From Minisyncoccota bacterium (GTDB lineage: Bacteria; Patescibacteriota; Minisyncoccia; UBA6257; JAGOQP01), in the NCBI GenBank assembly GCA_041661795.1, contig JBAZTS010000004.1:6136-70135 (forward strand): a DNA stretch of 64,000 nucleotides, written 5' to 3'. Below, piece by piece: positions 1 through 64,000 of this stretch. Both the position numbers and the translations under genes were made by a program. The number at the start of each line of letters is the position of its first letter. Within the stretch, counting starts at the first letter, position 1. The notes beneath the pieces are model-generated. The model was not told where the DNA came from and ran no database searches. It worked only from the letters and a program-made list of their open reading frames with translations.

Positions 1-3
1 CGT

Positions 4-936
4 GTGGCTATTGCTCCTTCAGAATTTGGAGAGGTCGTAGTTATGCGTCTTTTGGATCCTGATGCTATTAATTTAACTCTACAAGATCTGGGATTTAGAG
101 ACGATGATTTAAAAATAGTTGAAGAGCAACTTAATAAACCATACGGGATGGCACTTAATACTGGTCCTACCGGTTCTGGAAAAACAACAACTCTCTACGC
201 GTTTCTAAGACACAAAATTAGTTCAGAAATAAAAATTATTACAATTGAAGATCCTATTGAATATCATCTGAAAGGAATAGAGCAGACACAGGTTAATAAT
301 GAAGCGGGCTATTCATTCGCTTCTGGACTCAGGTCTCTTATGAGACAGGACCCAGACGTTATTCTGGTTGGTGAAATAAGAGACAAAGAAACGGCTGAGA
401 TCGCCGTGCAGGCGGCTTTAACGGGTCATTTGGTGTTCTCTACGGTTCATGCTAACGAATCGGCCTCTGCTGTTCCTCGTCTTGTGGATTTGGGGGTTAA
501 AGCGGCTAGCTTAGCTCCGGCCTTAAATCTTCTAATCGCCCAGAGATTAGTTAGGCGTCTTTGTAAGTTCTGTAAAGTAAAAGAAAAAACCATCAACAAT
601 GAACTTTGGGAAATGATAAAAAAATATGTGGAAGCAATGCCCGCAAGAGTTGATAAGGAAAAGTATTTAAAAAATATTGAGATTTATAAACCAGCCAGTT
701 GTGATAAATGCAACAACACCGGTTATAAGGGAAGAGTCGGTATATATGAACTTTTAGTAATCAATGAAAAAATTCAAGAATTGATTATGAAAGAAGCCGG
801 GCAATTGGAAATAGAAAAAGAAATAAAAAGCACTGATTTTGTTTCTATGAAACAAGATGGAGTTTTAAAGTTAATTTCTGGATTAACGACATTAGAAGAA
901 ATAGAAGACGTAGCTGGAAAAGTTGAGTGGATTTAA
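4..936 (+). CDS. Type II/IV secretion-system ATPase (PilB/GspE family), C-terminal part; 5' end lies outside the window
   Basis: Walker A 'GPTGSGKTTT'. Conserved GspE/PilB core, Asp/His boxes and a C-terminal Cys4 'CDKC..C' Zn motif. The ORF runs to the window start. Confidence 0.85.
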   Translation: MAIAPSEFGEVVVMRLLDPDAINLTLQDLGFRDDDLKIVEEQLNKPYGMALNTGPTGSGKTTTLYAFLRHKISSEIKIITIEDPIEYHLKGIEQTQVNNEAGYSFASGLRSLMRQDPDVILVGEIRDKETAEIAVQAALTGHLVFSTVHANESASAVPRLVDLGVKAASLAPALNLLIAQRLVRRLCKFCKVKEKTINNELWEMIKKYVEAMPARVDKEKYLKNIEIYKPASCDKCNNTGYKGRVGIYELLVINEKIQELIMKEAGQLEIEKEIKSTDFVSMKQDGVLKLISGLTTLEEIEDVAGKVEWI

Positions 937-991
937 AGCCTATTAATTCCAATTATTCCATCATTTTATTATTTAATTGTTATATTGCGTT

Positions 992-1029
992 ATTATGTCC
1001 GATGTAGCGATCGTTACATCGGACATAAT
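992..1029. repeat. 38-nt near-perfect palindrome (ATTATGTCCGATGTAGCGATCGTTACATCGGACATAAT) just upstream of ORF 1054..1656
   Basis: Read directly. Self-complementary except for one G/A position. It is partnered by an inverted, related palindrome at 1685..1722. Confidence 0.8.
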
Positions 1030-1053
1030 AAAGAAAGCAGTTGATAATTTAAT

Positions 1054-1656
1054 TTGTTTAATTATATAACGACCATGAAAGGGGATAAAACTTTAGAAGT
1101 TCTTGAATTATTAGAGGGAGGATTTGAATTTTTCGGAGCTTTTGTCGAGGCCTTTCTCTCGGCAGGTTATGGAGCTTCCTCAAGTAGATTAGATTATGAG
1201 CACAATAAGGCGCTTGACAGAAGATCCGAAGAAAAACAGAAATTGGAAGAACGCAGACGTTTACACAGTTTGATTTATAAACTCAAAAAAGAAGGGTTAA
1301 TAACTTCCGCAAAAAAGAAAGAAAGCATTCCGTTTCTTACAAAAAAAGGAATTGCAAGTTTAAAAATCTTAAGAAAAAAGAAATCAAACAGTTTACCTGT
1401 TCCAGATTACAAAACAAACAAGTCAAACGACATCACAATTGTCACTTTTGATGTACCCGAAAAAGAAAAAAGAAAGAGGTATTGGCTTAGAGTGGCTTTG
1501 AAAAATATGGATTTTTATATGATTCAAAAAAGTGTTTGGTTTGGGAAGGTAGGACTTCCGGAAAGTTTCATAGAAGACGTTAGAAGAATAAACGTACTTG
1601 GCTATTTGGAAATATTCAAAGTCACTAAATCGGGAACGTTAAGAAAAATCACTTAA
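1054..1656 (+). CDS. Hypothetical wHTH-like protein with a C-terminal Cas2/VapD-like (PaaX-C-like) segment
   Basis: The C-terminal 'ITIVTFDVPEKEKRKRYWLRVALKNMDFYMIQKSVWFGK' resembles the Cas2-type beta-alpha-beta core (VTYDV..RR..V.K.L...G.RVQ.SVF). The N-terminus is basic and HTH-like. No CRISPR array is nearby. Confidence 0.4.
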   Translation: MFNYITTMKGDKTLEVLELLEGGFEFFGAFVEAFLSAGYGASSSRLDYEHNKALDRRSEEKQKLEERRRLHSLIYKLKKEGLITSAKKKESIPFLTKKGIASLKILRKKKSNSLPVPDYKTNKSNDITIVTFDVPEKEKRKRYWLRVALKNMDFYMIQKSVWFGKVGLPESFIEDVRRINVLGYLEIFKVTKSGTLRKIT

Positions 1657-1684
1657 CCGATTAAGAGCTGATTAGAAATTGTCC

Positions 1685-1722
1685 ATTATGTCCTACGTAA
1701 CGATCGCTACGTAGGACATAAT
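1685..1722. repeat. 38-nt near-perfect palindrome (ATTATGTCCTACGTAACGATCGCTACGTAGGACATAAT) downstream of ORF 1054..1656
   Basis: Read directly. It shares the ATTATGTCC/GGACATAAT ends and the CGATCG centre with 992..1029. Its core is the reverse complement of the first palindrome's core. Confidence 0.8.
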
Positions 1723-1809
1723 GAAATATTTAGATTATTTATAGAAAAGAAAGCGCCACGTTGGATGTCCGTGGCGGGAGGGTGCGGGGTGTAGGCGCGG
1801 CGAGGGACG

Positions 1810-2091
1810 CTAGTCGTCGTCTTCGTCGATGTCGAGATCGGCGAGAGCGTTCTTTCTGGCGCTGGATGTGGAGGATGACGGCTGGTTCCTGAACCTTGGG
1901 CTCGCATTGAACCAGATTATGAAACCCATGTCACTCAACACCAGGATCGTCATGAGGGCGGCCCAGATTCTTTCGATGTTGGTGGGAACGTCTCCCTTGC
2001 TGTCGGCGTATGCCGACACCCAAAGGAGCAGTCCCAACATCATCATAGTCAAGATCCCCAGATTCAGAAGGCCCACTTTCATCTTAGTCAT
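1810..2091 (-). CDS. Small membrane protein (93 aa, two TM segments, acidic C-terminus) in a GC-rich segment
   Basis: Hydrophobic ORF with an upstream GGAGA ribosome-binding site inside a duplicated motif 'TCTCCCGCGATGAGCTC'. A downstream hairpin plus T-run terminator sits at about 1750-1785 on the minus strand. GC content is much higher than the flanks. Confidence 0.5.
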   Translation of the reverse strand: MTKMKVGLLNLGILTMMMLGLLLWVSAYADSKGDVPTNIERIWAALMTILVLSDMGFIIWFNASPRFRNQPSSSTSSARKNALADLDIDEDDD

Positions 2092-2143
2092 TTTCTTCTC
2101 TTCTTTTCTCCCGCGATGAGCTCACGGGGGGCTTGTTTTACGT

Positions 2144-2338
2144 CTATGACCGGGGGGCGATTTGGGCGATGATGTATAGGAGGGAAACTAAGAAAATCAC
2201 CATTCCCGAGAAGAACAGAACCTCAAGGAACAGTGACCTTACCTGTCCACTCTTGTCGAAGAACGGGTGGAGCACCAAAAGAAATGGTGAGAGGAAGAGG
2301 ATAATTCCCACTATCATGAAAACCTGAGCGGTGTGCAT
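2144..2338 (-). CDS. Small membrane protein (64 aa, two TM segments), first gene of a GC-rich two-gene operon
   Basis: Hydrophobic ORF. The same 'GAGCTCATCGCGGGAGA' upstream motif as the downstream gene. GC-rich. Confidence 0.5.
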   Translation of the reverse strand: MHTAQVFMIVGIILFLSPFLLVLHPFFDKSGQVRSLFLEVLFFSGMVIFLVSLLYIIAQIAPRS

Positions 2339-2403
2339 CTCTATCTCTTTCTCCCGCGATGAGCTCGCGAGTAGCTCTACGTACTGCGTTTATTTATATA
2401 GAA

Positions 2404-2555
2404 ATCGCCTGATTCTGTGGACAACTGTGTGGGTGTAATCTCTGCGATCAGGCAGAGACATATAGAATTCTTCAGAGGAGAAGAATAGCCGGAGCCGTTC
2501 TTTCCTTGGCGTAGAAAAATTCCAAAAGTGTGTCCACAGGATCAGGCGATCCTGT
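2404..2555. promoter_or_regulatory. Inverted repeats ATCGCCTGAT(T/C)CTGTGGACA (2404-2428 and 2531-2555) plus palindrome TCTCTGCGATCAGGCAGAGA (about 2441-2462), upstream of the minus-strand small-protein operon
   Basis: Read directly; candidate operator sites. Confidence 0.4.
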
Positions 2556-2657
2556 TTTATTTAAAAATTACTTTTAGGATGATAGCATATTATCAGCAAG
2601 ATGTCAAGTTGGCGATTTATTCGTTGGTATGTGTTATAATAGCCGTACAAACAAATC

Positions 2658-3659
2658 ATGTCAAGACCCATAAAACACAGGTTATCAAGCCGTCTTTCTC
2701 CAGAGGAAAAGAGCATAGATTCGGCTCTAAGGCCTCTTTCTTGGGACCAATATATAGGCCAGGAAAGGATAAAAAACAATCTTTGGACAATGATGGAGGC
2801 CGCTAAAAAAAGAAACGAATCAATTGAACATTTGTTATTCTATGGTCAGGCAGGCTTGGGAAAAACTACCTTAGCCAACATAGTTGCCAAAGAAATGGGA
2901 TGTTCCATAAGAACTACCTCAGGACCGGTTATTGAAAAATCGGGGGACTTGGCGGCCATTCTTTCCTCTTTGGAACAAGGAGACGTTCTTTTTATAGACG
3001 AAGCTCATCGCATCAACAAAAGCATAGAAGAAATGCTTTATCCGGCCATGGAATCAAAAAAACTTCATCTGATTATAGGAAAAGGTCCATCAGCCAGAAT
3101 GATGACTATTGACCTTCCAGATTTTACATTAATTGCCGCTACCACCAGATTAAATCTTCTATCATCTCCCTTAAGATCAAGATTTGGGGCCGTTATAAAA
3201 TTGGATTATTATGAACATAAAGACATTAAAAAAATTATAGAAAGATCCGCTTCCATATTAAAAATAAAAATAAACAAAGAAGCGGTGGAAGTTATCGCTT
3301 CGGCCGCAAGATTTACTCCAAGAATTGCCAATCGTCTTTTAAAAAGAGTCCGAGACACTGCTCAGGTACAAAACAAAGATATTATAGACGGGGAAATAGC
3401 TAAAAAAACTTTGGAAATGTTTGAAATAGATTTTTTGGGTCTAGAAGAATATGACAGACGTCTTTTAAAAACTGTTATAGAAAAATTTAACGGAGGACCA
3501 GTGGGACTTTCCAGCTTGGCGGCGGCTTTAGGGGAAGACAAGGGCGCCATAGAAGATGTTTATGAGCCCTATCTTATAAAAATGGGTCTTTTACAGAGAA
3601 CTTCTTCAGGGAGAGTTGTTAGTCAACTTGCCAGAGAACACTTAGAGAGTAGTGGGTAG
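2658..3659 (+). CDS. ruvB: Holliday junction branch-migration helicase RuvB
   Basis: AAA+ Walker A 'GQAGLGKTTLA', Walker B 'LFIDEAHR', sensor and winged-helix C-terminus typical of RuvB. Confidence 0.9.
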   Translation: MSRPIKHRLSSRLSPEEKSIDSALRPLSWDQYIGQERIKNNLWTMMEAAKKRNESIEHLLFYGQAGLGKTTLANIVAKEMGCSIRTTSGPVIEKSGDLAAILSSLEQGDVLFIDEAHRINKSIEEMLYPAMESKKLHLIIGKGPSARMMTIDLPDFTLIAATTRLNLLSSPLRSRFGAVIKLDYYEHKDIKKIIERSASILKIKINKEAVEVIASAARFTPRIANRLLKRVRDTAQVQNKDIIDGEIAKKTLEMFEIDFLGLEEYDRRLLKTVIEKFNGGPVGLSSLAAALGEDKGAIEDVYEPYLIKMGLLQRTSSGRVVSQLAREHLESSG

Positions 3660-3854
3660 TAGCATTTTAATTAAGTAAGAATTATTGTTTCTTGAACCCG
3701 CTTCGCTTTGACCAGCGACTCGCTCGCTTGTCCTCATCGTTTTGCTGTCCGCTCTTAGCGGACAGACCATGCCAAAACGATTCCGGGGGTTCTACAAAAC
3801 AACAATTCTCACTTAAGTAGCTAACTATAATAATGGTTCAAGAAAATGTTTTTC

Positions 3855-3930
3855 TGACCGCCCGGAAGCCGGCTGGGCTGAGGTAGAGGGATTTTTCAGC
3901 AGAAAAATACCCGGGTCTGAAAAATAGTTT
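3855..3930 (+). repeat. Roughly 75-nt intergenic repeat element (CCGCCCGGAAGCCGGCTGGGCTGAGGTAGAGGGATTTTTCAGCAGAAAAATACCCGGGTC); an inverted copy lies at 63575..63650
   Basis: About 85% identity to the reverse complement of 63575-63650. It is embedded in a region with TTTCTTGAACC / GGTTCAAGAAA inverted repeats (3693, 3838, 3924). Confidence 0.7.
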
Positions 3931-3952
3931 CTTGAACCAAGATAACCGAAGT

Positions 3953-5494
3953 TTAAATCAGATGGTTCAATAAGCTTTGGCCGGACATATCGTCCGGTTT
4001 TTTTATTTCCATTAACTCTAAAATCGTGGGAGCTACGTCGGCCAACATTCCTATGGTGATTTTTTCCTTTTCTTTTATATTAAATTGATCTTGGGGTTTT
4101 TGGAAAATTTTTCCAACTAAATATATCGGAACCGGACTTGGGTCGTGTTTGGTTTCCGGCTCACCCGTTACAGGATTAAACAATCTTTCTACGTTACCAT
4201 GGTCGCTAGTGATAATCACAATTGTATCTTTAGCTAAAGACGATTGGATAATCTTTCCTATCTGCTCGTCTATTATCTCCACCGCTTTTAATGATGCCTG
4301 ATAATTTCCCGTATGAGCTATCATGTCGGGATTAGCAAAATTAACCAATATAAAACTAAAAACTCCTTCTTCTATTGCTTGTATGGTCCTTGTAGTGATA
4401 GCAGGAGCCATCATTTGCGGGTCGTCTTCCTGGCGGGGAATCATTTTGGACGGGATTAAAATACGGTATTCGTTTTCAAAAGGTTTGTCGTCTAAACCGT
4501 TAAAAAAGAAAGTAACATGGGCGTATTTTTGGGTCTCGGCTATTCTCAATTGACTGGCTCCGTTATCCGCTAAAATTTTTCCTAAAGGATTTTTGACTAT
4601 CTGTGGAGGAAAGGCGGTGGGGATTTTATAGTCCTCTCTTATTTGTGTCATTGAGGCGACAAAAATATTTTCAAATTTGTTGGTTTGGAAATAAGCAAAA
4701 TCAGGATTAACAAAAGCCTCGGATATTTGTCTTAAGCGATCTTCTCTAAAATTAAAAAAGAATATAGAGTCATTATTTTCCACCGATCTTTTTTGGGACT
4801 CAATGATTACCGGCATAACAAATTCGTCATTTAGATTTTTGTCGTAAGTTTTTTGGATATGACTTTTTATTCCATCTTCTTTTATAATCTGAGCTTTTCC
4901 GGTTATCGCATCGTAAGTTCTGGCGGTTAAATCCCAGTGCTTGTCTCTATCCATAGCATAATATCTTCCTGAGACGCTTGCGATTTTTTCCTGGGGAAGC
5001 TTGGATATTAACGAAAAAGAAGAGTAAGGAGCGCTGTCTCTTCCGTCAGTAAAAACATGTATAAAATAACCCACCCCTTCTTTTTGGGCTATTTCCATTA
5101 AGGCGGTCAGATGTTCCATAGATGAATGGATATTGGCTTCTCCTATTAATCCCACAAAATGAATGCGAGATTTATTTTTTTTGGCGTGATTAACTGCCGC
5201 AAGCACCGTTTCGTTTTTAAAAAAACTTCTATCTCTTACCGCTAAACTTATTCTGGGAAAATGTTGGTAGATTATTTTTCCGGCCCCCATGGTCAAATGG
5301 CCAACTTCACTGTTTCCTTCTTCCCCCCAAGGAAGACCAACGGCAATGCCGGATGCTTGCAAAGCGCCTGATGGGAAATTATTTTTTATGTATTCTATGT
5401 TTTTGGGTTTGGCGACGTATATTGGGTTTGATTGATTTTCTTGTCCAATGCCCCATCCGTCCAAAACCACTAAAACAACAGGTTTTCTAGCCAT
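3953..5494 (-). CDS. gpmI: 2,3-bisphosphoglycerate-independent phosphoglycerate mutase
   Basis: Full-length iPGM similarity (MARKPVVLVVLDGWG..., metal-binding Ser/His/Asp motifs). The likely start is the internal Met at about 5494, not the ORF-track start at 5560. Confidence 0.88.
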   Translation of the reverse strand: MARKPVVLVVLDGWGIGQENQSNPIYVAKPKNIEYIKNNFPSGALQASGIAVGLPWGEEGNSEVGHLTMGAGKIIYQHFPRISLAVRDRSFFKNETVLAAVNHAKKNKSRIHFVGLIGEANIHSSMEHLTALMEIAQKEGVGYFIHVFTDGRDSAPYSSFSLISKLPQEKIASVSGRYYAMDRDKHWDLTARTYDAITGKAQIIKEDGIKSHIQKTYDKNLNDEFVMPVIIESQKRSVENNDSIFFFNFREDRLRQISEAFVNPDFAYFQTNKFENIFVASMTQIREDYKIPTAFPPQIVKNPLGKILADNGASQLRIAETQKYAHVTFFFNGLDDKPFENEYRILIPSKMIPRQEDDPQMMAPAITTRTIQAIEEGVFSFILVNFANPDMIAHTGNYQASLKAVEIIDEQIGKIIQSSLAKDTIVIITSDHGNVERLFNPVTGEPETKHDPSPVPIYLVGKIFQKPQDQFNIKEKEKITIGMLADVAPTILELMEIKKPDDMSGQSLLNHLI

Positions 5495-5641
5495 TGCATC
5501 AATGATAATACAAAACCAGTTGACTGTAAAAGAACAAAGGACTATTATAAACTTGTTCAATTTTAAATTTAATTATTTTTCAGATGAATTCTTTAACAAA
5601 TCAATTGAATATCCCAAGGAAGAATCTGAAGATTTTCTACC

Positions 5642-7168
5642 ATGGAAAACAATTTAGTCGCCTACTTGATAGGCGCGCTGGTTTTTGGTGTGGTTGCGGG
5701 TTATTTTGTCCGTCACTTTTTGGTTTCTCGTCAATCGGCTTCAATCGAGCAGACAACTAAAAGACAGCTTGAAGAAAGCAGGTCAAAGGCCAATGAAATA
5801 GTATTGGAGGCGCAAGAAAAGTCCGCCGGTATTTTGGATGAAATAAAAAAGGAAGAAAAAGAAAGAAAAGTTCAGTTGGATAAGGTTGAAGAAAGATTAA
5901 TGAGGAAAGAAGAATCCTTGGAAAAGGAATCTTCGGATATAAGAGAAAAAGAAAAATCGGTTGTTGTTGATATAGAAAAGATAAATCAGGCCAAATCTTA
6001 TATAGAACAATTAAAAAAAGATCTTTCTTTGCAATTGGAAAAAATTGCCGGCTTGAGCTCTCAAGAGGCAAAAGATTTACTTCTAAAAGAAGTTTCTCAA
6101 AAATATAGGCAAGATATTACCGACTATGTTGGGAAAATGATGAAGGAAAGAAGAGAGGAGATAGAAAAAAAATCCATAGAAATTTTGGCAACTGCCATGC
6201 AAAGATACAGTCGTTCTTCGGCTGCCGAGCTTACAACTACAGCAGTGCCTCTGCCCGATGAAGAATTTAAAGGAAAAATAATAGGAAAAGAAGGAAGAAA
6301 CATAAGAGCTTTTGAAAGATTAACCGGAGTTGAATTAATTATTGACGAAACCCCGGACAGTATTGTAATTTCTTCTTTTGACCCAGTCAGAAGAGAGGTG
6401 GCCAAAAGCGCTTTGGAAAAATTAATAAAAGATGGAAGAATTCAACCGGCCAAGATAGAAGAAAAAGTGGAAGAGGCCACTCAAGAAATTGCCAAGAAAA
6501 TAATGGAAGCCGGAGAAGCGGCCGCTTACGAGGTTGGAGTTTATGATTTACCCAAAGAAATCGTTCAACTTCTTGGACGACTTGCCTATCGTACCAGTTA
6601 TGGTCAAAACGTTTTAAGACATTCGGTAGAAGTTACTCATTTTGCCGGAATGTTAGCCGAAGAGCTTGGTCTTAATGCTGAAATAGCCAAAAGGGGAGCG
6701 CTTTTGCATGACATAGGAAAGTCAATTGACCATGAAGTTCCAGGAAGCCATGTGGATATAGGAAGAAAGATACTCAAAAAATACAATATTGATGAAAGGG
6801 TGATAAATGCCATGGAAGCTCACCATGAGGAGTATCCTTACGCTATTCCCGAGGCCTACGTCGTCTCTACTGCAGACGCTATCTCAGCGGCAAGACCTGG
6901 GGCTAGAAGAGATACCTTGGAAAATTACCTTAAACGCCTGGGGGAATTGGAGCAAATTGCTTCCAGTTTTGAAGGAGTTAAGAATTCATACGCCATTTCG
7001 GCCGGAAGAGAGCTGAGAATATTTGTTGTTCCTGAGAAAATAGACGATTTTGGGGCTTTGGAATTAGCCAGATCAATAGCCAAGAAGGTAGAATCGGAAT
7101 TAAAGTATCCTGGGGAGATAAGAGTAGTGGTAATCAGGGAAACCAGAGCGGTAGAGTATGCTCGCTAA
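5642..7168 (+). CDS. rny: Ribonuclease Y
   Basis: N-terminal TM helix, coiled coil, KH domain (GKIIGKEGRNIRAFE) and HD domain (LLHDIGK...). Confidence 0.9.
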   Translation: MENNLVAYLIGALVFGVVAGYFVRHFLVSRQSASIEQTTKRQLEESRSKANEIVLEAQEKSAGILDEIKKEEKERKVQLDKVEERLMRKEESLEKESSDIREKEKSVVVDIEKINQAKSYIEQLKKDLSLQLEKIAGLSSQEAKDLLLKEVSQKYRQDITDYVGKMMKERREEIEKKSIEILATAMQRYSRSSAAELTTTAVPLPDEEFKGKIIGKEGRNIRAFERLTGVELIIDETPDSIVISSFDPVRREVAKSALEKLIKDGRIQPAKIEEKVEEATQEIAKKIMEAGEAAAYEVGVYDLPKEIVQLLGRLAYRTSYGQNVLRHSVEVTHFAGMLAEELGLNAEIAKRGALLHDIGKSIDHEVPGSHVDIGRKILKKYNIDERVINAMEAHHEEYPYAIPEAYVVSTADAISAARPGARRDTLENYLKRLGELEQIASSFEGVKNSYAISAGRELRIFVVPEKIDDFGALELARSIAKKVESELKYPGEIRVVVIRETRAVEYAR

Positions 7169-7294
7169 TTATTGGCTTGATTGCTTGTCTTTTATCTAGT
7201 GCTTATATATAATTATTAGAGTCATTTAAGTCCGCCGGTTTTGAGGGCGGGAAAACAAAGGTCGGGAATTGTTTACAAGATTTTATTTAATAAT

Positions 7295-7570
7295 ATGAAA
7301 AAACCAGAATTAATTGAGGCAGTTATGAAAGTTGCCGGAATAGAAGTAAAAAAGCAGGCAACTATGGCTGTGGAGGCGGTTTTTGATACTATCGCCAAAA
7401 CATTAGGCAAGGGAGAGGAAGTATCCGTTCCTGGATTTGGAGTTTTTAAAATTTCCAAAAGAGCCGCCAGAGAAGGAATTAATCCTCGAACCGGAGAAAA
7501 GATTCATATCTCTGCTTCAACCAAACCGAAATTCAGAGCCGCAAAAGCCCTCAAAGAAGCGGTTTTATAG
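7295..7570 (+). CDS. hup: DNA-binding protein HU
   Basis: HU/IHF signature (MKKPELIEAV..., 'GFGVFKISKRAAREGINPRTGEKIHI'). Start taken at the internal Met. A rho-independent terminator follows. Confidence 0.88.
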   Translation: MKKPELIEAVMKVAGIEVKKQATMAVEAVFDTIAKTLGKGEEVSVPGFGVFKISKRAAREGINPRTGEKIHISASTKPKFRAAKALKEAVL

Positions 7571-7589
7571 ATTAAAGTTGATGGAAAAT

Positions 7590-7625
7590 AAAAACCCTCT
7601 TACTTTTATAAGAGGGTTTTTGATT
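7590..7625 (+). terminator. Rho-independent terminator (AAAAACCCTCTTACTTTTATAAGAGGGTTTTTGATTT)
   Basis: GC stem-loop plus U-run downstream of hup. It likely also serves the convergent minus-strand gene. Confidence 0.7.
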
Positions 7626-7632
7626 TAATCTT

Positions 7633-8553
7633 TTATTTTATTAAATTCTTTGCGTTCAAACTCATTTTTATAAAAACATCGTAAGCCAACATTATTTTTT
7701 CAAATGATTGGGATATAATATTTTCAATATATTTTGAAGCTCTTTCTTGTATAACCTCTTCTTCTCCGTTGGATGGCATAAATTTATTATTTTTGTCCAA
7801 TTCATTTTTTAAATTTTTAAAAAAACTTTCTACCGACAAATCTCTAATCGGCGCATAAACGTTAAATATTATTTCCTTGGATTTGTCATTAAGTTGGTGT
7901 CCGTCTTCTATGTATCCCGAGGCCTGATCCAAAAGATTTTTAAGAGCCGGATTTTTAGTAAGTTTTTTGGAGTAGATTTTATTTATATCAATGCTCACTT
8001 TTTCCAATCTTTGGTCAGCCAGTTCTAAAATTTCTGAGATATTAAAAACGGCTATTACATTGTTTAATTTATAAAGAAAAGCGTCTATTTCCAGCGTCTT
8101 TTTGGTCTCTATGTTTTTGGCCATTTCTTTTAAATCCTCTATGGATATTTGGTCGTTGTTGTCTATCTTACTAATCTGGTCTTTATAAAAAACTGAGAAT
8201 TCATCTAATGTTTTGATGAATTTTTCCCTTATTTTTGTCCAATCATCGGTCTGGGGAAAAGAAATCATCTCCAGCTTTTCCTTGGAATCTTCTACTTGTC
8301 CCAAAGAAAGATCAATTACACTTTTAACTATTTTTATTCTTAAATCTGTCTCAGATTTTACTTTGTCTTCATCTGAAATTTTACTATCGTCTTTTATAGT
8401 AAAGAGTTTTTCCACGTCTTCTTTTGTCTGAGAGAGTTTCTCTTCTGTTTCCAGGTCTCCCGCTAAAACATTTTGGAAATTAAAAATAAAAATGCTTGTT
8501 ATTAAAACAAGAAAGGCGAGCGATTTTATTTTTTTATTATTTAAGAATTCCAT
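7633..8553 (-). CDS. Hypothetical secreted coiled-coil protein (signal peptide)
   Basis: N-terminal signal or anchor. Last gene of the sigma factor/anti-sigma/secreted-protein operon. Same three-gene layout as the 13472-15469 module, whose sigma factor is a clear paralog. Confidence 0.5.
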   Translation of the reverse strand: MEFLNNKKIKSLAFLVLITSIFIFNFQNVLAGDLETEEKLSQTKEDVEKLFTIKDDSKISDEDKVKSETDLRIKIVKSVIDLSLGQVEDSKEKLEMISFPQTDDWTKIREKFIKTLDEFSVFYKDQISKIDNNDQISIEDLKEMAKNIETKKTLEIDAFLYKLNNVIAVFNISEILELADQRLEKVSIDINKIYSKKLTKNPALKNLLDQASGYIEDGHQLNDKSKEIIFNVYAPIRDLSVESFFKNLKNELDKNNKFMPSNGEEEVIQERASKYIENIISQSFEKIMLAYDVFIKMSLNAKNLIK

Positions 8554-8555
8554 TT

Positions 8556-9086
8556 TTATTGAGAAAGCGCTTTAATAATTGAATTTAAATCGCTATTCAT
8601 TGTGGTTGAATCTAGATCTCCCGATTGGATAACTTTTGTTTCTTTATCAAGTATGGTCTGGTTTAAGTGGTTGAATTGATCTTTTGACACCTGGTCTAAA
8701 ACCTTTAAACTTTCCGCTGATGTTTTTTGAAAATGATCCAATTGGGATATCTGAATATTTATATTAGAATTGACGATCTCAGCTTCGGCTACCACTTTCT
8801 TTTCATTTAATCCCGGCAGAAACAAAGGGGAAAGTTCTCTAGTGGCATAATAAACCGAAACTAAAATCACCAAACTTCCAAGAACAAAAGAAATGGCTCT
8901 TGGGGCGTAGGTGAAGTAATTTAATATGGAAAAGGAACCATTGCCGATGCTAACGGCTAAATTTCCCTCCTCGTTATGAATTTGTTGACTCTGAAGAACC
9001 AATCTTTTTGAAGAAGCCGAAAAATCATTCTTTGGATGAATGTTTTTAAAACTTCCTAGTATAGATTTTAATCTTTTGGTTTCCAT
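8556..9086 (-). CDS. Putative anti-sigma factor (single-pass membrane protein)
   Basis: Single TM segment. The start overlaps the stop of the ECF sigma gene. Position equivalent to 14034..14687. Confidence 0.45.
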   Translation of the reverse strand: METKRLKSILGSFKNIHPKNDFSASSKRLVLQSQQIHNEEGNLAVSIGNGSFSILNYFTYAPRAISFVLGSLVILVSVYYATRELSPLFLPGLNEKKVVAEAEIVNSNINIQISQLDHFQKTSAESLKVLDQVSKDQFNHLNQTILDKETKVIQSGDLDSTTMNSDLNSIIKALSQ

Positions 9087-9658
9087 TGGTTGTCTTGGTT
9101 ATTTTCCTTTTTACCTATCATTTTCTTTAATTTTCTTATGGCTCTAAATTGAAGAACTCTGATGGCGCCTTGATTTTTTCCTATGATTTTAGATATTTCT
9201 TCGTAGGAAAGTTCTTCAACAAATCTTAAAATTATTATTTCTTGTTGGTCTGGAGTTAGCTTAGAAAGCGACTGATAGACCACCTCTATTTCCATTTTTT
9301 TGATGGTTTCTTCTCCTGCCTTCTCTTCAACTACTACCTCTTCCGTAACCTTTTCTATGTCAATTAGGTTCTTTTTGGTTCGGTAATGGTCTATAACCTT
9401 ATTTCTGGCTATTCTATAAAGCCAGCTGGATATAGGTAGTCCCTGATCCTTGAAAGAGTTTATATTTTGCCAAGCGCTTAAGAAAACTTGGTGGGTAAGG
9501 TCCTCAGCTTCCTCACGGTGGCCTACTTTAAGATAGATAAACCGGAAAATTCCTGGTTGATATCTGTCATATAGAAGGCCAAAAGCCGGGGCCTCACCCA
9601 TAATGGCTCTTTCAGCCAGGTCTTTCTCATTTTCTTTTTTAGAAAGCCCATCTAACAT
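9068..9658 (-). CDS. ECF-type RNA polymerase sigma factor
   Basis: Sigma-70 region 2 (FLSAWQNINSF..., 'YRIARNKVIDHYR') and region 4 HTH (LSYEEISKIIGKNQGAIRVLQFRAIRKLKK). Confidence 0.85.
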   Translation of the reverse strand: MLDGLSKKENEKDLAERAIMGEAPAFGLLYDRYQPGIFRFIYLKVGHREEAEDLTHQVFLSAWQNINSFKDQGLPISSWLYRIARNKVIDHYRTKKNLIDIEKVTEEVVVEEKAGEETIKKMEIEVVYQSLSKLTPDQQEIIILRFVEELSYEEISKIIGKNQGAIRVLQFRAIRKLKKMIGKKENNQDNQWKPKD

Positions 9659-9836
9659 ATATAACGAAAAATTAGTGATTTAGTTTCAAAAAAGCTCCTT
9701 TTTGGAGCATACGGCAATTATACACTACTTTTGGCCAACACCAAAGCAAATTTTTATTTTGTTATGTTAAATTCTTATTATATTTTGTATAATAAAACTA
9801 TGCATTCAGAATCTGACAATAAAACAAATCTTCCTT

Positions 9837-9847
9837 GGGGGGGGGGG
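9837..9847 (+). repeat. Homopolymeric G11 tract inside the 5' end of the pilin reading frame
   Basis: Read directly. With 11 Gs, the ATG at 9800 terminates at TAA 9867 and the pilin body is out of frame. With 10 Gs, ATG 9800 reads through into the FTLVELLVVIG prepilin motif. Confidence 0.85.
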
Positions 9848-9914
9848 ATTCCATGTATCCGAAAATAAATCATTTACTCTTGTAGAGTTATTAGTCGTCA
9901 TCGGAATTCTTGCT

Positions 9915-11108
9915 GTGTTAACAACCGCAGTCGTTATTATCCTCAATCCTTCTGATTATCTTGCTCAAGCCAGGGACTCTCGTAGAATGCAAGACCTCTC
10001 CCTCCTCAATAATTCCCTCCAAAACCTAGAAGCCATAGATCCTACTATATCCTTTGGAACATCTCTTACTGTCTATGTATCTATACCAGATGATGCTTCT
10101 TCTACCTGTGGAACCTTAGGATTACCTGCTCTTCCAGCTACCTATACATACAATTGTGTCTCAACAGCTAATCTCACTAAAACCAATGGTACTGGTTGGG
10201 TTCCTGTCAACTTTACTACTCAATCTATTGTTCAATTATCTGCTCTTCCCATAGATCCTACTAATACTCCTACAGATGGACTTTATTATACATATATCCC
10301 TGGAGGTTCCTATGAACTCAACACCATCTTAGAATCCAACAAATACAGATTATCAGGAGATAAAGACAGAACTTCTTCTGATGGAGGTGACTCCTTCGCT
10401 GTCTATGAAATAGGTACCAACAAGACCCTTAACCCCATCAAGGATTCTGGTCTTGTGGGATATTGGAAGTTTGATGGAGGAACATCAGGGTCTATATCTA
10501 ATAATCAGACAACTGGATTTGAAGATTTCTCAAGTAATAACAACGGTGGGACAGCTAAAAACACTAATGGCACAGGTATGTCTTGGGCTCAAGGGAAGGT
10601 AGGAGGAGCTGTTTCATTTGACGGTGCGGATGATTATGTGAATCTTGGGAGTCTTGATAATCTTTCAGGAAATAGCGAAACAGTATCTTTTTGGCAGAAT
10701 GCCTATTCGAGAAATGATTTCGGAAGCTCTGTTGATAGCTCTCTCGGAGGAAGTGAAGCTACAATCAGATTTAATATTGGTTATTATTATTCGGTATCTC
10801 CTCATTTCTCGGTGTTTATTGGCAATGGAAGCTCTGCTCAATCATTTAGTTTTTACAACACAATTCCACTAGGTACTTGGGAACACTATATTGTCGTTTT
10901 GGATGGCAGTAATTTAAAAGTGTTTTTGAATGGAACGCAACTTAGTTCAACAGAAAATGTTGCGATAACCTTGGCGCAGGGAATTTACGGAATTGCCAAG
11001 GGATCTGGCGGAGCTGGTTTTTTTAATGGTCTTATCGACGATGTTCGTATCTACGATCGCGCCCTCTCCGTATCAGAAATAAAAGCTATTTATAATGCCA
11101 CTAAGTAG
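9915..11108 (+). CDS. Type IV pilin-like protein with a C-terminal concanavalin A-like lectin (LamG) domain; the N-terminal prepilin segment (from ATG 9800) is frameshifted by the G11 tract
   Basis: Upstream in-frame sequence encodes 'KSFTLVELLVVIGILAVLTTAVV' (class III signal and N-terminal pilin helix). The C-terminus carries a LamG-like segment (GLVGYWKFDGG...GKVGGAVSFDGADDYV...IDDVRIYDRALSVSEI). The track ORF begins at GTG 9915. Confidence 0.75.
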   Translation: MLTTAVVIILNPSDYLAQARDSRRMQDLSLLNNSLQNLEAIDPTISFGTSLTVYVSIPDDASSTCGTLGLPALPATYTYNCVSTANLTKTNGTGWVPVNFTTQSIVQLSALPIDPTNTPTDGLYYTYIPGGSYELNTILESNKYRLSGDKDRTSSDGGDSFAVYEIGTNKTLNPIKDSGLVGYWKFDGGTSGSISNNQTTGFEDFSSNNNGGTAKNTNGTGMSWAQGKVGGAVSFDGADDYVNLGSLDNLSGNSETVSFWQNAYSRNDFGSSVDSSLGGSEATIRFNIGYYYSVSPHFSVFIGNGSSAQSFSFYNTIPLGTWEHYIVVLDGSNLKVFLNGTQLSSTENVAITLAQGIYGIAKGSGGAGFFNGLIDDVRIYDRALSVSEIKAIYNATK

Positions 11109-11191
11109 AACCAAAAGATTTTGATTCCGCTCTATTTCTTTCGCACCCTCTTATATAGCATATATGCTATATAAGACACTATTCAATCCAG

Positions 11192-12478
11192 TTGATTTTG
11201 TTGTCATTTACCCATATCATCTTAATATCCATGAAAGTGTTTTTAAAAGTAACCTTGTCGGCACTCTCTCTTATTCTTGCGGGGGGATTTTTTTATTTTT
11301 TTGGAAGCGTTGGTTTAGATGTTGTTAAAAATTCAAAGGAAAATTATAACCAAGATTTCGTAATGACTCTTGGCGCCAGCATTTTTGAGGCCATTAAAGA
11401 AAAATCCATTAGCCAGATGAACTACTGTTCCAAAGAGGCGTCCTTTTTTACTCCTGATGACAAAAAATTCTGTTTTAATATTCCTAAACAAAACGCTTTT
11501 CGTCTTTTTGAAATAAATTTAACCGATAATCGAATACTGTTTTATGAAAACGGTCTTTTGTCCAAAATTTTCCCTATTGCCTATCAATCTCCTTATGGCA
11601 AGTGGTTTCAGACACCAACGGGATATTTTCAAATAGGGGTTAAGAAACCAAAGTTTATGTCTTCTATCACTGATGTTTTTATGGAAAATGCGGTCCAATT
11701 CTACGAGGACTTTTTTATACACGGAATTCCTTATTTTCCCGACGGAACTAAGGTTTCCAGCCAGTTTTCCGGGGGCTGTATAAGATTAGAAGATAACGTT
11801 GCTAAAGATTTTTTTAATCTGGCTCAAAAAGGAGACACGGTTGTTTCCTATCTGACATTAGAAAACCTTTCTTTAAAGAACGACTTTGCCTCTCCTGTTG
11901 ATAAAGACGATTTTTGGATACGACAAAGATTTAATTCTCCTCTTAGAAACAATTGGTATTATTTTAAAGACAAAAGAGATAATTACGTTCAACATACCGG
12001 ATTAGATTTGTCTCCTCTTCCAAGTTCAAAAAAATTAAATGTTTACGCCATAGCCGATGGTCAAATTAATAGATTAATAAAAAACGGATTAAGTGATTCA
12101 GGGTTGGGGAATACGATTATTATTGAACACCAAAAAGATGGGAATATATTTTATTCTCTTTATGGGCATTTGAATAAAATAGAAGAAGAATTAACTGTGG
12201 GAAAAACCATAAATGCCGGTGATAAAATTGGAGCAGTTGGTAACACGGGTTATGGATGTAATTTCTGGAAAATAGGCAAAGACGGTTGTTCTTCTGGCGA
12301 TCAGGACGATGTCCATCTTCATTTGGAAATAAAAGATTCTCCGGTTTTGTTTTCCCCAAAAGAAGATGATTGCTGGGCTGACCAAGCTGCTACAAAAAAA
12401 TGCGTTGGTTATACGTCAGAAGACCCTTCCAAGTTTGGCTATCAAGACCCACTGCTTTTAATTTTTCAGAATCAATAA
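11192..12478 (+). CDS. Bifunctional L,D-transpeptidase (YkuD) / M23-family peptidoglycan endopeptidase
   Basis: N-terminal TM helix. L,D-transpeptidase catalytic motif 'HG..YF..G...S.GCIRL' (SQFSGGCIRLED). C-terminal M23 motifs (HTGLDL..., GNTGY, 'HLHLEI'). Confidence 0.75.
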   Translation: MILLSFTHIILISMKVFLKVTLSALSLILAGGFFYFFGSVGLDVVKNSKENYNQDFVMTLGASIFEAIKEKSISQMNYCSKEASFFTPDDKKFCFNIPKQNAFRLFEINLTDNRILFYENGLLSKIFPIAYQSPYGKWFQTPTGYFQIGVKKPKFMSSITDVFMENAVQFYEDFFIHGIPYFPDGTKVSSQFSGGCIRLEDNVAKDFFNLAQKGDTVVSYLTLENLSLKNDFASPVDKDDFWIRQRFNSPLRNNWYYFKDKRDNYVQHTGLDLSPLPSSKKLNVYAIADGQINRLIKNGLSDSGLGNTIIIEHQKDGNIFYSLYGHLNKIEEELTVGKTINAGDKIGAVGNTGYGCNFWKIGKDGCSSGDQDDVHLHLEIKDSPVLFSPKEDDCWADQAATKKCVGYTSEDPSKFGYQDPLLLIFQNQ

Positions 12479-12479
12479 A

Positions 12480-13418
12480 ATGTTTCTCCAAAAATTTTTT
12501 AAAAAAGATATTATTCTTTTTGCCGTTGTTTTTATCCTAGTGGGGATTGGTTTTTATTTTTGGACAGATTTAGACAAAAAAACTCCCGATTTTAATGATT
12601 TTCAAGCCCAACCGGTTTTTTCAAAAAGAACTATAATTGCTACCGATCCGATTATTTTTTATATAGCCAAATCTCTGTCTTTAAATATAAACAATCTTGA
12701 TATTTTATTAATTTATTATGATGAGCTGGGAGTAGATTCGTTTTGGAAAAAAATCAAAGAAGAAAAAAATATAAGTAAAAATCCCACCTTTATATTTTTT
12801 AATACCCCTTATGATAATTGGGTAAAAGAGGTGTATAAAAAAGAAGAGGGAGTTATTCTGGTTAATTTTGAGGACTCTATTAAAGAAGACCCGCTTTTTT
12901 TGGGAGAACAACAGGAGGATCTTAATTTGGGAGAATATTTTTTTATGTCTCTTAGGGGAGGCATGGTGGTTATCCAAACAATAGCTCATGCTCTTGGGGG
13001 GGCCGATCCTGTTAATAAAGAATTTTACATAAACAATGCCTATGATCAGATAGTTAAACTTCAAGACGTTTATAAACAATCTCGTGACCAGATAGCCAAA
13101 TCTTCGGAATCAAAAATTCTTTACGAAAAGAAATGGAAAAGATTTTTTTCTGACTTGGGGGATAATTTTACAAACAATTTTGATATCTCTGACTCTAAAT
13201 ATTCTTTTGTCTATCTAAAAAATATAATTACAACTAAAAAAATAAAAGCAATTGCCGTTGATCAGGATTTTCCGGTGGACGATTTTAAGAAATTTTTAGA
13301 GGAAAACTTTTTAAAAGTTAAAGTTGTTGTTTTAAAAAACTCTCTTTCTTTGGGGGACGATTACTTGCAAATTAACATTGATAATCTATCATCTGTCATC
13401 GGAGCGCTTCTAAACTAA
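12480..13418 (+). CDS. Hypothetical membrane-anchored protein
   Basis: N-terminal TM helix; no recognisable domain. Confidence 0.4.
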   Translation: MFLQKFFKKDIILFAVVFILVGIGFYFWTDLDKKTPDFNDFQAQPVFSKRTIIATDPIIFYIAKSLSLNINNLDILLIYYDELGVDSFWKKIKEEKNISKNPTFIFFNTPYDNWVKEVYKKEEGVILVNFEDSIKEDPLFLGEQQEDLNLGEYFFMSLRGGMVVIQTIAHALGGADPVNKEFYINNAYDQIVKLQDVYKQSRDQIAKSSESKILYEKKWKRFFSDLGDNFTNNFDISDSKYSFVYLKNIITTKKIKAIAVDQDFPVDDFKKFLEENFLKVKVVVLKNSLSLGDDYLQINIDNLSSVIGALLN

Positions 13419-13471
13419 ATTGTATAAGTTATAATTATAGTAAGCCACGTAAGTGCTCACGTAACGTCATT

Positions 13472-14041
13472 ATGATTAGAACAAGAAAAGAAAAGTTAGA
13501 AAGTTTTGAACAAACCGTCGCAAAAGCGGGAAGGTTAGACGAGGACTCTTTTGCTTTAATATACCAACAGTGCGTTTCGCCTCTTTATAGGTTCTTTTAT
13601 ATACGAGTCAAAAATAAGGCGATTTCAGAGGATCTTACCCAATTGGTTTTTTTAAAGGCCTGGGGAAACATTAAAGATTTGGATAATATAGAAAATATTA
13701 CCGCTTGGCTTTTTACCGTGGCCAGAAACACATTAATTGACCACTGGAGAAAGAAAAAAGACATAAGTGTTGGCGACCTATCTTTTTTGGAGGAAAAGGG
13801 CGGTAGCTCTGATTCTTCTGGCGAGATAGATATAATAAAATCTATGGGGGAAATTGAGTTGGTTTTAGACAAATTAAATGATGAGCAGAGGGAAGTTGTC
13901 ACTCTAAAATTTTTTGATGGGCGTTCCAACAAGGAAATAGAAAAAATCATGAGAAAATCTTCTACTTCTATAAGGTCGCTTCAATACAGAGCCATGCTTA
14001 ACTTGAGAGATATTTTAAATAAGGACAATAAAAATGAATAA
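13472..14041 (+). CDS. ECF-type RNA polymerase sigma factor (paralog of 9068..9658)
   Basis: Region 2 (FLKAWGNIKDL, 'FTVARNTLIDHWR') and region 4 (EVVTLKFFDGRSNKEIEKIMRKSSTSIRSLQYRAMLNLR). Confidence 0.85.
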   Translation: MIRTRKEKLESFEQTVAKAGRLDEDSFALIYQQCVSPLYRFFYIRVKNKAISEDLTQLVFLKAWGNIKDLDNIENITAWLFTVARNTLIDHWRKKKDISVGDLSFLEEKGGSSDSSGEIDIIKSMGEIELVLDKLNDEQREVVTLKFFDGRSNKEIEKIMRKSSTSIRSLQYRAMLNLRDILNKDNKNE

Positions 14042-14687
14042 TCCTAAAGAAATAAAAAGATTAAAAGAAATTTTGGAAAAATCCAAAGATATTAACAATG
14101 GAGACGTTGTTAACTTTTTAAAACAGGAAGAGGAAACAGAATTAGCCAATTTTCTTGAAAAGATTGATTATACCGGAAAGAAAATTGAACCCGAGCGTCT
14201 TTTGACTATAAAAATTTTAGATAATTTAAAATCACAAAAAATGTCTCCAAGGGGCGACCTTAGAGCCAGCTCTTTTATCAACAAAATTCGTCTCCAGCTT
14301 CACATGCCAAACATTCTTAAAGCAGGCATACCTTTGGCTTTGGCGGTTTTGGTGGGAATAGTGATTTTTGCCGATCCATTCACGTCTGAGAACTATCAGG
14401 TTGAGGAGTTGAAAAATTTAGGGAAAGATGAGACAATGATACAAGATTTGTCTTCCGATATAAACAAGTATTTTCAAGAAGAAAGTAAGCTTTTGGCTGT
14501 AGATGAGGGGCTATCCGCAGCTAGCTCAGCTGGAAAACTAGCTGCTCCAGAGGTCCTAAGTATGTCTTTTGATGTCGATTCTATTGATCTGGAAGCCGCC
14601 CAGGTCTCAATTGATTCTGATCTGGCTAACTTCTTTGAACAAGAAAGTGAGTTTTATCAGATGGATTCAACTTTAGCTAATTTCTAA
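14034..14687 (+). CDS. Putative anti-sigma factor (single TM)
   Basis: Overlaps the sigma gene stop. One TM helix (AGIPLALAVLVGIVIFA). Position equivalent to 8556..9086. Confidence 0.45.
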   Translation: MNNPKEIKRLKEILEKSKDINNGDVVNFLKQEEETELANFLEKIDYTGKKIEPERLLTIKILDNLKSQKMSPRGDLRASSFINKIRLQLHMPNILKAGIPLALAVLVGIVIFADPFTSENYQVEELKNLGKDETMIQDLSSDINKYFQEESKLLAVDEGLSAASSAGKLAAPEVLSMSFDVDSIDLEAAQVSIDSDLANFFEQESEFYQMDSTLANF

Positions 14688-14689
14688 TT

Positions 14690-15469
14690 ATGGATACCAT
14701 AAACAAAACTACAAAAAATTATATTATCGCTATTACGGTCCTATTATCTTTAGGTCTATTTTCGGGTGTCTCTTTGGCGGCTACTTCGCAAGAAAATGAA
14801 TTCTCCAGATCATTTAATAGATTTTTGGAAGAAAAGGAGAGTTTTCGAAAATCAAAATCGGATCAATCGGGACTAATCGAAAGAGCTAAATCATTTCTTT
14901 TGGTCACGATAGAGGTTTTAGAAAAAAGATCTTTACAAATTCAAGACAGGATAAGTTTGAAAATAGATGTTTATCAGGACCTTGGGCCATATATGTCGGA
15001 AGAGATTAAATCAAATCTTATCAAGCTTAATGAGCTAAAAGAATCGGTTTCTAATTCAAATAATTTGGAGGAATTAAGAAATATATCTTCTCAACTCATT
15101 TCTTATAGGCAGGATGACGAAAAAAATCTAAAAAAGCTTATCTTGCTGGCTCACATCTCAAGATTTGAGGATACTATTATAAAAACATCTCAAAATCGTT
15201 TGGAAGTCATTAATCAAAAGTTGTTATTAATAAAAAATTCAAGAAAGAATATTTTGGCTTTGGAGAAATTATCAGAACAGGCCGAACAACAAATAGCCGA
15301 TGTCCAAAAAACGATTGATATTTTAAAAACAAATATTTCTCAGGAATTAATCAGTTTATCCGATATTTCTCAAATACAAAAACAGTTGATTTCAATAACC
15401 GAAAGAGTAAAAGACATCTATAAAATATTCAAGCAGATTGCCGTAGATGGTAATCAGTTGCTTTACTAA
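14690..15469 (+). CDS. Hypothetical secreted coiled-coil protein
   Basis: N-terminal anchor or signal peptide. Third gene of the sigma/anti-sigma module. Confidence 0.45.
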   Translation: MDTINKTTKNYIIAITVLLSLGLFSGVSLAATSQENEFSRSFNRFLEEKESFRKSKSDQSGLIERAKSFLLVTIEVLEKRSLQIQDRISLKIDVYQDLGPYMSEEIKSNLIKLNELKESVSNSNNLEELRNISSQLISYRQDDEKNLKKLILLAHISRFEDTIIKTSQNRLEVINQKLLLIKNSRKNILALEKLSEQAEQQIADVQKTIDILKTNISQELISLSDISQIQKQLISITERVKDIYKIFKQIAVDGNQLLY

Positions 15470-15542
15470 TTTTTTACAAACGGGAACGTCTTCTCGGGTT
15501 GTGTTTTTGTGGTTGGCAAAAATCTAGTCCCAAGCCCTGATA

Positions 15543-15968
15543 TTAGAAAATATCAATTAGATAAAGATAAAAAACAGAATATATTAAAACCAATGGGATA
15601 TAGATTATATATAAAACACGCTTTAGTTTGTGGACTGTCATGATGGACTTTGTTACATATCCCCAAGTTTCCAAAAAAACGTAAATTAATATTAAACCAA
15701 TGTACAGCCACATATTTTCAATTTGCCATAATATTATAAATCCCAAAGTTTCTGACACTATGTCTAGTACTTCATTAGTTGAGGTTTCATTGGCACTGGC
15801 TACAAGTTCAATTATTTCCCAAATGATAAAAATAGCTAAGGCGTATATCAGACCAATAACAAAGCTAATCCCAAGCGTTTTAAAAATAACAGCCAATGAG
15901 GCGCCAAATAAAAAATGGTTAATTGACCAAGTATCTACGTACCTTCTTTCTATCCAAACTTTATTCAT
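15543..15968 (-). CDS. Hypothetical polytopic membrane protein
   Basis: Multiple TM helices. The start is taken at the internal Met (MNKVWIERRY...) because the ORF-track N-terminus overlaps tRNA-Gly. Confidence 0.5.
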   Translation of the reverse strand: MNKVWIERRYVDTWSINHFLFGASLAVIFKTLGISFVIGLIYALAIFIIWEIIELVASANETSTNEVLDIVSETLGFIILWQIENMWLYIGLILIYVFLETWGYVTKSIMTVHKLKRVLYIIYIPLVLIYSVFYLYLIDIF

Positions 15969-15973
15969 GTGTG

Positions 15974-16045
15974 AGCGGGCGAGGAGAATCGAACTCCCGT
16001 CTCTTCCTTGGCAAGGAAATATAATAGCCATTATACGACGCCCGC
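15974..16045 (-). tRNA. tRNA-Gly (anticodon GCC)
   Basis: Cloverleaf read from the reverse complement: acceptor GCGGGCG/CGCCCGC, anticodon loop TTGCCAA, T-loop TTCGATT. No encoded CCA. Confidence 0.75.
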
Positions 16046-16084
16046 ATCTTTATTAACTTTACACTTTCTATTTTGTGCTTTCCA

Positions 16085-16215
16085 CTAATCTTGTCCGCCC
16101 GAAAGGAATCTCACATCGTCCGCTCAGGGCGGACTCTTTCAAAACCCTCGGTTTTGAATAATTTCCTACACAGAGGACTAAGCGTCCTCCGACCCACCTC
16201 TATTCGAATCCATTG
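16085..16215. repeat. Copy A of a roughly 130-nt conserved three-hairpin element located 3' of a tRNA (between tRNA-Lys and tRNA-Gly)
   Basis: About 90% identical to 46806-46935. Hairpins GTCCGC-TCAGG-GCGGAC, TTCAAAACC-CTC-GGTTTTGAA and GAGGAC-TAAGC-GTCCTC. The third hairpin shows compensatory substitutions between the two copies. It begins with TGTCCGCCC..GGAATC, mimicking the tRNA-Lys 3' end (TGTCCGCCC..GGATTC) about 170 nt away. Confidence 0.7.
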
Positions 16216-16257
16216 GGAACGGCATAATTTTAAATTACGATGTAATTCAAAATTTTG

Positions 16258-16330
16258 TCCGCCCACCAGGATTCGAACCTGGGACCTTCTCCTTAAGAGG
16301 GAGCAGCTCTACCAGCTGAGCTATGGGCGG
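16258..16330 (-). tRNA. tRNA-Lys (anticodon CTT)
   Basis: Cloverleaf from the reverse complement: D-arm GCTCAGCTGGTAGAGC, anticodon loop CTCTTAA, T-loop TTCGAAT. Confidence 0.75.
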
Positions 16331-16378
16331 ATAAAGACAATATAAAATATAACAACTCAAAAATCAAAGTTATTTCTG

Positions 16379-16873
16379 TTAGTTACGGACATTTTTGTTT
16401 ATATAACTAGGCACTACCCCCAGATCAAAGTATTTATTTTTTAGTTGTTTAGGTAGGGTTGAGAACTTTACTATTATCTTTCTACAGTTTTTAGATCCGC
16501 ATTGGCACTTCATTTTCCAATCGTCATCATTGGCGAGAATTGTGGAGTAATCTATTGTTATTTCTTTCCTTGGTTTGATATTTTTAATAGCCTTAATAAA
16601 TAGTTTTCTTCCGATTTTTATTACTCCAGCGTTTGGAGAACACGAATGATTTAGATAATCGCCCAATTCCCCTTGAGGGCTTATATAATATTTTCTACTA
16701 AATCTGAATGTATTGTCACAAGTTCTTTTATCAACTTCGTAGATCTTTTTAATCGTTATTAATTTTCCTATAATTTCAAATATTATTTTCCCATCTTCTG
16801 ATTTTCTTTTAGAAAATAAACCAAGCCCGTTTTTTGATTTTCTCACTGCAACGTTTGAATTTTCTAGCAACAT
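16379..16873 (-). CDS. SET-domain protein (putative lysine methyltransferase)
   Basis: 'GDYLNHSCSPN' SET motif and a Cys-rich post-SET segment (CQCGSKNC). Start taken at the internal Met; the ORF-track N-terminus overlaps tRNA-Arg. Confidence 0.7.
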   Translation of the reverse strand: MLLENSNVAVRKSKNGLGLFSKRKSEDGKIIFEIIGKLITIKKIYEVDKRTCDNTFRFSRKYYISPQGELGDYLNHSCSPNAGVIKIGRKLFIKAIKNIKPRKEITIDYSTILANDDDWKMKCQCGSKNCRKIIVKFSTLPKQLKNKYFDLGVVPSYINKNVRN

Positions 16874-16882
16874 AATATTTTG

Positions 16883-16956
16883 CGCGCCTCGCAGGAGTCG
16901 AACCCGCAACCCCCTGCTTCGAAGGCAGGTGCTCTATCCAGTTGAGCTAGAGGCGC
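16883..16956 (-). tRNA. tRNA-Arg (anticodon TCG)
   Basis: Cloverleaf from the reverse complement: GCGCCTC acceptor, D-loop AACTGGATA, anticodon loop CTTCGAA, T-loop TTCGACT. Confidence 0.75.
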
Positions 16957-16990
16957 TTTGTCTAATATCTAAATCTATAATAGAATAGAT

Positions 16991-18448
16991 TTGATGACGA
17001 AAACAAGTATCCCTAAAGAAATTATAGAAATTGCTAAAAAGCTTGAGAAAGCTGATTTTGATGCGTACTTGGTTGGCGGATGTGTTAGGGATGTTTTACT
17101 AGGACGGGATCCCAAGGATTGGGACATTACTACAAGCGCTAAACCAGAACAAATACAAAAATTATTTCCAGACAGCGTTTATGAAAATAATTTTGGCACT
17201 GTGGGAGTAAAAACAAGATCTAAAAATGAAACTCTCAAAATTGTGGAAATAACCACATTCAGAAAAGATATTAGCTACAGTGACGGCAGGCATCCAGATA
17301 AAATCGTTTTTGCCAAAACTGTAGAAGAGGACTTAGCCCGTCGTGATTTTACGGTTAATGCCATGGCGCTATCGCTTAAGTCTAAGCTTGTTGATATATT
17401 TGGTGGCCAAATTGATTTATCTAATAAGCTTATAAAAGCCGTTGGAAGTCCTGATGACAGATTTGGAGAAGACGCCTTAAGGATGCTAAGAGCCGTCAGA
17501 TTTTCCGCGCAACTTGATTTTCAGATAGAACAAAAAACTTTGGATTCAATAATCAAAAATTCCCATCTCTTAAAAAACATATCCAAAGAAAGAATCAGAG
17601 ATGAATTTCAAAAAATGATAATGACTCCAAGAGCCGCCTGGGCCGTTCAGATTCTTTCCAATTTAAAACTTCTTAAATTTATTATTCCGGAACTTGAAGA
17701 GGGCATTAATGTGGGACAAAATAAACATCATATCTATACAGTTTGGGAACATAATTTAAGGGCCTTAGATTACGCGGTTTCAAAAAATTATTCTCTTGAA
17801 ATACGACTGGGGTCCTTGCTTCATGATGTTGGAAAACCCAGAAGTAAATCCGGAGATGGTCCCAATTCAACTTTTTATCAACACGAATATATAGGAGCGA
17901 CGATGACTAAAAAGATATTAGAGAACCTAAAATTTCCCAAAGATGTGATTAATGACGTGACTTTACTTGTAAGGTGTCATCTTTTTTACTACAACGTGGG
18001 AGAAGTGAGTGCTGCCGGTGTCAGGAGATTTATCTCAAGAGTTGGGGAAGAATACATAGACGACATTTTAAAAATCAGAGAAGCCGACAGAATTGGCTCT
18101 GGGGTCCCTAAGGCATTCCCTTATCGTTTGCGTCACTTAAAATTTATGATAGAGAAAGTAAAACATGATCCGGTTTCTCCCAAAAACTTGAAAATCAACG
18201 GCAATGATCTGATAAAAAAATTATCTTTAAAACCCGGTCCACGCATCGGTCATATATTAAATTCTCTTTTGGAAGAAATCATAGAGGATCCCAAGAAAAA
18301 CATTAAATCTAATTTGGAAAAGAGAGCCAAAGCGTTGAACAAACTTTCCGACAAAGAGCTGTTAAAACTTAGAGAAAAAGCCGAAAAAGTTAAAGAAGAA
18401 TTTGAAACCGGCATAGAAGCCGAAATGAAAAAGAAACATAAGGTTTAA
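16991..18448 (+). CDS. cca: CCA-adding enzyme / poly(A) polymerase family with HD domain
   Basis: Nucleotidyltransferase motif 'GGCVRD..LG' with DxD, tRNA-NT head and HD motif (LLHDVGKP). Confidence 0.85.
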   Translation: MMTKTSIPKEIIEIAKKLEKADFDAYLVGGCVRDVLLGRDPKDWDITTSAKPEQIQKLFPDSVYENNFGTVGVKTRSKNETLKIVEITTFRKDISYSDGRHPDKIVFAKTVEEDLARRDFTVNAMALSLKSKLVDIFGGQIDLSNKLIKAVGSPDDRFGEDALRMLRAVRFSAQLDFQIEQKTLDSIIKNSHLLKNISKERIRDEFQKMIMTPRAAWAVQILSNLKLLKFIIPELEEGINVGQNKHHIYTVWEHNLRALDYAVSKNYSLEIRLGSLLHDVGKPRSKSGDGPNSTFYQHEYIGATMTKKILENLKFPKDVINDVTLLVRCHLFYYNVGEVSAAGVRRFISRVGEEYIDDILKIREADRIGSGVPKAFPYRLRHLKFMIEKVKHDPVSPKNLKINGNDLIKKLSLKPGPRIGHILNSLLEEIIEDPKKNIKSNLEKRAKALNKLSDKELLKLREKAEKVKEEFETGIEAEMKKKHKV

Positions 18449-18452
18449 TCTA

Positions 18453-19265
18453 ATGATAGGATTTTTTGACTCGGGGCTTGGGGGATTGACCGTTTTAAAA
18501 GAGGCGGTTAAACTAATGCCTCAATATTCGTATGCTTATCTTGGCGACAATGCCAGAACTCCTTATGGATCCCACAGTCATGAAGTTATTTATAGATTTA
18601 CACGTCAAGGTGTTTCTTGTCTATTCAAAAAAGGAGCCGAGCTTGTTATTTTGGCTTGCAACACTACTTCGGCAGTGGCTCTAAGAAGAATTCAGCAGGA
18701 ATTTCTCCCAAAATATTTTCCCACCAAAAGAGTTTTGGGAATTATTATTCCTACTGCCGAAGAAATTGTTAATCTGACAAAAACTAAAGAAGTGGGAATT
18801 TTTGGAACCGAAGCAACTGTTTATTCTTTCTCTTATCCCAAAGAAATAACCAAGATTGATGACTCTATTAAAGTTCATCAACAAGCATGCCCGTTACTAG
18901 TTCCAATTATTGAAGCCGGAGAATTGGAATGGGAAGGATTAGAGTTGGCTGTTAAAAAATATATAAAGGAACTTTTTGGAAAAACGGAAAAAATTGATTC
19001 GGTTATTCTTGGTTGTACCCACTATTCTCTGATAGAGGGTATTTTCAGAAAAAATATTGATAAAAAAATTGAAATAATTTCGCAGGGTAAAATTATCGCC
19101 AAAAAATTGGAAAATTATTTATCTCGCCACCCGGAAATAGAGACAACCATAAAGAGGAGCGAGGAGAGAAAGTTTTTTAGCACGGAAAACTCTTTTAGAA
19201 CCAATAATTTATTTAAACTTTTTTGGGGTAGCACAGTTGAGGTTAGTAAAGTTAATTTGATTTAG
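18453..19265 (+). CDS. murI: Glutamate racemase
   Basis: MIGFFDSGLGGLTVL N-terminus; 'LACNTTSA' and 'GCTHYS' catalytic Cys motifs. Confidence 0.88.
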   Translation: MIGFFDSGLGGLTVLKEAVKLMPQYSYAYLGDNARTPYGSHSHEVIYRFTRQGVSCLFKKGAELVILACNTTSAVALRRIQQEFLPKYFPTKRVLGIIIPTAEEIVNLTKTKEVGIFGTEATVYSFSYPKEITKIDDSIKVHQQACPLLVPIIEAGELEWEGLELAVKKYIKELFGKTEKIDSVILGCTHYSLIEGIFRKNIDKKIEIISQGKIIAKKLENYLSRHPEIETTIKRSEERKFFSTENSFRTNNLFKLFWGSTVEVSKVNLI

Positions 19266-19422
19266 GTGTTTTTTGGTTATTCTACTGGAAATTGGAATTG
19301 TTTTCTGATACTCTTTTTGTAGGCATCTGTGTGGGTGCCAAAATGTGTCTTTTTTTGAATAAATAAGTCCGATACTTGCTATCGGAGTGACTTTTATAGC
19401 CCACACTTCGCCCAAGGGTTTT

Positions 19423-19493
19423 CGGGACGTAGTATACCGGTAGTACGTGCGCTTCGGGTGCGTAAAGACCGGGTTCGATTCCCGGCGTCCCGA
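19423..19493 (+). tRNA. tRNA, probably Pro (anticodon CGG). The anticodon-arm register is ambiguous; alternative registers give TCG (Arg) or TTC (Glu).
   Basis: Acceptor CGGGACG/CGTCCCG and T-arm CCGGG-TTCGATT-CCCGG are clear. The anticodon loop is read as TTCGGGT. Confidence 0.55.
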
Positions 19494-19515
19494 CGAACGA
19501 CAAAATCTTTTTAAA

Positions 19516-20538
19516 ATGAATTCCAAACATCCATTTTTCATAATTTTTCTTCTTTTGGTCTTTTTGGTTCTGGCTTTTTTTATAACTCTCCCTTATTTCA
19601 ACGCTATTTTTTTGGCATCGGCTTTGGCTATAGTTTTTTGGCCTATGCATAAAAGAATATTAAAATTTATTGGACTAAACGGAGTCGCCTCATTTTTGTC
19701 GGTTATGGTTGTTCTTCTTATTGTTCTTATTCCTTTATCCGGAATAGGAACTTTAATTTTTAAAGAAGCCAGCCAACTTTATTATTCTGTTTCACAAGGA
19801 GCTGAATTTACTCAGATAAATTCTTTTATTTCATATCTGGAAAAAGAATTAAATATTATCAGTCAAGGTTCAATACAAGCCGCCGATGTTCAAGAATATT
19901 TTTCAAAAGCTCTTTCTTGGATAGTCGGAAATTTGGGTTCTGTTTTTTCTGGACTGGCCGGAGGACTGGTTAGTTTTCTTTTTTCTATTTTCATTCTCTT
20001 CTATCTTTTTAAAGACGGAGACAAATTGAATAAGTTTATTTCAGACAACAGTCCTCTGGAAGAAAAATATACCGGAGCGTTGTTTGCCAGAATAAAAACA
20101 TCGGTATCCTCCGTTATTAAAGGTTCCTTGATTGTCGCTTTAGTGCAAGGAATTGTCAGTGGAATCGGATTTTGGATTTTTGGAGTTCCTAACCCGGCTC
20201 TTTGGGGAGGATTTGCCGCCGTGGCCGCTCTAGTGCCTACACTGGGAACGTCTTTAGTAATGCTTCCTATGATTTTATTTCTTTTGTTTACCGGTTCTAT
20301 TCCTAACGCTTTTGGGCTTCTATTATGGGGATTTTTGGCTGTTAGTTTTATAGATAATCTTTTGGGACCAAAACTAATGAGCAAAGGAGCCCATCTTCAT
20401 CCATTAGTAGTTCTTTTTGGAGTTTTAGGAGGTGTGGGAATATTTGGTCCGATTGGATTTATAATCGGTCCCGTTATCTTAAGTATTCTTTTTGCTCTTT
20501 TGGATATTTATGCGGAAATAGTCAAAACTAGCTCATAG
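19516..20538 (+). CDS. AI-2E family transporter (PerM/YhhT, UPF0118)
   Basis: Eight-TM topology and conserved AI-2E family pattern. Start taken at the internal Met after the tRNA. Confidence 0.7.
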   Translation: MNSKHPFFIIFLLLVFLVLAFFITLPYFNAIFLASALAIVFWPMHKRILKFIGLNGVASFLSVMVVLLIVLIPLSGIGTLIFKEASQLYYSVSQGAEFTQINSFISYLEKELNIISQGSIQAADVQEYFSKALSWIVGNLGSVFSGLAGGLVSFLFSIFILFYLFKDGDKLNKFISDNSPLEEKYTGALFARIKTSVSSVIKGSLIVALVQGIVSGIGFWIFGVPNPALWGGFAAVAALVPTLGTSLVMLPMILFLLFTGSIPNAFGLLLWGFLAVSFIDNLLGPKLMSKGAHLHPLVVLFGVLGGVGIFGPIGFIIGPVILSILFALLDIYAEIVKTSS

Positions 20539-20557
20539 AGAATAGCGTATAGCGCTT

Positions 20558-20881
20558 ATGATAAACTACGAACAATTTAAACAGGTTGATTTAAAAGTTG
20601 CCAAAGTTTTGTTGGCAGAGAGGGTTGAGGGGTCTGAAAAACTCATCAAACTTCAAATTTCTTTAGGCGAGGAAGAAAGGCAAATTATTGCCGGTATTGG
20701 ATTAAAATATCAGCCGGAAGATTTAGTTGGAAAGAATATAATTATTGTTGCCAATCTTGAATCGCGGATATTGATGGGTCTTGAAAGCCAAGGAATGCTT
20801 TTGGCTGCCTCTAACGAAAATGAGGGACCGATTCTCTTGACTATTATGGAAGACATTGCTTCTGGAAGCGAAATTAGATAA
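20558..20881 (+). CDS. tRNA-binding protein (CsaA/Trbp111-like EMAP/Myf domain)
   Basis: 'VDLKVAKVL..E.VEGSEKL.KLQI..GEE.RQI.AGI' is a typical OB-fold tRNA-binding domain. Confidence 0.75.
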   Translation: MINYEQFKQVDLKVAKVLLAERVEGSEKLIKLQISLGEEERQIIAGIGLKYQPEDLVGKNIIIVANLESRILMGLESQGMLLAASNENEGPILLTIMEDIASGSEIR

Positions 20882-20883
20882 AT

Positions 20884-21570
20884 ATGAAAATTACTATTTT
20901 TTCTGAAAAAAACACTGAAGAAATAAAATTATTTTTGGGAAACGGTTTTGAGTTTGTAGAAGAAAATCCAGAAATTGTTTTGGTGCAGGGCGGTGACGGA
21001 ATGCTTTTGAAATCAGAAATTGCTTTCCCAGAAATACCAAAGCTTCTTATTAAAGGTAGTCAAATTTGCAAACTTTGTTCTCCTATAGACAACGAAAAAA
21101 TATTGGAGAAATTTAAAAACAATTCCTATTCTATTGAGGAATTTATGAAACTGGAGGCAAGAGTTGAAGGAAAAGATTCTTTAATTGGTATAAACGACAT
21201 TACCGTTCACAATGCCGACGCAAGACACGCTATCAGATACAAAGTTTATATAAACCAAAAATCCGTTGTAAACGGGAACGAAATTATCGGAGATGGAATT
21301 GTTGTAGCCACTCCCTTGGGTTCCACTGGTTATTACCGAAGCATTACCGACAGTTTCTTTGAAGTAGGAATGGGATTGGCTTTTAACAACAGCACTGAGC
21401 AATCTGACCACATGGTTTTAAAAGAGAATGCGGTCATAGAATTAGAAATAACACGAGGCCCAGCTTTGGTTTACGCGGACAATAATCCTAACAGCATAAC
21501 TTTGGAAAACGGAGCAAAAGTTGTAGTATCAAAATCAGACAAGAAAGCCAAGATTATTAGGATAATATAA
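20884..21570 (+). CDS. nadK: NAD kinase
   Basis: 'GGDGM' ATP-NAD kinase motif and the 'ATP..GSTGY' C-terminal motif. Short N-terminus. Confidence 0.7.
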   Translation: MKITIFSEKNTEEIKLFLGNGFEFVEENPEIVLVQGGDGMLLKSEIAFPEIPKLLIKGSQICKLCSPIDNEKILEKFKNNSYSIEEFMKLEARVEGKDSLIGINDITVHNADARHAIRYKVYINQKSVVNGNEIIGDGIVVATPLGSTGYYRSITDSFFEVGMGLAFNNSTEQSDHMVLKENAVIELEITRGPALVYADNNPNSITLENGAKVVVSKSDKKAKIIRII

Positions 21571-21593
21571 GTCATTCGTCCCGCAGAATTTAC

Positions 21594-21667
21594 GGGGGTG
21601 TAGTTAAGTGGTATAACGGGTCATTCGCATTGACCAAGCCGGGGTTCGATTCCCCGCACCTCCACCA
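21594..21667 (+). tRNA. tRNA-Ala (anticodon CGC), CCA encoded
   Basis: GGGGGTG acceptor with G3:U70, anticodon loop TTCGCAT, T-loop TTCGATT, 3' ACCA. Confidence 0.75.
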
Positions 21668-21730
21668 AAGAACAAGTTAACAATTGTTAACCGTTGACAA
21701 GTCGGTTAACCAATATTATCCTTATAGAAT

Positions 21731-21985
21731 ATGGACAAAAAGATGTTTTCTACAAGCGAAGTTGCAAAACTTCTAGGAATTAGCCGGATAGCCGTGTTTA
21801 AAAAAGTTAAATCAGGTGAAATTAAAGCCCAGAGAATCGGCCGAAGTTTTGTTATAGATAAAAATGATCTTCCGTCTATTTTGGGAAAATCTCTAACCAA
21901 AAGCAAGAAACAGCTTATTGAAAGAGCTGTTAAAAAAACGGTTGATGAATATAGGGAAACATTAAAAATGTTAGGGCAAGAATGA
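21731..21985 (+). CDS. Excisionase-family HTH DNA-binding protein (putative antitoxin or regulator of the downstream Doc)
   Basis: HTH_17-like 'STSEVAKLLGISRIAVFKKVKSGEIKAQRIG'. Four-nt overlap with the Doc gene. Confidence 0.6.
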   Translation: MDKKMFSTSEVAKLLGISRIAVFKKVKSGEIKAQRIGRSFVIDKNDLPSILGKSLTKSKKQLIERAVKKTVDEYRETLKMLGQE

Positions 21986-22404
21986 AATCTTTAGACGTTA
22001 CTGAGGTTGAATACATTACTTATCGTCTGGCTAAGGAGTTGATGAAATGGAATGAGCCGATTCCGGATTTTAGCTCGCGTTTTTCCAATGTGCTTGAAAG
22101 TTGTTTGGCGGTTCCATTTCAATCTTTTGCTAAAAAAACTTTTTACAAAGGACTAGTTGAAAAATCAGCCATCCTTTTCTATTTAATGGTAAAGAATCAT
22201 CCATTCCAGAATGGTAATAAAAGAATTGCCATGGCGACTCTTTTATATTTTTTGTTTAAAAACAAAAAATGGCTTAAAGTTGACGAAAAAGAATTCTATA
22301 ACTTTGCCAGATGGATAGCGGAAAGTAATCCGAAGTTAAAAGAGGAGACAGTTAAAGCTATTCAAAAATTCCTAAAAACATATATTATTAATCTAAATAA
22401 TTAA
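21982..22404 (+). CDS. Doc/Fic-family toxin (death-on-curing)
   Basis: Fic/Doc motif 'HPFQNGNKR'. Confidence 0.75.
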   Translation: MKSLDVTEVEYITYRLAKELMKWNEPIPDFSSRFSNVLESCLAVPFQSFAKKTFYKGLVEKSAILFYLMVKNHPFQNGNKRIAMATLLYFLFKNKKWLKVDEKEFYNFARWIAESNPKLKEETVKAIQKFLKTYIINLNN

Positions 22405-22418
22405 CCAAATTTATAAAT

Positions 22419-22790
22419 ATGATATTTAGAAAACCAGAACAATTTGGTCAACAGGAAGAATCCCCAATTATTGAGCTACCGGATGATCAGGAATTAAGGC
22501 AAGTACTTGAAAATAAGCTGGCTGAATACAACGAGCGCCTCAAGAAAAATCCCTACCTTTCTCCAGAATCACCCGAGATATTGGACACCAAACATAAAAT
22601 TGCCGTCCTGGAAAAACTTCTTAAAGATGGGAGTGTTAACACCTATAATTTTTCCAAAGAGCTTTCCGAAGCTAGAGATTTTGTTTTTGATGCTAGTTTT
22701 TTTAACAATGCTTGTGCTGTTATAGAGGATTATGTAAAAACCGGCGGAAGACGGACTAGAGGAGGCACTGGCTTAAACAAATCAAACTAA
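22419..22790 (+). CDS. Hypothetical protein
   Basis: ORF with a ribosome-binding site context; no recognisable domain. Confidence 0.35.
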   Translation: MIFRKPEQFGQQEESPIIELPDDQELRQVLENKLAEYNERLKKNPYLSPESPEILDTKHKIAVLEKLLKDGSVNTYNFSKELSEARDFVFDASFFNNACAVIEDYVKTGGRRTRGGTGLNKSN

Positions 22791-22799
22791 AATATATCC

Positions 22800-23654
22800 A
22801 TGTCTAAAAATATTTTAATAATTATTCTGGCGGTTATTGTGGTGGGAGGAGGCGCCTATTTTATAATTAGTAATTTTTCCAATCCCTCAAACCAAGACCA
22901 AATCCAAAACCAAGCGGATGATTTTAACAAAATTGAAACTGCCGCTAAAAATTCGGCATATGTTATAGAAAGAGATTCTTTTGATTTACAGAACGGTTCT
23001 TCCAGTCAACCCTCGGGAACCGAGACAAAAGTTTTTAACGTGACATCTGGAGATATAAATCAGGACGGTAAAGCCGATGCTGTTGTTATTTTATTTCAAA
23101 ATTCTGGAGGAACCGGGACTTTCTTTTACGTTTCGGCTATAACAAATTCCAAAAATGCCTATCAACCGGCCGCTAATTCTGTATTTTTAGGTGACAGAAT
23201 TTCTCCTCAAACAGTTGAAATAAAGCAAGGACAAATAATCGTAAATTATGCCGATAGATATCCCTGGGAATCGTATGCGGCTACTCCAAGTGTCGGTAAA
23301 TCAAAATATCTCACATTTGAAAACGGACTTCTTAAAGAAAAAGAATTACCAAAACTTTCTTTAGATGAAGCCAGAAGATTGATTTTAGATAAATATTATA
23401 AGGATTGTTTACCTGTCGATTGTCCAACCAGTGTTAATGTTGATGTTTCGGATGGAGTTGATGGTGTTTGGTATGTTCAGGCGATTTTCAATGGTGTTAA
23501 AGATGATTCTGTTGATTCTCAAAAAAAGATTCATTCCGTTAATCTTGTTTCCGCTCCAAGTGAAACTTGGGCTTTGGGACAGGTATTAGTTAGTCAACAA
23601 AGATGTCAGCAAGGGAGAGGGCATCAGGAATTTTCAGAAGAACTGTGTTTATAG
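22800..23654 (+). CDS. Hypothetical membrane-anchored protein
   Basis: N-terminal TM anchor. The C-terminus extends into the GC-rich segment. Confidence 0.45.
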   Translation: MSKNILIIILAVIVVGGGAYFIISNFSNPSNQDQIQNQADDFNKIETAAKNSAYVIERDSFDLQNGSSSQPSGTETKVFNVTSGDINQDGKADAVVILFQNSGGTGTFFYVSAITNSKNAYQPAANSVFLGDRISPQTVEIKQGQIIVNYADRYPWESYAATPSVGKSKYLTFENGLLKEKELPKLSLDEARRLILDKYYKDCLPVDCPTSVNVDVSDGVDGVWYVQAIFNGVKDDSVDSQKKIHSVNLVSAPSETWALGQVLVSQQRCQQGRGHQEFSEELCL

Positions 23655-24576
23655 TGCTATCCCGGTTGACTTTTGTATGGTTCCGTAATAGTATAAAGAC
23701 AGCTCGTTTGAACTCAAAACGTGGAGTCCTGGGGGACACGCGACCGAAAACGGCTTGCGCTCCATCGGTGGCGCTATATAAAATAACCGATTCTGTGTCG
23801 TGTGGGCGAGGAAGTACACCTGCACACGACATGCCGCGGAGGTCGTAATCTCCGCTGGTCCGATTGACGGCACGTGTTGCCGTCGAAATAGTGGCTCTAT
23901 GCTACTGGAAGTTGTTACCACTCTTGTGGTAACGGAGGCGGTACCCACTCCGCTCTCCATTCCAAAAGGGGACGCCAAGCGCTCCCCGTAGGCATCGACG
24001 CCAGAAACAGATACATCGGATCGTGTAACACTTGATCAGTTCGCGTGCCCCCAGGCTCCCGTCAACACAGCACCACCCACCCCGCCCTCGAGGGTGGTTT
24101 CTTTTTATATAACTATATAACTTGACAAAATATTTAATGTATGATAACATGTGCACATGTGCAAACTGCAGATCCCGCACAACGACGGGATTGGTGCACG
24201 AGCACAGCATAGGGCGCAGGGATGAAGACCCTGTCTGCCTAAGCTAAGCTGTGCTCTTACCAAAGCAGGACCGCACGGGTCCAAAAAGAGCCCACCCAGA
24301 GTGGACTCAAGGGAACGAAGGCCTTGCCCGTTAGAGCCCAAATCAACTACAAGGGAACAACTCTGATTGACAATCGCTTTCCATCCCAAACCAAGAAGAG
24401 GATAGGCTTGAAGGTTTAATGTCATCTCAAACTCCTCACATTAGTGTTTACACTAATGTGACACAAAGTTTGACGAAGACAACCTCTCTCAAGCCACCTC
24501 AAAAATTTAAAGGTCGGCTACCTTTTCAAATAGCCACTGCACTCCTCGGTCTCTCTATGAGACCACTCGATCCTAA

Positions 24577-24606
24577 GGGACGCCCCGCGCGTCCCTTTCG
24601 CTTTTT
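24577..24606 (+). terminator. Rho-independent terminator (GGGACGC-CCCGC-GCGTCCC + TTTCGCTTTTT) closing the GC-rich non-coding island
   Basis: Perfect 7-bp GC stem followed by a U-run on the plus strand. Confidence 0.7.
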
Positions 24607-24651
24607 ATACAGTTTTGATTTTGTGGAGGCAAAGGAATAGAATTACAATAT

Positions 24652-25047
24652 ATGAACACATACAACTGGTATCAAACATTAATCAAACCCTCCTGGTCTC
24701 CGCCTTCATGGCTTTTCGGACCGGTTTGGACTTTTCTCTACGTTATTATCGCCGCTACCTTCGGCACGGTCTTCTACAAAGCTTTTACCGGAAAATTGCC
24801 CTGGCTTGTTGCCCTCCCCTTTATTCTCAATCTCATTTTTAATCTTGCTTTTACTCCTCTCCAGTTTGGACTTAAGAATAATTTTCTGGCGGCGGTTGAT
24901 ATTCTACTTGTTCTCGGGACTCTGGTTTGGGCATTAGTTGTTATTTATCCTTATGCCAAATGGATTACTTTTGCCAATCTTCCCTATCTTCTTTGGGTTT
25001 TATTTGCCACTGTTTTACAATTAACCATCACCTATCTAAACTGGTAG
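24652..25047 (+). CDS. tspO: TspO/MBR family tryptophan-rich sensory protein
   Basis: 'KPSWSPPSWLFGPVWTFLY' hallmark; five TM helices. Confidence 0.85.
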   Translation: MNTYNWYQTLIKPSWSPPSWLFGPVWTFLYVIIAATFGTVFYKAFTGKLPWLVALPFILNLIFNLAFTPLQFGLKNNFLAAVDILLVLGTLVWALVVIYPYAKWITFANLPYLLWVLFATVLQLTITYLNW

Positions 25048-25067
25048 GGAGATTATAAAATAAAAAT

Positions 25068-25376
25068 ATGGATCCAAAAGAAAACCTCAGGTCACCGGAA
25101 AAAATAAATCCTGTTATTGCTTCCAGTACGGAAGAGGCGAAAAGGATGAAGGAAGAAGGAGTTGATACGATCATCTTTAGACCCGATCAGTATGAAGTTA
25201 TTGTTTTTACTAAAAATCCAGATGTTGTGGAAAATATAATTGAAGGAAGTAATTGGAACTCTGGAGAAAACACTCCTGATGAGAAGGGATATTACGAATA
25301 TGTCTACACTCGACTTAATGAGAGTCAGTTGGTAGAACATTTAAAAGATCCATCAAAATTCCGAGGGGAGAATTAG
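25068..25376 (+). CDS. Hypothetical protein
   Basis: ORF only. Confidence 0.35.
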   Translation: MDPKENLRSPEKINPVIASSTEEAKRMKEEGVDTIIFRPDQYEVIVFTKNPDVVENIIEGSNWNSGENTPDEKGYYEYVYTRLNESQLVEHLKDPSKFRGEN

Positions 25377-25391
25377 TTTTGAAATAAAACC

Positions 25392-25805
25392 ATGGATTTT
25401 TTACCGATTATACCGGAATTTTATATATCTGATATCAAAAAAAGTTTAGAGTTCTATGTAGACGCTCTTGGGTTTAAAATTGAGTATAGGAGGGAAAATC
25501 CCAATTTCGTATTTTTGTCTTATCAGGGAAGTCAGCTAATGATTCAAGAATTGCGCGAAGGAGAGAAAGAAAGAGAAAAATTGGAATATCCATTTGGGAG
25601 GGGAATCAATTTTCAGATTAATACCGATAATATTTCCGCGATTGTTGATTCTTTGAAAAAACACAACTATCCTTTAAAAAAAGAGGCGGAGGATAATTGG
25701 TATAAAAAAGACGATACTGTGTATGGATGTCGAGAGGTATTAGTTTTAGATCCGGATGGCTATCTGCTTAGATTTTCAGAAAACATCGGACAAAAAGATA
25801 TTTAA
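25392..25805 (+). CDS. VOC-family (glyoxalase/bleomycin-resistance fold) protein
   Basis: 'FYVDALGFKIEY..' beta-alpha-beta-beta-beta module pattern. Confidence 0.65.
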   Translation: MDFLPIIPEFYISDIKKSLEFYVDALGFKIEYRRENPNFVFLSYQGSQLMIQELREGEKEREKLEYPFGRGINFQINTDNISAIVDSLKKHNYPLKKEAEDNWYKKDDTVYGCREVLVLDPDGYLLRFSENIGQKDI

Positions 25806-25809
25806 TCAA

Positions 25810-26265
25810 ATGGAAACTTGTATTTTTTGTAAAATAGTAAAAGGGGAAGTGCCGTGCCACAAGATTTGGGAGGATGAAAAGCACTTGGCTTTTTTGTCCA
25901 TATTTCCAAACACCGAGGGGTTCTCTGTGGTGATAACCAAAGAACATAATCCCAGTTACGCTTTTGATAATTCTGACGCAACTTTATCGGAACTGGTGCT
26001 GGCGGCCAAAAAGGTGGGAAAACTAATTGACCAAAAACTTCCTGACGTTGGCAGAACTGGAATGATTTTTGAAGGATTTGGAGTGGACCATTTACACGCT
26101 AAATTGTTTCCCATGCACGGAACTGAAAACATTAAAGAATGGAAACCGATAAAATCCAACGTGGATAAATACTTTGAAAAATACGAGGGATATATCTCCT
26201 CACATGATTATAAACGAGCCGATGACGAAAAACTGACCCAACTAGCCAAAAAGATAAGAGAGTAG
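25810..26265 (+). CDS. HIT-family (histidine triad) protein
   Basis: N-terminal 'CIFCKIVKGE.P...W.DE..LAFL' HIT-family pattern. Confidence 0.7.
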   Translation: METCIFCKIVKGEVPCHKIWEDEKHLAFLSIFPNTEGFSVVITKEHNPSYAFDNSDATLSELVLAAKKVGKLIDQKLPDVGRTGMIFEGFGVDHLHAKLFPMHGTENIKEWKPIKSNVDKYFEKYEGYISSHDYKRADDEKLTQLAKKIRE

Positions 26266-26311
26266 TAACCTGAGTATTATAAATCCCTCCCAAAATTTAA
26301 GTTGGGAAAAT

Positions 26312-26974
26312 ATGAAAATAAAAGATTTGCCAAAAGTTGATAGACCACGAGAAAAACTTATCAAGTACGGACCTGATAAATTAAACAACTCAGAACTTTT
26401 GGCAATCCTACTTGGTACGGGAACGAAAGGAACAAATGTAGTCGAGCTTGCTAATAAAATTCTTAAAAAATTCAGTGGTGATTATCTAGCCAAAGCGCAA
26501 TTTAAAGAGCTAAAAAACACATTTGGTCTGGGTAGTGCCAAAGCCTGCGAGATCGTCGCTTGTTTTGAGCTGGGTCGCAGGTTATTAAAGGGCAAGAAAT
26601 CAGTTTTGATTCTTTCTCCACAGGAAGTTTGGCACGAGTTAAGAGATATTAGAAACAACAAAAAGGAACATTTTGTTGTTTTTTATTTGGATACCAGAAA
26701 TCAAGAGATAAAAAGAAAGATAATTTCTATCGGTACTTTAAACGCCAATCTTGTCCATCCAAGGGAGGTTTTTGAGCCGGCAGTTAAGTACTCAGCCGCT
26801 CAAATCATTGTTGCTCACAATCATCCCTCCGGAGACACGGATCCTTCTCAGGAAGACATGGATATAACTAAACGCCTTGTCGAAACCGGTAAAATTCTTG
26901 ATATAGAAGTCTTGGATCATGTTATTGTTTCAAAAACTGGTTATTTTAGTTTTAAAGAAAAGAAGTTGATTTGA
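26312..26974 (+). CDS. radC: RadC-like JAB-domain protein
   Basis: HhH N-terminus and JAMM motif 'HNHPSG..PS..D'. Confidence 0.85.
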   Translation: MKIKDLPKVDRPREKLIKYGPDKLNNSELLAILLGTGTKGTNVVELANKILKKFSGDYLAKAQFKELKNTFGLGSAKACEIVACFELGRRLLKGKKSVLILSPQEVWHELRDIRNNKKEHFVVFYLDTRNQEIKRKIISIGTLNANLVHPREVFEPAVKYSAAQIIVAHNHPSGDTDPSQEDMDITKRLVETGKILDIEVLDHVIVSKTGYFSFKEKKLI

Positions 26975-27021
26975 GTTGGTGCGGGGTTGACATTGGGTTT
27001 GGTGTACACTATTATGTACAT

Positions 27022-27393
27022 ATGGACAAAAAAACAACGCTTTCCATATCGGAAGCAAGAAAAAAAATATTTGAAATAACCGAGGATGTTCAAAAACCGG
27101 GTACTAGTTACACCCTTACCGAAAGAGGTCGCCCCAAGGCCGTAATTATGTCTGTTGATGAACATGAATCTTGGGCCGAAACTCTGGAAGTTATAAAAGA
27201 TTTTCCTGATCTTAAAAAAGACGTTGCCGAAACTAAAAAAGCTGTCAGAATCGGAAGCTATAGAAAGTGGACGGCTCTTGAAGATCTCTTGAGAAAAGAG
27301 GGTTTTGTCGTGGCCGATAAATCGCCAAAAAAATATGGAGTATCAATTGAAAATAAAACCGGGGGTAGAAAAAGAAATAGAAAAACTTTCTAA
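27022..27393 (+). CDS. Phd/YefM-family antitoxin
   Basis: 'TLSISEARKKIFEIT...RPKAVIMSVDEHESWAETLEV' matches the YefM fold pattern. Start taken at the internal Met. Confidence 0.7.
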   Translation: MDKKTTLSISEARKKIFEITEDVQKPGTSYTLTERGRPKAVIMSVDEHESWAETLEVIKDFPDLKKDVAETKKAVRIGSYRKWTALEDLLRKEGFVVADKSPKKYGVSIENKTGGRKRNRKTF

Positions 27394-27592
27394 AAAAGAG
27401 TACCAGAGAATACTTTTGGCTTTTACGGCCATTGCCTCTGATCCATTCATCGGCAAAAAATTGGAGGGGGAATATGCCGAATGCTATTCCTACCGCGTCT
27501 GGCCCTATCGGATAATCTACCAGATTCTAAAAAAACAGCTTGTTGTGCTTGTTATCAAAGTCGGCCACCGCCAAGGAGTTTATAAAAAATGA
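27335..27592 (+). CDS. RelE/ParE-family toxin
   Basis: 'YRIIYQI..KQLVVLVIKVGHRQ' RelE/ParE C-terminal signature. The gene overlaps the antitoxin 3' end in another frame. Confidence 0.7.
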   Translation: MEYQLKIKPGVEKEIEKLSKKEYQRILLAFTAIASDPFIGKKLEGEYAECYSYRVWPYRIIYQILKKQLVVLVIKVGHRQGVYKK

Positions 27593-27778
27593 AAAAGGGC
27601 CATCGTCCTAACGGTCGACGCCCTCCTTAGATACTGTAAATACAGTATAACCCATATTTTATCTAAATCAATGAATTTGTGGATAACTCTAAAGTCATTG
27701 AATTCCCACTAAAAAGGGCATAGAATTGCATAAAATGCCACAAAATAAGAGGAAATTTGAATAAATTTATACATAACA

Positions 27779-30139
27779 ATGCCAGATTTTTCAAAAAAAG
27801 AACTTTCCGAACAAGATATTTGCTCAAAATATATCCTACCAGCTATTGTTAACGCCGGTTGGGATTTACAGAAGCAAATTCGCGAACAATACAGTTTTAC
27901 GGCTGGTCGCATTACTGTGCGCGGGAAGACTGTTTTTCGCGGAGAACAAAAACGTGTTGATTTTATTCTTTATCATCGGGGTCATCTCCCGCTCGCAATT
28001 ATTGAGGCAAAAGACAACGCTCATTCGGTTGGTGAAGGAATGCAACAGGCTTTGGGATATGCAGAAGCCCTTGATGTTCCATTTGTGTACAGCTCCAATG
28101 GAAACGCTTTTTTGGAGCATGACCGTATCACAAAAACAGACGCTGTTGAACGAGAACTTAAGCTAAGTGAATTTCCTTCGCCAGAGACGCTTTATAATCG
28201 TTATATAAAGGCCAAAAATATTATCCCCGCACAGGAGCAGATAATTATTCAAGATTATTACCATGAAATAGATGGAAAGTCACCACGCTATTTTCAGCAG
28301 GTGGCCATAAATCGCGCCACAGAAGAAATCGCCAAAGGTAAAAATCGTCTTCTGCTCGTAATGGCAACTGGTACCGGTAAAACTTACACCGCTTTCCAAA
28401 TTATCTGGCGTCTTTGGAAAGCCGGAGTAAAAAAACGCATTCTCTTTTTGGTTGATAGAAATATTTTGGCTGATCAGCCTATCATGAATGACTTTAGACA
28501 CTTTGGCGACAAGATGACGAAAATTCAACACCGTCAAGTTGATAAAGCTTACGAAGTTTATCTAGGACTTTATCAGGGTTTAACCGGTCTAGAAGAAGAA
28601 AAAAATATTTTTAAACAATTCTCTCCTGATTTTTTTGATTTGATAATCGTTGACGAATGTCACCGAGGGAGTGCTCGCGAAGATACTGCCTGGCGTGAGA
28701 TTCTGGAATATTATAAAAACGCCACTCAAATCGGTTTGACTGCCACTCCAAAAGAAACCGCCGACATTTCAACTCAAACTTATTTTGGCGAACCGGTATA
28801 CACTTACTCGCTCAGACAAGGCATTGAAGATGGTTTTCTGGCTCCTTATAAAGTCATTAGGGTTACGTTGGATAGAGATGCTGAAGGTTATCGTCCTACG
28901 GTTGGGGAGATTGATAAATATGATAATCCGATACCAGATAAAATTTTTAGTCAAAGTGATTTTGATCGCAAAATAGTACTGGAAGAACGTACCAAAGTCG
29001 TAGCCGAAAAAATCACTCAGTATCTCAAAGCTACTGATCGGATGCAAAAAGCGATTGTATTTTGTGTAGACACCGAACATGCCGATCGCATGCGTCAAGA
29101 ACTCGTAAACACAAACTCCGATCTTGTTAGTGATCATCCTAATTACATCGTTCGTATAACCGGTAACGATGAATATGGAGTAAAGGAACTTGATAGATTT
29201 ATCAATCCGGAAAGTCCTTATCCAGTCATTGCTACTACCTCAAAATTATTGACTACCGGAGTTGATACACAGACCGTTCGCCTTATTGTTATAGACCAAA
29301 ACATCAATTCAATGATTGAGTTTAAGCAAATCATTGGTCGCGGCACACGTGTGCGTGAAGATTATGGCAAGATGTTTTTTACCATTATGGATTTCCGGGG
29401 AGCTACGGAGTTATTTGCCGATCCTAAATTTGATGGTGACCCAGTTGTTATTTATCAAGCTAAAGAAAAAGGACCAATTATTGACCCCAACGAAGATGAA
29501 AAGGGAATTATTATAGAAGACAGACCAATTATTGATTATGATGTTTCAAGACCAAGAACTGGAATGGTTCATGACGAGCCTAAAAAATATTATCCCCAAG
29601 GCGTAGAAGTAAAAGTTATTAATGAGAGAGTCCAATATATGGATGAACATGGCAAACTTATCACTCAATCGCTTAAAGACTATACTAAACACAATATTTT
29701 AAAAGAATACGCTTCGCTGGATGATTTTTTAACCGCCTGGACGAAAGCCGAACAAAAAGATGCAATTTTAAACGAATTGGAGTCGCGTGGAGTATTTTTC
29801 CAAGAATTATCAGATGAAGTTGGTAAAGATTTAGATCCTTTTGATCTCGTTTGTCATGTCGCCTGGGGTAAAAAACCTCTTACGCGTCATCAGAGAGCAG
29901 AAAAAGCTCGTAAGGATGATTATTTTGCAAAATACAAAGGTAAGGCGCGTCAAGTTATAGATGCTCTTTTAATAAAATATGCCGACCAAGGCATTACTGC
30001 TATTGATGACATCGGCGATCTTCAAGTCCCGCCCCTTAACGAATTTGGAACTCCTGTCGAAATTGTAGATATTATCTTTGGTGGTCGGGAGAAATATTTA
30101 GAAGTTATTCAGGAAGTTCAGCAAGCTCTTTACTCTTAA
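27779..30139 (+). CDS. hsdR: Type I restriction enzyme R subunit
   Basis: N-terminal PD-(D/E)xK nuclease region, SF2 helicase motifs (MATGTGKT, DECHR, TATPKET), HsdR C-terminal domain. Confidence 0.9.
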   Translation: MPDFSKKELSEQDICSKYILPAIVNAGWDLQKQIREQYSFTAGRITVRGKTVFRGEQKRVDFILYHRGHLPLAIIEAKDNAHSVGEGMQQALGYAEALDVPFVYSSNGNAFLEHDRITKTDAVERELKLSEFPSPETLYNRYIKAKNIIPAQEQIIIQDYYHEIDGKSPRYFQQVAINRATEEIAKGKNRLLLVMATGTGKTYTAFQIIWRLWKAGVKKRILFLVDRNILADQPIMNDFRHFGDKMTKIQHRQVDKAYEVYLGLYQGLTGLEEEKNIFKQFSPDFFDLIIVDECHRGSAREDTAWREILEYYKNATQIGLTATPKETADISTQTYFGEPVYTYSLRQGIEDGFLAPYKVIRVTLDRDAEGYRPTVGEIDKYDNPIPDKIFSQSDFDRKIVLEERTKVVAEKITQYLKATDRMQKAIVFCVDTEHADRMRQELVNTNSDLVSDHPNYIVRITGNDEYGVKELDRFINPESPYPVIATTSKLLTTGVDTQTVRLIVIDQNINSMIEFKQIIGRGTRVREDYGKMFFTIMDFRGATELFADPKFDGDPVVIYQAKEKGPIIDPNEDEKGIIIEDRPIIDYDVSRPRTGMVHDEPKKYYPQGVEVKVINERVQYMDEHGKLITQSLKDYTKHNILKEYASLDDFLTAWTKAEQKDAILNELESRGVFFQELSDEVGKDLDPFDLVCHVAWGKKPLTRHQRAEKARKDDYFAKYKGKARQVIDALLIKYADQGITAIDDIGDLQVPPLNEFGTPVEIVDIIFGGREKYLEVIQEVQQALYS

Positions 30140-30149
30140 TTAAAATTGT

Positions 30150-31580
30150 ATGTCTGAAATCCAATCTATAATAAAAAACATCCAGAATATAATGCGCCAA
30201 GACGCAGGTGTTGATGGCGATGCCCAACGGCTCTCTCAGCTTGTTTGGATGTTGTTTTTGAAAATATTTGACGATCAGGAAAAAGAGAGGGAACTTATAA
30301 ATCCCAAGTATAAATCTCCGATTCCACAGGATCTTCGTTGGCGTAATTGGGCAAGCAATCCAGAAGGGACAACCGGCGATAAATTGCTTGATTTTGTAAA
30401 TAACACTCTTTTTAAACGTCTCAAAGATTTATCTTTTGACGAAAGCGAAGACCCGCGCGGTTTTATAGTCCGCGAAGTATTTGCCGATAGTTATAACTAT
30501 ATGAAGTCCGGAACGCTTATTCGTCAGGTTATCAATAAAATCAACGAAATTAATTTCAATAAAGCCGACGACCGCCACGCTTTTAACGATTTATACGAAC
30601 ATCTGCTAAAAGAGCTTCAGAGTGCCGGAAATGCGGGGGAATACTACACGCCTCGCCCTCTCACACGTTTCATCGTGGAAATGGTAAATCCTAAACTCGG
30701 CGAATCCGTGTTGGACCCAGCTTGTGGCACGGGGGGATTTTTAATTGATACTATTGAATATATAAGAAAAAATGAGATAAAAAATCAATCAGATGAAAGA
30801 AAATTACAAAACCAGATTCACGGAGTGGAACTTAAACCGTTACCACATTTGCTTGCTATAACCAATATGATTTTACACGGCGTGGATACTCCAAAACATC
30901 TTCGTTGTGGCGATATGCTCTCTCAACCTCTTCGTGAATACGGTCCCAAAGACAGAGTGGATGTAATCGTAGCCAATCCTCCATTTGGTGGAGCGGTAAA
31001 AGACGGAGTGGAAAAAAACTTTCCTGCCGAGTTTCGTACCAAAGAGACCGCTGATTTATTTTTAGTTTTATTTATACATCTCCTTAAACCTAACGGCCGA
31101 GCCGGAATTATTTTACCTGACGGGTCTCTTTTTGGAGAAGGCGTAAAGACTGCTATTAAGAAAAAACTACTTGAAGAATGTAATGTTCACACCATCATCC
31201 GCTTATCCCAAGGAGTTTTTAACCCATATGCCGGAGTAAATACCAATCTTATATTTTTCACCAAAGGCGAACCCACAAAAGAGATTTGGTATTATCAGCT
31301 TCCGCTTCCGGATGGAATGAAACAATACACAAAAAATCGTGGTATAACTCATGAAGAGTTTAATGTTGTCCGCAAATGGTGGGGAAGCCGTAAGTCAAAT
31401 GGAAATTCCTGGAAGGTCTCCATAAAAGAAATTCAGGAAAGAAATTATAATTTAGACTTTAAAAATCCAAACGGCAATGCAAAAACTAACCACAAGGATC
31501 CAAGGGAAGTTTTAGGGGAGATTAAGGAGAAAGAAAAAGAAATAACCAAAATACTGGGAGAAATTGATAGACAAATATAA
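30150..31580 (+). CDS. hsdM: Type I restriction-modification N6-adenine methyltransferase subunit
   Basis: HsdM N-domain; SAM motif 'DPACGTGGFL'; 'NPPFG' catalytic motif. Confidence 0.9.
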   Translation: MSEIQSIIKNIQNIMRQDAGVDGDAQRLSQLVWMLFLKIFDDQEKERELINPKYKSPIPQDLRWRNWASNPEGTTGDKLLDFVNNTLFKRLKDLSFDESEDPRGFIVREVFADSYNYMKSGTLIRQVINKINEINFNKADDRHAFNDLYEHLLKELQSAGNAGEYYTPRPLTRFIVEMVNPKLGESVLDPACGTGGFLIDTIEYIRKNEIKNQSDERKLQNQIHGVELKPLPHLLAITNMILHGVDTPKHLRCGDMLSQPLREYGPKDRVDVIVANPPFGGAVKDGVEKNFPAEFRTKETADLFLVLFIHLLKPNGRAGIILPDGSLFGEGVKTAIKKKLLEECNVHTIIRLSQGVFNPYAGVNTNLIFFTKGEPTKEIWYYQLPLPDGMKQYTKNRGITHEEFNVVRKWWGSRKSNGNSWKVSIKEIQERNYNLDFKNPNGNAKTNHKDPREVLGEIKEKEKEITKILGEIDRQI

Positions 31581-31866
31581 CAGTCGCCATAAGGAGGCTG
31601 TTTTTTTGACAAGTCCGATTCTCTTGATTATACTTATTGGTAGTGTGAGTATGCGTCAACCATATGGAAGATTTAGAAAAAGGCAAAGTTTCTTAAGTCT
31701 TCTGTTTTATTGGCTTATTCTAAGGGTCTTTCAGATAATATCTAAATCTTCTAAATCATAACCAGAATATAGTTGACATAGGTTAACGCTTGATATATAC
31801 TGAAAACGTCGCAAATACACCACTTTTGTATCTTAGTAAGTAGCTTTGTTATAATTAATCAACAAT

Positions 31867-32229
31867 ATGAAAAATTCAAAAAAAGGTAGAGTCATTCAAG
31901 TTGTTCAGGAAATTCAGGTTCTTTTAGAAGAACTAAAGAAACTTTTTTCCATTAATGATGTGCGAGTCAAAGGTTCTTTAGGAAAAGGTCAAATTACTAA
32001 TTATTCCGGGGCCTCAGGAGGAATAAGAATGCTTTTAGATGACAATTATTTTAAAGAGACTAGATCTCTTTCGGAAGTTACCATGAGATTAAAACAAGAA
32101 GGGTTTAATTATTCGAAAAATACTGTTTCGATGGCTTTATTGAGGGCTGTTCAGGCCAGATTCCTTGTAAGACTCCCAGCAGAGGGACATAAAGGCCGAG
32201 AAAGATGGGTATATGTAATTAGAAAATAA
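31867..32229 (+). CDS. Small winged-helix protein, paralog 1 of 4 in a tandem array
   Basis: Shares the pattern 'SG.SGG.R.L...NFFK..R...[DE]V......Y.......V.MAL.R.......V......KGR.[WY].Y' with ORFs 32236 and 32797. A TTGACA/TATATA promoter lies at about 31776-31810. Confidence 0.5.
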   Translation: MKNSKKGRVIQVVQEIQVLLEELKKLFSINDVRVKGSLGKGQITNYSGASGGIRMLLDDNYFKETRSLSEVTMRLKQEGFNYSKNTVSMALLRAVQARFLVRLPAEGHKGRERWVYVIRK

Positions 32230-32235
32230 CTAGCT

Positions 32236-32568
32236 ATGAAAAATCAACAAGACTACGATTTGGTTATTAAAAGGTTAAATCGCCTTGAAAAATATGTCTT
32301 CAGAAATAAAGACGAGCAGACATTAGAAGACAAAAAAGACAGAAAATCAGATTTTTCTGGCCCAACAGGAGGATTACGATTTTTAGTTTTGCGTAATTTT
32401 TTTAAAACCAAGAGGAAATTTTCAGATATTAGAGCTGAACTCGAGAAAAATAGTTATCATTATAGTCCCCAAGCTGTAGACATGGGGCTTAAAAGGTTAT
32501 CAAAATTAAAAGGTCCTCTCGTTGCATTAAAACAAAAAGGGAAAAAATTTTATGGCGAAAGAAAGTAA
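32236..32568 (+). CDS. Small winged-helix protein, paralog 2
   Basis: Paralogous to 31867 and 32797. Confidence 0.5.
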   Translation: MKNQQDYDLVIKRLNRLEKYVFRNKDEQTLEDKKDRKSDFSGPTGGLRFLVLRNFFKTKRKFSDIRAELEKNSYHYSPQAVDMGLKRLSKLKGPLVALKQKGKKFYGERK

Positions 32569-32785
32569 TCTGAGAAAGAAAAAACAAAATACCAGTGTTG
32601 CTGAGAGACTTATAAAAGTTATTAATAAGCAACCAAGGACCGCAGAAGAATTCAGAAAAGAAATCAAAGACAAGCTTGGTCATAACGAAAAACCGGAAGA
32701 CATTAGGGTAAATTTACTTTATCTCTTAAGAAGGGAAAAGATTAAGCGGAAGAAAGAAGGCAGCGTTTATAAATATTATATTTAA
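32552..32785 (+). CDS. Small basic winged-helix-like protein, paralog 3 (shorter)
   Basis: Basic, with an HTH/wing-like C-terminus (RVNLLYLLRREKIKRKKEGSVYKYYI). It overlaps the previous gene's end. Confidence 0.4.
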   Translation: MAKESNLRKKKQNTSVAERLIKVINKQPRTAEEFRKEIKDKLGHNEKPEDIRVNLLYLLRREKIKRKKEGSVYKYYI

Positions 32786-32796
32786 TTTTTAAATCT

Positions 32797-33126
32797 ATGA
32801 GTCATAAAGAAATTAAACAAATATTCAAACGACTTGAAAGGATAGAGAAAAGAATTTTTAGCAAAAGCATTGCACCTAACCAGAACAAGAAAGAATTAAA
32901 AACTAACGGTAATACCAGTTTATCAAGCTTAATTTTAAAGCTTCGTAATAGTGGTTTTTTTAAGCAACCGCAAAGTGCAAACGATGTTTATAAAAAACTT
33001 TCGCCGACTTATTCTTGCAAAATTAATAGAGTCAACATGGCGTTGAAAAGATTAAGAGAGAGGAAAAAGTTAAGAATAGCAGATAAGATTATTAAAGGGA
33101 GAAAAATTTTAACTTATGTCTGGTAA
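32797..33126 (+). CDS. Small winged-helix protein, paralog 4
   Basis: Paralogous to 31867 and 32236. Confidence 0.5.
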   Translation: MSHKEIKQIFKRLERIEKRIFSKSIAPNQNKKELKTNGNTSLSSLILKLRNSGFFKQPQSANDVYKKLSPTYSCKINRVNMALKRLRERKKLRIADKIIKGRKILTYVW

Positions 33127-33898
33127 ACCATTAACTAGCGAAACTAAAATAAGGTCAATTCTCGAACAAAAATTCGAGAAAGTTCATATTGGTGCAATTT
33201 TAAAACATTTTATTGCCGCAAAGAAAAAATATCAAGAAAGCGACTGGGAAAGTTCAATTTTTAAATCCAGTAAGTTTGTAGAAGCCACAACAAAAGCACT
33301 TATGAGGTTTTGCGGAAAAGCTCTACCAAAAATAAGAGATTTTCATGCTGGTAATTTTTTGCGCAAATTAGAACAAGAATCTGTTACTATTGACGACACT
33401 GTCAGGATCGTAATTCCTAAGGGTTGTCTTTTCATTTATGAAATAGCGAGCAACCGTGGGGCTCGCCACGATTCTGATGGAATAGATCCGAATGAAATTG
33501 ATGCGGGCGCTACTAATATAATTATCTCTTGGGTTCTTGGTGAATTAGTCAGGTTTGCAAGCAAGAGGGACAAAAACCCAGAAGAGGCACGCGATTTAGT
33601 AGATGCAATTACAGGCAAAACCTATCCATTTTTTGAGGAAATCGAGGACAGACTTTATATAAATATTAATGGACTGAGTGCTGAAAAAATAGCTACTCTT
33701 ATTCTTTACGGTCGCTATCCTCGTAGAACAAGTAAAGATTTTTTGTGTGAATTAGTTGAGAGACATGGATTTTCCGCGAAAAATGCAAAAATGGCATTTA
33801 AACGTACAAAATACTTATGTGATATTAATAAAAAAGGATTGAAATTAAGAGGTTTGGGTAGGCAGAAAGCAGAGAAAATCTTGGATCAGAGTAGATGA
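33116..33898 (+). CDS. Hypothetical protein embedded in the hsd locus (candidate defence/Abi-like; function unknown)
   Basis: 260-aa soluble protein with no confident domain match. Contains 'NRGARHDSDG'. It lies between hsdM and hsdS. Confidence 0.4.
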   Translation: MSGKPLTSETKIRSILEQKFEKVHIGAILKHFIAAKKKYQESDWESSIFKSSKFVEATTKALMRFCGKALPKIRDFHAGNFLRKLEQESVTIDDTVRIVIPKGCLFIYEIASNRGARHDSDGIDPNEIDAGATNIIISWVLGELVRFASKRDKNPEEARDLVDAITGKTYPFFEEIEDRLYININGLSAEKIATLILYGRYPRRTSKDFLCELVERHGFSAKNAKMAFKRTKYLCDINKKGLKLRGLGRQKAEKILDQSR

Positions 33899-33941
33899 TT
33901 TATGAAAACTAACTGGCTAATAAAAAGATAGTAGGAATATA

Positions 33942-34415
33942 ATGCACAAAACAGAAAAACTAGGAAAAATCTCAAGTATTTCACCCAAACAGATGGTCAG
34001 CGTTTTTTTGAACAATTCTCCCGTACATGCAAAAACAATAATAGAAAAACACTATATCGGGTTATGGATAAAAGCTTCAGGAATTATAGAAAGCGTAGAT
34101 TTAATGTTGGACTATGTTACGTTCAATTTTCATAATAAGGATGGCACCTATTTGTCCACAAACTTTTTTAAACCTGTCGATAGCGAAACTTCCCAACTAA
34201 AAGTTAAAGATCAAATAAGTTTAATTGGAAAAGTATTTAATGTTGGAGATGGTATTGTGGTTTTAGACAATTGTGTGTTAACAACCAAAGACGAAATAAA
34301 CGATTCAATTAATAAAGAATCCAATTCAAACTGGTGGGAGAAAACTTGGGTGCAAATCATAATGCTTTTAGGTGCGATAGCGGGAATTATAGGACTTTAT
34401 TCTTTATTTAGATGA
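33942..34415 (+). CDS. Hypothetical protein with a C-terminal TM anchor, embedded in the hsd locus
   Basis: 157 aa with a C-terminal hydrophobic helix. The stop overlaps the hsdS start. Confidence 0.4.
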   Translation: MHKTEKLGKISSISPKQMVSVFLNNSPVHAKTIIEKHYIGLWIKASGIIESVDLMLDYVTFNFHNKDGTYLSTNFFKPVDSETSQLKVKDQISLIGKVFNVGDGIVVLDNCVLTTKDEINDSINKESNSNWWEKTWVQIIMLLGAIAGIIGLYSLFR

Positions 34416-35557
34416 AAACTTATCAAACAAAAAAACTCGGAGAGGCGTTGGATTACGAACAACCTGGAGAATATATTGTGAACTCTAAGGATTACAGCGA
34501 CAACTATAAAATTCCGGTTTTGACAGCCGGCAAAACTTTTATTTTGGGTAATACAAATGAGAAAGAAAATATTTTCCCGATTGATAAATTACCGGTGATC
34601 ATTTTTGATGATTTTACCACTGCTATAAAATTTGTTGATTTTCCCTTTAAGGTAAAATCTTCAGCAATGAAGATTTTACATGCTAAGAAAAATGTAGCAG
34701 ATATTAAATATTTGTTTTATTTGATGCAAACCATAGAAATCAATCACGCAACACATAAACGATATTGGATATCAGAATATTCTCAAATAAAAATCTCCCT
34801 TCCGCCTCTCGCTGAACAAAAAAAGATTGTTGCTAAGTTAGAAAAAGTATTGGGTAAAATTAAAGAAGCTAAAAAATTACGCTCCGAGGCAGAAGAGACC
34901 ACTAAAAACCTTATTCCCGCCGAACTACACAAAATTTTTGAAGAGGGCAAAAAGAAAGGTTGGGAAGAAAAAAAACTTGGAGATGAAACTATTTTAAAAA
35001 TGACGAGCGGAGGAACGCCAAGTCGATCAAATATAGATTTTTATAATGGTGGTATTCTTTGGCTAAAGTCGGGGGAACTTGAAAACAATGTGGATATTAT
35101 AGATTCAGAAGAAAAAATCTCTGAAGATGCGATAAAAAAAAGTAGTGCAAAAGTTTTTCCGAAAGGAACAGTTTTGTTTGCCATGTATGGCGCAACGGCT
35201 GGTAAATTAGGAATACTCGGTATTGATGCAAGTACTAACCAAGCAGTTGCCGGAATGATTCCTGTCGCAGAAAAGCTGAATAATAAATTTCTCTACTATT
35301 TTTTACTTAAGCAACGCGAGGAAATTATTTCTCAAGCATGGGGAGGGGCACAGCCAAATTTAAGCCAAGCAATTATAAAAGAATTTAAAATTTCACTCCC
35401 ATCTCTCCCCGAGCAAAAAAAGATTGTTGTGCGGTTGGATTTGCTATCTGAAAAAATCAAAAAACTACAAGATTACCAAAAATCCACTAAATCTGACATG
35501 GCATCGCTTGAACAATCAATTCTATCATCCGCCTTCTCCGGCAAATTAGATAAATAA
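34412..35557 (+). CDS. hsdS: Type I restriction-modification specificity subunit
   Basis: Two target-recognition domains, each followed by the conserved 'SLP(P/S)L.EQKKIV..L' coiled-coil repeat. Confidence 0.88.
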   Translation: MKTYQTKKLGEALDYEQPGEYIVNSKDYSDNYKIPVLTAGKTFILGNTNEKENIFPIDKLPVIIFDDFTTAIKFVDFPFKVKSSAMKILHAKKNVADIKYLFYLMQTIEINHATHKRYWISEYSQIKISLPPLAEQKKIVAKLEKVLGKIKEAKKLRSEAEETTKNLIPAELHKIFEEGKKKGWEEKKLGDETILKMTSGGTPSRSNIDFYNGGILWLKSGELENNVDIIDSEEKISEDAIKKSSAKVFPKGTVLFAMYGATAGKLGILGIDASTNQAVAGMIPVAEKLNNKFLYYFLLKQREEIISQAWGGAQPNLSQAIIKEFKISLPSLPEQKKIVVRLDLLSEKIKKLQDYQKSTKSDMASLEQSILSSAFSGKLDK

Positions 35558-35581
35558 GTAGAAAGTTATTATAATTATTTT

Positions 35582-36055
35582 ATGACCAATTTTGAATTTT
35601 CACGAGAGTTGATAAAAGGGAAAATCGCTGAGGTTGTTTTTGAGCAGATGTTTAGAGAATCCGGGAAGTGGACAATTTTGCGTTCCGGTTATGAGTATAC
35701 ACTTCCAGAACTAGCCCAGTATCAACATTTAGCAGAGGTAAAAGCGGTTATGAAAAACATTCGCAATGCTCCGGATTTCATTTTAATATCACAAGACAAA
35801 AAGGAAGTTCATTTGGTGGAAGTTAAGTATCGTACCCATAAACAGTCAGGAGATTTAAAGAGAATATCTCAAGACGTTTTAGAATTTTGGAATCCGTGTT
35901 GGTTATTCATTGCTTCTCCAGACGGATTTTTCTTTGAGCCGTGCCACACTGTTGTTAATAATAGTGGGAAAATAAAAGCTCTCTATTCAACTTGGGTAAG
36001 TGATAATACTCAGAAAGAATATCTAAAACTCCTTAACGAATTTGAGAAAAAATAA
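35582..36055 (+). CDS. Hypothetical PD-(D/E)xK nuclease-fold protein
   Basis: 'APDFILIS...EVHLVEVKYR' fits a D...(D/E)xK restriction-endonuclease-like core. It sits immediately after hsdS. Confidence 0.4.
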   Translation: MTNFEFSRELIKGKIAEVVFEQMFRESGKWTILRSGYEYTLPELAQYQHLAEVKAVMKNIRNAPDFILISQDKKEVHLVEVKYRTHKQSGDLKRISQDVLEFWNPCWLFIASPDGFFFEPCHTVVNNSGKIKALYSTWVSDNTQKEYLKLLNEFEKK

Positions 36056-36137
36056 CCCCTATGTCAAAAAATTTGGATTGGCAAGATGGGAGTGTTTTTT
36101 GGTTGCATTTCTACAAAATACTTTGTAGTTTTGGTAT

Positions 36138-36863
36138 ATGGATAATCCGAAAATCTTAATTGGAACTCCTACTTATTCGGGAAAGTTTTATTGTCTCTCA
36201 GAATGGGTAGAAAATATAAAGAAGATTAACTATCCCAATTTTGACGTTCTTTTGGTTGATAACTCCAAAGATGATGAATATAAAAAGAGGATTGAATCTT
36301 TGGGAATAAATTGTGTTAAATCCCCGCATTATGAGGGAAATCCAGTAAAAAGTTTATGTGAAGCAAGAAAGGTGTTTTTTGATAAAGCTCTTGAGGGTGG
36401 GTACGATTATGCCTTTAGTATAGAACAGGATCTTTTCCCGCCAGCAGATATTATACAAAAACTTCTTAAGTCCGATAAAAAAATTATCGGAACTACCTAT
36501 CTAGTTGGTCAACTTATGGATGAAAAAATAAGGAGAAAAAAAGATTGGCTGACATCATTTGCCGATTTGGAGAAAGAAATAATATTACCTGATGGCAATA
36601 AGGCCATGTATTGGATGACTCTTTCGGAAATAAAAAATAGAGGAGTGTTTCGGGTCAAGAGTTGTGCTTTTGGATGCACGCTTATTGCTCGCGATGTATT
36701 AGAAAAAATAAAACCAAGAGTGATTGAAGGATTAAGAAGATTTGATGATTACTATTTTTTTGAAGATTGTTTTAAAGAGGGCATAGAGGTTTATGGAGAT
36801 TCAGATATTTTAGTAGACCATTATCCTAGTTTAGGCGGGGGAAGTGGCTGGATTACACTTTGA
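36138..36863 (+). CDS. Glycosyltransferase family 2-like protein
   Basis: 'LIGTPTY...DVLLVDNSKDD' Rossmann-like GT-A N-terminus. Confidence 0.5.
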   Translation: MDNPKILIGTPTYSGKFYCLSEWVENIKKINYPNFDVLLVDNSKDDEYKKRIESLGINCVKSPHYEGNPVKSLCEARKVFFDKALEGGYDYAFSIEQDLFPPADIIQKLLKSDKKIIGTTYLVGQLMDEKIRRKKDWLTSFADLEKEIILPDGNKAMYWMTLSEIKNRGVFRVKSCAFGCTLIARDVLEKIKPRVIEGLRRFDDYYFFEDCFKEGIEVYGDSDILVDHYPSLGGGSGWITL

Positions 36864-36881
36864 TTTCTTTCTATAAAATGA

Positions 36882-36917
36882 GCACGGCTCGGATGTTTCC
36901 ATCCGAGCCGGTAGTGC
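36882..36917. terminator. Hairpin GCACGGCTCGGA-TGTTTCCA-TCCGAGCCGGT, left boundary of the GC-rich/cassette island (a related copy at 42498..42527)
   Basis: Read directly; it follows the minus-strand GC-rich ORF 36944..37372. Confidence 0.6.
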
Positions 36918-36943
36918 TTTAGGCGTGTGCTTGTTGCGGGGAG

Positions 36944-37372
36944 CTAGAGTTCGTGAGCCCAGGGGGCCCAGATGATCATGGTGGCGTCGTCGATCGTCGG
37001 TTGCTCGTCTGGCGGTCTGGGGGGGATCGCGACGACGACGTTGCCCTCCCTGATGCCCAGTTCGGTAGCGGTTGAATCGAGTTCGGTTCTCAACGACGTC
37101 CAGAAAAAGTCGTTGAGAGTCCGAAACTGACGCCGGTTCCGCTGGATTTTGATGTATGACCGCCTGAAGAAGGAGGCACCACCAAGCGATGCGGTTTCCG
37201 CCGTCAAGCTTTCGATTTCGGCGACGATGAAGCTCATGACCCTCAGGATGGTGGCGAGGTAATCGGGGATTTTACCGATCACCTTCTCACCCTCCTTGAC
37301 GGGGGGAAGCCCGTCGCTCGCCGGGGTTTGTCCGGCCTTTTCCACTAACTCGTCTAACCATGGAATCTGCAT
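36944..37372 (-). CDS. Hypothetical GC-rich protein (142 aa)
   Basis: AAGGAG ribosome-binding site upstream of the ATG. Composition unlike the host backbone. Terminator hairpin downstream. Confidence 0.5.
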   Translation of the reverse strand: MQIPWLDELVEKAGQTPASDGLPPVKEGEKVIGKIPDYLATILRVMSFIVAEIESLTAETASLGGASFFRRSYIKIQRNRRQFRTLNDFFWTSLRTELDSTATELGIREGNVVVAIPPRPPDEQPTIDDATMIIWAPWAHEL

Positions 37373-37441
37373 CGTCCGCTCCTTTCAAAAGTATTTATGT
37401 ATTAACAGAAATTGAAGAAGTTGTCAATAAGATATAACCCA

Positions 37442-37472
37442 GTGTTTTTTGTTTTGGTGTAGGTGATATAAT
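37442..37472 (+). promoter_or_regulatory. Conserved promoter GTGTTTTTTGTTTTGGTGTAGGTGATATAAT (copy 1 of 3), extended -10 TGnTATAAT, ending 6 nt before the ATG
   Basis: Identical or near-identical copies at 39371..39401 and 40558..40588, each 6-8 nt upstream of a start codon (leaderless-type). Confidence 0.65.
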
Positions 37473-37478
37473 AAAAAC

Positions 37479-37712
37479 ATGAGAAAGGAGCCAAAAAAAC
37501 AAAACATTGTCATCTATCAAACTAAAACCGGAGCAATTGAGCTTCGCGGTGATTATTGCAAAAAAACTATTTGGGCAAATCGTATGCAGATGGCCAAGAT
37601 ATTTGGTGTAAATCCTCAAGCAATTTCTAAACATATTCAAAATATCTATCAAGAAAAAGAGTTACAAAGAAAACCAACTAGTTCCATTTTAGAACTAATT
37701 CAAAATGGATAA
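37479..37712 (+). CDS. RhuM/Fic-associated N-terminal DNA-binding-domain-like protein (77 aa, probably a fragment)
   Basis: 'IVIYQTKTGAIELRGDYCKKTIWANRMQMAKIFGVNPQAISKHIQNIY' resembles the N-terminus of RhuM-family proteins. Confidence 0.5.
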   Translation: MRKEPKKQNIVIYQTKTGAIELRGDYCKKTIWANRMQMAKIFGVNPQAISKHIQNIYQEKELQRKPTSSILELIQNG

Positions 37713-37913
37713 TAGTTAATGTAATTATAGATAATCGTTAAACTTTGCCTATCTTTATTTTATATTTACATACATAGATTTTAGATATATCTGAGGGAGT
37801 ATGTGCAAATTTTGCACACAGTATAATACTGTAACTAATTCTTATACCTATCCAACCCACCTACACCAAAAATATGCTTAAGGACCAAATGGCCGAAACG
37901 ATTATCACCAAAT

Positions 37914-37947
37914 AACATCCTTACAAACTCCAGTTTGTAAGGATGTT
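37914..37947. repeat. Perfect palindrome AACATCCTTACAAACTCCAGTTTGTAAGGATGTT (cassette-boundary hairpin)
   Basis: Read directly. It shares the CAAACTCCAGTTTG core with hairpins at 38961 and 39328. Confidence 0.75.
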
Positions 37948-38090
37948 ATTTTACGGCCCAACTTCCCAGTAGTAATCTTTGCTTTACCGCTTGGGAATTG
38001 GGACAGGTAGATTCTTATTATATTTTGACTTCTAAATTGACTAAGTGGTTAAATTGTGTTATCCAATAAGTAGAACTCAAGGAGGAAAGT

Positions 38091-38303
38091 ATGAAGATGG
38101 AGAAGATGACCGATCGGAAACTGGGGCGGAAGGCGATGAAAATTCGCCTGATCGCCGAGACCGAGGAGGAGATGTCACTCCTCACCGAGATCACCTCTCA
38201 GTTGTTAGGAAGGTGGCCGGTTCTAGGAGACAAACTGAAGGATGAGAAGGTTTTCCAGCTTGACGTCACTCTCCGCAAGATGTGGTCAGCTGTTCTCGGC
38301 TGA
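38091..38303 (+). CDS. Hypothetical small GC-rich protein (70 aa), first gene of a three-gene GC-rich module
   Basis: AGGAGGA ribosome-binding site. A TTGACTTCT -35-like element upstream, similar to the other GC-rich modules. Confidence 0.45.
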   Translation: MKMEKMTDRKLGRKAMKIRLIAETEEEMSLLTEITSQLLGRWPVLGDKLKDEKVFQLDVTLRKMWSAVLG

Positions 38304-38350
38304 CGCGAAGCGCTTGCTTAACTTGCTGTATGAACTGAAAGGAGACAGAG

Positions 38351-38617
38351 ATGTGCGGACCACAGTTGGGAATCCCGCTCAACGACCAGACCCTCGCTGA
38401 GATGTCCCAGGAGGAGAGGAACTTCTGGCTGGACTTCCTGGAAGAGGCCTCTGATGTCATCGAGAAAATGGCGGATGAAGAGGCCACTCAGCCATTCACT
38501 CCGCCGGCCTCGCTTCTGTCCAAGTACAACATGGCGGTGGCACGCTATGATGGGCGTGCTTACTGCCAGATCCTCCAACTGGAGGAGATCTTCAACTTCC
38601 ACCAGACCCAGACCTAA
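38351..38617 (+). CDS. Hypothetical small acidic GC-rich protein (88 aa)
   Basis: AAGGAG ribosome-binding site 7 nt upstream. Confidence 0.45.
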   Translation: MCGPQLGIPLNDQTLAEMSQEERNFWLDFLEEASDVIEKMADEEATQPFTPPASLLSKYNMAVARYDGRAYCQILQLEEIFNFHQTQT

Positions 38618-38628
38618 CAAGGAAGGAG

Positions 38629-38826
38629 ATGCCGATGTTTTCAAACAAGAAGTGTCCGAAGTGCGAGAAGTCGTACACGATCCTAGCGACCACGATCTAC
38701 AACGTCCAGTGGTGCTTCTCCCACGGAGAAGCACCCGTCTTCCTGGACAGGACGCTCTGTTGTGGAGCACCTGTCGGGAACTTTCGGGGAGGAGACCCCT
38801 CTTCGACGCTGGTGACCAGCACCTGA
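38629..38826 (+). CDS. Small Cys-rich protein (CPKC...YNVQW...RTLCCGAP), paralog of 42236..42424
   Basis: Clear amino-acid similarity to ORF 42236 (KKCPKCEKSYTILATTIYNVQWCFSHGEAPVFLDRTLCCGAPV vs KEKCPKCGQTCGMAITVYNIQWVRENGERPVYLSRTLCCGSPM). Ribosome-binding site present. Confidence 0.6.
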   Translation: MPMFSNKKCPKCEKSYTILATTIYNVQWCFSHGEAPVFLDRTLCCGAPVGNFRGGDPSSTLVTST

Positions 38827-38960
38827 TCAACTCTCCAACTACTTAAGTACAACCAGGGCAGTTTCACTGCCTCGACCGCCGCGGCCAACCCCCGCGGCGG
38901 ATCTTTTTTATAAAGAAATATAATTTTGATTTTCATCGCTAATCTTGGCCTATCTTTTCC

Positions 38961-39000
38961 ACATAACATATCAACAAACTGGAGTTTGTTGATATGTTAT
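38961..39000. repeat. Perfect palindrome CATAACATATCAACAAACTGGAGTTTGTTGATATGTTATG (cassette-boundary hairpin)
   Basis: Read directly. Same stem as 39328..39365, with the loop inverted. Confidence 0.75.
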
Positions 39001-39026
39001 GTGTGGGGATGTATAATATACAGAAT

Positions 39027-39311
39027 ATGGAAAAGCTAAAAACCGCCGAACAAATGGAGAGGCATCTTAAAGGAATGGCCAATCATTACCGGATTGAAAT
39101 TTTACTTCTTTTAGATTCCAGCGACGGCATAACTCTTGACGCTATTATAAAAGCAATGGATGCTGACCCAAGAACAATAGGGGAACACGCTAGACGTCTC
39201 TACAATGCCGGCTTGGTTGATAAAAAATATAGGGGCAGATTTATGGAGTATAAACTCTCTCCCTATGGGAAAAAATTTGTTTCTTTTTTAAAATCTTTTC
39301 AGCGTGTCTAA
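39027..39311 (+). CDS. ArsR/SmtB-family winged-helix transcriptional regulator
   Basis: 'MANHYRIEILLLLDSSDGITLDAIIKAM' HTH_20 pattern. Start chosen at the internal Met after the hairpin. Confidence 0.6.
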   Translation: MEKLKTAEQMERHLKGMANHYRIEILLLLDSSDGITLDAIIKAMDADPRTIGEHARRLYNAGLVDKKYRGRFMEYKLSPYGKKFVSFLKSFQRV

Positions 39312-39327
39312 TTTAAATTCTTTAATT

Positions 39328-39365
39328 ACAACATATCAACAAACTCCAGTTTGTTGATATGTTGT
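39328..39365. repeat. Perfect palindrome ACAACATATCAACAAACTCCAGTTTGTTGATATGTTGT
   Basis: Read directly. Confidence 0.75.
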
Positions 39366-39370
39366 TTTGG

Positions 39371-39401
39371 GTGTTTTTTGTTTTGGTGTAAGTGATATAA
39401 T
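39371..39401 (+). promoter_or_regulatory. Conserved promoter GTGTTTTTTGTTTTGGTGTAAGTGATATAAT (copy 2)
   Basis: One-nt variant of the 37442 and 40558 copies; it ends 8 nt before the GNAT ATG. Confidence 0.65.
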
Positions 39402-39409
39402 TAGTTTAA

Positions 39410-39871
39410 ATGAAAATAAAAATTAGGAAAGCAAAATTAGAGGAGCTAAAAAAGATTGTTAATGTAACCAGTAAAGCATTTGACGATCCGTTTGATCCTA
39501 AGGGCTACATAAGGAAAGACAAAGAGTATTATAAAGATTTAGTAGCGCCGTTTAAAGATAAAAAATTTGGTATTTTTGTTGCGGTCTATAACGATAAAAT
39601 AATAGGAGTTCAGCGATTTGAATTTATAAAAAACAATATAAATCTATTTCGGCTTGGTGTGTTAAAGTCATTTAGAAACAAAGGCGTGGCTCCGGCTTTG
39701 ATAAAAAGAACCGAATCCGAAGGTAAAAAGAAAAACTGCAAGAAGATAACTCTGATGTGTATTGAAGAAAAGGGATTGACTCCTTACTATAAAAAAATTG
39801 GTTTTAGGGTGGATAAGATAAAGAAGCATCGAGATCATCACGATGTTTTTATGTCTAAGTCCATAAACTAA
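39410..39871 (+). CDS. GNAT-family N-acetyltransferase
   Basis: 'IGVQRFEF...FRLGVLKSFRNKGVAPALIKR' acetyl-CoA-binding motif A (R/Q-x-x-G-x-G/A). Confidence 0.7.
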   Translation: MKIKIRKAKLEELKKIVNVTSKAFDDPFDPKGYIRKDKEYYKDLVAPFKDKKFGIFVAVYNDKIIGVQRFEFIKNNINLFRLGVLKSFRNKGVAPALIKRTESEGKKKNCKKITLMCIEEKGLTPYYKKIGFRVDKIKKHRDHHDVFMSKSIN

Positions 39872-39895
39872 TCTGCCTTCTCCTAAAAAGTTTTT

Positions 39896-40038
39896 GAGTG
39901 TTTTTTGGTTTAAGTTGACTTCTGTGATTTATGTGATATAACTATGGCAGAATTGTAGTCAATCGAAGTTTTGCACCAAACTGTCTGTGAACAGAAGGGG
40001 CGGTGTAAAACACTGCTCTTTCACAAGAAAAGGAGAAA
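39896..40038 (+). promoter_or_regulatory. Promoter (TTGACT ... TGTGATATAAC) plus conserved roughly 100-nt 5' leader of GC-rich module 1; homologous to 41903..42033
   Basis: About 75-80% identity to the leader at 41903-42033, including 'AATCGAAGTT(T/C)TGCAC' and 'CTGCTCTTTCACAAGAAAAGG(A/G)GA'. Alternative pairings GTGAACAG/CTGCTCTTTCAC and GAAAGAGC/GCTCTTTC preserve a hairpin. Confidence 0.55.
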
Positions 40039-40411
40039 TATGTCTCAGGCAAAGTGTAGTTCTTGCCAACGCGTTTTCGAACCGTCTGTCTCGTTCGACT
40101 TCTACCCGAAGCCGACTCCGAAGGATCCAGACGCCGGTTTGTGCGAGAGCTGTCTCATGAGAGGGATCTTCCAGGAGACGGCGCGCGACCCGGTCCCGGT
40201 TCCCAACGGACACGAGACGAGCGTCTGCAAGAAGGGACAGGGAGAACTGACCTGTAGCTTTTTGGGTCTCTCTTCCAGGGACGGGCACCTCGTCTACGAG
40301 TGCCTGAAGGGAAGCTCCTTGGAATCGGCCATCAGAGGGCGGCTTCGGGAGGGCTCCATGAAGTCCAAGGGGGACAACTGCTCCGGACCCCCCGACTTCC
40401 GGGCCAACTGA
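40039..40411 (+). CDS. Cys-rich protein (124 aa), apparently a fusion of domains homologous to ORFs 42034 and 42236
   Basis: The N-terminus 'CSSCQRV..YP..P.DPDAGLCESC' resembles 42034 'CDVCCYRR..YPVDP...C'. The C-terminus 'CKKGQGELTCSF..' resembles 42236 'CPKCGQTCGM'. Ribosome-binding site AAGGAG. Confidence 0.5.
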
Positions 40412-40557
40412 CCATCTCTCTCACAAAGCACAACCAGGCAGAACAAAACTGCCACTTGACCGCCACGGCTCACCCCGTGGCGTTCTGCTTTTGTAAAAAT
40501 ATTTTTTGGTTTCTCTTATTTTCTAATTCGTACGAATAGGTAAATAGAAAAATTGGG

Positions 40558-40588
40558 GTGTTTTTTGTTTTGGTGTAGGTGATATAAT
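40558..40588 (+). promoter_or_regulatory. Conserved promoter GTGTTTTTTGTTTTGGTGTAGGTGATATAAT (copy 3)
   Basis: Identical to 37442..37472; it ends 6 nt before the NYN-gene ATG. Confidence 0.65.
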
Positions 40589-40594
40589 ATAAAT

Positions 40595-41095
40595 ATGAGA
40601 ATAGAAGGAAATAATTGTGCCTATATTGATGGAGCTAACTTGCACAATGGTGTTGCCAGCTTAGGTTGGAATCTTGATTATAAAAAATTTAGAGTATGGT
40701 TATCGGAAAAATATTCAATAAAAAACGCCTATATTTTTATAGGACTCATTTCTAAGTACAAAGAACTTTATAAATATTTACAGGAGTGCGGATTTACTCT
40801 TATTTTTAAAGAGGTGATTTATGATGGAAACGGTAAGCCAAAAGGAAATTGTGACGCTGATTTAGTTTTACAATCTACTCGCGATGCTTATGAAAACAAA
40901 TTTGATAGATCAATTATTGTTACAAGCGATGGAGATTACGCTGGATTAGTAAAATTTCTTCAAGAAAAACAAAAGTTATTAGTCATTCTATCTCCCAACA
41001 ATCAGGAAAGGTGCTCGATTCTTCTTAAAAGAACTGGCGTCAAAATAGCTTACATAAATGACCAGCGTTCTATATTGGGGACTTCTGTAAAATAA
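40595..41095 (+). CDS. NYN-domain (LabA-like) putative ribonuclease
   Basis: 'AYIDGANL...D.ADL.L..........SDGDYAGLVKFL' NYN/DUF88 pattern. Confidence 0.65.
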   Translation: MRIEGNNCAYIDGANLHNGVASLGWNLDYKKFRVWLSEKYSIKNAYIFIGLISKYKELYKYLQECGFTLIFKEVIYDGNGKPKGNCDADLVLQSTRDAYENKFDRSIIVTSDGDYAGLVKFLQEKQKLLVILSPNNQERCSILLKRTGVKIAYINDQRSILGTSVK

Positions 41096-41292
41096 AAAAG
41101 CCCCCAACGAAGACAGAACTTCGCAAGGGTCTTTTTCGTAGTGATGTTATATATATATCACACTTGTACAATAAAATCAATCTTCTGTGGATAACTTAAA
41201 AACCAACCTTATTCTTTAAAAAACGCTGTTATATCTTTGACGATATCTTTGGTTGATTATATAATGAACGTAATACTATTAAATAAAATAAA

Positions 41293-41841
41293 ATGGATCC
41301 AGAAAATAATGTAGAAAATATTGTTTCGTCGGTTGGCGGTAAGAAAAAATTAATAATTATTGGAGTTATTGTTCTGGCGGTTATTGTTGTTGGGTATTTG
41401 ATTAATGGTTTTGTCGGCAGAACTGCGGGAGATAAATTGGCCGAAAACATTCTTGAAAATCAACTTGGAGGAAATGTGGATATAGATTCAAGTGACGGTT
41501 CCGTTTCTATAGTAACAGACCAGGGAACTTTTACTTCCGGAGATTCAGCCAAGTGGCCATCGGATATGCCAAGCGATGTTCCAAAATTTACCAAAGGCAA
41601 AATAACGGTAGCCGGGTCTTCTCTGACGGGAGGCACTGGCTGGCAAGTGATGTATGAAGGCGTTAATAAGGGAGATTTTGACGCTTATCACAACACTCTT
41701 AAATCCGCGGGATGGACTGACATCGGAACATTTAGCGCTGATATAAATATTATTCAGATGAGTAAGGGTGAAAATAGTTTGATGATGGCTATTGACGCTC
41801 AAAGCAAAGCATTCACTCTGACGGTTTATACTGGAGAATAA
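41293..41841 (+). CDS. Hypothetical membrane-anchored protein
   Basis: N-terminal TM helix. A strong terminator follows (41851-41882 AAAACAGGGCTCTTGGAGCCCTGTTTTTTTT). Confidence 0.45.
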   Translation: MDPENNVENIVSSVGGKKKLIIIGVIVLAVIVVGYLINGFVGRTAGDKLAENILENQLGGNVDIDSSDGSVSIVTDQGTFTSGDSAKWPSDMPSDVPKFTKGKITVAGSSLTGGTGWQVMYEGVNKGDFDAYHNTLKSAGWTDIGTFSADINIIQMSKGENSLMMAIDAQSKAFTLTVYTGE

Positions 41842-41902
41842 TTTATTGTCTCAAAACAGGGCTCTTGGAGCCCTGTTTTTTTTACATAAAAATGTTTGTT
41901 GT

Positions 41903-42033
41903 TATTTTGACATCTGTGACTTATGTGGTACAACTTGAGCAAGATTGTAATCAATCGAAGTTCTGCACTAAACGCTGTTTATCGAAAGAGCGGTGCGGGA
42001 CTTGCTCTTTCACAAGAAAAGGGAGGAAAGAAA
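41903..42033 (+). promoter_or_regulatory. Promoter (TTGACA ... TGGTACAAC) plus conserved 5' leader of GC-rich module 2
   Basis: Homologous to 39896..40038. Confidence 0.55.
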
Positions 42034-42219
42034 ATGCTTCCAGCATGTGACGTGTGTTGTTACCGAAGAGATATCTGGCGTATTTACCCCGTTGATCCTC
42101 GGAAACAAAAGTTGTCTCACAATCGCTATGCCTGCGATCTTCACAAGAGCGAAGTGATCTCGCGGGTGAAGTCCAGTACTGCGTGGCCCAACTTCGAGGT
42201 GATCGTCGAGAAGATCTGA
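42034..42219 (+). CDS. Small Cys-rich zinc-ribbon-like protein (61 aa)
   Basis: GGGAGG ribosome-binding site; 'CDVCC...C..H' pattern. Homologous to the N-terminal half of 40039..40411. Confidence 0.5.
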   Translation: MLPACDVCCYRRDIWRIYPVDPRKQKLSHNRYACDLHKSEVISRVKSSTAWPNFEVIVEKI

Positions 42220-42235
42220 AGGAAAGGAGAAACAA

Positions 42236-42424
42236 ATGCCGAAGAAGGAGAAGTGTCCCAAGTGCGGGCAAACGTGTGGGATGGCCATCACGGTCTATAA
42301 CATCCAATGGGTGCGTGAGAACGGGGAGCGTCCGGTGTATCTTTCCCGGACGCTCTGCTGCGGCTCACCGATGAGGGGATTCTGGGGAGAGAATTTCCCC
42401 CTGGTGCCGGGATCCAGCCCCTAG
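42236..42424 (+). CDS. Small Cys-rich protein (CPKC...YNIQW...RTLCCGSP), paralog of 38629..38826
   Basis: AAGGAG ribosome-binding site; paralogy as above. Confidence 0.6.
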   Translation: MPKKEKCPKCGQTCGMAITVYNIQWVRENGERPVYLSRTLCCGSPMRGFWGENFPLVPGSSP

Positions 42425-42497
42425 TTCTTTCGCTGTCGTACATTACCGGTCAGGCATCTCGCCTGACCGGTTTCGCTTCAAAAACTCACCCAAAATA

Positions 42498-42527
42498 AAG
42501 CACGGCTCGGAAAATCCGAGCCGGTGA
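42498..42527. terminator. Hairpin GCACGGCTCGGA-AAA-TCCGAGCCGGTG, right boundary of the GC-rich modules (a related copy at 36882..36917)
   Basis: Read directly. Confidence 0.6.
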
Positions 42528-42626
42528 TATTGTTGATGTGTTAATGTGGTTTGTGAGTTGTGCTTTCTATGTTACAATCAATGTCCCGGTCGAGTGATTA
42601 TTTCTAATTTTGTTTAAAAATATTTT

Positions 42627-42821
42627 ATGAAAACAATTTCATGTAAAGATATGGGAGTAGAGTGTGATTTTTCCGCTCAGGCCGAAACAGCCGAAGAAGC
42701 AGTAAAGTCCTTAAAAGAACATGCTGCTCAAGTTCACGCCGATAAGGTTGCCGAAATGTCGGCCACTATGTCAGACGAACAAATGACAAGCGAGATGATG
42801 TCCAAAGTTAAGGATATGTAA
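42627..42821 (+). CDS. DUF1059-family small protein
   Basis: 'MKTISCKDMGVECDF' matches the DUF1059 N-terminal signature. A terminator follows at 42828-42865. Confidence 0.6.
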   Translation: MKTISCKDMGVECDFSAQAETAEEAVKSLKEHAAQVHADKVAEMSATMSDEQMTSEMMSKVKDM

Positions 42822-42888
42822 TTTCAAAAACCGTCCCGATTTGTCGGGGCGGTTTTTTGTTTGGATTGGAATATTGTAAGATGTATCT

Positions 42889-43221
42889 ATGAATAACAAT
42901 CTTACTCAAAAAAAGTGTCTGCCTTGCGAGGGAGGAGTCCCTCCTCTGGATAAAACCCAAATGGAAGAGCTTATTAAAGAAACCCCCGGCTGGGAGATCA
43001 CAGAAGAAGGGAAAAAAATAAAGAGAGAGTTTAAATTCAAGGATTTTAAAGAAACGATAGTATTTGTAAACAAAGTGGCAGAGTTGGCAGAAAGTGAAGG
43101 GCATCATCCTGATATCCATATTTTTTACAGCCGTTTGGAACTGGAATTATGGACGCATATGATTGGAGGACTCTCGGAAAACGATTTTATTTTGGCAGCC
43201 AAGATTAACGCTTTGCTATAA
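42889..43221 (+). CDS. phhB: Pterin-4a-carbinolamine dehydratase (PCD/DCoH)
   Basis: 'E.GHHPD' active-site motif and overall PCD pattern (WEI.EEG..I.REFKFKDF). Confidence 0.8.
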   Translation: MNNNLTQKKCLPCEGGVPPLDKTQMEELIKETPGWEITEEGKKIKREFKFKDFKETIVFVNKVAELAESEGHHPDIHIFYSRLELELWTHMIGGLSENDFILAAKINALL

Positions 43222-43282
43222 ATTATTTTTTGATATAATTAAATCAGTTCGCTAAATCTTCTGCGAACCAAAAGGAGGCAGT

Positions 43283-43426
43283 ATGCCAGTTTGGTGTAAT
43301 AAGCACAACAAGGAGGTGAAGAAGAAGGACAGGGCGCGATGCTACAGGTTGGGGTGCTCGTGGCTGTCGTTCATCTTGCGACGAAAGAGCAGGAGAATCA
43401 GTCGGAGTAGCAGAAGGTAAGCACAT
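43283..43426 (+). CDS. Small Arg/Lys-rich GC-rich ORF (47 aa), tentative
   Basis: AAGGAGG ribosome-binding site 6 nt upstream; GC-rich. A hairpin terminator (AGGCCTGCGT-TTGGGG-ACGCAGGCCT) follows at about 43460-43490. Confidence 0.3.
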
Positions 43427-43549
43427 CTCGTCTCGCGGGTAACACCGTCGGGACGTCAGTAAGGCCTGCGTTTGGGGACGCAGGCCTTGTAAAATATACA
43501 CTTGCGTGAGCGAGTGATTTTTGTTATAATATAAATAAGGAGGTGTGAG

Positions 43550-43756
43550 ATGGATCAGGTGCTGGTTTCTTTATTGGCCGTAACGGTCATCGGTCTTCTT
43601 GCGGCTATCTGTTACGTCGTCTCTCTATTTATTAAGGGGAGATCAGACAAGAACAAAAAAATCAACAAAGAAATTACTGACTCCCTCTGCAAGTGGTCCC
43701 ACCAGGATATCGGAAAGCCGCCCGATGATCTCTGGAGTAAGCCGCCGGGAAAATGA
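43550..43756 (+). CDS. Small membrane protein (68 aa)
   Basis: GGAGG ribosome-binding site; one TM helix. A terminator follows at 43790-43832 (CGTCCGCGGGA...TCCCGCGGACG TTTTCGTTT). Confidence 0.45.
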   Translation: MDQVLVSLLAVTVIGLLAAICYVVSLFIKGRSDKNKKINKEITDSLCKWSHQDIGKPPDDLWSKPPGK

Positions 43757-43860
43757 GGTACACCATAATACTACGCACACGTTCGCTATACCGTCCGCGG
43801 GAGCAATTGGGCTTCCCGCGGACGTTTTCGTTTAAGAAAAGATTGATATATAATTTATCC

Positions 43861-44064
43861 ATGGAAATCATCGGAGGAATTGGAGTTTTAATAATCGCTC
43901 TGGCTATTTGGATAAAAAAAGAAGGAGTCCAAGATATTTTATTTATTATCGGTGGAGCGTTTCTTTTGGCATACAGTGTTTATTTAAACAACATCATTTT
44001 TATAGTTCTTCAGTGTATTTTTATCATCTCGTCTTTTCTGGAAATTGTTTCAAAAAAGAAATAA
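43861..44064 (+). CDS. Small membrane protein (67 aa, two TM)
   Basis: Hydrophobic ORF starting at the internal Met MEIIGG. Confidence 0.4.
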   Translation: MEIIGGIGVLIIALAIWIKKEGVQDILFIIGGAFLLAYSVYLNNIIFIVLQCIFIISSFLEIVSKKK

Positions 44065-44129
44065 TAGCCACTTTTTTTATTCGGTTATTTTTTGTATAAT
44101 TAATTTAATTATTATTTATTATTAATTTT

Positions 44130-45290
44130 ATGAATAAGAAATTATTTTCTTTAGTTCTGTTGGTTATTGGTTTGGTTTGTCTCCCTCTCTTTTCACAAGC
44201 GCTTACTTTTAAAGGGGGCGAGTCATATTATCTTTCTCAAGGAGATAAAGTTGCAGGTGATTTATATCTTGGGGCTTCATCGGCGACAATCGCAGGAGAA
44301 GTTAACGGCGATTTATTTATCGGAGGCGGTTCGGTGTTTATTTCCGGTCCTATAAAACAAGATTTAACAGTTGCCGGAGGTTCGATTAATTTAAACGGAG
44401 CAATAGGAGACGACATCAGAGCGGCAGGAGGAAATATTGTTATTGGCGGAAATGTAGGGGGTGATTTACTCATTTTTGGAGGACAGGTTCATCTCGCTCC
44501 CGGGGCAGTTGTAAAAGGGGAAGCTCTTATATATGGAGGAATGGTAACGATTGATGGAAAAATTATGGGAGATGTAAAAATCAGAGGAGGTCAGGTGGTT
44601 GTTAACGGATGGTTGCTTGGAAAGAATTCAGATATTGCCGTTCAAAAAAGTTTGATTTTAGGTTCATCTGCCAGAGTTGAGGGAAATTTAACATATAAAG
44701 CTCCACAGGAAGCTCAAATAGACTCACTGGCGATCATTATTGGGGAAACAAAATTTGAAAAAATCGAGGGTGGGACAAAATATTCCAATCCCATGGGAAG
44801 TTGGTGGAAAAAAGCGGTTGGAGTTTTGTGGGGAATTAAACTGGCCATGACTTTACTGGTAGTTCTTTTGGCGGTTTGGATTTTCCCAAAGCATGTTCAA
44901 AATTATGTTAGTTATGCCAAAGGAAATTTTTGGAAAGAGGTCTTGAGAGGATTTCTCTTTTTGGTTGTTGTCCCGATAGCCGTTATTCTTTCGTTCATAA
45001 CTGTTATTGGAATTCCAGTGGGAGGATTGCTTTTGGTTTCTTATGTTCTTTCTCTATTTGTTGCTTTTGGAGTTATAGCTTCTTTGGTTCTGGGATCTTT
45101 GGTCTGGCAGTGGTTTTCTTCGGATAAAAAACTTGAAGTTACCTGGAAGCAGGCGATTGTTGGGGTAATTCTATTAAATGTCTTAGGATTTATTCCTTTT
45201 GTGGGATGGATTGCTGTCTTTATCTTTTCCCTAGTTTCACTGGGGGTGGTGTTTCATTCTTGGCAGGACAAAGTTTGGACACAGAGATAA
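44130..45290 (+). CDS. Bactofilin-like / polymer-forming beta-helix repeat protein with a C-terminal membrane domain
   Basis: Signal peptide. Repeated 'G(D/G)L...GG.V.I.G.I.GDL' left-handed beta-helix repeats. About four C-terminal TM helices. Confidence 0.5.
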   Translation: MNKKLFSLVLLVIGLVCLPLFSQALTFKGGESYYLSQGDKVAGDLYLGASSATIAGEVNGDLFIGGGSVFISGPIKQDLTVAGGSINLNGAIGDDIRAAGGNIVIGGNVGGDLLIFGGQVHLAPGAVVKGEALIYGGMVTIDGKIMGDVKIRGGQVVVNGWLLGKNSDIAVQKSLILGSSARVEGNLTYKAPQEAQIDSLAIIIGETKFEKIEGGTKYSNPMGSWWKKAVGVLWGIKLAMTLLVVLLAVWIFPKHVQNYVSYAKGNFWKEVLRGFLFLVVVPIAVILSFITVIGIPVGGLLLVSYVLSLFVAFGVIASLVLGSLVWQWFSSDKKLEVTWKQAIVGVILLNVLGFIPFVGWIAVFIFSLVSLGVVFHSWQDKVWTQR

Positions 45291-45335
45291 TTTAATTTTA
45301 TTGCCAAGGTTGTCTGTTTTTGTTATCTTTGCCTT

Positions 45336-46535
45336 ATGATTTCTTTTAAAAAGTTATTTTTAACAGCGATTTTTTTACTGGGATTATTTTTTATATCCAA
45401 TATTTCGCTGGCTCAGGAAAATAAAACGACTCTCTACTTTTTCTGGGGAGACGGATGTCCGCATTGCGCTGATGAGGAAGTTTTTTTAGAAAAGCTTAAA
45501 GCCAAATACTCAAACTTAGAAGTAAAAGATTTTGAAGTTTGGTTTAATTCGGATAATCAGAAGATTTTAAAGAAAACGGCAGAAATATTAAACGCAAAAG
45601 TTGGAGGAGTTCCTTTTACTGTTGTTGGTGATTGGTACAAAGTTGGTTATACAAATGACCAGACGAGTGGTAAAGAGATAGAAGACAAAGTGAAAGAATG
45701 TTTGGTAAATTCATGTCTTGACCCGCTGACTTCTTTAATTAAACCTCAAGAAAAACCGGATATTGATGATAAAAAAAATTCCGTTGTCCCAGATTCAATA
45801 ACATTTCCTCTGATTGGCGAAATCAAGACGAAGAATCTGTCTTTGCCGTTACTAACCGCGGTTTTTGGATTGGTAGACGGATTTAATCCATGCGCCATGT
45901 GGGCTCTGGTTTTTCTTATTGGGCTTCTTTTAGAAATAAAAAACAGAACTCGTATGTGGGTTTTGGGAACAACTTTTATAGCAATCTCGGGAATTGTTTA
46001 CTTTATATTTATGGCAGCTTGGTTAAATCTTCTTATTTTTATCGGATTTATTTTCTGGGTGAGGTTAATAATTGGACTGGTAGCCGTTGGAGGGGGGGCG
46101 TGGAGTTTGAAAGAATATTTCACAAAGCCGAATCTGGTTTGTGTAGTTGAAGAGTCGGATAAAAAGAAAAACTTTTTTGAGAAACTAAAAGGAATTGTTA
46201 AAAAAGAAAATTTCTGGCTGGCTCTTGGAGGAATAATTTTATTGGGGGCTTCGGTCAACTTGATTGAGTTAATGTGTTCTGCCGGACTTCCGGCCGTTTA
46301 TACCCAGATTTTATCTTTGAGCGAACTCTCTTCCGTTTCTTATTATCTCTACTTGTTGCTTTATATATTTTTCTATATGCTGGACGACATTGTTGTCTTT
46401 GTAATTGCCATGACAACATTACGATTAACAGGATTTTCGGGAAAATACGCCCGCTGGTCTCGCTTAATTGGAGGAGCGATCATGTTGATTTTGGGAATAC
46501 TTTTGATTTTCAAACCGGGTTGGTTGATGTTCTAA
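45336..46535 (+). CDS. Thioredoxin-like domain fused to a CcdA/DsbD-type transmembrane thiol-disulfide transfer domain
   Basis: N-terminal 'GDGCPHCADEE' CxxC thioredoxin fold. TM domain with 'NPCAMWAL' and 'MCSAGLP' Cys motifs typical of CcdA/DsbD-beta. Confidence 0.65.
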   Translation: MISFKKLFLTAIFLLGLFFISNISLAQENKTTLYFFWGDGCPHCADEEVFLEKLKAKYSNLEVKDFEVWFNSDNQKILKKTAEILNAKVGGVPFTVVGDWYKVGYTNDQTSGKEIEDKVKECLVNSCLDPLTSLIKPQEKPDIDDKKNSVVPDSITFPLIGEIKTKNLSLPLLTAVFGLVDGFNPCAMWALVFLIGLLLEIKNRTRMWVLGTTFIAISGIVYFIFMAAWLNLLIFIGFIFWVRLIIGLVAVGGGAWSLKEYFTKPNLVCVVEESDKKKNFFEKLKGIVKKENFWLALGGIILLGASVNLIELMCSAGLPAVYTQILSLSELSSVSYYLYLLLYIFFYMLDDIVVFVIAMTTLRLTGFSGKYARWSRLIGGAIMLILGILLIFKPGWLMF

Positions 46536-46537
46536 AT

Positions 46538-46816
46538 TTAGCTACAGAATATAACAATATAGACGCCAATCATTATAGCGTTGAACCAAATGCAATCTCG
46601 CGAATAGATTTCGCTTGGTTGTTTTTTATAAACCGTAATTGTAGAAGTTATTAGAGGAGGTAAATGAACCAATAAGACAACCAAAACAATTATTAATTTC
46701 AAATCAATTTCTGTTAAATATCCTAAAATAATTAAAAAGAAACCAGCGCTACAAAGAAACCATATTGCATGGTTTGCGTTTCTAAAGATTCTTTTTTTAA
46801 CTAACCATTCAATCAT
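46538..46816 (-). CDS. Hypothetical small membrane protein (92 aa)
   Basis: Two to three TM helices. The start abuts the end of repeat copy B. Confidence 0.4.
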   Translation of the reverse strand: MIEWLVKKRIFRNANHAIWFLCSAGFFLIILGYLTEIDLKLIIVLVVLLVHLPPLITSTITVYKKQPSEIYSRDCIWFNAIMIGVYIVIFCS

Positions 46817-46935
46817 TGTGAGCGGGTAAGGGGAATCTCACGTCGTCCGCTCAAGGCGGACTCTTTCAAAACCCTCGGTTTTGAATAATTTCCTACACGG
46901 AAGATTAAGCATCTCCCGACCCCTCTCTATTCGAT
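46806..46935. repeat. Copy B of the roughly 130-nt tRNA-associated three-hairpin element (3' of tRNA-Trp)
   Basis: About 90% identical to 16085-16215. It begins with TGAGCGGGTAAGGGGAATC, an exact 19-nt duplicate of the tRNA-Trp 3' end located 180 nt away. A bidirectional hairpin plus T-run (46940-46980) separates it from tRNA-Trp. Confidence 0.7.
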
Positions 46936-46985
46936 TCCATTCCACTCATAAAAAATATCCCGGCGATGCGGAATATTTTTTTATG

Positions 46986-47056
46986 AGCGGGTAAGGGGAA
47001 TCGAACCCCTGGCGCCAGTTTGGAAAACTGGGGTATTACCACTATACGATACCCGC
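46986..47056 (-). tRNA. tRNA-Trp (anticodon CCA)
   Basis: Cloverleaf from the reverse complement: GCGGGTA acceptor, anticodon loop TTCCAAA, T-loop TTCGATT. Confidence 0.75.
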
Positions 47057-47131
47057 AACCAATTAACCTATAACAAGGATAAAATAACACGCCAACTTGA
47101 TTTTTTCAACATTTTTGGGGTAAGCTTGATT

Positions 47132-47185
47132 TACCCCCACACTAATTGTGGGGTAGGATTAACTCTCACAATTAGTGTGGGGGTA
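47132..47185. promoter_or_regulatory. Long inverted repeat TACCCCCACACTAATTGTGGGGTA-(9 nt)-CTCACAATTAGTGTGGGGGTA upstream of ORF 47197
   Basis: Read directly. The TACCCC...GGGGTA half-sites resemble the CsoR operator at 47959. Confidence 0.45.
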
Positions 47186-47196
47186 TACCAAAAGAT

Positions 47197-47808
47197 ATGA
47201 TAAAAGATTGGTTTTCAAGAATTTCTAAAAGAACCAAATGGGTAATAGCAACAATAATTCTTATATTTGTTGTCGCTTTTTTGATGTTTGTTTTTTCTCC
47301 TCTTTCCAAAGCATCAATTCCACCCGCTTTTAGTCAGGCCAGACAAGAGGGGTCAATATACGCTAAGGAAATAGCCGTGGCCACTAATGAAATCGCGGTA
47401 AACCTCAATGGCATTGGCGAGTTAAAAGACAGAAATGAAAAATCAAAAATATTTGATTTGGTTATCGCTCAAATACAAAAAAATAATCAAACAAAGGAAA
47501 AAGCTCTTCTTCTCACCGAACAATTAAGGAAAATGACCAGTGCTCTTCCGGATGTTACTCCTGAAAAAGCCGGACAGGTAGCTTTGGAAGCACTAACTTC
47601 AGAAACAGTTTTGGTGCAAAAACTAATTAATTACAGCGACCTTCTAAACCAGCTTTTGAATTCAATTAAAGATAAACTGGCAAGTGGTGACAATAATTAC
47701 GATAGCGTCAATAAAATTATTGACAACATCAACAAAGAAACGAGTGAAATAAACAAACTCAACGAAGAGTTTTCACAAAAGATGGATAAGTTTGACGGGT
47801 ATTTTTAG
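47197..47808 (+). CDS. Hypothetical membrane-anchored coiled-coil protein
   Basis: N-terminal TM helix; no recognisable domain. Confidence 0.4.
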   Translation: MIKDWFSRISKRTKWVIATIILIFVVAFLMFVFSPLSKASIPPAFSQARQEGSIYAKEIAVATNEIAVNLNGIGELKDRNEKSKIFDLVIAQIQKNNQTKEKALLLTEQLRKMTSALPDVTPEKAGQVALEALTSETVLVQKLINYSDLLNQLLNSIKDKLASGDNNYDSVNKIIDNINKETSEINKLNEEFSQKMDKFDGYF

Positions 47809-47839
47809 GGGCTAAATCCGACCATGAAGATTTTGTTTA

Positions 47840-47910
47840 GGGCCTATAGTTAAGTGGTAGAACACCTCATTTGCAATGAGGAGACGGCAGTTCAATTCTG
47901 CCTAGGTCCA
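47840..47910 (+). tRNA. tRNA-Ala (anticodon TGC)
   Basis: GGGCCTA acceptor with G3:U70; anticodon loop TTTGCAA; T-loop TTCAATT. Confidence 0.75.
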
Positions 47911-47958
47911 CAGGATAGAAAACTCTCTAACGGGAGTTTTTTGATTGACATTTGACAT

Positions 47959-47976
47959 ATACCCCCGGGGGGGTAT
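47959..47976 (+). promoter_or_regulatory. CsoR-type operator ATACCCCCGGGGGGGTAT, overlapping the -10 (TATAAT 47974-47979) of a TTGACA promoter
   Basis: It matches the known CsoR operator architecture (TACCC-N-GGGTA, e.g. B. subtilis copZA ATACCCTACGGGGGTAT). It lies directly upstream of the csoR-like gene. Confidence 0.7.
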
Positions 47977-47977
47977 A

Positions 47978-48256
47978 ATGGAAATCATGAAAAAAACCAC
48001 AAACAAAAGTCGGCTTATCCAACGATTAAAAATTATTGAAGGTCAGGTCAGAGGTCTTCAAGAAATGGTTGAAAAAGGAGTTTATTGTATTGATATTATT
48101 ACCCAAACTTCGGCGGTAAAGCAGGGGCTTTCTAATGTGGAGGATATTCTTGTGGAGAGTCACTTAAACAGTTGCATTATCAATCAGATAAAATCGGGGC
48201 AAACCGACAAAGCCCAAAAAGAAATTCTCAAGGTTTATAAATTAAAAAGGAAATAA
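47978..48256 (+). CDS. csoR: CsoR/RcnR-family copper-sensing repressor
   Basis: DUF156 pattern 'RL.RIEGQVRGL..MVE....C.D...Q..AV...L'. Start taken at the internal Met; the transcript is leaderless or nearly so. Confidence 0.75.
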   Translation: MEIMKKTTNKSRLIQRLKIIEGQVRGLQEMVEKGVYCIDIITQTSAVKQGLSNVEDILVESHLNSCIINQIKSGQTDKAQKEILKVYKLKRK

Positions 48257-48263
48257 TATTTTT

Positions 48264-48743
48264 ATGAAAAATACGTATATTTTAGGCGTGTTGGCGATAG
48301 TTTTAATAGGAGTTGGAATTTATTTTTCTTCTTCCGGTCCGGTTGCCAATAGTCAGGGGAAATTAGAAACATCTCATCTTACCTATGATTTTGGACAAGT
48401 GATAATGAATGCCGGAAATGTTGAACATAAGTTTGTTTTGCAAAATAATAGTTCAGAGCCGATAACCGTCGGTGAAATTTCAACTTCTTGTATGTGTACT
48501 ACGGTTTTTATGGAGTATGATGGTAAAAGTGACGGGCCGTTTGGAATGAGCGGGCATGATATAAAAAGAACGGCTGGCATTACAATAGAGCCGGGAAAGT
48601 CGGCTGATTTAAAAGTTGTTTTTGACCCGGCGGCTCATGGACCATCCGGAACAGGATTTATCCAGAGAAATATTTATATCAACACTAATTCAATTGCTCA
48701 ACCTCAAGTCGTTTTCGAAATTAGTGGTACAGTAAATCTTTAA
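48264..48743 (+). CDS. DUF1573-domain membrane-anchored protein
   Basis: 'YDFGQV..G...HKFVL.N....P..V....TSCMCT' is the DUF1573 signature. Confidence 0.55.
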   Translation: MKNTYILGVLAIVLIGVGIYFSSSGPVANSQGKLETSHLTYDFGQVIMNAGNVEHKFVLQNNSSEPITVGEISTSCMCTTVFMEYDGKSDGPFGMSGHDIKRTAGITIEPGKSADLKVVFDPAAHGPSGTGFIQRNIYINTNSIAQPQVVFEISGTVNL

Positions 48744-48770
48744 CATTAAATAACTTTAGTACTTAATAAA

Positions 48771-49670
48771 ATGAAGGACAAAATTATTACTTTCTTGGGA
48801 GGCGCTGTTTTGGCGATAGTGGCAATTATCGGAGTTGCCTATTTAGGGTCTGATTACAAAAAAGAAACAATTAATTCAAAGGATCTTAATACTGGTAAAA
48901 ACGATTCTCATGTCCAAACATCTAATGACTACAATTTTAAAACGGGGCTCAAATTGGACCAATTTCCCAAGAATCTAGTTGAAAATGGGATTGTTGATTT
49001 AGAAAAATATCGTCAATTGGCAGGTGAGATGCCCGCAGAAGAAAGTCAGATTTTGGAATCCAACAATAGTAAGGAAGAAATAATTATTAATCAGAATAAT
49101 AATCAATTTTTTCTTAATCTTTTTTGGGGCTTAGGTTTGGCGCAAGAAAATAAATATCTTGTTGAATTAAGGTCTTACAAAGACCAAAACCAGCTAGATG
49201 GGCTAGCGTCAACAGGAGGATGGAATATCGCTAACGGTTCCGCTTCCGACCATTTTTCCATGCATAATTTTCTTAATTTGACCGACGAACAACAAAAGAA
49301 AGTGGCTGATATAGCTTCCACTATTTATCGTCCTTGTTGCGGCAACAGCGCCCGTTTTGCTGATTGCAATCATGGGATGGCAATGCTGGGGGTTTTGTCT
49401 TTGGGAGTATCTCAGGGACTTTCAGATGATCAGCTCTATAACTTAGCTCTTAAATTTAATTCTGTCTGGTTTCCCGATCAATATAGCCAGATGGCGCAGT
49501 ATTTTAAAGTTTTTGAAAAGAAGGAAACAAACCAAGTTGACCCTAAAATAGTTCTTTCGGCTAAATTCTCCAGTGGTCAGGGATTTTCTCAAAATATTGA
49601 GAAACCATTAGCAACTTTAAATAATCCTTCGGCAGGTCCTCAATCCGGTGGAGGCAGCTGTTCGCTTTAA
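48771..49670 (+). CDS. Hypothetical secreted or anchored protein with a C-terminal Cys cluster (CCGNSARFADCNHG)
   Basis: ORF with an N-terminal TM helix. Confidence 0.4.
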   Translation: MKDKIITFLGGAVLAIVAIIGVAYLGSDYKKETINSKDLNTGKNDSHVQTSNDYNFKTGLKLDQFPKNLVENGIVDLEKYRQLAGEMPAEESQILESNNSKEEIIINQNNNQFFLNLFWGLGLAQENKYLVELRSYKDQNQLDGLASTGGWNIANGSASDHFSMHNFLNLTDEQQKKVADIASTIYRPCCGNSARFADCNHGMAMLGVLSLGVSQGLSDDQLYNLALKFNSVWFPDQYSQMAQYFKVFEKKETNQVDPKIVLSAKFSSGQGFSQNIEKPLATLNNPSAGPQSGGGSCSL

Positions 49671-50403
49671 AATTATGTTTATTATTTCCATTCTGGGTTC
49701 ATTTCTAGGTGGCATGGCGGCTCTTTTTGCTCCTTGTTGCGTTACCATACTCTTTCCTCTTTATCTGGGAACTATTTTTAAACAAACATCTCGTGTTTTG
49801 CTAATGACGGCGATTTTTGGTTTGGGAATTGCCGCGGTTTTACTACCAATTAGTTTGGGAGTCAGTTTCTTGGCTGAGTTTTTTCACAACTATCATCGTG
49901 AATTTTACATTTTCGGAGGAATAATGCTTCTTTTGGTGGGATTAACTTTGGCGTTTAAAATTAAAATGCCTATGCCTCGCTTCAAACAGCCAGAAATCTC
50001 TCAACAGGATGGCAAGATAGGTTTAGCTGGCGCTTTTGGACTGGGAATTTTTTCGGGAATTGCCAGCGCCTGCTGCGCTCCAGTGCTTGCTGGTAGTTTA
50101 ACTTTAGCTGTTATCTCGGGAACTTTTCTGAAAGCGTTTATAGTTAGTATGTTTTATGTTTTAGGAATGGTTGTCCCTTTATTTGTCTTGGCTTTTTTCT
50201 GGAAAAAGCTAAAATTCTCCGACTTAAAAATTTTTGAAGGCGGAAAATTGAAAATTATCGCTGGAGTCGTATTTGCCTTAGTGGGTATTATGATTTTTTA
50301 TCTGGGAATCACCGGTAATCAGTGGTGGGCTCCGGAGTGGCAGGTCGGATTTTCTGATTGGTTAAAGAATATCAGTCAGGGCGTGGTGAACATTTTTAGA
50401 TAA
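49648..50403 (+). CDS. CcdA/DsbD_2-like polytopic membrane protein with paired Cys motifs (APCC, ACCAP)
   Basis: Six TM helices with intramembrane CC pairs. Confidence 0.45.
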   Translation: MEAAVRFKIMFIISILGSFLGGMAALFAPCCVTILFPLYLGTIFKQTSRVLLMTAIFGLGIAAVLLPISLGVSFLAEFFHNYHREFYIFGGIMLLLVGLTLAFKIKMPMPRFKQPEISQQDGKIGLAGAFGLGIFSGIASACCAPVLAGSLTLAVISGTFLKAFIVSMFYVLGMVVPLFVLAFFWKKLKFSDLKIFEGGKLKIIAGVVFALVGIMIFYLGITGNQWWAPEWQVGFSDWLKNISQGVVNIFR

Positions 50404-50443
50404 TTAAAAAGGTCGCTTTCGTTATAAGTTTTTATTAATCAAT

Positions 50444-50731
50444 ATGGAAAATCATTCTTGCCAAATTCACAAAAACGGTTTTGCCAGAGCGGCGGCTTTA
50501 GTGATGGGAGGAATTTACGCTTTGTGCGCTATTTTTGTGGCTCTCTGGCCTGGGTTGGGATTAAAACTTTTTGGGTATCTGACTCATTTAGTCAATCTGA
50601 ACACCGCCGCCAAGGTTACCCTGGGAGGTTTTATTATTGGGCTTCTTGAGGTTTTGGTTTATACCTATGTTGTTGCTTGGCTGATTGCCTGGTTACACAA
50701 TAGGTTTTGCGGTCCTAAACACTCCGCTTAA
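50444..50731 (+). CDS. Hypothetical small membrane protein
   Basis: Two to three TM helices. Confidence 0.35.
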   Translation: MENHSCQIHKNGFARAAALVMGGIYALCAIFVALWPGLGLKLFGYLTHLVNLNTAAKVTLGGFIIGLLEVLVYTYVVAWLIAWLHNRFCGPKHSA

Positions 50732-50737
50732 TCATAC

Positions 50738-51193
50738 ATGAACGGAATAAATATTAGAAAATCTGTTTTTTTGGCAACACTGGCCTTTTTAATGCTTCTG
50801 GCTATCTATTTTTCCGTTCTCACCCTGGTTTCTGGTTCTGAATATTCCCGAGGACAGTTTAGCAGATATTGGTATTTTGTTTTGCTTTTGGCTTTGGGGT
50901 TTGGAGTTCAAATCGGTTTATATTCCTACCTAAAAAATTTTATTAAATACTCCAGAGCCGAAAGCGGAACCGTGGCGGTCTTAGGAACAACTTCAACCGT
51001 TTCAATGATTTCTTGCTGTTCCCACTATCTTGCCAATATTCTGCCGATTATCGGAACTAGCGGTATTGCAGCTTTTGCCGGGGTTTATCAGGTTGAGCTA
51101 TTCTGGTTGGGCATATTGTTAAATTTAGTCGGAATCGCTTTTATTTCTCTGCGGTTGAACAAAGTTCTAAAGGTTCATTTAAAAACAACATGA
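50738..51193 (+). CDS. Hypothetical membrane protein
   Basis: Four TM helices. Confidence 0.35.
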   Translation: MNGINIRKSVFLATLAFLMLLAIYFSVLTLVSGSEYSRGQFSRYWYFVLLLALGFGVQIGLYSYLKNFIKYSRAESGTVAVLGTTSTVSMISCCSHYLANILPIIGTSGIAAFAGVYQVELFWLGILLNLVGIAFISLRLNKVLKVHLKTT

Positions 51194-51630
51194 AGAAGAT
51201 CCCTATAATCATATTTTTTTTGTTGCTGGCCGCCGCTCTTACCTTTTTTGTTTTTGATTTTAAACCGGAAAGTCAGTCAGATATTCAGACGAAAGAAAAT
51301 GAGACAATTATTCTAGATTCTCAAACTGAATCTGCGGGAGATGTTCAAGTAAGCGCAACGCCAATAATCAATGAATATTTAAAATTTGAGATGGTTTTTG
51401 ACACTCACTCGGGAGATTTGAATTATGATTTGGTTTCTATTTCACAACTAAAAGATAAAGATGAAAATATTTATCAGCCCTTGGCTTGGGAAGGTGATAA
51501 ACCGGGAGGTCATCATAGGGAGGGAACCTTGAATTTTGGCCCAAGTTCAGATATTTCAATGTTACCCGTCATAATTTTAGAAATTAACGGCATTAGAGAG
51601 GAAAATTTAATTTTTAAATGGGATTTATAA
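51190..51630 (+). CDS. Hypothetical secreted protein
   Basis: Signal peptide; overlaps the previous gene's stop. Confidence 0.35.
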   Translation: MKKIPIIIFFLLLAAALTFFVFDFKPESQSDIQTKENETIILDSQTESAGDVQVSATPIINEYLKFEMVFDTHSGDLNYDLVSISQLKDKDENIYQPLAWEGDKPGGHHREGTLNFGPSSDISMLPVIILEINGIREENLIFKWDL

Positions 51631-51807
51631 AAACATGAACTGTTGCGGACATAAACATAATAATAACCACTCTAATCACAATAACGGAGACAAAACCGAT
51701 GATTCTAATCAGTCCATATCAATACTTCGCTGGTTGCATTGGGGAATGATGGGAATGCTAATTTTATATATTTTAAGTAAATTTTTTAAAATATTTTAAT
51801 TGTATTT

Positions 51808-54060
51808 ATGAAAAAGATTTTTAAAGTAAAGGGGATGGATTGCGCTTCTTGCGCAACTACCATAGAAAAAGCAGTTGGAAAAATTGAAGGTGTTAAAAAC
51901 GCTTCGGTTAACTTTGCTGCCGATAAACTTTTTGTTGAATGCGATAATGAAATTGATGACCAGAAAATTATTGGCGCAGTTGTTGATGTTGGATATAAAG
52001 CAATGAGTGATAATCACCATCAACATCAAGAAGAGCACGACCACTCCAAAATGGAAAGCGATGCGGAATTTAATACTCTTAAGAAAAAATTGTGGCTTGG
52101 AGTTGTTATTTCTTTAATTGTTTTGTTTTTGAGTTTTGGAGGGGGACTAAAATCTTTTATTCCCGAAAAACTAACTCTTTTTATTCTTTTGGTACTATCA
52201 ACGCCAATTGAATTTTGGGTTGGGAAACAGTTTTGGAGAGGAATGTTCTATGAATTTAAAAACCTAAAGCCGGGAATGGATAGCTTGGTGGCTTTGGGAA
52301 CTGGTGCTGCTTATTTTTTTAGCGCTATAATTGTTGTTGCTAATATCATTCCGGAGTTTAGTAACTCATTCATAGCTAAATTTGAGTCATATTTTGACGT
52401 GGCTGTTGTCGTTACCACGTTTATTATTTTAGGAAAATATCTTGAAGCCAGAGCCAAAGGGTCGGCATCGGAAGCTATAAAAAAACTTTTAAAACTTCAA
52501 GCCACCATTGCTCATCACATTGATGAACAAGAAAATGTCCACGACATTGATATTAATCAAGTCAAAGTTGGTGACATTCTTTTGGTCAAACAAGGAGAAA
52601 AAGTTCCGGTTGATGGGATTATTATAGAAGGGCAAGTTTCTTTAGATGAATCCATGGTTACGGGGGAATCGTTGCCGGTTGATAAAAAATCAGGAGATAA
52701 AATTATCGGAGCTACTATAAACAAGAGCGGAGTTTTTAAAATGAAAGCGGAGAAAGTAGGCAGTGAAACGTTTCTTTCTCAAATTGTTAGAATCGTTCAA
52801 GAAGCTCAGGCCTCAAAAGCGCCGATACAAAAATTAGCCGATAAAATTACTCAAATTTTCGTTCCTATTGTTTTAGCCATTTCAGTTGTAACTTTTGTTG
52901 TCTGGTTTTTTGTCGGTCCTGATCCAAAATTATCTTATGCTCTTGTTAACGCCGTTGCTGTTCTGATAGTAGCTTGCCCATGCGCTTTGGGGTTAGCTAC
53001 TCCCATTGCGGTTATCACGGGAACTGGAAAGGGAGCGGAAAATGGAATTATTATAAGAAATGCTCAAGGCCTAGAAGTTGCTGGAAAAACTCATACCGTA
53101 GTTTTGGATAAAACCGGAACTATTACAGAAGGTAAGCCATCAGTAACTGACATAATAGTGAAGAGCGGAGAACGTATAACGGAAAGCGTGGAAATTTTAA
53201 GAATTGCCGCTAGCTTGGGAGCTAACACTACTCACCCTTTGGATAAGGCGGTTACTGATAAAGCCAAACAGGAAAATATTTCTCTGGCGGCGGTAGAAAA
53301 TTTTGAAGCGGTGACAGGAAAAGGAATACAAGGAACGATAGATGGTAGGAAATATTTATTTGGAAACAAAAAACTGATTGAAGAATTTGGGGTTGTCATT
53401 TCCAAAGAAACTGAAGATAAAATTGATGATTTAAATAATCAGGGTAAAACAGCTTTAATTTTGGGAGACGAAAAATCAGTTGTGGGAATTATTGGAATAG
53501 CTGATACCCTAAAAGATACAGCCGCAGAAACTATTAAGAAATTAAAAGGGATGGGGATAGACGTTTGGATGATAACGGGAGACAGCCAAAAAACCGCTCA
53601 AGCCATTGCTAAAAAAGTTGATATAGAAAATGTTTTGGCTTCGGTTCTGCCTGAACAGAAATCAGAAAAAATAAAAGAAATGCAACGCAATAACAAAGTG
53701 GTAGCTATGGTGGGAGATGGAATAAATGATGCGCCGGCCTTAACACAAGCGGATGTTGGAATAGCTATAGGTACGGGAACCGACATTGCTATTGAATCGG
53801 CGGGGATTACATTGGTATCTGGAGATCCATCCGGAATTTATAAAGCGATTTTATTGTCGCGCAAGACACTATCTAACATAAAACAGAATCTTTTCTGGGC
53901 TTATGCTTACAATATAATTCTTATTCCAGTAGCCGGCGGAGTTTTATATCTATTTGGGGGGCCTCTTCTAAATCCGATTTTAGCTGGAGTAGCAATGGCC
54001 TTCTCTTCTTTATCGGTTGTGCTAAACTCATTGCGCTTAAAAAATATTAAGTTGAGTTAA
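51808..54060 (+). CDS. copA: Copper-translocating P1B-type ATPase
   Basis: N-terminal HMA 'GMDCASCATTIEKAV'; TM 'CPC' motif; DKTGT phosphorylation site; GDGINDAP hinge. Confidence 0.9.
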   Translation: MKKIFKVKGMDCASCATTIEKAVGKIEGVKNASVNFAADKLFVECDNEIDDQKIIGAVVDVGYKAMSDNHHQHQEEHDHSKMESDAEFNTLKKKLWLGVVISLIVLFLSFGGGLKSFIPEKLTLFILLVLSTPIEFWVGKQFWRGMFYEFKNLKPGMDSLVALGTGAAYFFSAIIVVANIIPEFSNSFIAKFESYFDVAVVVTTFIILGKYLEARAKGSASEAIKKLLKLQATIAHHIDEQENVHDIDINQVKVGDILLVKQGEKVPVDGIIIEGQVSLDESMVTGESLPVDKKSGDKIIGATINKSGVFKMKAEKVGSETFLSQIVRIVQEAQASKAPIQKLADKITQIFVPIVLAISVVTFVVWFFVGPDPKLSYALVNAVAVLIVACPCALGLATPIAVITGTGKGAENGIIIRNAQGLEVAGKTHTVVLDKTGTITEGKPSVTDIIVKSGERITESVEILRIAASLGANTTHPLDKAVTDKAKQENISLAAVENFEAVTGKGIQGTIDGRKYLFGNKKLIEEFGVVISKETEDKIDDLNNQGKTALILGDEKSVVGIIGIADTLKDTAAETIKKLKGMGIDVWMITGDSQKTAQAIAKKVDIENVLASVLPEQKSEKIKEMQRNNKVVAMVGDGINDAPALTQADVGIAIGTGTDIAIESAGITLVSGDPSGIYKAILLSRKTLSNIKQNLFWAYAYNIILIPVAGGVLYLFGGPLLNPILAGVAMAFSSLSVVLNSLRLKNIKLS

Positions 54061-54100
54061 AAATAGTTGTATTAATTAAAATAAATTAAATCAAAAAATT

Positions 54101-54730
54101 ATGAAAAAAGAAATTATTATATCAGGTTTAGTCGGCGCGTTTATCGGTATTCTCGTCCTCTTATTTTTCTTTGGAACATGGGGTTGGAACTTTAGAGGAT
54201 GGAATTCAATGATGGGCGGGGATAATAACAACCGCCAAGGAGGCATGATGGGAGACATAAGTCGTTATTTTATTGAGCAAATGATTCCGCACCACGATGA
54301 TGCGATTATCATGGCAGAAATCGCATTCACGAAAGCAGAACATTCAGAAATTAAACAACTCGCAGAAGATATTAAACGAACACAGAGTGAAGAAAATGCA
54401 ATGATGCGCGAATGGTACAAAACATGGTATGGAACAAACGTCTCGGATATTGGTTCTGCGGTTGGACATGGTATGGGAGGGGGAATGATGAACAACGGAA
54501 TGATGGGAAGTGCCACGGATGTTAACACTCTTAAAATTGCAAAACTGTTTGATAAAGAATTTATTGAACAAATGATCCCACATCATCAGATGGCGGTTAT
54601 GATGGCGAATATGGCGTTGAACAGCTCTGATCGTTCCGAAATTAAACAACTTGCCAAAAACATTATTTCCGCACAAACAAAAGAAATCGAAAGTATGCGT
54701 ACTTGGTACAGTTTGTGGTATGTAAATTAA
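54101..54730 (+). CDS. DUF305-domain protein (copper-resistance associated)
   Basis: Two repeats of 'FIEQMIPHH..A..MA'; N-terminal TM helix. Confidence 0.7.
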   Translation: MKKEIIISGLVGAFIGILVLLFFFGTWGWNFRGWNSMMGGDNNNRQGGMMGDISRYFIEQMIPHHDDAIIMAEIAFTKAEHSEIKQLAEDIKRTQSEENAMMREWYKTWYGTNVSDIGSAVGHGMGGGMMNNGMMGSATDVNTLKIAKLFDKEFIEQMIPHHQMAVMMANMALNSSDRSEIKQLAKNIISAQTKEIESMRTWYSLWYVN

Positions 54731-54838
54731 TTTACCTCTATTCTTGGGGGCTATCCGCAAAATAGGTCCTGACTTTTTCAAGTAAGCATCACAGTTTTAC
54801 AAAAATAAAAACACCCTATATGGGTGCTTTTATTTTCG

Positions 54839-55155
54839 TGGAGATGGCGAGAGTTGAACTCGCGTCTAAGATAGTCGTTTTAAAATTACTACATGCTTAG
54901 TTCTTGAGACAAGCTCAAAAGCGGTTTTGCTTTCTATTTTTTCCCCATATCCTACAGAAAGCTACTTGGATATGAGTACTCCTCATATATAACACCGGAT
55001 AATCTCCTATGAGGTGTCAGAGTCCGATGCCTACCTTACGCGAAAGCGAAGGCGGGAGCCAAGTTTTTGTTGGCGTTTATGTTGTTGCCAGTTAGCGGCA
55101 TGGCAGCCGGCATGCAATTTTAAAAGTGCGTATCTTATCGAAGCCCAGCATCCCC
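54839..55155 (-). ncRNA. ssrA: tmRNA (SsrA)
   Basis: Minus-strand 5' GGGGATGCTGGGCTTCGAT... and 3' ...GACGCGAGTTCAACTCTCGCCATCTCCA, giving a tRNA-Ala-like acceptor with G3:U70. Candidate tag reading frame GCC AAC AAA AAC TTG GCT CCC GCC TTC GCT TTC GCG TAA (ANKNLAPAFAFA). Located 5 nt downstream of smpB. Confidence 0.8.
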
Positions 55156-55160
55156 AAAAA

Positions 55161-55601
55161 CTATCTTTTTATACTTCTTCTTATTTCTCTTTCCACTTCT
55201 CTTTTCTTAATAACCTCTCTTTTGTCTTTACCTTCTCTTCCCTTGGTTATGGCAACTTCAACTTTGATGTTGTTGTTCTTATTATAAACACGGAAAGGAA
55301 TAATTGTCAATCCTTTATCCCGGGATTTGCCTATCAACATTTTTATCTGTTCTTTGTGCAACAAAAGACGTCTGGGTCTGTCTTTCTCGTAATTTGGAGG
55401 AGTGTTTTTCTCTTGGAAGGGGGCTATTGAGCACCCTAAAAGCCAGACCTCGTTGTTATAGACCTTAACATATGACCCTGCCAGGGAAATCTTTCCGGCT
55501 CTTATGGCTTTAACCTCAAACCCTAGAAGCTGTATTCCAGCTTCAAGTTTATCCAGGATTTCAAAATTAAAACCGGCTTTTTTATTGACTATTGTTTCCA
55601 T
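55161..55601 (-). CDS. smpB: SsrA-binding protein SmpB
   Basis: 'GIQL.G.EVK..R.GK.SL..SYV', the KDRPRRLLLHK and C-terminal basic tail are typical of SmpB. Confidence 0.85.
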   Translation of the reverse strand: METIVNKKAGFNFEILDKLEAGIQLLGFEVKAIRAGKISLAGSYVKVYNNEVWLLGCSIAPFQEKNTPPNYEKDRPRRLLLHKEQIKMLIGKSRDKGLTIIPFRVYNKNNNIKVEVAITKGREGKDKREVIKKREVEREIRRSIKR

Positions 55602-55667
55602 TGCCTATAAATATTACCATTTTTTTGGTCTTATGGTATAATAGGAGAAATTAAAAATAAATATAAT

Positions 55668-58013
55668 ATGAAAAACTTTAAAATTCTCTTTTCGGTTTTG
55701 TTGTTTGTTTTGTCTATTTCAATGGTCGGAAGTATTAACAATGTCCAAGCTCAAACAGCCGCAACTTTAACGGTTGTGCCATCGTCAATATCTACCCCCA
55801 CAAATGGATTTTATAAATTTAAAGCCATGTACGACCCTGACGGCGCCTCTGGAGTCGAGACACCAAGAGACGTTACTATGCAGTCAACATGGGCATCTGC
55901 CAATCCGGCCTATGTGAATGCTCATTCGGTAATGAAAGGGACTTTCGTTTCTCAAAATTGTATCGGAAACAATCAAGATGTTACCGTTTACGCCTTCTAT
56001 AACAGTATAAGTGGTTTGGCTTTAACCAGGTCTTCTTGCAAATCAGCGGGTTCAAGTTTAGGTCAGGGAACTTTAACAATAAGTGCCAGATTTGGAATTT
56101 TAGATACTTTATCAGGAAGTTTGACTTCTTCAAGAAATCTTACTCAAGAAGAAAAAGATCAGGTGATATTAAAACTTTATAATAGAGAAAGCGTTCTTTT
56201 TAACACTCTTGTTAAAGCCGATTTAAGATTAGATCAGGCAACGTCTTTGGATGTTTTCCCAACATCGGGAGGCGGATCGGGTGATTATTCCGTTTCTTCA
56301 GTTGGTCTTCCTTTAGGATGGGGACTTGCCAAGTCATATTCTTGTCAGGTTACCGTTGGTCAGAGTAAAACATGCCAGATAGGTCTTTTTAAAGACAGGG
56401 TTGATCATACTAGTGACTATAGTGTTGATATGACGGAAGGTCCGGCGGCAATCTTGCCTTCTTTTTCCACTAATCTTGTTCAAGCGCAATTTCAGAAAAC
56501 AGTTCTGGATACTTCTGGAAAAATTATGGACATGAAAATGGTCAAGGTCTCCGGCAAGCAAATTCTTTTGGTTATGGCCAGTGTTTCCGGGGGAGTAAGT
56601 GTTTATTCTTATGATGCAACCGATCCGGGAAATCCGTCTTTGCTTCAGGAAAATAAAATAGGTTCTTATGTTAATTATGGCAATAGTAAATTAATTGTTT
56701 TAGATGATTATCCTTATGTTCTTATATCGCAATTAGTTAGACAGCCAAATCCGAACTATCAAGGAGTTGATTATTGGACTTACACGGGACAAATTGATTC
56801 AAGTGGTAAATTAACCCAAATATCTATCACAAGATTTGCCAAAGATTATCAGGAAAGTCAGGCGGGATTTAATGATAATTCTCCGCAAGCGCTATTTGCG
56901 CTTGGGGGAAAAACTTATTTGGTCACTTCGGACTATTATACTCTCAAGTTTTTTGACGTTACCAGTTCAACGGACCACAACGATGCCAAGATGGTTTCCC
57001 AGTACAATTCGGAAGGTGTCCAATTGGCGCTACAAAGAGGGTCTCCTTGGAATCCCGTAAAAGTGGTTAAGTTTAGTAATAAGGTTTATATCGTGGCTAA
57101 CATGGCCTCGACCGATTCGGGATGGTTCCACGCCAACGCCGTTGATTTTATGTTTGTGGTTGACGTTTCAAATATCGCTAATCCTGTTCTGGTTTTCGCT
57201 CCGCCGAGAGTTTCGTCGCTCTTTAACCATGATTGGCAGTTGAATGCGATGGAAAAAAAATATATTAATCGCGATAACCCTCATTCTGGTAATGTTACCC
57301 TGTTCGACAATGTTTTATCTAAGGCAGTTCATTTTTACAGTCCAAGACAAGAACTTGCCGGAAATCATGCCAATATCTATCAAACTCAAGATGCAAGTGA
57401 AGTTTTACCCAAAATCAGAGTAAGAGATGTTTTGGCCGGTTATTCTGTCGTCGAAGGAAGCAATTTTGTGCAGGAGATAACACAGTCAAGAGTTGTTGTC
57501 TGTGAACAAAGAGGAGCTAAGGGAGATGCCAATAGTTCAGGAAAGGATTGTGGAAGCGGTGTTTTGGGATCAACCGAGCCGGGTAGTTCTTCCGGATACA
57601 GGTTTCCTTATCAGTCAATTAATTTCGGAATTCCATTAGATATGGAAAATGGAGTTGTGGTTAGTTCCTCTGGTAAAGTTGCTCTTCTGACTTCCTCAGG
57701 AATATTATTTGCCGATACTTCTTTGGCTTTTGGAGGGGTAAATTCTATTGATGCAGTTCTGTATCAAAAGGACAGTAAAAACTTTTATGTATTTGTTTCA
57801 ACATCAAAAAATGTTAAATCAGTTAAACTATATTTTGATCAGGGAATAAATCCCCCAGGAACTATTCCTCCACCAGATGATGAGATAATTCCTCCTCCAC
57901 CATCGGATGAAAATCAAACCGGAGGAACGTTTAATCTTCCTTCTAATTTTACCACCAGCCCGTTTTCAATCAGAGGATTGATTAGGTTTATAGAAAAGCT
58001 TAAGGGACTTTAA
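55668..58013 (+). CDS. Large hypothetical secreted protein (781 aa) with a Pro-rich C-terminus
   Basis: Signal peptide; beta-rich; no recognisable catalytic motif. Confidence 0.45.
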   Translation: MKNFKILFSVLLFVLSISMVGSINNVQAQTAATLTVVPSSISTPTNGFYKFKAMYDPDGASGVETPRDVTMQSTWASANPAYVNAHSVMKGTFVSQNCIGNNQDVTVYAFYNSISGLALTRSSCKSAGSSLGQGTLTISARFGILDTLSGSLTSSRNLTQEEKDQVILKLYNRESVLFNTLVKADLRLDQATSLDVFPTSGGGSGDYSVSSVGLPLGWGLAKSYSCQVTVGQSKTCQIGLFKDRVDHTSDYSVDMTEGPAAILPSFSTNLVQAQFQKTVLDTSGKIMDMKMVKVSGKQILLVMASVSGGVSVYSYDATDPGNPSLLQENKIGSYVNYGNSKLIVLDDYPYVLISQLVRQPNPNYQGVDYWTYTGQIDSSGKLTQISITRFAKDYQESQAGFNDNSPQALFALGGKTYLVTSDYYTLKFFDVTSSTDHNDAKMVSQYNSEGVQLALQRGSPWNPVKVVKFSNKVYIVANMASTDSGWFHANAVDFMFVVDVSNIANPVLVFAPPRVSSLFNHDWQLNAMEKKYINRDNPHSGNVTLFDNVLSKAVHFYSPRQELAGNHANIYQTQDASEVLPKIRVRDVLAGYSVVEGSNFVQEITQSRVVVCEQRGAKGDANSSGKDCGSGVLGSTEPGSSSGYRFPYQSINFGIPLDMENGVVVSSSGKVALLTSSGILFADTSLAFGGVNSIDAVLYQKDSKNFYVFVSTSKNVKSVKLYFDQGINPPGTIPPPDDEIIPPPPSDENQTGGTFNLPSNFTTSPFSIRGLIRFIEKLKGL

Positions 58014-58038
58014 GTTTTGACGTTGTCACACTTTAAAA

Positions 58039-61000
58039 ATGCTTAGAAATTTAAAATCTTTTAACCCTTCGGAAATAGAAGAGAAGATACTCCAATTTTG
58101 GAAGGAAAAGAATATATTTGAAAAAACTTTAATTCCTAAAAAAGGAAAGAAGAAAAAACTTTTCAATTTTTGGGAAGGTCCGCCCACAGCCAATGGCAGG
58201 CCGGGCATTCACCATGTTATCGCAAGGTCCTTTAAGGATGTTGTTTTGAGATACAAAACAATGGCGGGTTTTACCGTTCCAAGACGTGGTGGATGGGATA
58301 CTCACGGGCTTCCGGTTGAACTTCAAACAGAAAAGCAACTTGGGCTTGCCTCTAAAAAAGATATAGAAAAATATGGGGTAGCCCAGTTTAACCAAAAATG
58401 TAAAGAATCGGTCTGGATATACAAAAGTGAATGGGAAAAATTCACTGAGCGCATAGCTTATTGGCTTGATTTGAAAAACGCTTATGTAACATACAAGAAT
58501 AGATACATAGAAACACTCTGGTGGATAATTTCGCAGTTTTGGAAAAAGGGTTTGATGTATCAGGGATACAAAATTGTTAACTGGTGTACCAGATGCGGGA
58601 CATCTCTTTCTTCCCATGAAGTTGCTCAGGGGTATAAAGAAGTTACTGAAAATTCGGTTTATATAAAATTTAAACTAAATAAAGGACAGAAAATTAAAAA
58701 TATCGCGACCGATGATAAAACATTTGTTCTTTCTTGGACGACTACACCATGGACTTTACCGGGCAATGTAGCTTTGGCTGTTGGGGAAAAGATAAATTAT
58801 TCTCTTGTGGAAGATTCTCAAACAAAGGAAAAATATATAATCGCTTCTGAACTTAAAAATTCTGTTTTGAAAGGAGAAAATTTAAAAGATTTGGTAAATT
58901 TTACCGGAAAAGATTTAATGGGACTTTCTTATAAACCTCTTTTTGACATTGCTACTTTAAAATCCAATACTTCCTATAAAATTTATCCTGCTGATTTTGT
59001 AACGACCACCGACGGAACTGGAGTGGTTCATACCGCCGTGGTTTACGGAGAAGACGATTATAATTTAGGTAAAAAAATAGGTCTTCCAGAAGTTCATACG
59101 GTTGATGAAAACGGAAAATTTGTTTCTCAGGTAAAAGATCTTTCTGGGCTCTACGTTAAATCAAAAGAAGCGGAAGAGAAAATATTTGAACATCTAAAAA
59201 ACAATGGAAATTTTGTTTCCATTCTTCCGTATACTCATGAGTACCCCTTCTGTTGGAGGTGCGATTCACCTCTGCTTTACTATGCCAGAAGCGCCTGGTT
59301 TGTGGCGGTTAATAAAGTCAAAAAACAACTTATTGAAAACAATCAGAAAATAAATTGGGTGCCTTCCCATATCAAAGATGGCCGTTTTGGGGAGTGGCTC
59401 AAAGAAGTCAAAGATTGGAATTTTTCCCGAGAAAGATATTGGGGAACTCCTCTTCCTATATGGAAATGCGACAAGTGCGATAACCACAGAATAATTGAGA
59501 ATTTTAACCAACTCACGGAACTTCTGCCAAAAAGCTCCAATAGCTATATATTAATGAGGCATGGACAGTCCCAGGGCAATGTAAAAGGAATTTCCAACGG
59601 TAATCCAAAGGATAGAAATAAATTTAGTTTGACTCTTAAGGGCAACGTTGAAGCTCAAAAAAGCGCTCAAGCCATAAAAAAGAATGGCGGAGTGGATATA
59701 ATTATTTCTTCTGATTTTCAGAGAACGGCTCAAACAGCCAAAGTTGTTGCTGAAGTTTTGGGAGTAAAAAAAGTTATCTTTGATAAGCGCTTGAGAGAAA
59801 TAAATGTAGGCGTTTTTGATAATTCTCCTATAAATAATTATCACCTTTTCTTTTCTTCTTACGAAGAAAAATTTTTGAAAAATCCGCCCAAAGGGGAAAG
59901 TTTAAGAGATGTAGCCGCAAGAGTGTATTCTCTGATAAAAGAAATTGAAAAAAAATATAAAAATAAAAAGATTTTAATTGTCAGTCATGAATATACATTA
60001 TGGATGGCTTCGGGAGTTATCAATGGTTATGATCAGGACGAAATGATAAGAGAAAAAGAAAAAAGAGGAGATGACTATTTAGGAACGGCTCAATGGGAAA
60101 AAATTAATTTCAAAAATGTTCCAAGAGACAAGGAAGGTTTTTGTGATTATCACAAGCCACACATAGACGCGGTTTCTTTTCCTTGCGATAAATGCAAAGG
60201 GAAAATGACAAGAGTTAAAGAAGTAGCCGATGTTTGGTTTGATGCCGGGTCAATGCCGTTTGCTCAAGACCATTTTCCGTTTAACAAAAACATTACTTTT
60301 CCGGCTGACTATATTTCCGAAGCCGTAGATCAGACCAGGGGGTGGTTTTATACTCTTTTGGCTGTATCAACTTTATTAGGGTTAAAGGGTTGTTATAAAA
60401 ATGTTATTTGCTTGGGACACATTAGGGATAAAAACGGTCAGAAAATGTCTAAGTCGCGAGGTAATGTTATTGACCCTTGGTTGATGATAAACAAATACGG
60501 AGCCGATGCATTGAGGTGGTATCTTTTTAACGTTAATGCTCCCGGAGAACCAAAAAACTTTGACGAGGAAGAATTGGCCAAAACTTTAAGAAAAACAATT
60601 TTAGTTATATATAACTCTTTTGTATTTTTAGAAACTTACGGAAAAAAAGGAGTGGATATCGGTCTCGCTTTAAAGTCCCCAAATGTCTTGGATAAATGGA
60701 TAGTAGAAAGAGTTTTTCAACTTTCCGATTCTGTAAGAAAGAATATGGATGCTTACGACATTATTAAATCTGGACAAAACATAGAACAGTTTATAGATGA
60801 TCTTTCCCGCTGGTATATAAGGAGGTCCAGAAGACGACTTCAGAAGCCAGAAGAAAAGTTATCAAATAAAAATAATGATTATCAAAATGCTTCAGCTACT
60901 CTGGCCTACGCTCTTTTATCTCTTTCCAAAATCATGGCTCCCTTTGTTCCGTTCTTTTCCGAAGCACTTTATCAATCGTTAAAGAAAGAGACCAAGTTTG

Positions 61001-61581
61001 ATTCAAAAGAATCAGTTCATCTGGAAGAATGGCCTAATTTAGGGGAAAGAGGAAAGGGGAAAGGGGAAAGCAAAAATCTGACTGAAGAGATGGAAGAGAT
61101 AAGAAAAATAGCATCACTGGTTTTGGCAAAAAGGTCAGAGCTGGGAATAAAAGTAAGACAGCCACTAGCTTTGCTTAGGGTAAAGGGTGCATGGTTTAGG
61201 GGTAAGGGAGATGAGGGGTTGTTGGAGATACTTAAAGATGAGGTGAATGTAAAAGAGGTTATTGTTGATAAAAAGTTAAAGAATGAATTTGAATTGGATA
61301 CAAATATTACTTCGGAACTTAAAAACGAAGGTATGATAAGAGAACTCACAAGAATAATCCAGGACTTAAGACAAAAATCTGGTTGTGTCCCTAAAAATAA
61401 GATATTTATTTGGATAGAAAGCGTGCCCGAGATAGAAAACTTTGTGAAAATTAATACAAAAGTCATCTCTCTGGAAGTTGGGGCTAAAAAAATTGAATTT
61501 GGCAAAAAAGACAAATTTGACGCCGAGGAGGAAACTAAAATTGACGGCCAAAAGATTTGGGTAGGAATTAAAAAAGCTTAG
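58039..61581 (+). CDS. ileS: Isoleucyl-tRNA synthetase with an inserted histidine-phosphatase (PGAM-like) domain
   Basis: HIGH 'PGIHHV' and 'KMSKS' motifs, the IleRS-type N-terminus (PPTANG...GWDTHGLPVE) and a Zn-binding C..C pair. About 230 aa between 'WKCDKCDNHR' and 'DYHKPHID' carry 'LMRHGQSQGN' (RHG motif) and 'LIVSHEYTL' of the histidine-phosphatase superfamily. Confidence 0.8.
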   Translation: MLRNLKSFNPSEIEEKILQFWKEKNIFEKTLIPKKGKKKKLFNFWEGPPTANGRPGIHHVIARSFKDVVLRYKTMAGFTVPRRGGWDTHGLPVELQTEKQLGLASKKDIEKYGVAQFNQKCKESVWIYKSEWEKFTERIAYWLDLKNAYVTYKNRYIETLWWIISQFWKKGLMYQGYKIVNWCTRCGTSLSSHEVAQGYKEVTENSVYIKFKLNKGQKIKNIATDDKTFVLSWTTTPWTLPGNVALAVGEKINYSLVEDSQTKEKYIIASELKNSVLKGENLKDLVNFTGKDLMGLSYKPLFDIATLKSNTSYKIYPADFVTTTDGTGVVHTAVVYGEDDYNLGKKIGLPEVHTVDENGKFVSQVKDLSGLYVKSKEAEEKIFEHLKNNGNFVSILPYTHEYPFCWRCDSPLLYYARSAWFVAVNKVKKQLIENNQKINWVPSHIKDGRFGEWLKEVKDWNFSRERYWGTPLPIWKCDKCDNHRIIENFNQLTELLPKSSNSYILMRHGQSQGNVKGISNGNPKDRNKFSLTLKGNVEAQKSAQAIKKNGGVDIIISSDFQRTAQTAKVVAEVLGVKKVIFDKRLREINVGVFDNSPINNYHLFFSSYEEKFLKNPPKGESLRDVAARVYSLIKEIEKKYKNKKILIVSHEYTLWMASGVINGYDQDEMIREKEKRGDDYLGTAQWEKINFKNVPRDKEGFCDYHKPHIDAVSFPCDKCKGKMTRVKEVADVWFDAGSMPFAQDHFPFNKNITFPADYISEAVDQTRGWFYTLLAVSTLLGLKGCYKNVICLGHIRDKNGQKMSKSRGNVIDPWLMINKYGADALRWYLFNVNAPGEPKNFDEEELAKTLRKTILVIYNSFVFLETYGKKGVDIGLALKSPNVLDKWIVERVFQLSDSVRKNMDAYDIIKSGQNIEQFIDDLSRWYIRRSRRRLQKPEEKLSNKNNDYQNASATLAYALLSLSKIMAPFVPFFSEALYQSLKKETKFDSKESVHLEEWPNLGERGKGKGESKNLTEEMEEIRKIASLVLAKRSELGIKVRQPLALLRVKGAWFRGKGDEGLLEILKDEVNVKEVIVDKKLKNEFELDTNITSELKNEGMIRELTRIIQDLRQKSGCVPKNKIFIWIESVPEIENFVKINTKVISLEVGAKKIEFGKKDKFDAEEETKIDGQKIWVGIKKA

Positions 61582-62916
61582 TTGTATTATTACCAAATAA
61601 TGGTGATTAAAAATTATAATCAGTTAGCTACCAATAAGCTTAGAAAAGACGCTCTTAACATTATAGAAAGCGCCTATGAGGCGATTGATATAGAATCTCT
61701 TACTAAAAAAAGAGTGAAGATAAAGAAGGGTTATTTATGTGTTTCGGACGCTTCTCGTAATGAAAGAGTAAATTTAAAAAAATTCAAAAGAATTTTTTTA
61801 ATAGGATTTGGCAAGGGCTCATCATTGGCAATAGCAACGTTGGCTGGAATATTTAAACCTTTGGGTTCTCGGTTTGTCGGAGGAATTTCTTTGGATGTAA
61901 AAAACTCCAACCCTAACCCCTCACCCCTAAACCCTAAAATTAAGTTTTTTAAAGGGACTCATCCAAAACCATCAATTACCAATGTGAGGACTACACAAAA
62001 GATTGTTGATTTAGTAAGAAGTGCCGGCCAAAACGATTTGGTTATTTATTTTATCGGTGGCGGAGGGTCGTCTTTGTTATGTGGGTCTTTGGGAGAACTT
62101 AACTCTTCAAAATTTGTCTTTGATCAGTTAACTCAAAAAGGGGCTTCTATAAAAGAATTAAACATAGTTAGAAAACATCTTTCTGAAGTTAAGGGTGGTG
62201 GACTAACCAAATTTACATATCCAGCCACTTCCGTTTCTTTGATTGTTTCTGATGTTTGTGGAAACGATTTTTCAACTATTGCTTCCGGGCCAACTGTTTT
62301 TGATAAAACTAAGATAGAGGATGCTATCGGAATTTTTAGAAAATATAATATATCTTTTAAAGGAGTTAATTTTATTGAAACTCCAAAAGACAAAAAATAT
62401 TTTACCAAATCAAAATATTTTCTTTTGGCGTGTAATCAAGATGCGGCTTTAGCAATGCTTGCTACCGCAAGAAAAATCAAATACACGGCCTCTATCTTAA
62501 GTTTGGCGGTAGAAAAAGAAGTCAGTCAAGTTTTTATTGAATCGTTAAAGAAGATAAAGAATGGAGAGGCGATTATTATGGCGGGAGAAACAACTGTCAA
62601 GATAAAAGGAAAGGGAAAAGGAGGAAGAAATCAGGAGGCCTGTCTTTTTGTGTTATCCAGAGCTCTTTCTAAAATGATAAATATAAAAGATATCTTGGTT
62701 TCCAGCTTTGCTTCGGACGGATTTGATAATACTCCGGTGGCCGGGGCCATAGTTGACCAAGAGTCATTGGAAAAAACAAAAAATCTTTCATTAAATCCAA
62801 AAAAATTCCTTTCTAAAAACGATTCATTTAGTTTTTTTAGAAAAACCCAAGATCAGATATACATCCAAAGGAAATCATTCAATGTTTCCGATTTAATGCT
62901 GATTATCAAGAAGTAG
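61582..62916 (+). CDS. Glycerate kinase (MOFRL family)
   Basis: 'LIGFGKGS' and 'GGGGSSL...(L)' motifs, 'MAGETTV' and the MOFRL C-terminal region. Confidence 0.7.
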   Translation: MYYYQIMVIKNYNQLATNKLRKDALNIIESAYEAIDIESLTKKRVKIKKGYLCVSDASRNERVNLKKFKRIFLIGFGKGSSLAIATLAGIFKPLGSRFVGGISLDVKNSNPNPSPLNPKIKFFKGTHPKPSITNVRTTQKIVDLVRSAGQNDLVIYFIGGGGSSLLCGSLGELNSSKFVFDQLTQKGASIKELNIVRKHLSEVKGGGLTKFTYPATSVSLIVSDVCGNDFSTIASGPTVFDKTKIEDAIGIFRKYNISFKGVNFIETPKDKKYFTKSKYFLLACNQDAALAMLATARKIKYTASILSLAVEKEVSQVFIESLKKIKNGEAIIMAGETTVKIKGKGKGGRNQEACLFVLSRALSKMINIKDILVSSFASDGFDNTPVAGAIVDQESLEKTKNLSLNPKKFLSKNDSFSFFRKTQDQIYIQRKSFNVSDLMLIIKK

Positions 62917-63000
62917 TATATAGGGATTGGTATTTGGTATATAGAATAGTCCTCTGATATAAATTTATTTCTATATACTATCTACCATATACTAAATGCT

Positions 63001-63540
63001 ATGATGTATATAAACGAACTCTCTCCTAACCCTGTCGGAAAAGACACGGAAGGAGAGTATATAAAAATTTATAATGATTCTGATGCCTTGATTTCACTTT
63101 CCGGATGGAGCATAAAAGATGTCTCTGGAAAAACTTTTGTAGTTTTGCAAAAATCCGTGCCAGCGCGCGGATTTTTGGTCTTGGATTATCAGACAACAAA
63201 AATTTCTCTTAATAATTCCGGAGACACGATTTATCTTTACGACCAGAATAAAAATTTAGTTGATAAGTTGGAGTATAGTCAAAATATTTCGGATGATGTT
63301 GTGGTAAAAAAGGATATTACCACAGGAAAAGTTTCTTTGAGCTCAGAATCTATAAAAAAAGAGATCATAGAAGTTGTGGAAGCACGCCCCAACACCAATT
63401 CCATTGGTGTTGGAGAACCGTTAACCACTCAAGTTATAAATGGTGACGGAATAGACAATTTAGTGTTTATAGGAATAGGGGTTTCTTTGGCTCTGGCAAT
63501 CGCTTTTTGGCTGGCGTTTAAGAAGGTTGTAGATAGTTAA
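63001..63540 (+). CDS. Lamin-tail-domain (LTD) protein with a C-terminal TM anchor
   Basis: 'INELSPNP.G.D.EGEYI.IYN......LSGW.I.D.SG' LTD signature; C-terminal hydrophobic helix. Confidence 0.7.
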   Translation: MMYINELSPNPVGKDTEGEYIKIYNDSDALISLSGWSIKDVSGKTFVVLQKSVPARGFLVLDYQTTKISLNNSGDTIYLYDQNKNLVDKLEYSQNISDDVVVKKDITTGKVSLSSESIKKEIIEVVEARPNTNSIGVGEPLTTQVINGDGIDNLVFIGIGVSLALAIAFWLAFKKVVDS

Positions 63541-63574
63541 ATTATTGTTTTATTTGGTTTTAAGAAAAGTTTTT

Positions 63575-63650
63575 GGGCACGGGTATTTTTCTGCTGAAAA
63601 ATCCCTCAAGCTCAGCCCGCCGGCTTCCGCACGGCCCAAAAACCTTCCTT
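63575..63650 (-). repeat. Inverted copy of the roughly 75-nt repeat found at 3855..3930
   Basis: The reverse complement aligns at about 85% identity: CCG..CGGAAGCCGGC.GGCTGAG.T.GAGGGATTTTTCAGCAGAAAAATACCCG. Confidence 0.7.
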
Positions 63651-63806
63651 AAAACCCATACTTGACTTTTGTCTTAATATTTGCTATAATCCAAGGACAA
63701 ACTGGAATAAGGTGACATTGGGTCATCTTGTCCAGACGCACATTAACAAGAAGTGAACATGTTGTGGAAGGTTTAGGAACCTTACCGCAACAGAAAGGGA
63801 AAGCTC

Positions 63807-64000
63807 ATGTCCAATCGTGAGACGGCCCAAGCGACACTGGGACAGGTGTGGGAACTGCTGGGGGATATTTTCAAGATCCTCGGCAAAAAGTTCTCAGGCC
63901 TCTCCCTCTCACAGGTCCAGCGGTTGATCAGCAACAAGAAGCAGCTGATCGACAGCTACTGGAAGGTGGCTCTCGATATTCTCGGTGAGGTCGAGGATGT
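63807..64000 (+). CDS. GC-rich hypothetical ORF, 5' part only (runs off the window)
   Basis: ATG 63807 with an AAAGGGAAAG ribosome-binding site. Composition like the other GC-rich modules. Not in the ORF track because it has no stop within the window. Confidence 0.35.
   Translation, partial: MSNRETAQATLGQVWELLGDIFKILGKKFSGLSLSQVQRLISNKKQLIDSYWKVALDILGEVED

Follow-up and report, generated by a model that had tools for sequence, protein, structure and literature searches.

A length-variable poly-G tract in the leader-coding region of a LamG-domain type IV pilin gene from an uncultivated Paceibacterota bacterium: a candidate phase-variation switch

In Neisseria, the part of pilC that encodes the signal peptide includes a poly-G tract (PMC5354566, PMC13017665). 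The pilC1 and pilC2 genes of N. gonorrhoeae and N. meningitidis offer the nearest parallel to the locus reported here: in each case a G tract lies in the cleaved N-terminal signal region of a protein related to type IV pilus adhesion, and in pilC frameshifts toggle expression while leaving the mature protein unchanged (PMC5354566, PMC13017665), as would be expected for our gene. PilC, however, belongs to the PilY1-type tip proteins and has a Sec signal peptide, and it shares no homology with our pilin, which has a class III leader. Neisseria is a mucosal pathogen, whereas our organism is an uncultivated, ultra-small, groundwater-type Paceibacterota bacterium; furthermore, in contrast to pilC, our locus has starts in several frames and may give two ON phases. 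Loci of the lic1 type in Haemophilus influenzae have a 5' repeat with alternative starts in different frames, resulting in strong, weak or no translation; the lic1 repeat is the tetranucleotide CAAT in an LPS phosphorylcholine gene, whereas ours is a homopolymer in a pilin leader.

Within the Patescibacteria, the Saccharibacteria member TM7x has two lectin-like minor pilins: without PilX2 it does not bind its host efficiently, and PilX1 is similar to L-type (ConA-like) lectins (PMC11623550). At the level of architecture, PilX1, PilX2 and our protein are alike, all being Patescibacteria pilins that combine a lollipop-type N-terminal part with a large C-terminal lectin-like domain. Neither the TM7x paper (PMC11623550) nor the 2026 CPR pilus preprint mentions phase variation, a frameshift or a homopolymer, and full-text searches yielded no paper tying phase variation to Patescibacteria or to DUF1559. 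As far as checked, the class of mechanism considered below is known, while the lineage, the environmental setting and the recurring design, a leader repeat with two starts, are new.

The window, by which we mean the whole 64-kb stretch of DNA that was analysed (37.6% GC), contains an uninterrupted run of eleven Gs (G11) at 9837..9847 on the + strand, as are the other parts of the locus. The run lies in leader-coding sequence and encodes Gly in all frames. Upstream of it, an ATG at 9800..9802 opens a product that begins with MHSESDNKTNLPWGGG ahead of the eleven Gs; at G11 the result is a 22-codon peptide, MHSESDNKTNLPWGGGIPCIRK, which ends at TAA 9866-9868. The pilin frame, read from 9849, is FHVSENKS|FTLVELLVVIGILAVL... 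and continues uninterrupted over 419 codons, with its stop at 11106-11108. At G11, the nearest stop 5' in this frame is TAA 9819, after which no ATG, GTG or TTG occurs until GTG 9915, and that codon is inside the hydrophobic N-terminal helix. When tract lengths of G6-G15 were simulated, the loss of one G fused ATG 9800 to the pilin in a 435-aa product, and changes of one nucleotide in either direction toggled between an intact and a truncated product. An earlier note on this DNA, made from the letters, had described the G11 tract, the ATG frame meeting a stop beyond it, a pilin of the +1 frame whose C-terminal domain is lectin-like, and a full prepilin restored by a one-G deletion; on re-reading the sequence, every detail of the tract was right, and the 419 open codons, the Pfam matches to N_methyl and LamG (below) and the simulation bear out the rest.

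At eleven uninterrupted nucleotides, the tract exceeds the approximately 8 nt from which G/C runs are regarded as prone to slippage. It is the sole G/C run longer than 7 in the window, the second longest being 7; G7 runs are located at 12996, 37019, 46092 and 47967. Runs of at least 11 are expected 0.0015 times with independent bases and about 0.02 times with a first-order Markov model, and three G9/C9 matches were reached in 5 of 100 dinucleotide shuffles. The tract is thus unusual for the composition of the window without this being decisive, and the argument rests on its position and its polymorphism. The earlier note had raised the prospect of further poly-G/C tracts; the window has none of 8 nt or more besides G11, and hence nothing in it points to such loci being spread over the genome as a set.

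The 5' region offers a candidate start in each of the three frames, as the same simulation shows. ATG 9800 is in the pilin frame at G7, G10 and G13, and at G10 it gives the 435-aa prepilin with a 24-residue leader. ATC 9828..9830 is in frame at G8, G11 and G14, and at G11 no other table-11 start candidate shares the pilin frame; the NCBI annotation on a G11 contig uses it (P0121, MFLGGGG...). Finally, TTG 9835..9837 is in frame at G6, G9, G12 and G15, and at G9 it yields a 423-aa prepilin with the leader MGGGFHVSENKS; on the G9 contig described below, both JGI and NCBI chose this TTG (P0001, P0123). The TTG shares the first G of the tract, an overlap that the earlier note does not contain. As for an alternative in-frame start just upstream of FTLVE, which the note had held against its own reading, at G11 only the rare ATC 9828 is available. 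In the bacteria that have been studied, ATC initiates translation very weakly, and the G11 state is therefore treated here as OFF or very low. ATG 9853 was rejected as the true start of the gene, being out of the pilin frame at any tract length. A change of A4 to A5 at 9862-9865 would give a leader reading MYPKNKS|FTL; all four assemblies keep A4.

A TATAAT box, resembling a -10 element and a putative promoter, is present at 9788..9793, 6 nt 5' of ATG 9800. A perfect TATAAT 6-8 nt before the ATG is also found at the genes at 35582, 39410 and 40595, and a Shine-Dalgarno motif could be assigned to only 14 of 47 window genes even by a generous test, so that most genes are without one. The consensus promoter scan called no promoter at 9760-9793, where the -35 is poor. 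The geometry of TATAAT and ATG 9800, by analogy with the other window genes, suggests a leaderless-type transcript that would start at or beside the ATG. The leaders predicted from either ATG 9800 or TTG 9835 are not basic; those of most homologues are.

The protein encoded downstream has the features of a type IV pilin. The distal leader FHVSENKS (9849..9872) precedes the mature pilin CDS, which with its stop occupies 9873..11108 and reads FTLVELL..., with Phe at +1, Glu at +5 and a hydrophobic helix after it, the long alpha-1 helix being followed by a beta-sheet head and a LamG jelly roll. Pfam recognizes N_methyl (PF07963, E 1.2e-05) and Laminin_G_3 (PF13385, E 1.4e-24, over the full profile, positions 1-151 of 151). 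In the AlphaFold2 model (mean pLDDT 80.4), an N-terminal helix of residues 11-63 leads into the beta-sheet head and the C-terminal jelly roll, and residues 235-402 are all-beta. The LamG/ConA-like assignment of the C-terminal domain (about 10620-11084) thus has both a family-model match and a jelly-roll fold behind it. Foldseek against the PDB retrieves carbohydrate-binding jelly rolls, the best being 5hon_A, domain 4 of AbnA (E 1.3e-14), followed by binding (Hc) domains of clostridial neurotoxins and trans-sialidase structures. To judge by this fold, a domain that binds glycans is probably displayed by the pilin on the surface of the pilus or at its tip. In place of Gly, position -1 is occupied by Ser (NKS|FTL). 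Since Ser is found there in at least 90% of 47 aligned homologues, in which F, T, L and E are invariant, it is a trait of the family and not a defect, and we infer from the motif that prepilin peptidase would cleave at NKS|FTL. No cognate prepilin peptidase or assembly ATPase was found among the window ORFs scanned.

The tract differs in length between assemblies of the same population. The NCBI MAG GCA_041664185.1 has G9, while G11 is present in the window, in an ENA MEGAHIT contig (L002, ERZ27249449) and in a Logan contig (L009, SRR18595301), so that three pipelines (JGI, MEGAHIT k141 and Logan) give the same eleven Gs. Over 9.27 kb, the G9 contig departs from the window by one SNP (window position 6062) and the 2-nt indel in the tract, which is therefore one of just two variable sites; L002, L009 and a further contig, L011, are 100% identical to the window. 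Near-identical genomes thus differ in tract length, with two alleles among at most four assemblies, and since the three G11 assemblies may share samples or come from related ones, the independent observations may be two only. In all assemblies, the pilin ORF is open and identical through all 419 codons. G10, the predicted strongest ON state, is absent from all assemblies and from a collection of 15 billion proteins. The earlier note had allowed that the gene might be an ordinary intact one with ten Gs; the three other same-population assemblies have G11 or G9. An exact-flank scan of metagenome and genome contigs (flanks of 13 or 14 nt, tract of 4-24 nt) returned no other alleles, in collections that lack this population. 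The variation is also visible at the protein level: the 90%-identity cluster comprises 5 members on three contigs, with lengths of 397, 423 and 426 aa, which differ because gene calls differ around the tract. The 397-aa form starts at GTG 9915, the 426-aa form is that from ATC 9828 on a G11 contig, and the 423-aa form (LGGGF/MGGGF...) starts at the TTG overlapping the first G, on the contig with the shorter tract.

Repeats at the same position are also found in homologues. The pilin family has 871 matches, annotated as Paceibacterota/Patescibacteria LamG pilins, with leaders from 5 to more than 80 residues long. The closest homologues, P0002 and P0003, are 63-64% identical and lie in another neighbourhood (PfkB-pilin-MreB). 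Their leaders cannot be aligned with that of the window, homology beginning at the (N/K)SFTL codons, and the ancestral start can therefore not be deduced from them. In species-representative genomes, a protein-based scan found no orthologue with more than 41% full-length identity, and the pilin 5' ends were free of G/C tracts. Among the 120 closest LamG-pilin homologues, four (P0014, P0015, P0056 and P0072) have (GA)7-9.5 repeats in the leader-coding region, a frequency that is only rough, as these loci were chosen for their odd proteins.

One of these genes is assembled OFF. At L091, the DNA of the truncated P0014, (AG)9 comes after an ATG and no stop interrupts the pilin frame across the repeat, such that (AG)8 or (AG)11 would give a 442-aa prepilin. 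The repeats are in frame at L092/L093 with (GA)9.5, at L094 with (GA)8.5 and at L095 with (GA)7.5, and the leaders of the three in-frame members contain RERERE-type strings. All three genes carry a pair of ATGs 5' of the repeat, separated by 7 or 13 nt and in different frames; two of the three repeat phases would therefore be ON, with leaders that differ at the N-terminus. L094 and L095 share the sequences flanking the repeat, but neither the repeat number nor the ATG that is in frame. This layout mirrors that of ATG 9800 and TTG 9835 around the G tract. The recurrence of one layout with another repeat unit argues for selection for switchability and against a sequencing artefact.

Prepilin genes of another family show the same arrangement in greater number. 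Metagenome contigs were scanned for G tracts of at least 8 nt with FTL(I/V)EL(L) codons 8-38 nt further on, and tracts of G8-G25 upstream of FTLxELL were found at a minimum of 119 loci, while by a rough estimate a few matches are expected by chance. Among 123 matched genes listed, an upstream ATG shares the frame in 65 and does not in 35, the other 23 being at contig edges; most of the out-of-frame genes could be restored by 1-2 nt. Most matches listed encode FTLVELLVVIAIIG(V/I/M)LIALLLPA(V/I)QAAREA... proteins of about 310-420 aa, and the two tested were assigned to DUF1559 (PF07596, E about 1e-36). In many of the matches listed, an ATG is made with the first G of the tract (AAAAT-Gn) and further ATGs are present in other frames; two low-GC loci, L126 and L153, are of like design. 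No pairs of DUF1559 loci differing in tract length alone were found at 90% or 97% flank identity. Both the (GA)n LamG pilins and the poly-G DUF1559 genes thus have a leader-coding repeat, as the window gene does, often with two start frames; the former differ from it in their dinucleotide unit, and the latter in their C-terminal domain (PF07596).

Given the observed anatomy and frames, the length difference between near-identical assemblies and the same-position repeats in homologues, we consider it likely that the G tract is a simple-sequence-repeat contingency locus, one that we would expect to switch reversibly within the population. Slipped-strand mispairing during replication, the presumed cause, would alter the length of the tract, and this length would pick which start, if any, matches the LamG-pilin frame. 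At G10 or G13, the leaderless-type ATG 9800 would be fused to the pilin, probably the strongest ON state; at G9 or G12, TTG 9835 would be in frame, giving a second and probably weaker ON state; at G11, as in the window, ATC 9828 alone would be in frame and expression would be OFF or very low. The switch is therefore probably not a simple matter of G10 being ON, and two ON phases or graded levels are possible. Since the tract lies within the leader that prepilin peptidase would remove, the number of Gly codons would leave the mature pilin unaltered. The phase variation proposed in the earlier note has thus gained support from the tract being one of two differences in 9.27 kb and from the (GA)n leader repeats of the homologues, assembled both ON and OFF.

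Of the other explanations, the one that fares best is that the frameshift is fixed and serves no adaptive switching, the gene being a young pseudogene or one expressed constitutively at a low level from ATC 9828, by transcriptional slippage or by +1 slippage of ribosomes along the G run. Long homopolymers can make polymerases and ribosomes slip, G11 is the length found most often in the assemblies, and at this length the ATC is in frame and accepted by the NCBI annotation. We nevertheless regard this as unlikely. It fits poorly with an ORF that has no second lesion across its 419 codons and with a tract that varies between assemblies, and no stimulatory signal lies 3' of the tract, where the next stop in the ATG frame is 6 codons on. 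Moreover, the starts in two further frames, together with the two-start (GA)n layout of the homologues, are hard to explain without selection.

It is more doubtful still that the length difference is a homopolymer sequencing or assembly error, with a true tract fixed at G10 or G9 in an ordinary, intact gene. Illumina data are prone to errors in long G runs, and runs of 9 or more are subject to PCR stutter; furthermore, G9 and G11 bracket G10, and the three G11 contigs may come from overlapping samples. Against this, JGI, MEGAHIT k141 and Logan agree on exactly G11, a consensus difference of 2 nt exceeds the usual stutter of one in either direction, and the fourth assembly, with G9, would have to be wrong by two in the opposite direction. 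The dinucleotide repeats of the homologues, which are not error-prone in the same way, share the position of the tract and are assembled both ON and OFF. A two-colour poly-G artefact was also considered and rejected, the tract being internal, its flanks being continuous coding-type sequence and the three assemblers being in agreement. Lastly, it is highly improbable that the tract acts on the initiation of transcription or translation and not on the frame, whether as a spacer or as G-rich sequence to which ribosomes bind ahead of ATG 9853, 5 nt downstream: GGGGG, 5 nt and ATG do look Shine-Dalgarno-like, and two CPR-like pilin loci from the metagenome scan (L173 and L176) have G8 just 5' of an ATG, but the product would be 10 codons long (MYPKINHLLL*) and off the pilin frame, the sequence is common to all assemblies, and Shine-Dalgarno motifs are rare in this genome.

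Beyond the window gene, we put forward tentatively, and with less assurance than for the single locus, that leader repeats in prepilin genes, usually with two start frames, may represent a widespread and undescribed switch in uncultivated bacteria. Repeat-driven phase variation is best known from host-adapted pathogens, and for Patescibacteria (CPR) a life attached to other microbes is assumed. In the one well-studied Patescibacteria case, type IV pili with lectin-like pilins mediate host binding (PMC11623550). With a glycan-binding domain at the pilus, switching of the window gene would vary adhesion, host-binding specificity or phage exposure among cells of a single population; and if the switch is stochastic, organisms with tiny genomes may hedge their bets on attachment, host range and phage exposure. 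MAG annotation hides such switches, one gene being annotated here as 397, 423 and 426 aa, and tract counts from metagenomic reads would directly show the ON/OFF state in natural populations. That the design is seen again with different repeat units and in further families of prepilins indicates a general rule, one amenable to computational survey. If this proves true, the window gene would be one instance beside the (GA)n LamG pilins and more than 100 DUF1559 prepilin-type paralogues, and each cell would expose, at random, part of a large set of binding domains borne on pili.

Leader-coding G8–G25 tracts were detected in more than 100 DUF1559 (PF07596) prepilin-type genes on metagenome contigs (L096–L214, from a scan for runs of at least eight G upstream of FTL(I/V)EL(L) codons; the two tested were assigned to DUF1559 by Pfam), examples being L097 4023–4072 and 5520–5577. 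These loci were drawn from sets including Ga0099364, JGI24702J35022, Ga0123353 and Ga0082212, which we take to be termite-gut projects. About one third of the genes, among the matches listed, are out of frame; in many, the first G of the tract completes an ATG, and further ATGs lie in other frames. No paper in the literature searched links DUF1559 to phase variation.

A dinucleotide repeat, (GA)7–9.5, occupies the leader-coding region of homologues of the LamG pilin from other Patescibacteria (L091 1325–1425, L092 994–1080, L094 643–695 and L095 382–432). One of these loci is assembled with the upstream ATG out of the pilin frame, and three carry two ATGs in different frames. The L091 locus also contains an inverted repeat, perfect over 12 nt (TCCCCCACATAA / TTATGTGGGGGA, with a loop of 8 nt), that spans a proximal ATG adjoining a G5 run.

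In the window, the pilin region is flanked by two ECF-type sigma-70 factors, at 9068–9658 (minus strand) and 13472–14041 (plus strand). The former and the pilin gene point away from each other, separated by a 141-nt spacer that contains a terminator-like hairpin on the minus strand (9694–9708); the two proteins that follow this sigma factor, of 176 aa and 306 aa, have no Pfam match. A perfect TATAAT is found 6–8 nt 5′ of the ATG at 9800, and likewise at 35582, 39410 and 40595. Given this spacing, and given that about 70% of the genes in the window lack a Shine-Dalgarno motif, our results suggest that leaderless or Shine-Dalgarno-independent initiation is frequent in this genome. Elsewhere on the plus strand are type I restriction-modification genes, hsdR and hsdM (27779–31580), and a class I aminoacyl-tRNA synthetase of 1180 aa (58039–61581; tRNA-synt_1 and Anticodon_1), of which residues 504–670 form an inserted histidine phosphatase domain (His_Phos_1, E 4e-31).

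The predicted cleavage site is preceded by serine (window 9870–9872) rather than the canonical glycine, as it is in 90% or more of the LamG pilins in an alignment of 47. Two short-read Logan contigs of the window's population, L009 and L011, end within the pilin gene (9968 and 10460), one of them close to the GLVGYWKFDGG junction, a conserved feature of paralogous LamG pilins; these breaks suggest that the gene shares repeats with other pilin genes of the same community. Several LamG-pilin homologues (P0013, P0030, P0040, P0043, P0054, P0061, P0062 and P0112) carry, in a single ORF, two to three tandem copies of the leader and the start of the SFTL(I/V)ELL segment. The copies resemble duplicated 5′ cassettes and might have arisen by recombination between the 5′ ends of pilin genes.

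What the first reader, a model, noticed from the sequence alone, without database searches (positions are those of the whole stretch)
16085..16215. Roughly 130-nt three-hairpin element inserted 3' of tRNA genes with duplication of the tRNA 3' end (second copy at 46806..46935)
The two loci are 30 kb apart and share about 90% identity over about 130 nt.

The element:
- Hairpins GTCCGC-TCAGG-GCGGAC and TTCAAAACC-CTC-GGTTTTGAA.
- A third hairpin showing compensatory changes: GAGGAC/GTCCTC in one copy versus GGAGAT/ATCTCC in the other.
- Hairpins 1 and 2 are identical between the two copies.

Its position:
- Each copy lies about 170-180 nt from a minus-strand tRNA (Lys; Trp).
- Each starts with a near-exact copy of that tRNA's 3' acceptor/T-stem: 19/19 nt for Trp and about 15/19 for Lys.
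- Arrangement is tRNA - short spacer with terminator-like hairpin - element - duplicated tRNA 3' end.

This is the signature of site-specific integration into the tRNA 3' end. Here the inserted unit is tiny and non-coding. It may be a MITE-like mobile RNA/DNA element, the att remnant of excised islands, or a structured sRNA co-transcribed with tRNAs.
Basis: seen in the sequence. Interest (0 to 1): 0.75.

Follow-up and report, generated by a model that had tools for sequence, protein, structure and literature searches.

The report
Guide-bearing structured RNA insertion at tRNA ends
The two 130-nt repeats are copies of a widespread, apparently undescribed structured RNA element of Patescibacteria (Paceibacterota, candidate phyla radiation) that sits at the ends of tRNA and other conserved genes, carries an arm complementary to that gene end and is followed by a second copy of the gene end, so it behaves like a new kind of small insertion element.

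Summary

- **What it is.** A four-helix core of about 90 nt with strong covariation. It has no Rfam match and I found no literature match.
- **How common.** 99 distinct copies came from 118 metagenome and GTDB loci, all from Patescibacteria MAGs where named. The window holds exactly two.
- **Layout everywhere.** Gene end (U), palindromic trailer, antisense arm complementary to U, purine-rich linker, core, then a direct copy of the gene end (D).
- **tRNA contexts.** 47 copies follow tRNAs of 25 isoacceptors, and D matches only its own tRNA tail.
- **Other contexts.** Copies follow rpsI, sit antisense at the 5' ends of dnaX, rnhA and GTPase genes, or lie between cistrons of ribosomal-protein operons.
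- **Evidence of insertion.** Occupancy differs between genomes within one conserved Leu-Val-Phe-Gly tRNA array. Tandem copies exist. One genome has identical cores beside two different tRNAs.
- **No enzyme found.** No recombinase, transposase or reverse transcriptase lies nearby.

Best reading (about 0.5): a non-autonomous, guide-bearing insertion module that duplicates or replaces the host gene end. Both window copies are probably co-transcribed with their tRNAs. The chemistry of insertion and the role of the core are unknown. The main rival is a host RNA-processing or switch device.

The parts
16257..16330 (-). tRNA-Lys(CUU), the host gene of copy 1. Its tail, U, is 16257-16274 (GAAUCCUGGUGGGCGGAC).
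   Evidence: ARAGORN. Rfam tRNA 66.5 bits. A promoter-like site lies at 16367-16339 just upstream.
16225..16256 (-). AT-rich palindromic trailer between tRNA-Lys and the element. With U and the antisense arm it forms one long hairpin.
   Evidence: Fold of the tail, trailer and arm gives -37.4 kcal/mol. The same design is seen in nearly all tRNA-linked copies.
16203..16222 (-). Antisense (guide) arm of copy 1. The outer part is CCGUUCCC (16215-16222) and the inner part is GGAUUCGAA (16203-16211). It is complementary to the acceptor 3' strand and T arm of tRNA-Lys.
   Evidence: Read from the sequence. Duplex energy is -20.8 kcal/mol with U versus -13.9 with D. Own 5' arm with own 3' flank gives -16.1 kcal/mol.
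16194..16202 (-). Conserved purine-rich linker (UAGAGGUGG), which resembles a Shine-Dalgarno sequence.
   Evidence: Conserved as RRGGGGKGG in alignment A2. It is unpaired in most context classes.
16115..16193 (-). Core of copy 1. P1 5' GUC 16191-16193; P2 16172-16190; J2/3 GUGUAGGAAAUUA 16159-16171; P3 16138-16158; J3/4 AGAG 16134-16137; P4 16119-16133; P1 3' CGAU 16115-16118.
   Evidence: Covariance-model hit of 84.2 bits, E = 8.5e-19. Covariation counts.
16090..16114 (-). GUGA (16111-16114) followed by D, a diverged direct copy of the tRNA-Lys tail (GAUUCCUUUCGGGCGGACAAG, 16090-16110).
   Evidence: 4 differences from U in 18 nt.
15973..16045 (-). tRNA-Gly(GCC) immediately downstream of copy 1. 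It is complete and is not part of the element.
   Evidence: The order Arg(UCG), Lys(CUU), element, Gly(GCC) is shared with locus L064.
46985..47056 (-). tRNA-Gly(UCC), the host gene of copy 2. Its tail, U, is 46984-47002.
   Evidence: A promoter-like site lies at 47109-47081.
46949..46983 (-). Palindromic, terminator-like trailer between tRNA-Gly and the element.
   Evidence: Fold gives -37.8 kcal/mol. The simple terminator scan did not flag it.
46929..46948 (-). Antisense (guide) arm of copy 2. The outer part is UGAGUGG (46942-46948), which pairs with CCGCUCA. The inner part is GGAAUCGAAU (46929-46938), which pairs with the T-loop and T-stem 3' half.
   Evidence: Read from the sequence. Own 5' arm with own 3' flank gives -17.3 kcal/mol.
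46921..46928 (-). Purine-rich linker (AGAGAGGG).
46842..46920 (-). Core of copy 2. P1 5' 46918-46920; P2 46899-46917; J2/3 46886-46898; P3 46865-46885; J3/4 46861-46864; P4 46846-46860; P1 3' CGAC 46842-46845.
   Evidence: Covariance-model hit of 88.7 bits, E = 6.6e-20.
46819..46841 (-). GUGA (46838-46841) followed by D, an exact 19-nt copy of the tRNA-Gly(UCC) tail (GAUUCCCCUUACCCGCUCA, 46819-46837).
46538..46816 (-). 92-codon hydrophobic ORF whose AUG starts 2 nt after D. It is a possible downstream cistron of unknown status.
   Evidence: ORF list. No Pfam family.

Best explanation
The two repeats are members of an undescribed family of small, non-coding insertion modules in Patescibacteria (Paceibacterota).

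Each module has five parts:
- an arm complementary to the last 10-20 nt of a conserved host gene, here the T-arm and acceptor 3' strand of tRNA-Lys(CUU) and tRNA-Gly(UCC);
- a purine-rich linker;
- a conserved RNA core of about 90 nt with four helices;
- a short adaptor (GUGA in the window);
- a second copy of the host gene's end.

The module inserts at, or is recombined into, the end of a gene. Because the terminal segment is present twice, the host gene stays intact.

I infer that the antisense arm is what ties a copy to its target. I also infer that the duplicated end lets the module be gained, lost, tandemly amplified and passed between genomes by recombination.

In the window both copies are old, fixed insertions. 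They are most simply transcribed by read-through from the tRNA promoters.

Shown: family membership, RNA-type structure, the gene-end / arm / core / gene-end layout, target-specific arms, and presence/absence polymorphism.

Inferred: that targeting works by base pairing, that an RNA intermediate or RNA-guided step is involved, and what enzyme acts (none identified).
For: **Family.** 78 metagenome loci and 40 GTDB loci came from one 25-nt degenerate pattern. Every named one is a Patescibacteria MAG, and there can be 5 or more copies per MAG.

**Structure.**
- P2 has 6 of 8 pairs with compensatory changes and P4 has 5 of 5.
- The covariation score is 0.294 against 0.134 in shuffles, exceeded in 0 of 500.
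- P3 covaries in divergent copies.
- The match is strand-specific.

**Target-specific ends.**
- D aligned to its own tRNA tail scores 15.2 of 20. Against tails of other isoacceptors it scores 5.4, and only 0.05% of those reach 14.
- Own arm with own flank gives -15.9 kcal/mol, against -10.8 for mismatched pairs, p = 1.5e-8.
- Where U and D differ, the arm pairs better with the resident gene end than with D in about 25 of 28 copies.

**Insertion behaviour.**
- In a conserved Leu(GAG)-Val(UAC)-Phe(GAA)-Gly(GCC) array the element follows Leu in L013 and L092, Val and Gly in L087, and Gly only in L060 and L097. The empty spacers are 6-40 nt.
- Comparing filled L013 with empty L087 gives an insertion plus an 18-nt duplication.
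- Tandem units occur in L064 and L022.
- Two cores in L087 are identical, apart from the last base of P1, beside different tRNAs.

**Same layout at protein-gene ends.** D is there a diverged copy that differs mostly at synonymous sites.

**No coding capacity or enzyme.** No mobile-element protein recurs near copies or appears in the roughly 60 of the window's 87 ORFs of at least 100 aa that were scanned against Pfam.
Against: - No enzyme or intermediate has been identified, so mobility is inferred from comparative patterns only. Losses by recombination between U and D could explain part of the polymorphism.
- The near-invariant junction nucleotides across divergent lineages, and the 14 intercistronic copies that abut start codons in ribosomal-protein operons, look like host function rather than selfish spread.
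- The window genome has no close relative with an empty site, so insertion at these two loci is not shown directly.
- Copies inside one genome are often well diverged, so there is no sign of a recent burst.
- Enrichment at contig ends is not significant: 15 observed against 10.7 expected, P = 0.09.
Confidence: 0.5

Rival explanations
1. A host cis-acting RNA device rather than a mobile element. The core binds a ligand or protein, or is a processing site. Three segments compete: the gene end (U), the anti-U arm and the U mimic (D). The arm either closes the element by pairing with D or sequesters the real tRNA T-arm and acceptor strand (or an mRNA end). This would control maturation, stability or downstream translation of translation-related transcripts.
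For: - Junction nucleotides are highly conserved and the helices covary.
- The element is co-oriented with tRNAs in essentially all tRNA-linked copies.
- Intercistronic copies lie in the spc operon and upstream of L32, NusB and L10, ending 1-5 nt before the AUG. A CCUCU/CCUCC strand there faces the GGAGG-like linker.
- Folds of the whole transcript predict the alternative fold, with U paired to the arm and the tRNA 5' acceptor strand paired to D, at z = -5.8 and -6.6.
- There is no promoter-like site between the tRNA and the element.
Against: - It does not explain copies lying antisense at the 5' ends of dnaX, rnhA, typA-like and fusA-like genes with duplicated N-terminal codons.
- It does not explain tandem units, or occupancy that varies inside one conserved tRNA array.
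- It does not explain why D keeps tRNA positions the arm does not pair with, plus up to 16 nt of flank.
- Only 2 of 7 tRNAs in the window carry the element.
Confidence: 0.25
2. An intron-like element in which D is the true 3' exon. The arm acts as an internal guide that aligns the exon sequences, and [U tail - trailer - arm - core] is removed, possibly as a circle. The upstream tail copy only makes the unspliced transcript functional as well.
For: - In tRNA-linked copies the arm is complementary to an uninterrupted T arm. Its order is a segment pairing with positions 57-62 followed by a segment pairing with positions 52-56, which resembles a group I internal guide sequence.
- Predicted folds pair the tRNA 5' acceptor strand with D.
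- D carries CCA in 14 of 41 copies, and in 8 of those U does not.
- Group I introns are common in Patescibacteria tRNA genes (PMC13011429).
Against: - The U tails are intact, functional-looking tRNA ends in nearly all copies, so splicing is not needed.
- The 90-nt core has none of the group I or group II core elements and gives no Rfam intron hit even at E up to 10.
- Antisense copies in protein genes cannot be spliced from the mRNA.
- The excess of CCA in D is also explained if insertion occurs after C74 of genes that encode CCA.
Confidence: 0.07
3. Leftover attL/attR scars of integrase-mediated islands or prophages that excised or decayed. On this view the 130 nt would be a conserved attP arm.
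For: Direct repeats of the tRNA 3' end running from the T loop onward are the classic signature of integration into tRNA genes.
Against: - There is no integrase in the roughly 60 window ORFs scanned, and none recurs near 99 copies.
- There are no hits in viral contigs.
- The unit has the same size and boundaries at 25 isoacceptors and at protein genes.
- Its helices covary like an RNA.
- The tail copy in D is interrupted or modified in the T loop by GUGA or by an inserted hairpin.
Confidence: 0.03
4. An independent small RNA gene with tRNA-like ends. It would be released by RNase P, RNase Z or RNase III from tRNA read-through transcripts and would act in trans, for example by pairing with its cognate tRNA.
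For: - The arm and D form an acceptor/T-like helix.
- The long hairpin of U, trailer and arm is a plausible RNase III substrate.
- D often ends in a discriminator followed by CA or CCA.
Against: - The helix usually includes the CA, and often the flank, so there is no free NCCA end.
- This reading does not explain the protein-gene and intercistronic contexts.
Confidence: 0.1

Closest known systems
Integrative elements that target tRNA genes (attL/attR with a duplicated tRNA 3' end)
   Same: - An intact tRNA is followed by inserted DNA and then a second copy of the tRNA 3' end, starting in the T loop or T stem.
- At protein genes the inserted side appears to supply a replacement gene end.
   Different: - The insert is only 110-200 nt with no integrase.
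- One conserved core sits at 25 isoacceptors and at unrelated protein genes.
- An antisense arm is present.
- RNA-type covariation is present.
Group I introns of Patescibacteria tRNA genes (PMC13011429)
   Same: - A structured RNA inserted in or at tRNA genes of the same phylum.
- A 5' guide-like segment complementary to exon sequence.
- No homing endonuclease gene in most cases.
   Different: - The core is about 90 nt with four helices and no P3-P9 core or G-binding site.
- It gives no Rfam intron hit.
- It lies after a complete tRNA rather than interrupting the anticodon loop.
- It duplicates the exon end.
MITE-type bacterial repeats (Correia/NEMIS, RPE, REP/BIME)
   Same: Short, non-coding, multi-copy, hairpin-forming, intergenic or gene-terminal, and transcribed with neighbouring genes.
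   Different: - The arms are copied from or complementary to each local target instead of being constant terminal inverted repeats.
- The duplication is 18-83 nt, not 2-10 bp.
- The internal core is conserved across classes of organisms, with compensatory base changes.
Guide RNAs of mobile elements (IS110 bridge RNA, IS200/IS605 TnpB omega RNA, group II intron EBS)
   Same: A structured scaffold joined to a segment that matches the flanking target, so target choice could be programmed by base pairing.
   Different: - No recombinase, TnpB or reverse transcriptase lies adjacent.
- The guide pairs with the same segment that is duplicated downstream.
- Neither the scaffold nor the guide layout resembles those RNAs, and there are no Rfam matches.
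Retrozymes and SINE-like non-autonomous retroelements
   Same: Small non-coding units linked to tRNA sequence, occurring in tandem copies, with long and variable target duplications.
   Different: - No known ribozyme motif and no poly(A) or LTR.
- A bacterial host.
- No reverse transcriptase has been identified.

Membership tests
Any Rfam 15 RNA family (including self-cleaving ribozymes, introns, riboswitches, omega RNAs, tRNA-like RNAs) | A covariance-model match at or near the family's gathering score | tested here: not met
   The gathering-score scan of the window finds only tRNAs and tmRNA. Scans at E up to 10 of both window copies and of two other subtypes give only chance-level hits.
MITE | Constant terminal inverted repeats shared by all copies | tested here: not met
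   The outer arms differ between copies and match the local gene end.
MITE | A short target-site duplication of fixed length (2-10 bp) | tested here: not met
   The duplications are 18-83 nt and vary in length.
tRNA-targeting integrative element | Direct repeat of the tRNA 3' end flanking the insert | tested here: met
   19/19 nt in copy 2. 35 of 45 tRNA-linked copies have at least 14 of 20 matches to their own tail.
tRNA-targeting integrative element | A tyrosine or serine integrase encoded in or next to the insert, or relatives that carry one | tested here: not met
   None among the roughly 60 window ORFs scanned. No recurrent recombinase within 4 kb of 99 copies. No viral-contig hits.
Group I intron | A conserved P3-P9 catalytic core and interruption of the host gene | tested here: not met
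   No Rfam intron hit. The upstream tRNAs are complete.
Group I intron | Self-splicing activity | not testable with these tools
   This needs in vitro transcription or RNA-seq junction reads.
Riboswitch or cis-regulatory leader | A conserved aptamer with variable expression platforms upstream of a coherent gene set | tested here: inconclusive
   The conserved core with variable closing helices fits. The 14 intercistronic copies precede ribosomal-protein, NusB and SecY genes, among other genes. However, about half of the copies follow tRNAs and some are antisense to the adjacent gene.
Riboswitch or cis-regulatory leader | Ligand or protein binding that changes gene expression | not testable with these tools
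IS110 bridge RNA / IS605 omega RNA | Encoded at the end of an element that carries the cognate recombinase or TnpB | tested here: not met
   No such ORF lies next to any copy.
TIGR-Tas guide arrays (known in Parcubacteria) | Tandem repeat units of about 36 nt with split spacers next to a Tas gene | tested here: not met
   Those units are 36-nt tigRNAs (PMC12045711). This element has a 90-nt core and is mostly solitary.
tRNA-like structure / acceptor-T minihelix | A 12-bp coaxial acceptor/T helix with a free 3' NCCA | tested here: not met
   The arm-D helix is interrupted by internal loops. It usually pairs the CA and sometimes the flank.

The most novel reading that the evidence does not exclude
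The core is a small catalytic or RNP-forming RNA that uses its 5' antisense arm as a programmable guide. With it the element would join itself to the end of a conserved gene (DNA or RNA), followed by copying into the genome. That would be a new class of RNA-guided mobile element, much smaller than group I or II introns, that protects its host gene by carrying or creating a spare gene end.
Probability: 0.15. Interest if true: 0.95.

Novelty: categorically new. Interest (0 to 1): 0.8.

Why it matters
**If it is mobile.** It would be a protein-less module that finds conserved gene ends by base pairing and keeps the host gene whole through a spare copy of that end. It would add a new design to the list of mobile genetic elements and could become a programmable insertion tool.

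**If it is a host device.** It would be the first RNA element known to link tRNA 3' ends, ribosomal-protein operons and other translation genes in the reduced genomes of the candidate phyla radiation, where regulation is almost unknown.

**Either way.** It is a large, well-supported structured RNA family that current annotation misses. Its duplicated tRNA tails can confuse tRNA and att-site annotation.

Tried and rejected
- **Too-specific pattern.** An exact 31-mer that included part of P4 found nothing in GTDB genomes, because P4 is variable.
- **Viral contigs.** No hits.
- **Rfam.** Nothing at gathering scores or at permissive E-values for three subtypes.
- **Literature.** Seven searches found nothing describing this element, including searches for the conserved sequence strings. 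The group I intron paper and the TIGR-Tas paper concern other things.
- **Empty-site relatives of the window genome.** Searching through the neighbouring SET-domain protein failed: the nearest homologues are about 60% identical and not syntenic.
- **Associated enzyme.** Clustering of ORFs within 4 kb of every copy gave only housekeeping genes. Pfam scans of about 60 of the window's 87 ORFs of at least 100 aa gave none.
- **Contig-end enrichment as a repeat signature.** Not significant.
- **Readings considered and dropped.**
  - tRNA-Sec or a long-arm tRNA: ARAGORN does not call one.
  - tmRNA-like, SRP, 5S or RNase P RNA: no Rfam hits.
  - Retron msr/msd: no reverse transcriptase nearby.
  - DGR TR/VR: the repeats are too short, the differences are not adenine-specific, and there is no reverse transcriptase.
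  - K-turn: the GUGA opposite GAAY can form tandem G-A pairs, but the strand opposite is not a canonical K-turn.
  - A promoter inside the element: no consensus found.
Full report
**1. Checking the observation**

The two loci exist as described and align over about 130 nt. A 31-nt string from the centre occurs exactly twice in the window and never in 100 shuffles.

ARAGORN and Rfam place these tRNAs:
- tRNA-Lys(CUU) at 16257-16330(-);
- tRNA-Gly(GCC) at 15973-16045(-);
- tRNA-Gly(UCC) at 46985-47056(-).

The tRNA-like stretch of each copy is real. 46819-46837 equals the last 19 nt of tRNA-Gly(UCC), which are 46984-47002. 16090-16110 is a diverged copy of the tRNA-Lys tail.

On the tRNA strand the order is: tRNA, palindromic trailer, element, tail copy. 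The tail copy is therefore the 3' end of the element, not its start.

**2. A large family, not a two-copy repeat**

A degenerate 25-nt pattern over the central hairpin, TTCAAAACCNNNGGTTTTGAAAGAG, gave:
- 78 loci in metagenome contigs;
- 40 loci in GTDB species representatives;
- none in viral contigs.

All named records are Patescibacteria MAGs: Paceibacterota/Parcubacteria, Staskawicz-, Lipton-, Wolfe- and Colwellbacteria, and some labelled Saccharibacteria. One MAG has hits on five contigs.

The window's own SET-domain protein is recorded from a Candidatus Paceibacterota MAG.

After removing duplicates there are 99 distinct copies.

Nothing in Rfam 15 matches. This holds at gathering scores and at E up to 10 for the window copies and two other subtypes.

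Seven literature searches, including the conserved strings themselves, found no description. The two nearest papers concern group I tRNA introns and 36-nt TIGR guide RNAs.

**3. Structure**

An alignment of 54 cores (A2) supports four helices around conserved junctions:

| Part | Sequence or feature |
|---|---|
| P1 | GUC / GAY |
| P2 | variable hairpin |
| J2/3 | GUGUAGGAAAUUA |
| P3 | UUCAAAACC-GNG-GGUUUUGAA |
| J3/4 | AGAG |
| P4 | variable hairpin, often with tandem G-A pairs |

Pair counts:
- 95.2% of cells are paired, against 84.6% in shuffles.
- The covariation score is 0.294 against 0.134, exceeded in 0 of 500 shuffles.
- P2 has 6 of 8 pairs changed on both sides and P4 has 5 of 5.
- P1 shows one A-U exchange.
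- Sliding the partners by 1-3 columns drops pairing to 36-66%.

P3 was fixed by the search pattern. Divergent copies found with the covariance model R1 show compensatory changes there too, for example CUAAGAACC/GGUUCUUAG.

R1 finds exactly two copies in the window, both on the minus strand, at 88.7 and 84.2 bits. The plus strand gives at most 16 bits.

UUCG and CUUG loops, and G-U pairs, suggest that the selected fold is RNA.

**4. The common layout**

In all contexts the core is preceded by a conserved purine-rich linker, RRGGGGKGG. Before that lies an arm that pairs with the sequence following the core. A copy's own arm pairs with its own 3' flank far better than with the flanks of other copies: mean -15.9 against -10.8 kcal/mol, p = 1.5e-8.

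Of 94 assessable copies, 47 follow a same-strand tRNA. These represent 25 isoacceptors.

In these tRNA-linked copies:
- The 3' flank, D, repeats the tail of that particular tRNA. Its own tail scores 15.2 of 20, against 5.4 for other isoacceptors, and only 0.05% of those reach 14.
- The repeat starts in the T loop or T-stem 3' strand. It runs to the discriminator plus 1-2 nt, and sometimes up to 16 nt into the flank.
- D is joined to the core by GUGA, as in the window, or by GGGUUC-UA-hairpin-G.
- The tRNA tail (U), its palindromic trailer and the arm fold into one long near-perfect hairpin.
- Where U and D differ, the arm pairs more strongly with U than with D in about 25 of 28 copies, including window copy 1.

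**5. Other contexts**

- Six or more copies follow rpsI, with a 22-33-nt copy of its last codons and stop codon. In L022 there are two tandem units, each followed by such a copy.
- Others follow unrelated ORFs in the sense orientation. L002 has an 80-nt perfect repeat.
- Others lie antisense at the 5' ends of dnaX, rnhA, a typA-like gene and a fusA-like gene. There D is a second copy of the first 10-28 codons.
- In these protein-gene cases the two copies differ mainly at synonymous sites. For rnhA in L037 the count is about 13 synonymous against 4 non-synonymous codon differences. The two versions therefore evolved under coding constraint in separate lineages before being brought together.
- Fourteen copies have no duplication. 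Where the flanking genes can be named they lie between cistrons: L5|S14, L15|SecY, L32|NusB, and upstream of L32 and L10. In those with an upstream same-strand ORF they start roughly 20-35 nt after its stop codon. They end 1-5 nt before the next AUG in about half the copies and up to about 15 nt before it in the rest, with no Shine-Dalgarno sequence there. A CCUCU/CCUCC strand faces the GGAGG-like linker.

**6. Evidence for gain and loss**

A conserved array, Leu(GAG)-Val(UAC)-Phe(GAA)-Gly(GCC), is occupied differently in different genomes:

| Locus | Element follows |
|---|---|
| L013, L092 | Leu (L092 also has a divergent copy after Gly) |
| L087 | Val and Gly |
| L060, L097 | Gly only |

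- Empty junctions have spacers of 6-40 nt.
- L087 and L013 share an identical tRNA-Leu tail. Comparing the empty junction with the filled one gives an insert of arm, core and adaptor plus an 18-nt duplication, GA(C/U)UCCUGUCCCGCGCAC.
- The two L087 cores are identical, apart from the last base of P1, although their arms match different tRNAs.
- L064 carries two tandem units after tRNA-Lys(CUU). Its gene order, Arg(UCG), Lys(CUU), element, Gly(GCC), is the same as at window copy 1. That site is therefore old and shared.
- Sub-types such as the GCUUAG loop and the GUGA adaptor group by organism rather than by tRNA.

**7. What is not there**

- No integrase, transposase, reverse transcriptase or HUH nuclease recurs within 4 kb of copies.
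- None is found among the roughly 60 window ORFs scanned. Those do include RNase Y, RuvB, HU, a CCA-adding enzyme and a type I restriction system.
- Promoter-like sites lie only upstream of the two tRNAs, not between tRNA and element. Read-through from the tRNA promoter is therefore the simplest source of transcripts.
- Whole-transcript folds are far more stable than shuffles (z = -5.8 and -6.6). They predict an alternative fold in which U pairs with the arm and the tRNA 5' acceptor strand pairs with D.

**8. Most likely explanation**

I read the element as a non-autonomous insertion module that is tied to its site by a target-complementary arm and that leaves the host gene intact because the terminal segment is present twice.

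This accounts for:
- the target-specific arms;
- the direct repeat;
- variable occupancy;
- tandem units;
- the antisense copies at 5' ends;
- the restriction to conserved genes.

The synonymous divergence of U and D fits either of two scenarios:
- The module arrives with a replacement gene end, as a Campbell-type integration or a homology-anchored recombination in which D is the short right-hand arm.
- The gene plus arm are later replaced by allelic exchange between filled loci.

A target-primed copying model would also give the layout. In it the element's 3' end is joined at the edge of the arm-target duplex and a second-strand break occurs 18-80 nt downstream.

All of these mechanistic steps are inference. 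No enzyme or intermediate was seen. I put about 0.5 on the insertion-module reading as a whole and much less on any one chemistry.

**9. Rivals**

- *Host cis-acting device* (about 0.25). The core would sense something and U, arm and D would compete. It fits the extreme conservation, the predicted alternative fold and the intercistronic copies. It fits poorly with the antisense copies, tandem units and variable occupancy. The two readings are not exclusive: the intercistronic copies may be co-opted.
- *Independent small RNA released by tRNA-processing enzymes* (about 0.10). The arm-D helix and the long U-trailer-arm hairpin fit, but there is no free NCCA end and the other contexts are unexplained.
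- *Intron-like* (about 0.07). The arm resembles an internal guide, but U is intact and the core is unlike known introns.
- *att scars* (about 0.03). No integrase is present, the structure covaries like an RNA, and D is modified in the T loop.
- *Local segmental duplication.* Excluded by the family size and the unrelated flanks.

**10. Comparison with known systems and novelty**

The element resembles tRNA-targeting integrative elements in the duplicated tail. It resembles group I introns in having a guide-like arm and in its phylum. It resembles MITEs in size and copy number, and guide RNAs of mobile elements in having a scaffold plus a target match.

It fails a tested defining feature of each (see the membership table). 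With no Rfam match and no literature match, I rate it as lying outside the known kinds, while noting that finding the acting enzyme could fold it into one of them.

**11. Dead ends**

- The first genome scan used a pattern that was too specific.
- No close relative of the window genome gave an empty site.
- Contig-end enrichment was not significant.

Noticed in passing
L004 about 2470-2700 (shown): A tRNA-Gly-like gene appears to be split. A 5' half (GCGAGGUUAAUAUAGUGGCAAUAUACGACCUUCC...) and a 3' half (...GGUUGAUACGCGGGUUCGAUUCCCGUACCUCGCUCA) are separated by about 120 nt that contain a complete tRNA-Gly(CCC). The element follows the 3' half.
   Followed up: no
L016, L034, L040, L054: Copies of the same core sit between cistrons of ribosomal-protein operons (L5|S14, L15|SecY, L32|NusB). 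They end 1-5 nt before an AUG that has no Shine-Dalgarno sequence. A CCUCU/CCUCC strand pairs with the GGAGG-like linker. This may be co-option for translation control.
   Followed up: partly
L037, L058, L076, L003/L102: Orphan second copies of the first 10-28 codons of rnhA, a typA-like gene, a fusA-like gene and dnaX lie beyond the element. At least one keeps its own ATG. They differ from the resident copy mostly at synonymous sites.
   Followed up: partly
L019: An exception. By inspection, the arm and D match each other (a tRNA-His-like tail, GUCCCGUCGUCCACCC) but not the resident tRNA-His tail (GGUUGGGCACCC). This suggests a foreign allele of the tail.
   Followed up: no
Many loci, e.g. 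L004, L008, L039, L055; also the minimal P4 form CGAAGCG: The sequence GCGAAGC recurs both as the hairpin inserted in the T-loop copy and as the shortest P4. From my own knowledge, it is known as an unusually stable mini-hairpin in DNA.
   Followed up: no
window 47126-47191: A 25-nt inverted repeat, 92% complementary (TTGATTTACCCCCACACTAATTGTG / CACAATTAGTGTGGGGGTATACCAA). It lies between tRNA-Gly(UCC) and the ORF that starts at 47197.
   Followed up: no
window 58039-61581 (+): An isoleucyl-tRNA-synthetase-like protein of 1180 aa with a histidine-phosphatase (His_Phos_1) domain inserted between the catalytic and anticodon-binding parts.
   Followed up: no
window 16991-18448 (+) and 20558-20881 (+): A CCA-adding enzyme gene lies next to the tRNA-Arg / tRNA-Lys / element cluster. 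A stand-alone tRNA-binding-domain protein lies 4 kb away. This is probably coincidence.
   Followed up: no
window 1054-1656 (+): A 200-aa protein with a PaaX/Cas2-like domain and no CRISPR array nearby.
   Followed up: no
window 21982-35557: A cluster of defence-type genes: Fic/DOC, RadC, Phd/YefM antitoxin, type I restriction R, M and S subunits, and a weak HEPN hit.
   Followed up: no
window 55668-58013 (+): A 781-aa ORF with no Pfam family. It lies next to the tmRNA gene (54838-55155, tag ANKNLAPAFAFA).
   Followed up: no

Follow-up and report, generated by a model that had tools for sequence, protein, structure and literature searches.

Our results point to two tandem genes for orphan structured non-coding RNAs (ncRNAs), here named units A and B, in a defence/accessory island of a Paceibacteria (CPR) genome, a reading to which we give an even chance. 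Both units are assigned to the plus strand by consensus scans, back-to-back between the gene of a 284-aa protein and tspO (Table 1), and the accessory stretch around them holds Fic, PhD/ParE and type I restriction-modification genes. A preliminary description of this locus had suggested a single element or large non-coding RNA of ~1 kb. Its non-coding, structured and transcription-bounded character stands, but not its unity: a promoter (23666-23694) and an internal terminator (24082-24097), both of which had been missed, together with the second promoter, split the island into two units of ~409 and ~453 nt.

The island is set apart first by its composition. GC content is ~50% at 23655-24651, versus a mean of 37.6% in the window (the whole stretch of 64,000 nt that was analysed), and it reaches 0.51-0.56 in 300-nt segments between 23600 and 24350. 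Among the stretches of the window that lack ORFs of 110 aa or more, these 997 nt are the GC-richest (0.498) and fall just 4 nt short of the longest. No credible gene lies inside, and the GC scan, the ORF scan and Pfam all agree with the earlier view of a GC-rich, non-coding island.

Table 1. Features of the two predicted units and of their flanks (positions in the window)
Feature	Position	Strand	Details
Gene of 284-aa protein (upstream flank)	22800..23654	+	No Pfam domain in this copy; best non-self homologue 48% identical
Unit A promoter	23666..23694	+	TTGACT-17 nt-TAGTAT; promoter scan; begins 12 nt past the stop codon of the 284-aa gene
Unit A, predicted ncRNA	23700..24108	+	~409 nt, 56% GC; ends inferred from promoter and terminator
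Unit A closing helix	23723..24059	+	23723-23743 pairs with 24041-24059; helix table, inverted repeat
Unit A intrinsic terminator	24077..24107	+	CCGCCCTCGAGGGTGG then TTTCTTTTT; stem 24082-24097 (terminator scan) or 24077-24097 (fold prediction)
Unit B promoter	24122..24150	+	TTGACA-17-nt spacer with TG at its end-TAACAT; 10/12 matches, extended -10
Unit B, predicted ncRNA	24156..24608	+	~453 nt, 50% GC, A/C-rich; ends inferred
Unit B 5' hairpin	24200..24256	+	9-bp perfect stem GAGCACAGC/GCUGUGCUC around a nested hairpin; local z -4.5 to -4.8
Unit B imperfect palindrome	24398..24500	+	103 nt, ~37 pairs, zero G-U; inverted-repeat scan, fold prediction, nhmmer self-reverse match
Unit B intrinsic terminator	24575..24607	+	AAGGGACGC-CCCGC-GCGUCCCUU then UCGCUUUUU; terminator scan and fold; 45 nt ahead of the tspO start codon
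tspO, 131 aa (downstream flank)	24652..25047	+	PF03073

The borders of the units coincide with transcription signals. The pattern TTGAC[AT]-N16-18-TANNNT occurs at only 14 sites on both strands of the 64 kb, two of which are placed exactly at the unit starts; both promoters are of the sigma-70 type, in a form that is found elsewhere in the window. The promoter-like TTGACA reported at about 24122 was recovered with its 17-nt spacer, its TAACAT and an upstream TG, and the terminator placed at 24577-24606 was recovered as a stem at 24575-24597 followed by TCGCTTTTTA. On the plus strand, both GC-rich blocks thus lie between a promoter and an intrinsic terminator of their own, which counts for the ncRNA reading, as such a pair on one strand is a generic mark of an ncRNA gene.

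The second line of evidence is folding strength, since both units are more stable than composition-matched shuffles. The minimum free energy is -176.5 kcal/mol for unit A (z of -7.5 on the plus strand and -6.2 on the minus strand) and -173.0 kcal/mol for unit B (-10.4 and -6.3), and an independent shuffle reproduced z-scores of -7.1 (A) and -8.7 (B). As controls, the tmRNA of the same genome scored -2.7, native coding DNA -0.2 to -0.6 and the flanking coding DNA ~0. Of six segments from GC-rich coding cassettes, five ranged from -0.3 to -2.2; the sixth reached -5.3, which counts against the ncRNA reading. The structure signal of a sliding-window scan ends at the unit borders. Single-sequence prediction folds unit A into about ten hairpins inside a long closing helix, whose 19 Watson-Crick pairs form three blocks (4+8+7) and have a pairing probability of at least 0.97, and unit B into a run of local hairpins. 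The 103-nt palindrome of unit B (local z of -6.0 on the plus strand and -7.7 on the minus strand) has as its apex a perfect 12-bp palindrome (24436-24461), which was already noticed at 24436 and whose arms TCACATTAGTGT (24436-24447) and ACACTAATGTGA (24450-24461) are indeed 100% complementary. Taken with the promoter and terminator scan, the folding z-scores substantiate an island that is strongly structured and delimited by transcription signals.

The region is known only as identical (100%) copies from three assemblies; as these are independent, it is not an assembly artefact. Exact-protein look-ups with the 284-aa protein and TspO returned identical contigs only, and the Logan contigs of the locus end at window position 63604. 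The homologues of the neighbouring 284-aa protein reach no more than 48% identity and are found in unrelated surroundings. The search of phages and plasmids by blastn gave nothing useful, and an 18-mer scan of IMG/VR gave two chance matches in GC-rich coding DNA. An 18-mer from a loop of unit A had 43 metagenome matches, of which nhmmer showed none to be related; nearly all lie on contigs that are GC-rich. The palindrome apex was absent from IMG/VR and from the JGI metagenome contigs (0 matches each); the latter result also shows that the source contig is not in that collection. That no homologue was found in these searches counts against the ncRNA reading.

The alternative that survives best, although we consider it rather unlikely, is that the region is non-functional or selfish GC-rich DNA, either a non-coding fragment of foreign DNA that arrived recently or a group of clustered palindromic elements. 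The hairpins would then be DNA-level inverted repeats of mutational or mobile origin instead of products of RNA selection, and the matches to promoters and terminators would have arisen incidentally or be left from a donor cassette. G-U pairs amount to 6/133 in unit A and 6/136 in unit B (~4.5%) versus 12/99 in the tmRNA. Because the stems are almost purely Watson-Crick, both strands fold, and a DNA-level or recently acquired origin remains a candidate. The minus strand, which folds well (z of ~-6) and has promoter-like and terminator-like sites, likewise counts against the ncRNA reading. The loops are mostly odd pentaloops and not GNRA or UNCG, and in the predicted folds stems and loops have more in common with palindromic DNA or hairpins of recent origin than with a long-evolved RNA that has tertiary structure. 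Moreover, GC-rich insertions of atypical composition are clearly present in the same genome, other assemblies break where the GC-rich modules border, and the region has no relatives in any collection searched.

ERIC/IRU, MITE-like repeats and the GC clusters of AT-rich organelle genomes are multi-copy intergenic elements built as imperfect palindromes. Unit B's 103-nt palindrome resembles them, and so do Watson-Crick-only hairpins set in AT-rich DNA; unlike such elements, the region is single-copy in the 64-kb window and absent from the collections searched. By nhmmer, units A and B are similar neither to each other nor to the rest of the window, and no hairpin recurs there as it would in MITE or REP families. 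A multi-copy palindromic element (MITE/REP/ERIC-like) found no support, given the lack of a second copy in 64 kb and of the apex in IMG/VR and the JGI metagenome contigs. Against selfish DNA in general, two strong promoters and two canonical terminators stand exactly at the block borders on one strand, and relative to their own shuffles both units fold better on the plus strand than on the minus strand. In addition, 950 bp of unconstrained DNA in a genome of 37.6% GC would be expected to drift AT-ward unless they arrived very recently.

The proximity of tspO raises another alternative, which we find quite improbable: unit B would be a long cis-acting leader (attenuator or riboswitch), and regulated read-through of its terminator would set tspO expression. 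This terminator ends 45 nt upstream on the same strand, and tspO has no well-placed Shine-Dalgarno sequence. However, tspO has a promoter-like site of its own (TTGATT-17-TAGAAT at 24615-24643), whose end is 8 nt short of the ATG, as would fit a leaderless mRNA. A comparison with the upstream regions of relatives also speaks against a leader, since nothing similar was found upstream of tspO in 80 loci of other Patescibacteria (GTDB species; protein 67-81% identical), in which nhmmer with units A and B gave 0 matches. These 80 loci share no neighbouring genes with the window. In the three inspected loci with a GC-rich stretch just upstream of tspO (L052, L055 and L063), that stretch is protein-coding in 3/3, and Rfam on 16 of the tspO loci found tRNA and 16S rRNA only. 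Furthermore, no riboswitch family matched in Rfam at E<=10, and reading the sequence by eye revealed no alternative partner for the 5' arm of the terminator.

A decayed, possibly frameshifted protein gene on the minus strand is even less probable. Three minus-strand ORFs of 102-109 aa (24425-24105, 24210-23902 and 23978-23649) tile the region in different frames, and the first has a GAGGA 7 nt ahead of its ATG. The absence of a convincing ORF, with only overlapping frames that lack ribosome-binding sites, had been claimed for both strands; it holds for the plus strand, where the region has no ORF of 12 aa or longer that is preceded by a Shine-Dalgarno sequence, and fails for this one minus-strand ORF. 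The latter, however, shows no periodicity and no Pfam match and is interrupted by a minus-strand terminator-like site. ORFs of the region overlap and do not exceed 109 aa, and long spurious ORFs are to be expected in GC-rich DNA. Pfam at E<=10 on eight of them gave no match. Three-base periodicity is absent in units A and B (P3 of 0.6-2.0 vs 2.4-7.5 in the GC-rich protein cassettes), a 128-aa frame segment had 0 matches among 1.84 billion representative proteins, and the three minus-strand ORFs are missing from the collection of predicted proteins, in which the region's own ORFs P0059 and P0060 form singleton clusters. Recoding of one stop codon (TAG or TAA) was also considered; it lengthens the longest frames to 234-244 codons, which are not credible without codon periodicity. 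The same evidence bears on the suggestion of a pseudogenised module sharing the foreign origin of the other GC-rich modules, for which we found no backing: those modules consist of small protein genes that are intact and strongly periodic in GC3, and the region is not similar to their proteins (tblastn of the cassette products against it gave nothing better than E=1.5). The cassette proteins themselves have no significant Pfam match, and two of them (142 aa and 123 aa) have no relatives in IMG/VR.

Finally, it is hardly credible that one unit is a highly divergent housekeeping RNA, such as an RNase P RNA, that in this lineage escapes the Rfam models: the size (~400 nt) and long closing helix of unit A, a GAGGAAGU stretch that by eye loosely recalls the CR-I block, and the lack of any RNase P RNA elsewhere in the 64-kb window would fit, but no RNase P, 6S, SRP or other family matched at E<=10, the window is a fraction of the genome and the gene may lie elsewhere, and the sole GAGGAAGU stretch sits in a hairpin loop at 23797-23830 and not in a long-range P4-type pairing. 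The hallmark of RNase P RNA is the P4 pairing of CR-I (GAGGAAAGUCC) with CR-V (ACAGAAxxCGGCUUA), and neither this pairing nor a model match was found, in line with the initial failure to see conserved blocks. At gathering thresholds, Rfam identified only a tmRNA and seven tRNAs in the whole window. The tmRNA lies elsewhere, as already stated (54836-55155, minus strand), and ARAGORN reported nothing in the region. With Rfam 15 at E<=10 and permissive filters over 23400-24800 (1.4 kb), GOLLD, ROOL, HEARO and OLE were as absent as the housekeeping RNAs, and the only matches were two C/D snoRNAs at chance level (17.1 and 13.6 bits, E of 2 and 6.6). Units A and B thus appear to lie outside every described RNA family.

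If units A and B are indeed ncRNA genes, unit A would give an RNA of ~409 nt with a multi-hairpin domain shut by the 19-bp long-range helix, and unit B an RNA of ~453 nt with a chain of stable hairpins including the imperfect palindrome. Both RNAs would presumably accumulate as stable, terminator-capped molecules and act in trans; the most plausible role is that of a scaffold or a decoy that binds proteins. The place of the units in the island is compatible with a defence- or mobile-element-related role and indicates no particular partner. More speculatively, and with a probability that we rate as low, the units may be the first members of a new class, or of two, of structured Paceibacteria ncRNAs that are as large as 400-450 nt; they would be RNA payloads of autonomous modules (native promoter, GC-rich payload, hairpin terminator) that otherwise carry orphan small proteins here. 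In their accessory/defence islands, CPR genomes would then swap not only protein cassettes but also self-contained cassettes for RNA. As real stable RNAs, they would join the few large ncRNAs of bacteria that have no known function, and would come from a lineage (CPR/Patescibacteria) with a barely explored RNA repertoire. For an orphan sequence from one strain, this wider significance is limited for now. On the practical side, the annotation of the island should be corrected to two predicted genes, which, unlike the neighbouring GC-rich modules, show no protein-coding signal, and the search for GC-rich intergenic regions proves able to pick up such candidates in AT-rich CPR genomes.

Two groups of known systems invite comparison. 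The TIGR arrays of TIGR-Tas are stem-loop arrays that have been reported in CPR bacteria (PMC12045711), and the units share with them the CPR host, a series of hairpins that is transcribed (here by prediction), palindromic stems that differ in sequence and a terminal terminator. A TIGR array was nevertheless rejected: RTGATGA (box C) and TGATG are absent from either strand and CTGA occurs once per strand in 958 nt, there are no repeat units, the loop sizes misfit two spacers of 8-12 nt, and Pfam found no Nop-domain (Tas) gene among the called neighbours (window ~16.8-29.7 kb). The second group comprises OLE, GOLLD, ROOL, HEARO and raiA, large ncRNAs that came to light through the Breaker/Weinberg approach as long intergenic regions of high GC content in AT-rich genomes (e.g. 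PMC5737381, PMC6429828, PMC11109978). Units A and B match none of them by sequence or structure, are read from one sequence and not from a multi-genome alignment, have unusually perfect, G-U-poor stems and lack a signature gene such as oapA, HNH/IscB or tRNA clusters. What they have in common with these RNAs is a long intergenic stretch of several hundred nucleotides with a GC content far above that of its AT-rich genome, many predicted helices, a promoter and a terminator of their own, and surroundings of the accessory or mobile type.

The 997 bases separating the stop codon of the 284-aa gene (23654) from the tspO start (24652) have a GC content of 0.498, with peaks of 0.51–0.56 in 300-nt windows, and contain no ORF of 110 aa or longer; the GC content of the whole window is 37.6%. 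Among the window gaps devoid of such an ORF, this island is the GC-richest and only 4 nt shorter than the longest. The preliminary description of a GC-rich stretch lacking a convincing ORF is thus borne out, as are the signals that it reported: consensus scanning recovers the TTGACA promoter at 24122, the internal palindrome at 24436 is a perfect one of 12 bp (24436–24461), the strong intrinsic terminator lies at 24575–24607, and the tmRNA is indeed elsewhere (minus strand, 54836–55155). The same scanning revealed a second promoter, TTGACT-17-TAGTAT (23666–23694), directly after the 284-aa gene, and an internal intrinsic terminator, CCGCCCTCGAGGGTGG + TTTCTTTTT (24082–24107), 15 nt ahead of the TTGACA promoter. 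Given these two additional signals, the island reads on the plus strand as two successive units, A and B, each with a promoter, a GC-rich body and a terminator, and not as the single large RNA of ∼1 kb suggested before. Promoters of the form TTGAC[AT]-N16-18-TANNNT occur 14 times on both strands of the 64 kb, two of them at the unit starts. The initial observation is therefore confirmed and refined, and we give an even chance to the view that the units are two tandem, independently transcribed and highly structured orphan ncRNA genes, as predicted from one strain.

Coordinates of the predicted units, the restriction-modification genes and the other GC-rich modules
Feature	Position	Strand	Remark
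Unit A	~23700-24108	plus	409 nt, 56% GC; ends inferred from signals
Unit B	~24156-24608	plus	453 nt, 50% GC; ends inferred from signals
hsdR	27779-30139		
hsdM	30150-31580		
hsdS	34412-35557		
Module ~1.7-2.5 kb	genes 1810-2091, ~2140-2330	minus	
Module 36.9-37.4 kb	gene 36944-37372	minus	
Module 38.0-38.9 kb	genes 38091-38826	plus	
Module 40.0-40.5 kb	gene 40040-40411	plus	
Module 42.0-42.5 kb	genes 42034-42424	plus	
Module 43.2-43.8 kb	genes 43283-43420, 43550-43756	plus	
Module 63.7 kb to window end	gene 63808-end	plus	

The predicted structure of both units is exceptional. Minimum free energies on the plus strand are −176.5 (A) and −173.0 kcal/mol (B), with z-scores versus dinucleotide shuffles of −7.5 and −10.4 (minus strand, −6.2 and −6.3). 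An independent shuffle gave −7.1 and −8.7, compared with −2.7 for the tmRNA of the same genome, −0.2 to −0.6 for native coding DNA and −0.3 to −2.2 for GC-rich coding segments, except for one of the six at −5.3. This cassette segment (38420–38830) lies far beyond the others and may embed an RNA structure. In 120-nt windows, the onset and the end of the folding signal coincide with the unit borders. Unit A is predicted to be closed by a helix of 19 Watson-Crick pairs (23723–23743 with 24041–24059) and to form about ten hairpins with stems of 6–9 bp, and unit B to form a hairpin chain including a 103-nt imperfect palindrome (24398–24500). The only motif common to both is a UCUAU pentaloop, which could be due to chance (AGUGGC-UCUAU-GCUACU in A, 23896–23900; GGUCUC-UCUAU-GAGACC in B, 24554–24558). 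G-U pairs are few (6/133 in A and 6/136 in B versus 12/99 in the tmRNA) and loops are mostly pentaloops, not GNRA or UNCG, so that complementarity is near-symmetrical at the DNA level, which is as compatible with young palindromes, or palindromes of the DNA itself, as it is with an RNA. Hence, palindromic GC-rich DNA that is selfish or arrived recently, and has no RNA function, is a possible explanation, albeit a doubtful one.

The only copies recovered, from two Logan assemblies and one from ENA, are identical, which establishes the sequence as real but offers no variation. No homologue of the 284-aa neighbour exceeds 48% identity, and those found sit in unrelated contexts. Likewise, none of 80 tspO loci from GTDB species (67–81% protein identity) had neighbouring genes in common with the window or gave an nhmmer match to either unit; the three GC-rich stretches inspected just upstream of tspO in these loci are all protein genes. 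Blastn against phages and plasmids yielded nothing useful, and pattern scans of IMG/VR and JGI metagenomes yielded nothing or chance matches, nearly all in GC-rich contigs.

The units are preceded by HTH_17 and Fic genes in an accessory stretch, and followed by RadC, PhD/ParE and a type I restriction-modification system. Together, these genes (21.7–36 kb, downstream of tRNA-Ala at 21594–21667) look like an accessory or defence island, with several genes between hsdM and hsdS, one having a weak sub-threshold HEPN match. No gene with a reverse transcriptase, nuclease or RNA-binding signature adjoins the units. Position would allow unit B to be a cis-acting leader of tspO (PF03073), but this is unlikely since tspO has its own promoter-like site, TTGATT-17-TAGAAT (within 24615–24652), ending 8 nt before the ATG. 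As it also has no well-placed Shine-Dalgarno, tspO may, judging from sequence, lack a leader and not depend on unit B.

A decayed protein gene is very unlikely. The period-3 Fourier signal (2.0 for A, 0.6 for B) reveals no three-base periodicity, compared with 2.4–7.5 for the GC-rich protein cassettes and 12 for the upstream native gene, and none of eight island ORFs examined matched Pfam at E ≤ 10. The reported lack of ribosome-binding sites holds for all plus-strand ORFs of at least 12 codons, but not for a minus-strand ORF (24425–24105) with GAGGA, a 7-nt spacer and ATG; this frame displays no periodicity, is cut by a terminator-like site on its strand and is missing from the proteins predicted in a collection of 15 billion sequences. 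With any one stop codon recoded, the longest frame reaches at most 234–244 codons (TAG or TAA), which is not credible given the absence of codon periodicity. A 128-aa frame segment had no match among 1.84 billion representative proteins; composite six-frame searches also found none, but were uninformative as they missed their own positive controls.

The other GC-rich modules are small orphan protein genes (48–60% GC, high GC3), each cassette having a ribosome-binding site, its own promoter of the window-typical kind and a GC-rich hairpin terminator. Their proteins have no significant Pfam match (two weak sub-threshold ones), and the two tried in IMG/VR (142 and 123 aa) have no relatives there. 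Like the cassettes, the units consist of a GC-rich payload between a promoter and a terminator, and a common mode of acquisition is possible. However, the island has neither similarity to cassette proteins nor a coding signal, leaving its proposed origin as a pseudogenised module of the same foreign source unsupported. Among the cassettes themselves, two have in common a promoter, TTGACWTCTGTGAYTTATGTGRTAYAAC, and a ∼90-nt 5′ leader, CAATCGAAGTTYTGCAC...TGCTCTTTCACAAGAAAAGG (39917–40040 and 41907–42033), possibly a conserved regulatory leader RNA. Cys-rich paralogues of 65 and 62 aa (CPKC...CCG, 50% identical; 38629–38826, 42236–42424) are each the final gene of their cassette. Three AT-rich genes alternating with cassettes are preceded by nearly the same AT-rich promoter motif of 28 nt, TTTTTTGTTTTGGTGTAGGTGATATAAT (37445–37472, 39374–39401, 40561–40588). 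Palindromic hairpins with the core ACAAACTGGAGTTTGT recur between modules in either orientation (∼37915–37945, ∼38960–39000, ∼39330–39365), and another hairpin, GCACGGCTCGG...CCGAGCCGGT, ends two different cassettes (36882–36912, 42500–42525). An identical 17-mer, TCTCCCGCGATGAGCTC (2107–2123, 2350–2366), directly upstream of two small membrane-protein ORFs on the minus strand, is their common leader. Finally, breaks in independent assemblies fall at cassette borders: the ENA contig stops no more than 2 nt from the repeated leader at 39960 (break at ∼39958), and two Logan contigs both stop at 63604, just ahead of a promoter at 63662. This hints that the GC-rich modules are repeats or differ from one population to another.

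A divergent member of a known RNA family is extremely improbable, since Rfam 15 at E ≤ 10 with permissive filters returned only two chance-level C/D snoRNA matches in 23400–24800, and thus identified no known RNA. At gathering thresholds, the whole window contains only the tmRNA and seven tRNAs. As far as Rfam models reach, RNase P, 6S, SRP, GOLLD, ROOL, HEARO, OLE and riboswitch families are excluded. TIGR arrays were considered, as CPR bacteria carry them in a stem-loop form (PMC12045711), and are ruled out: the island lacks the box C motif (with one CTGA per strand) and repeat units, and none of its neighbours encodes a Nop domain. The two units, predicted orphans of one strain, are reasonable candidates for new classes of ncRNA, in a lineage that has been little explored.
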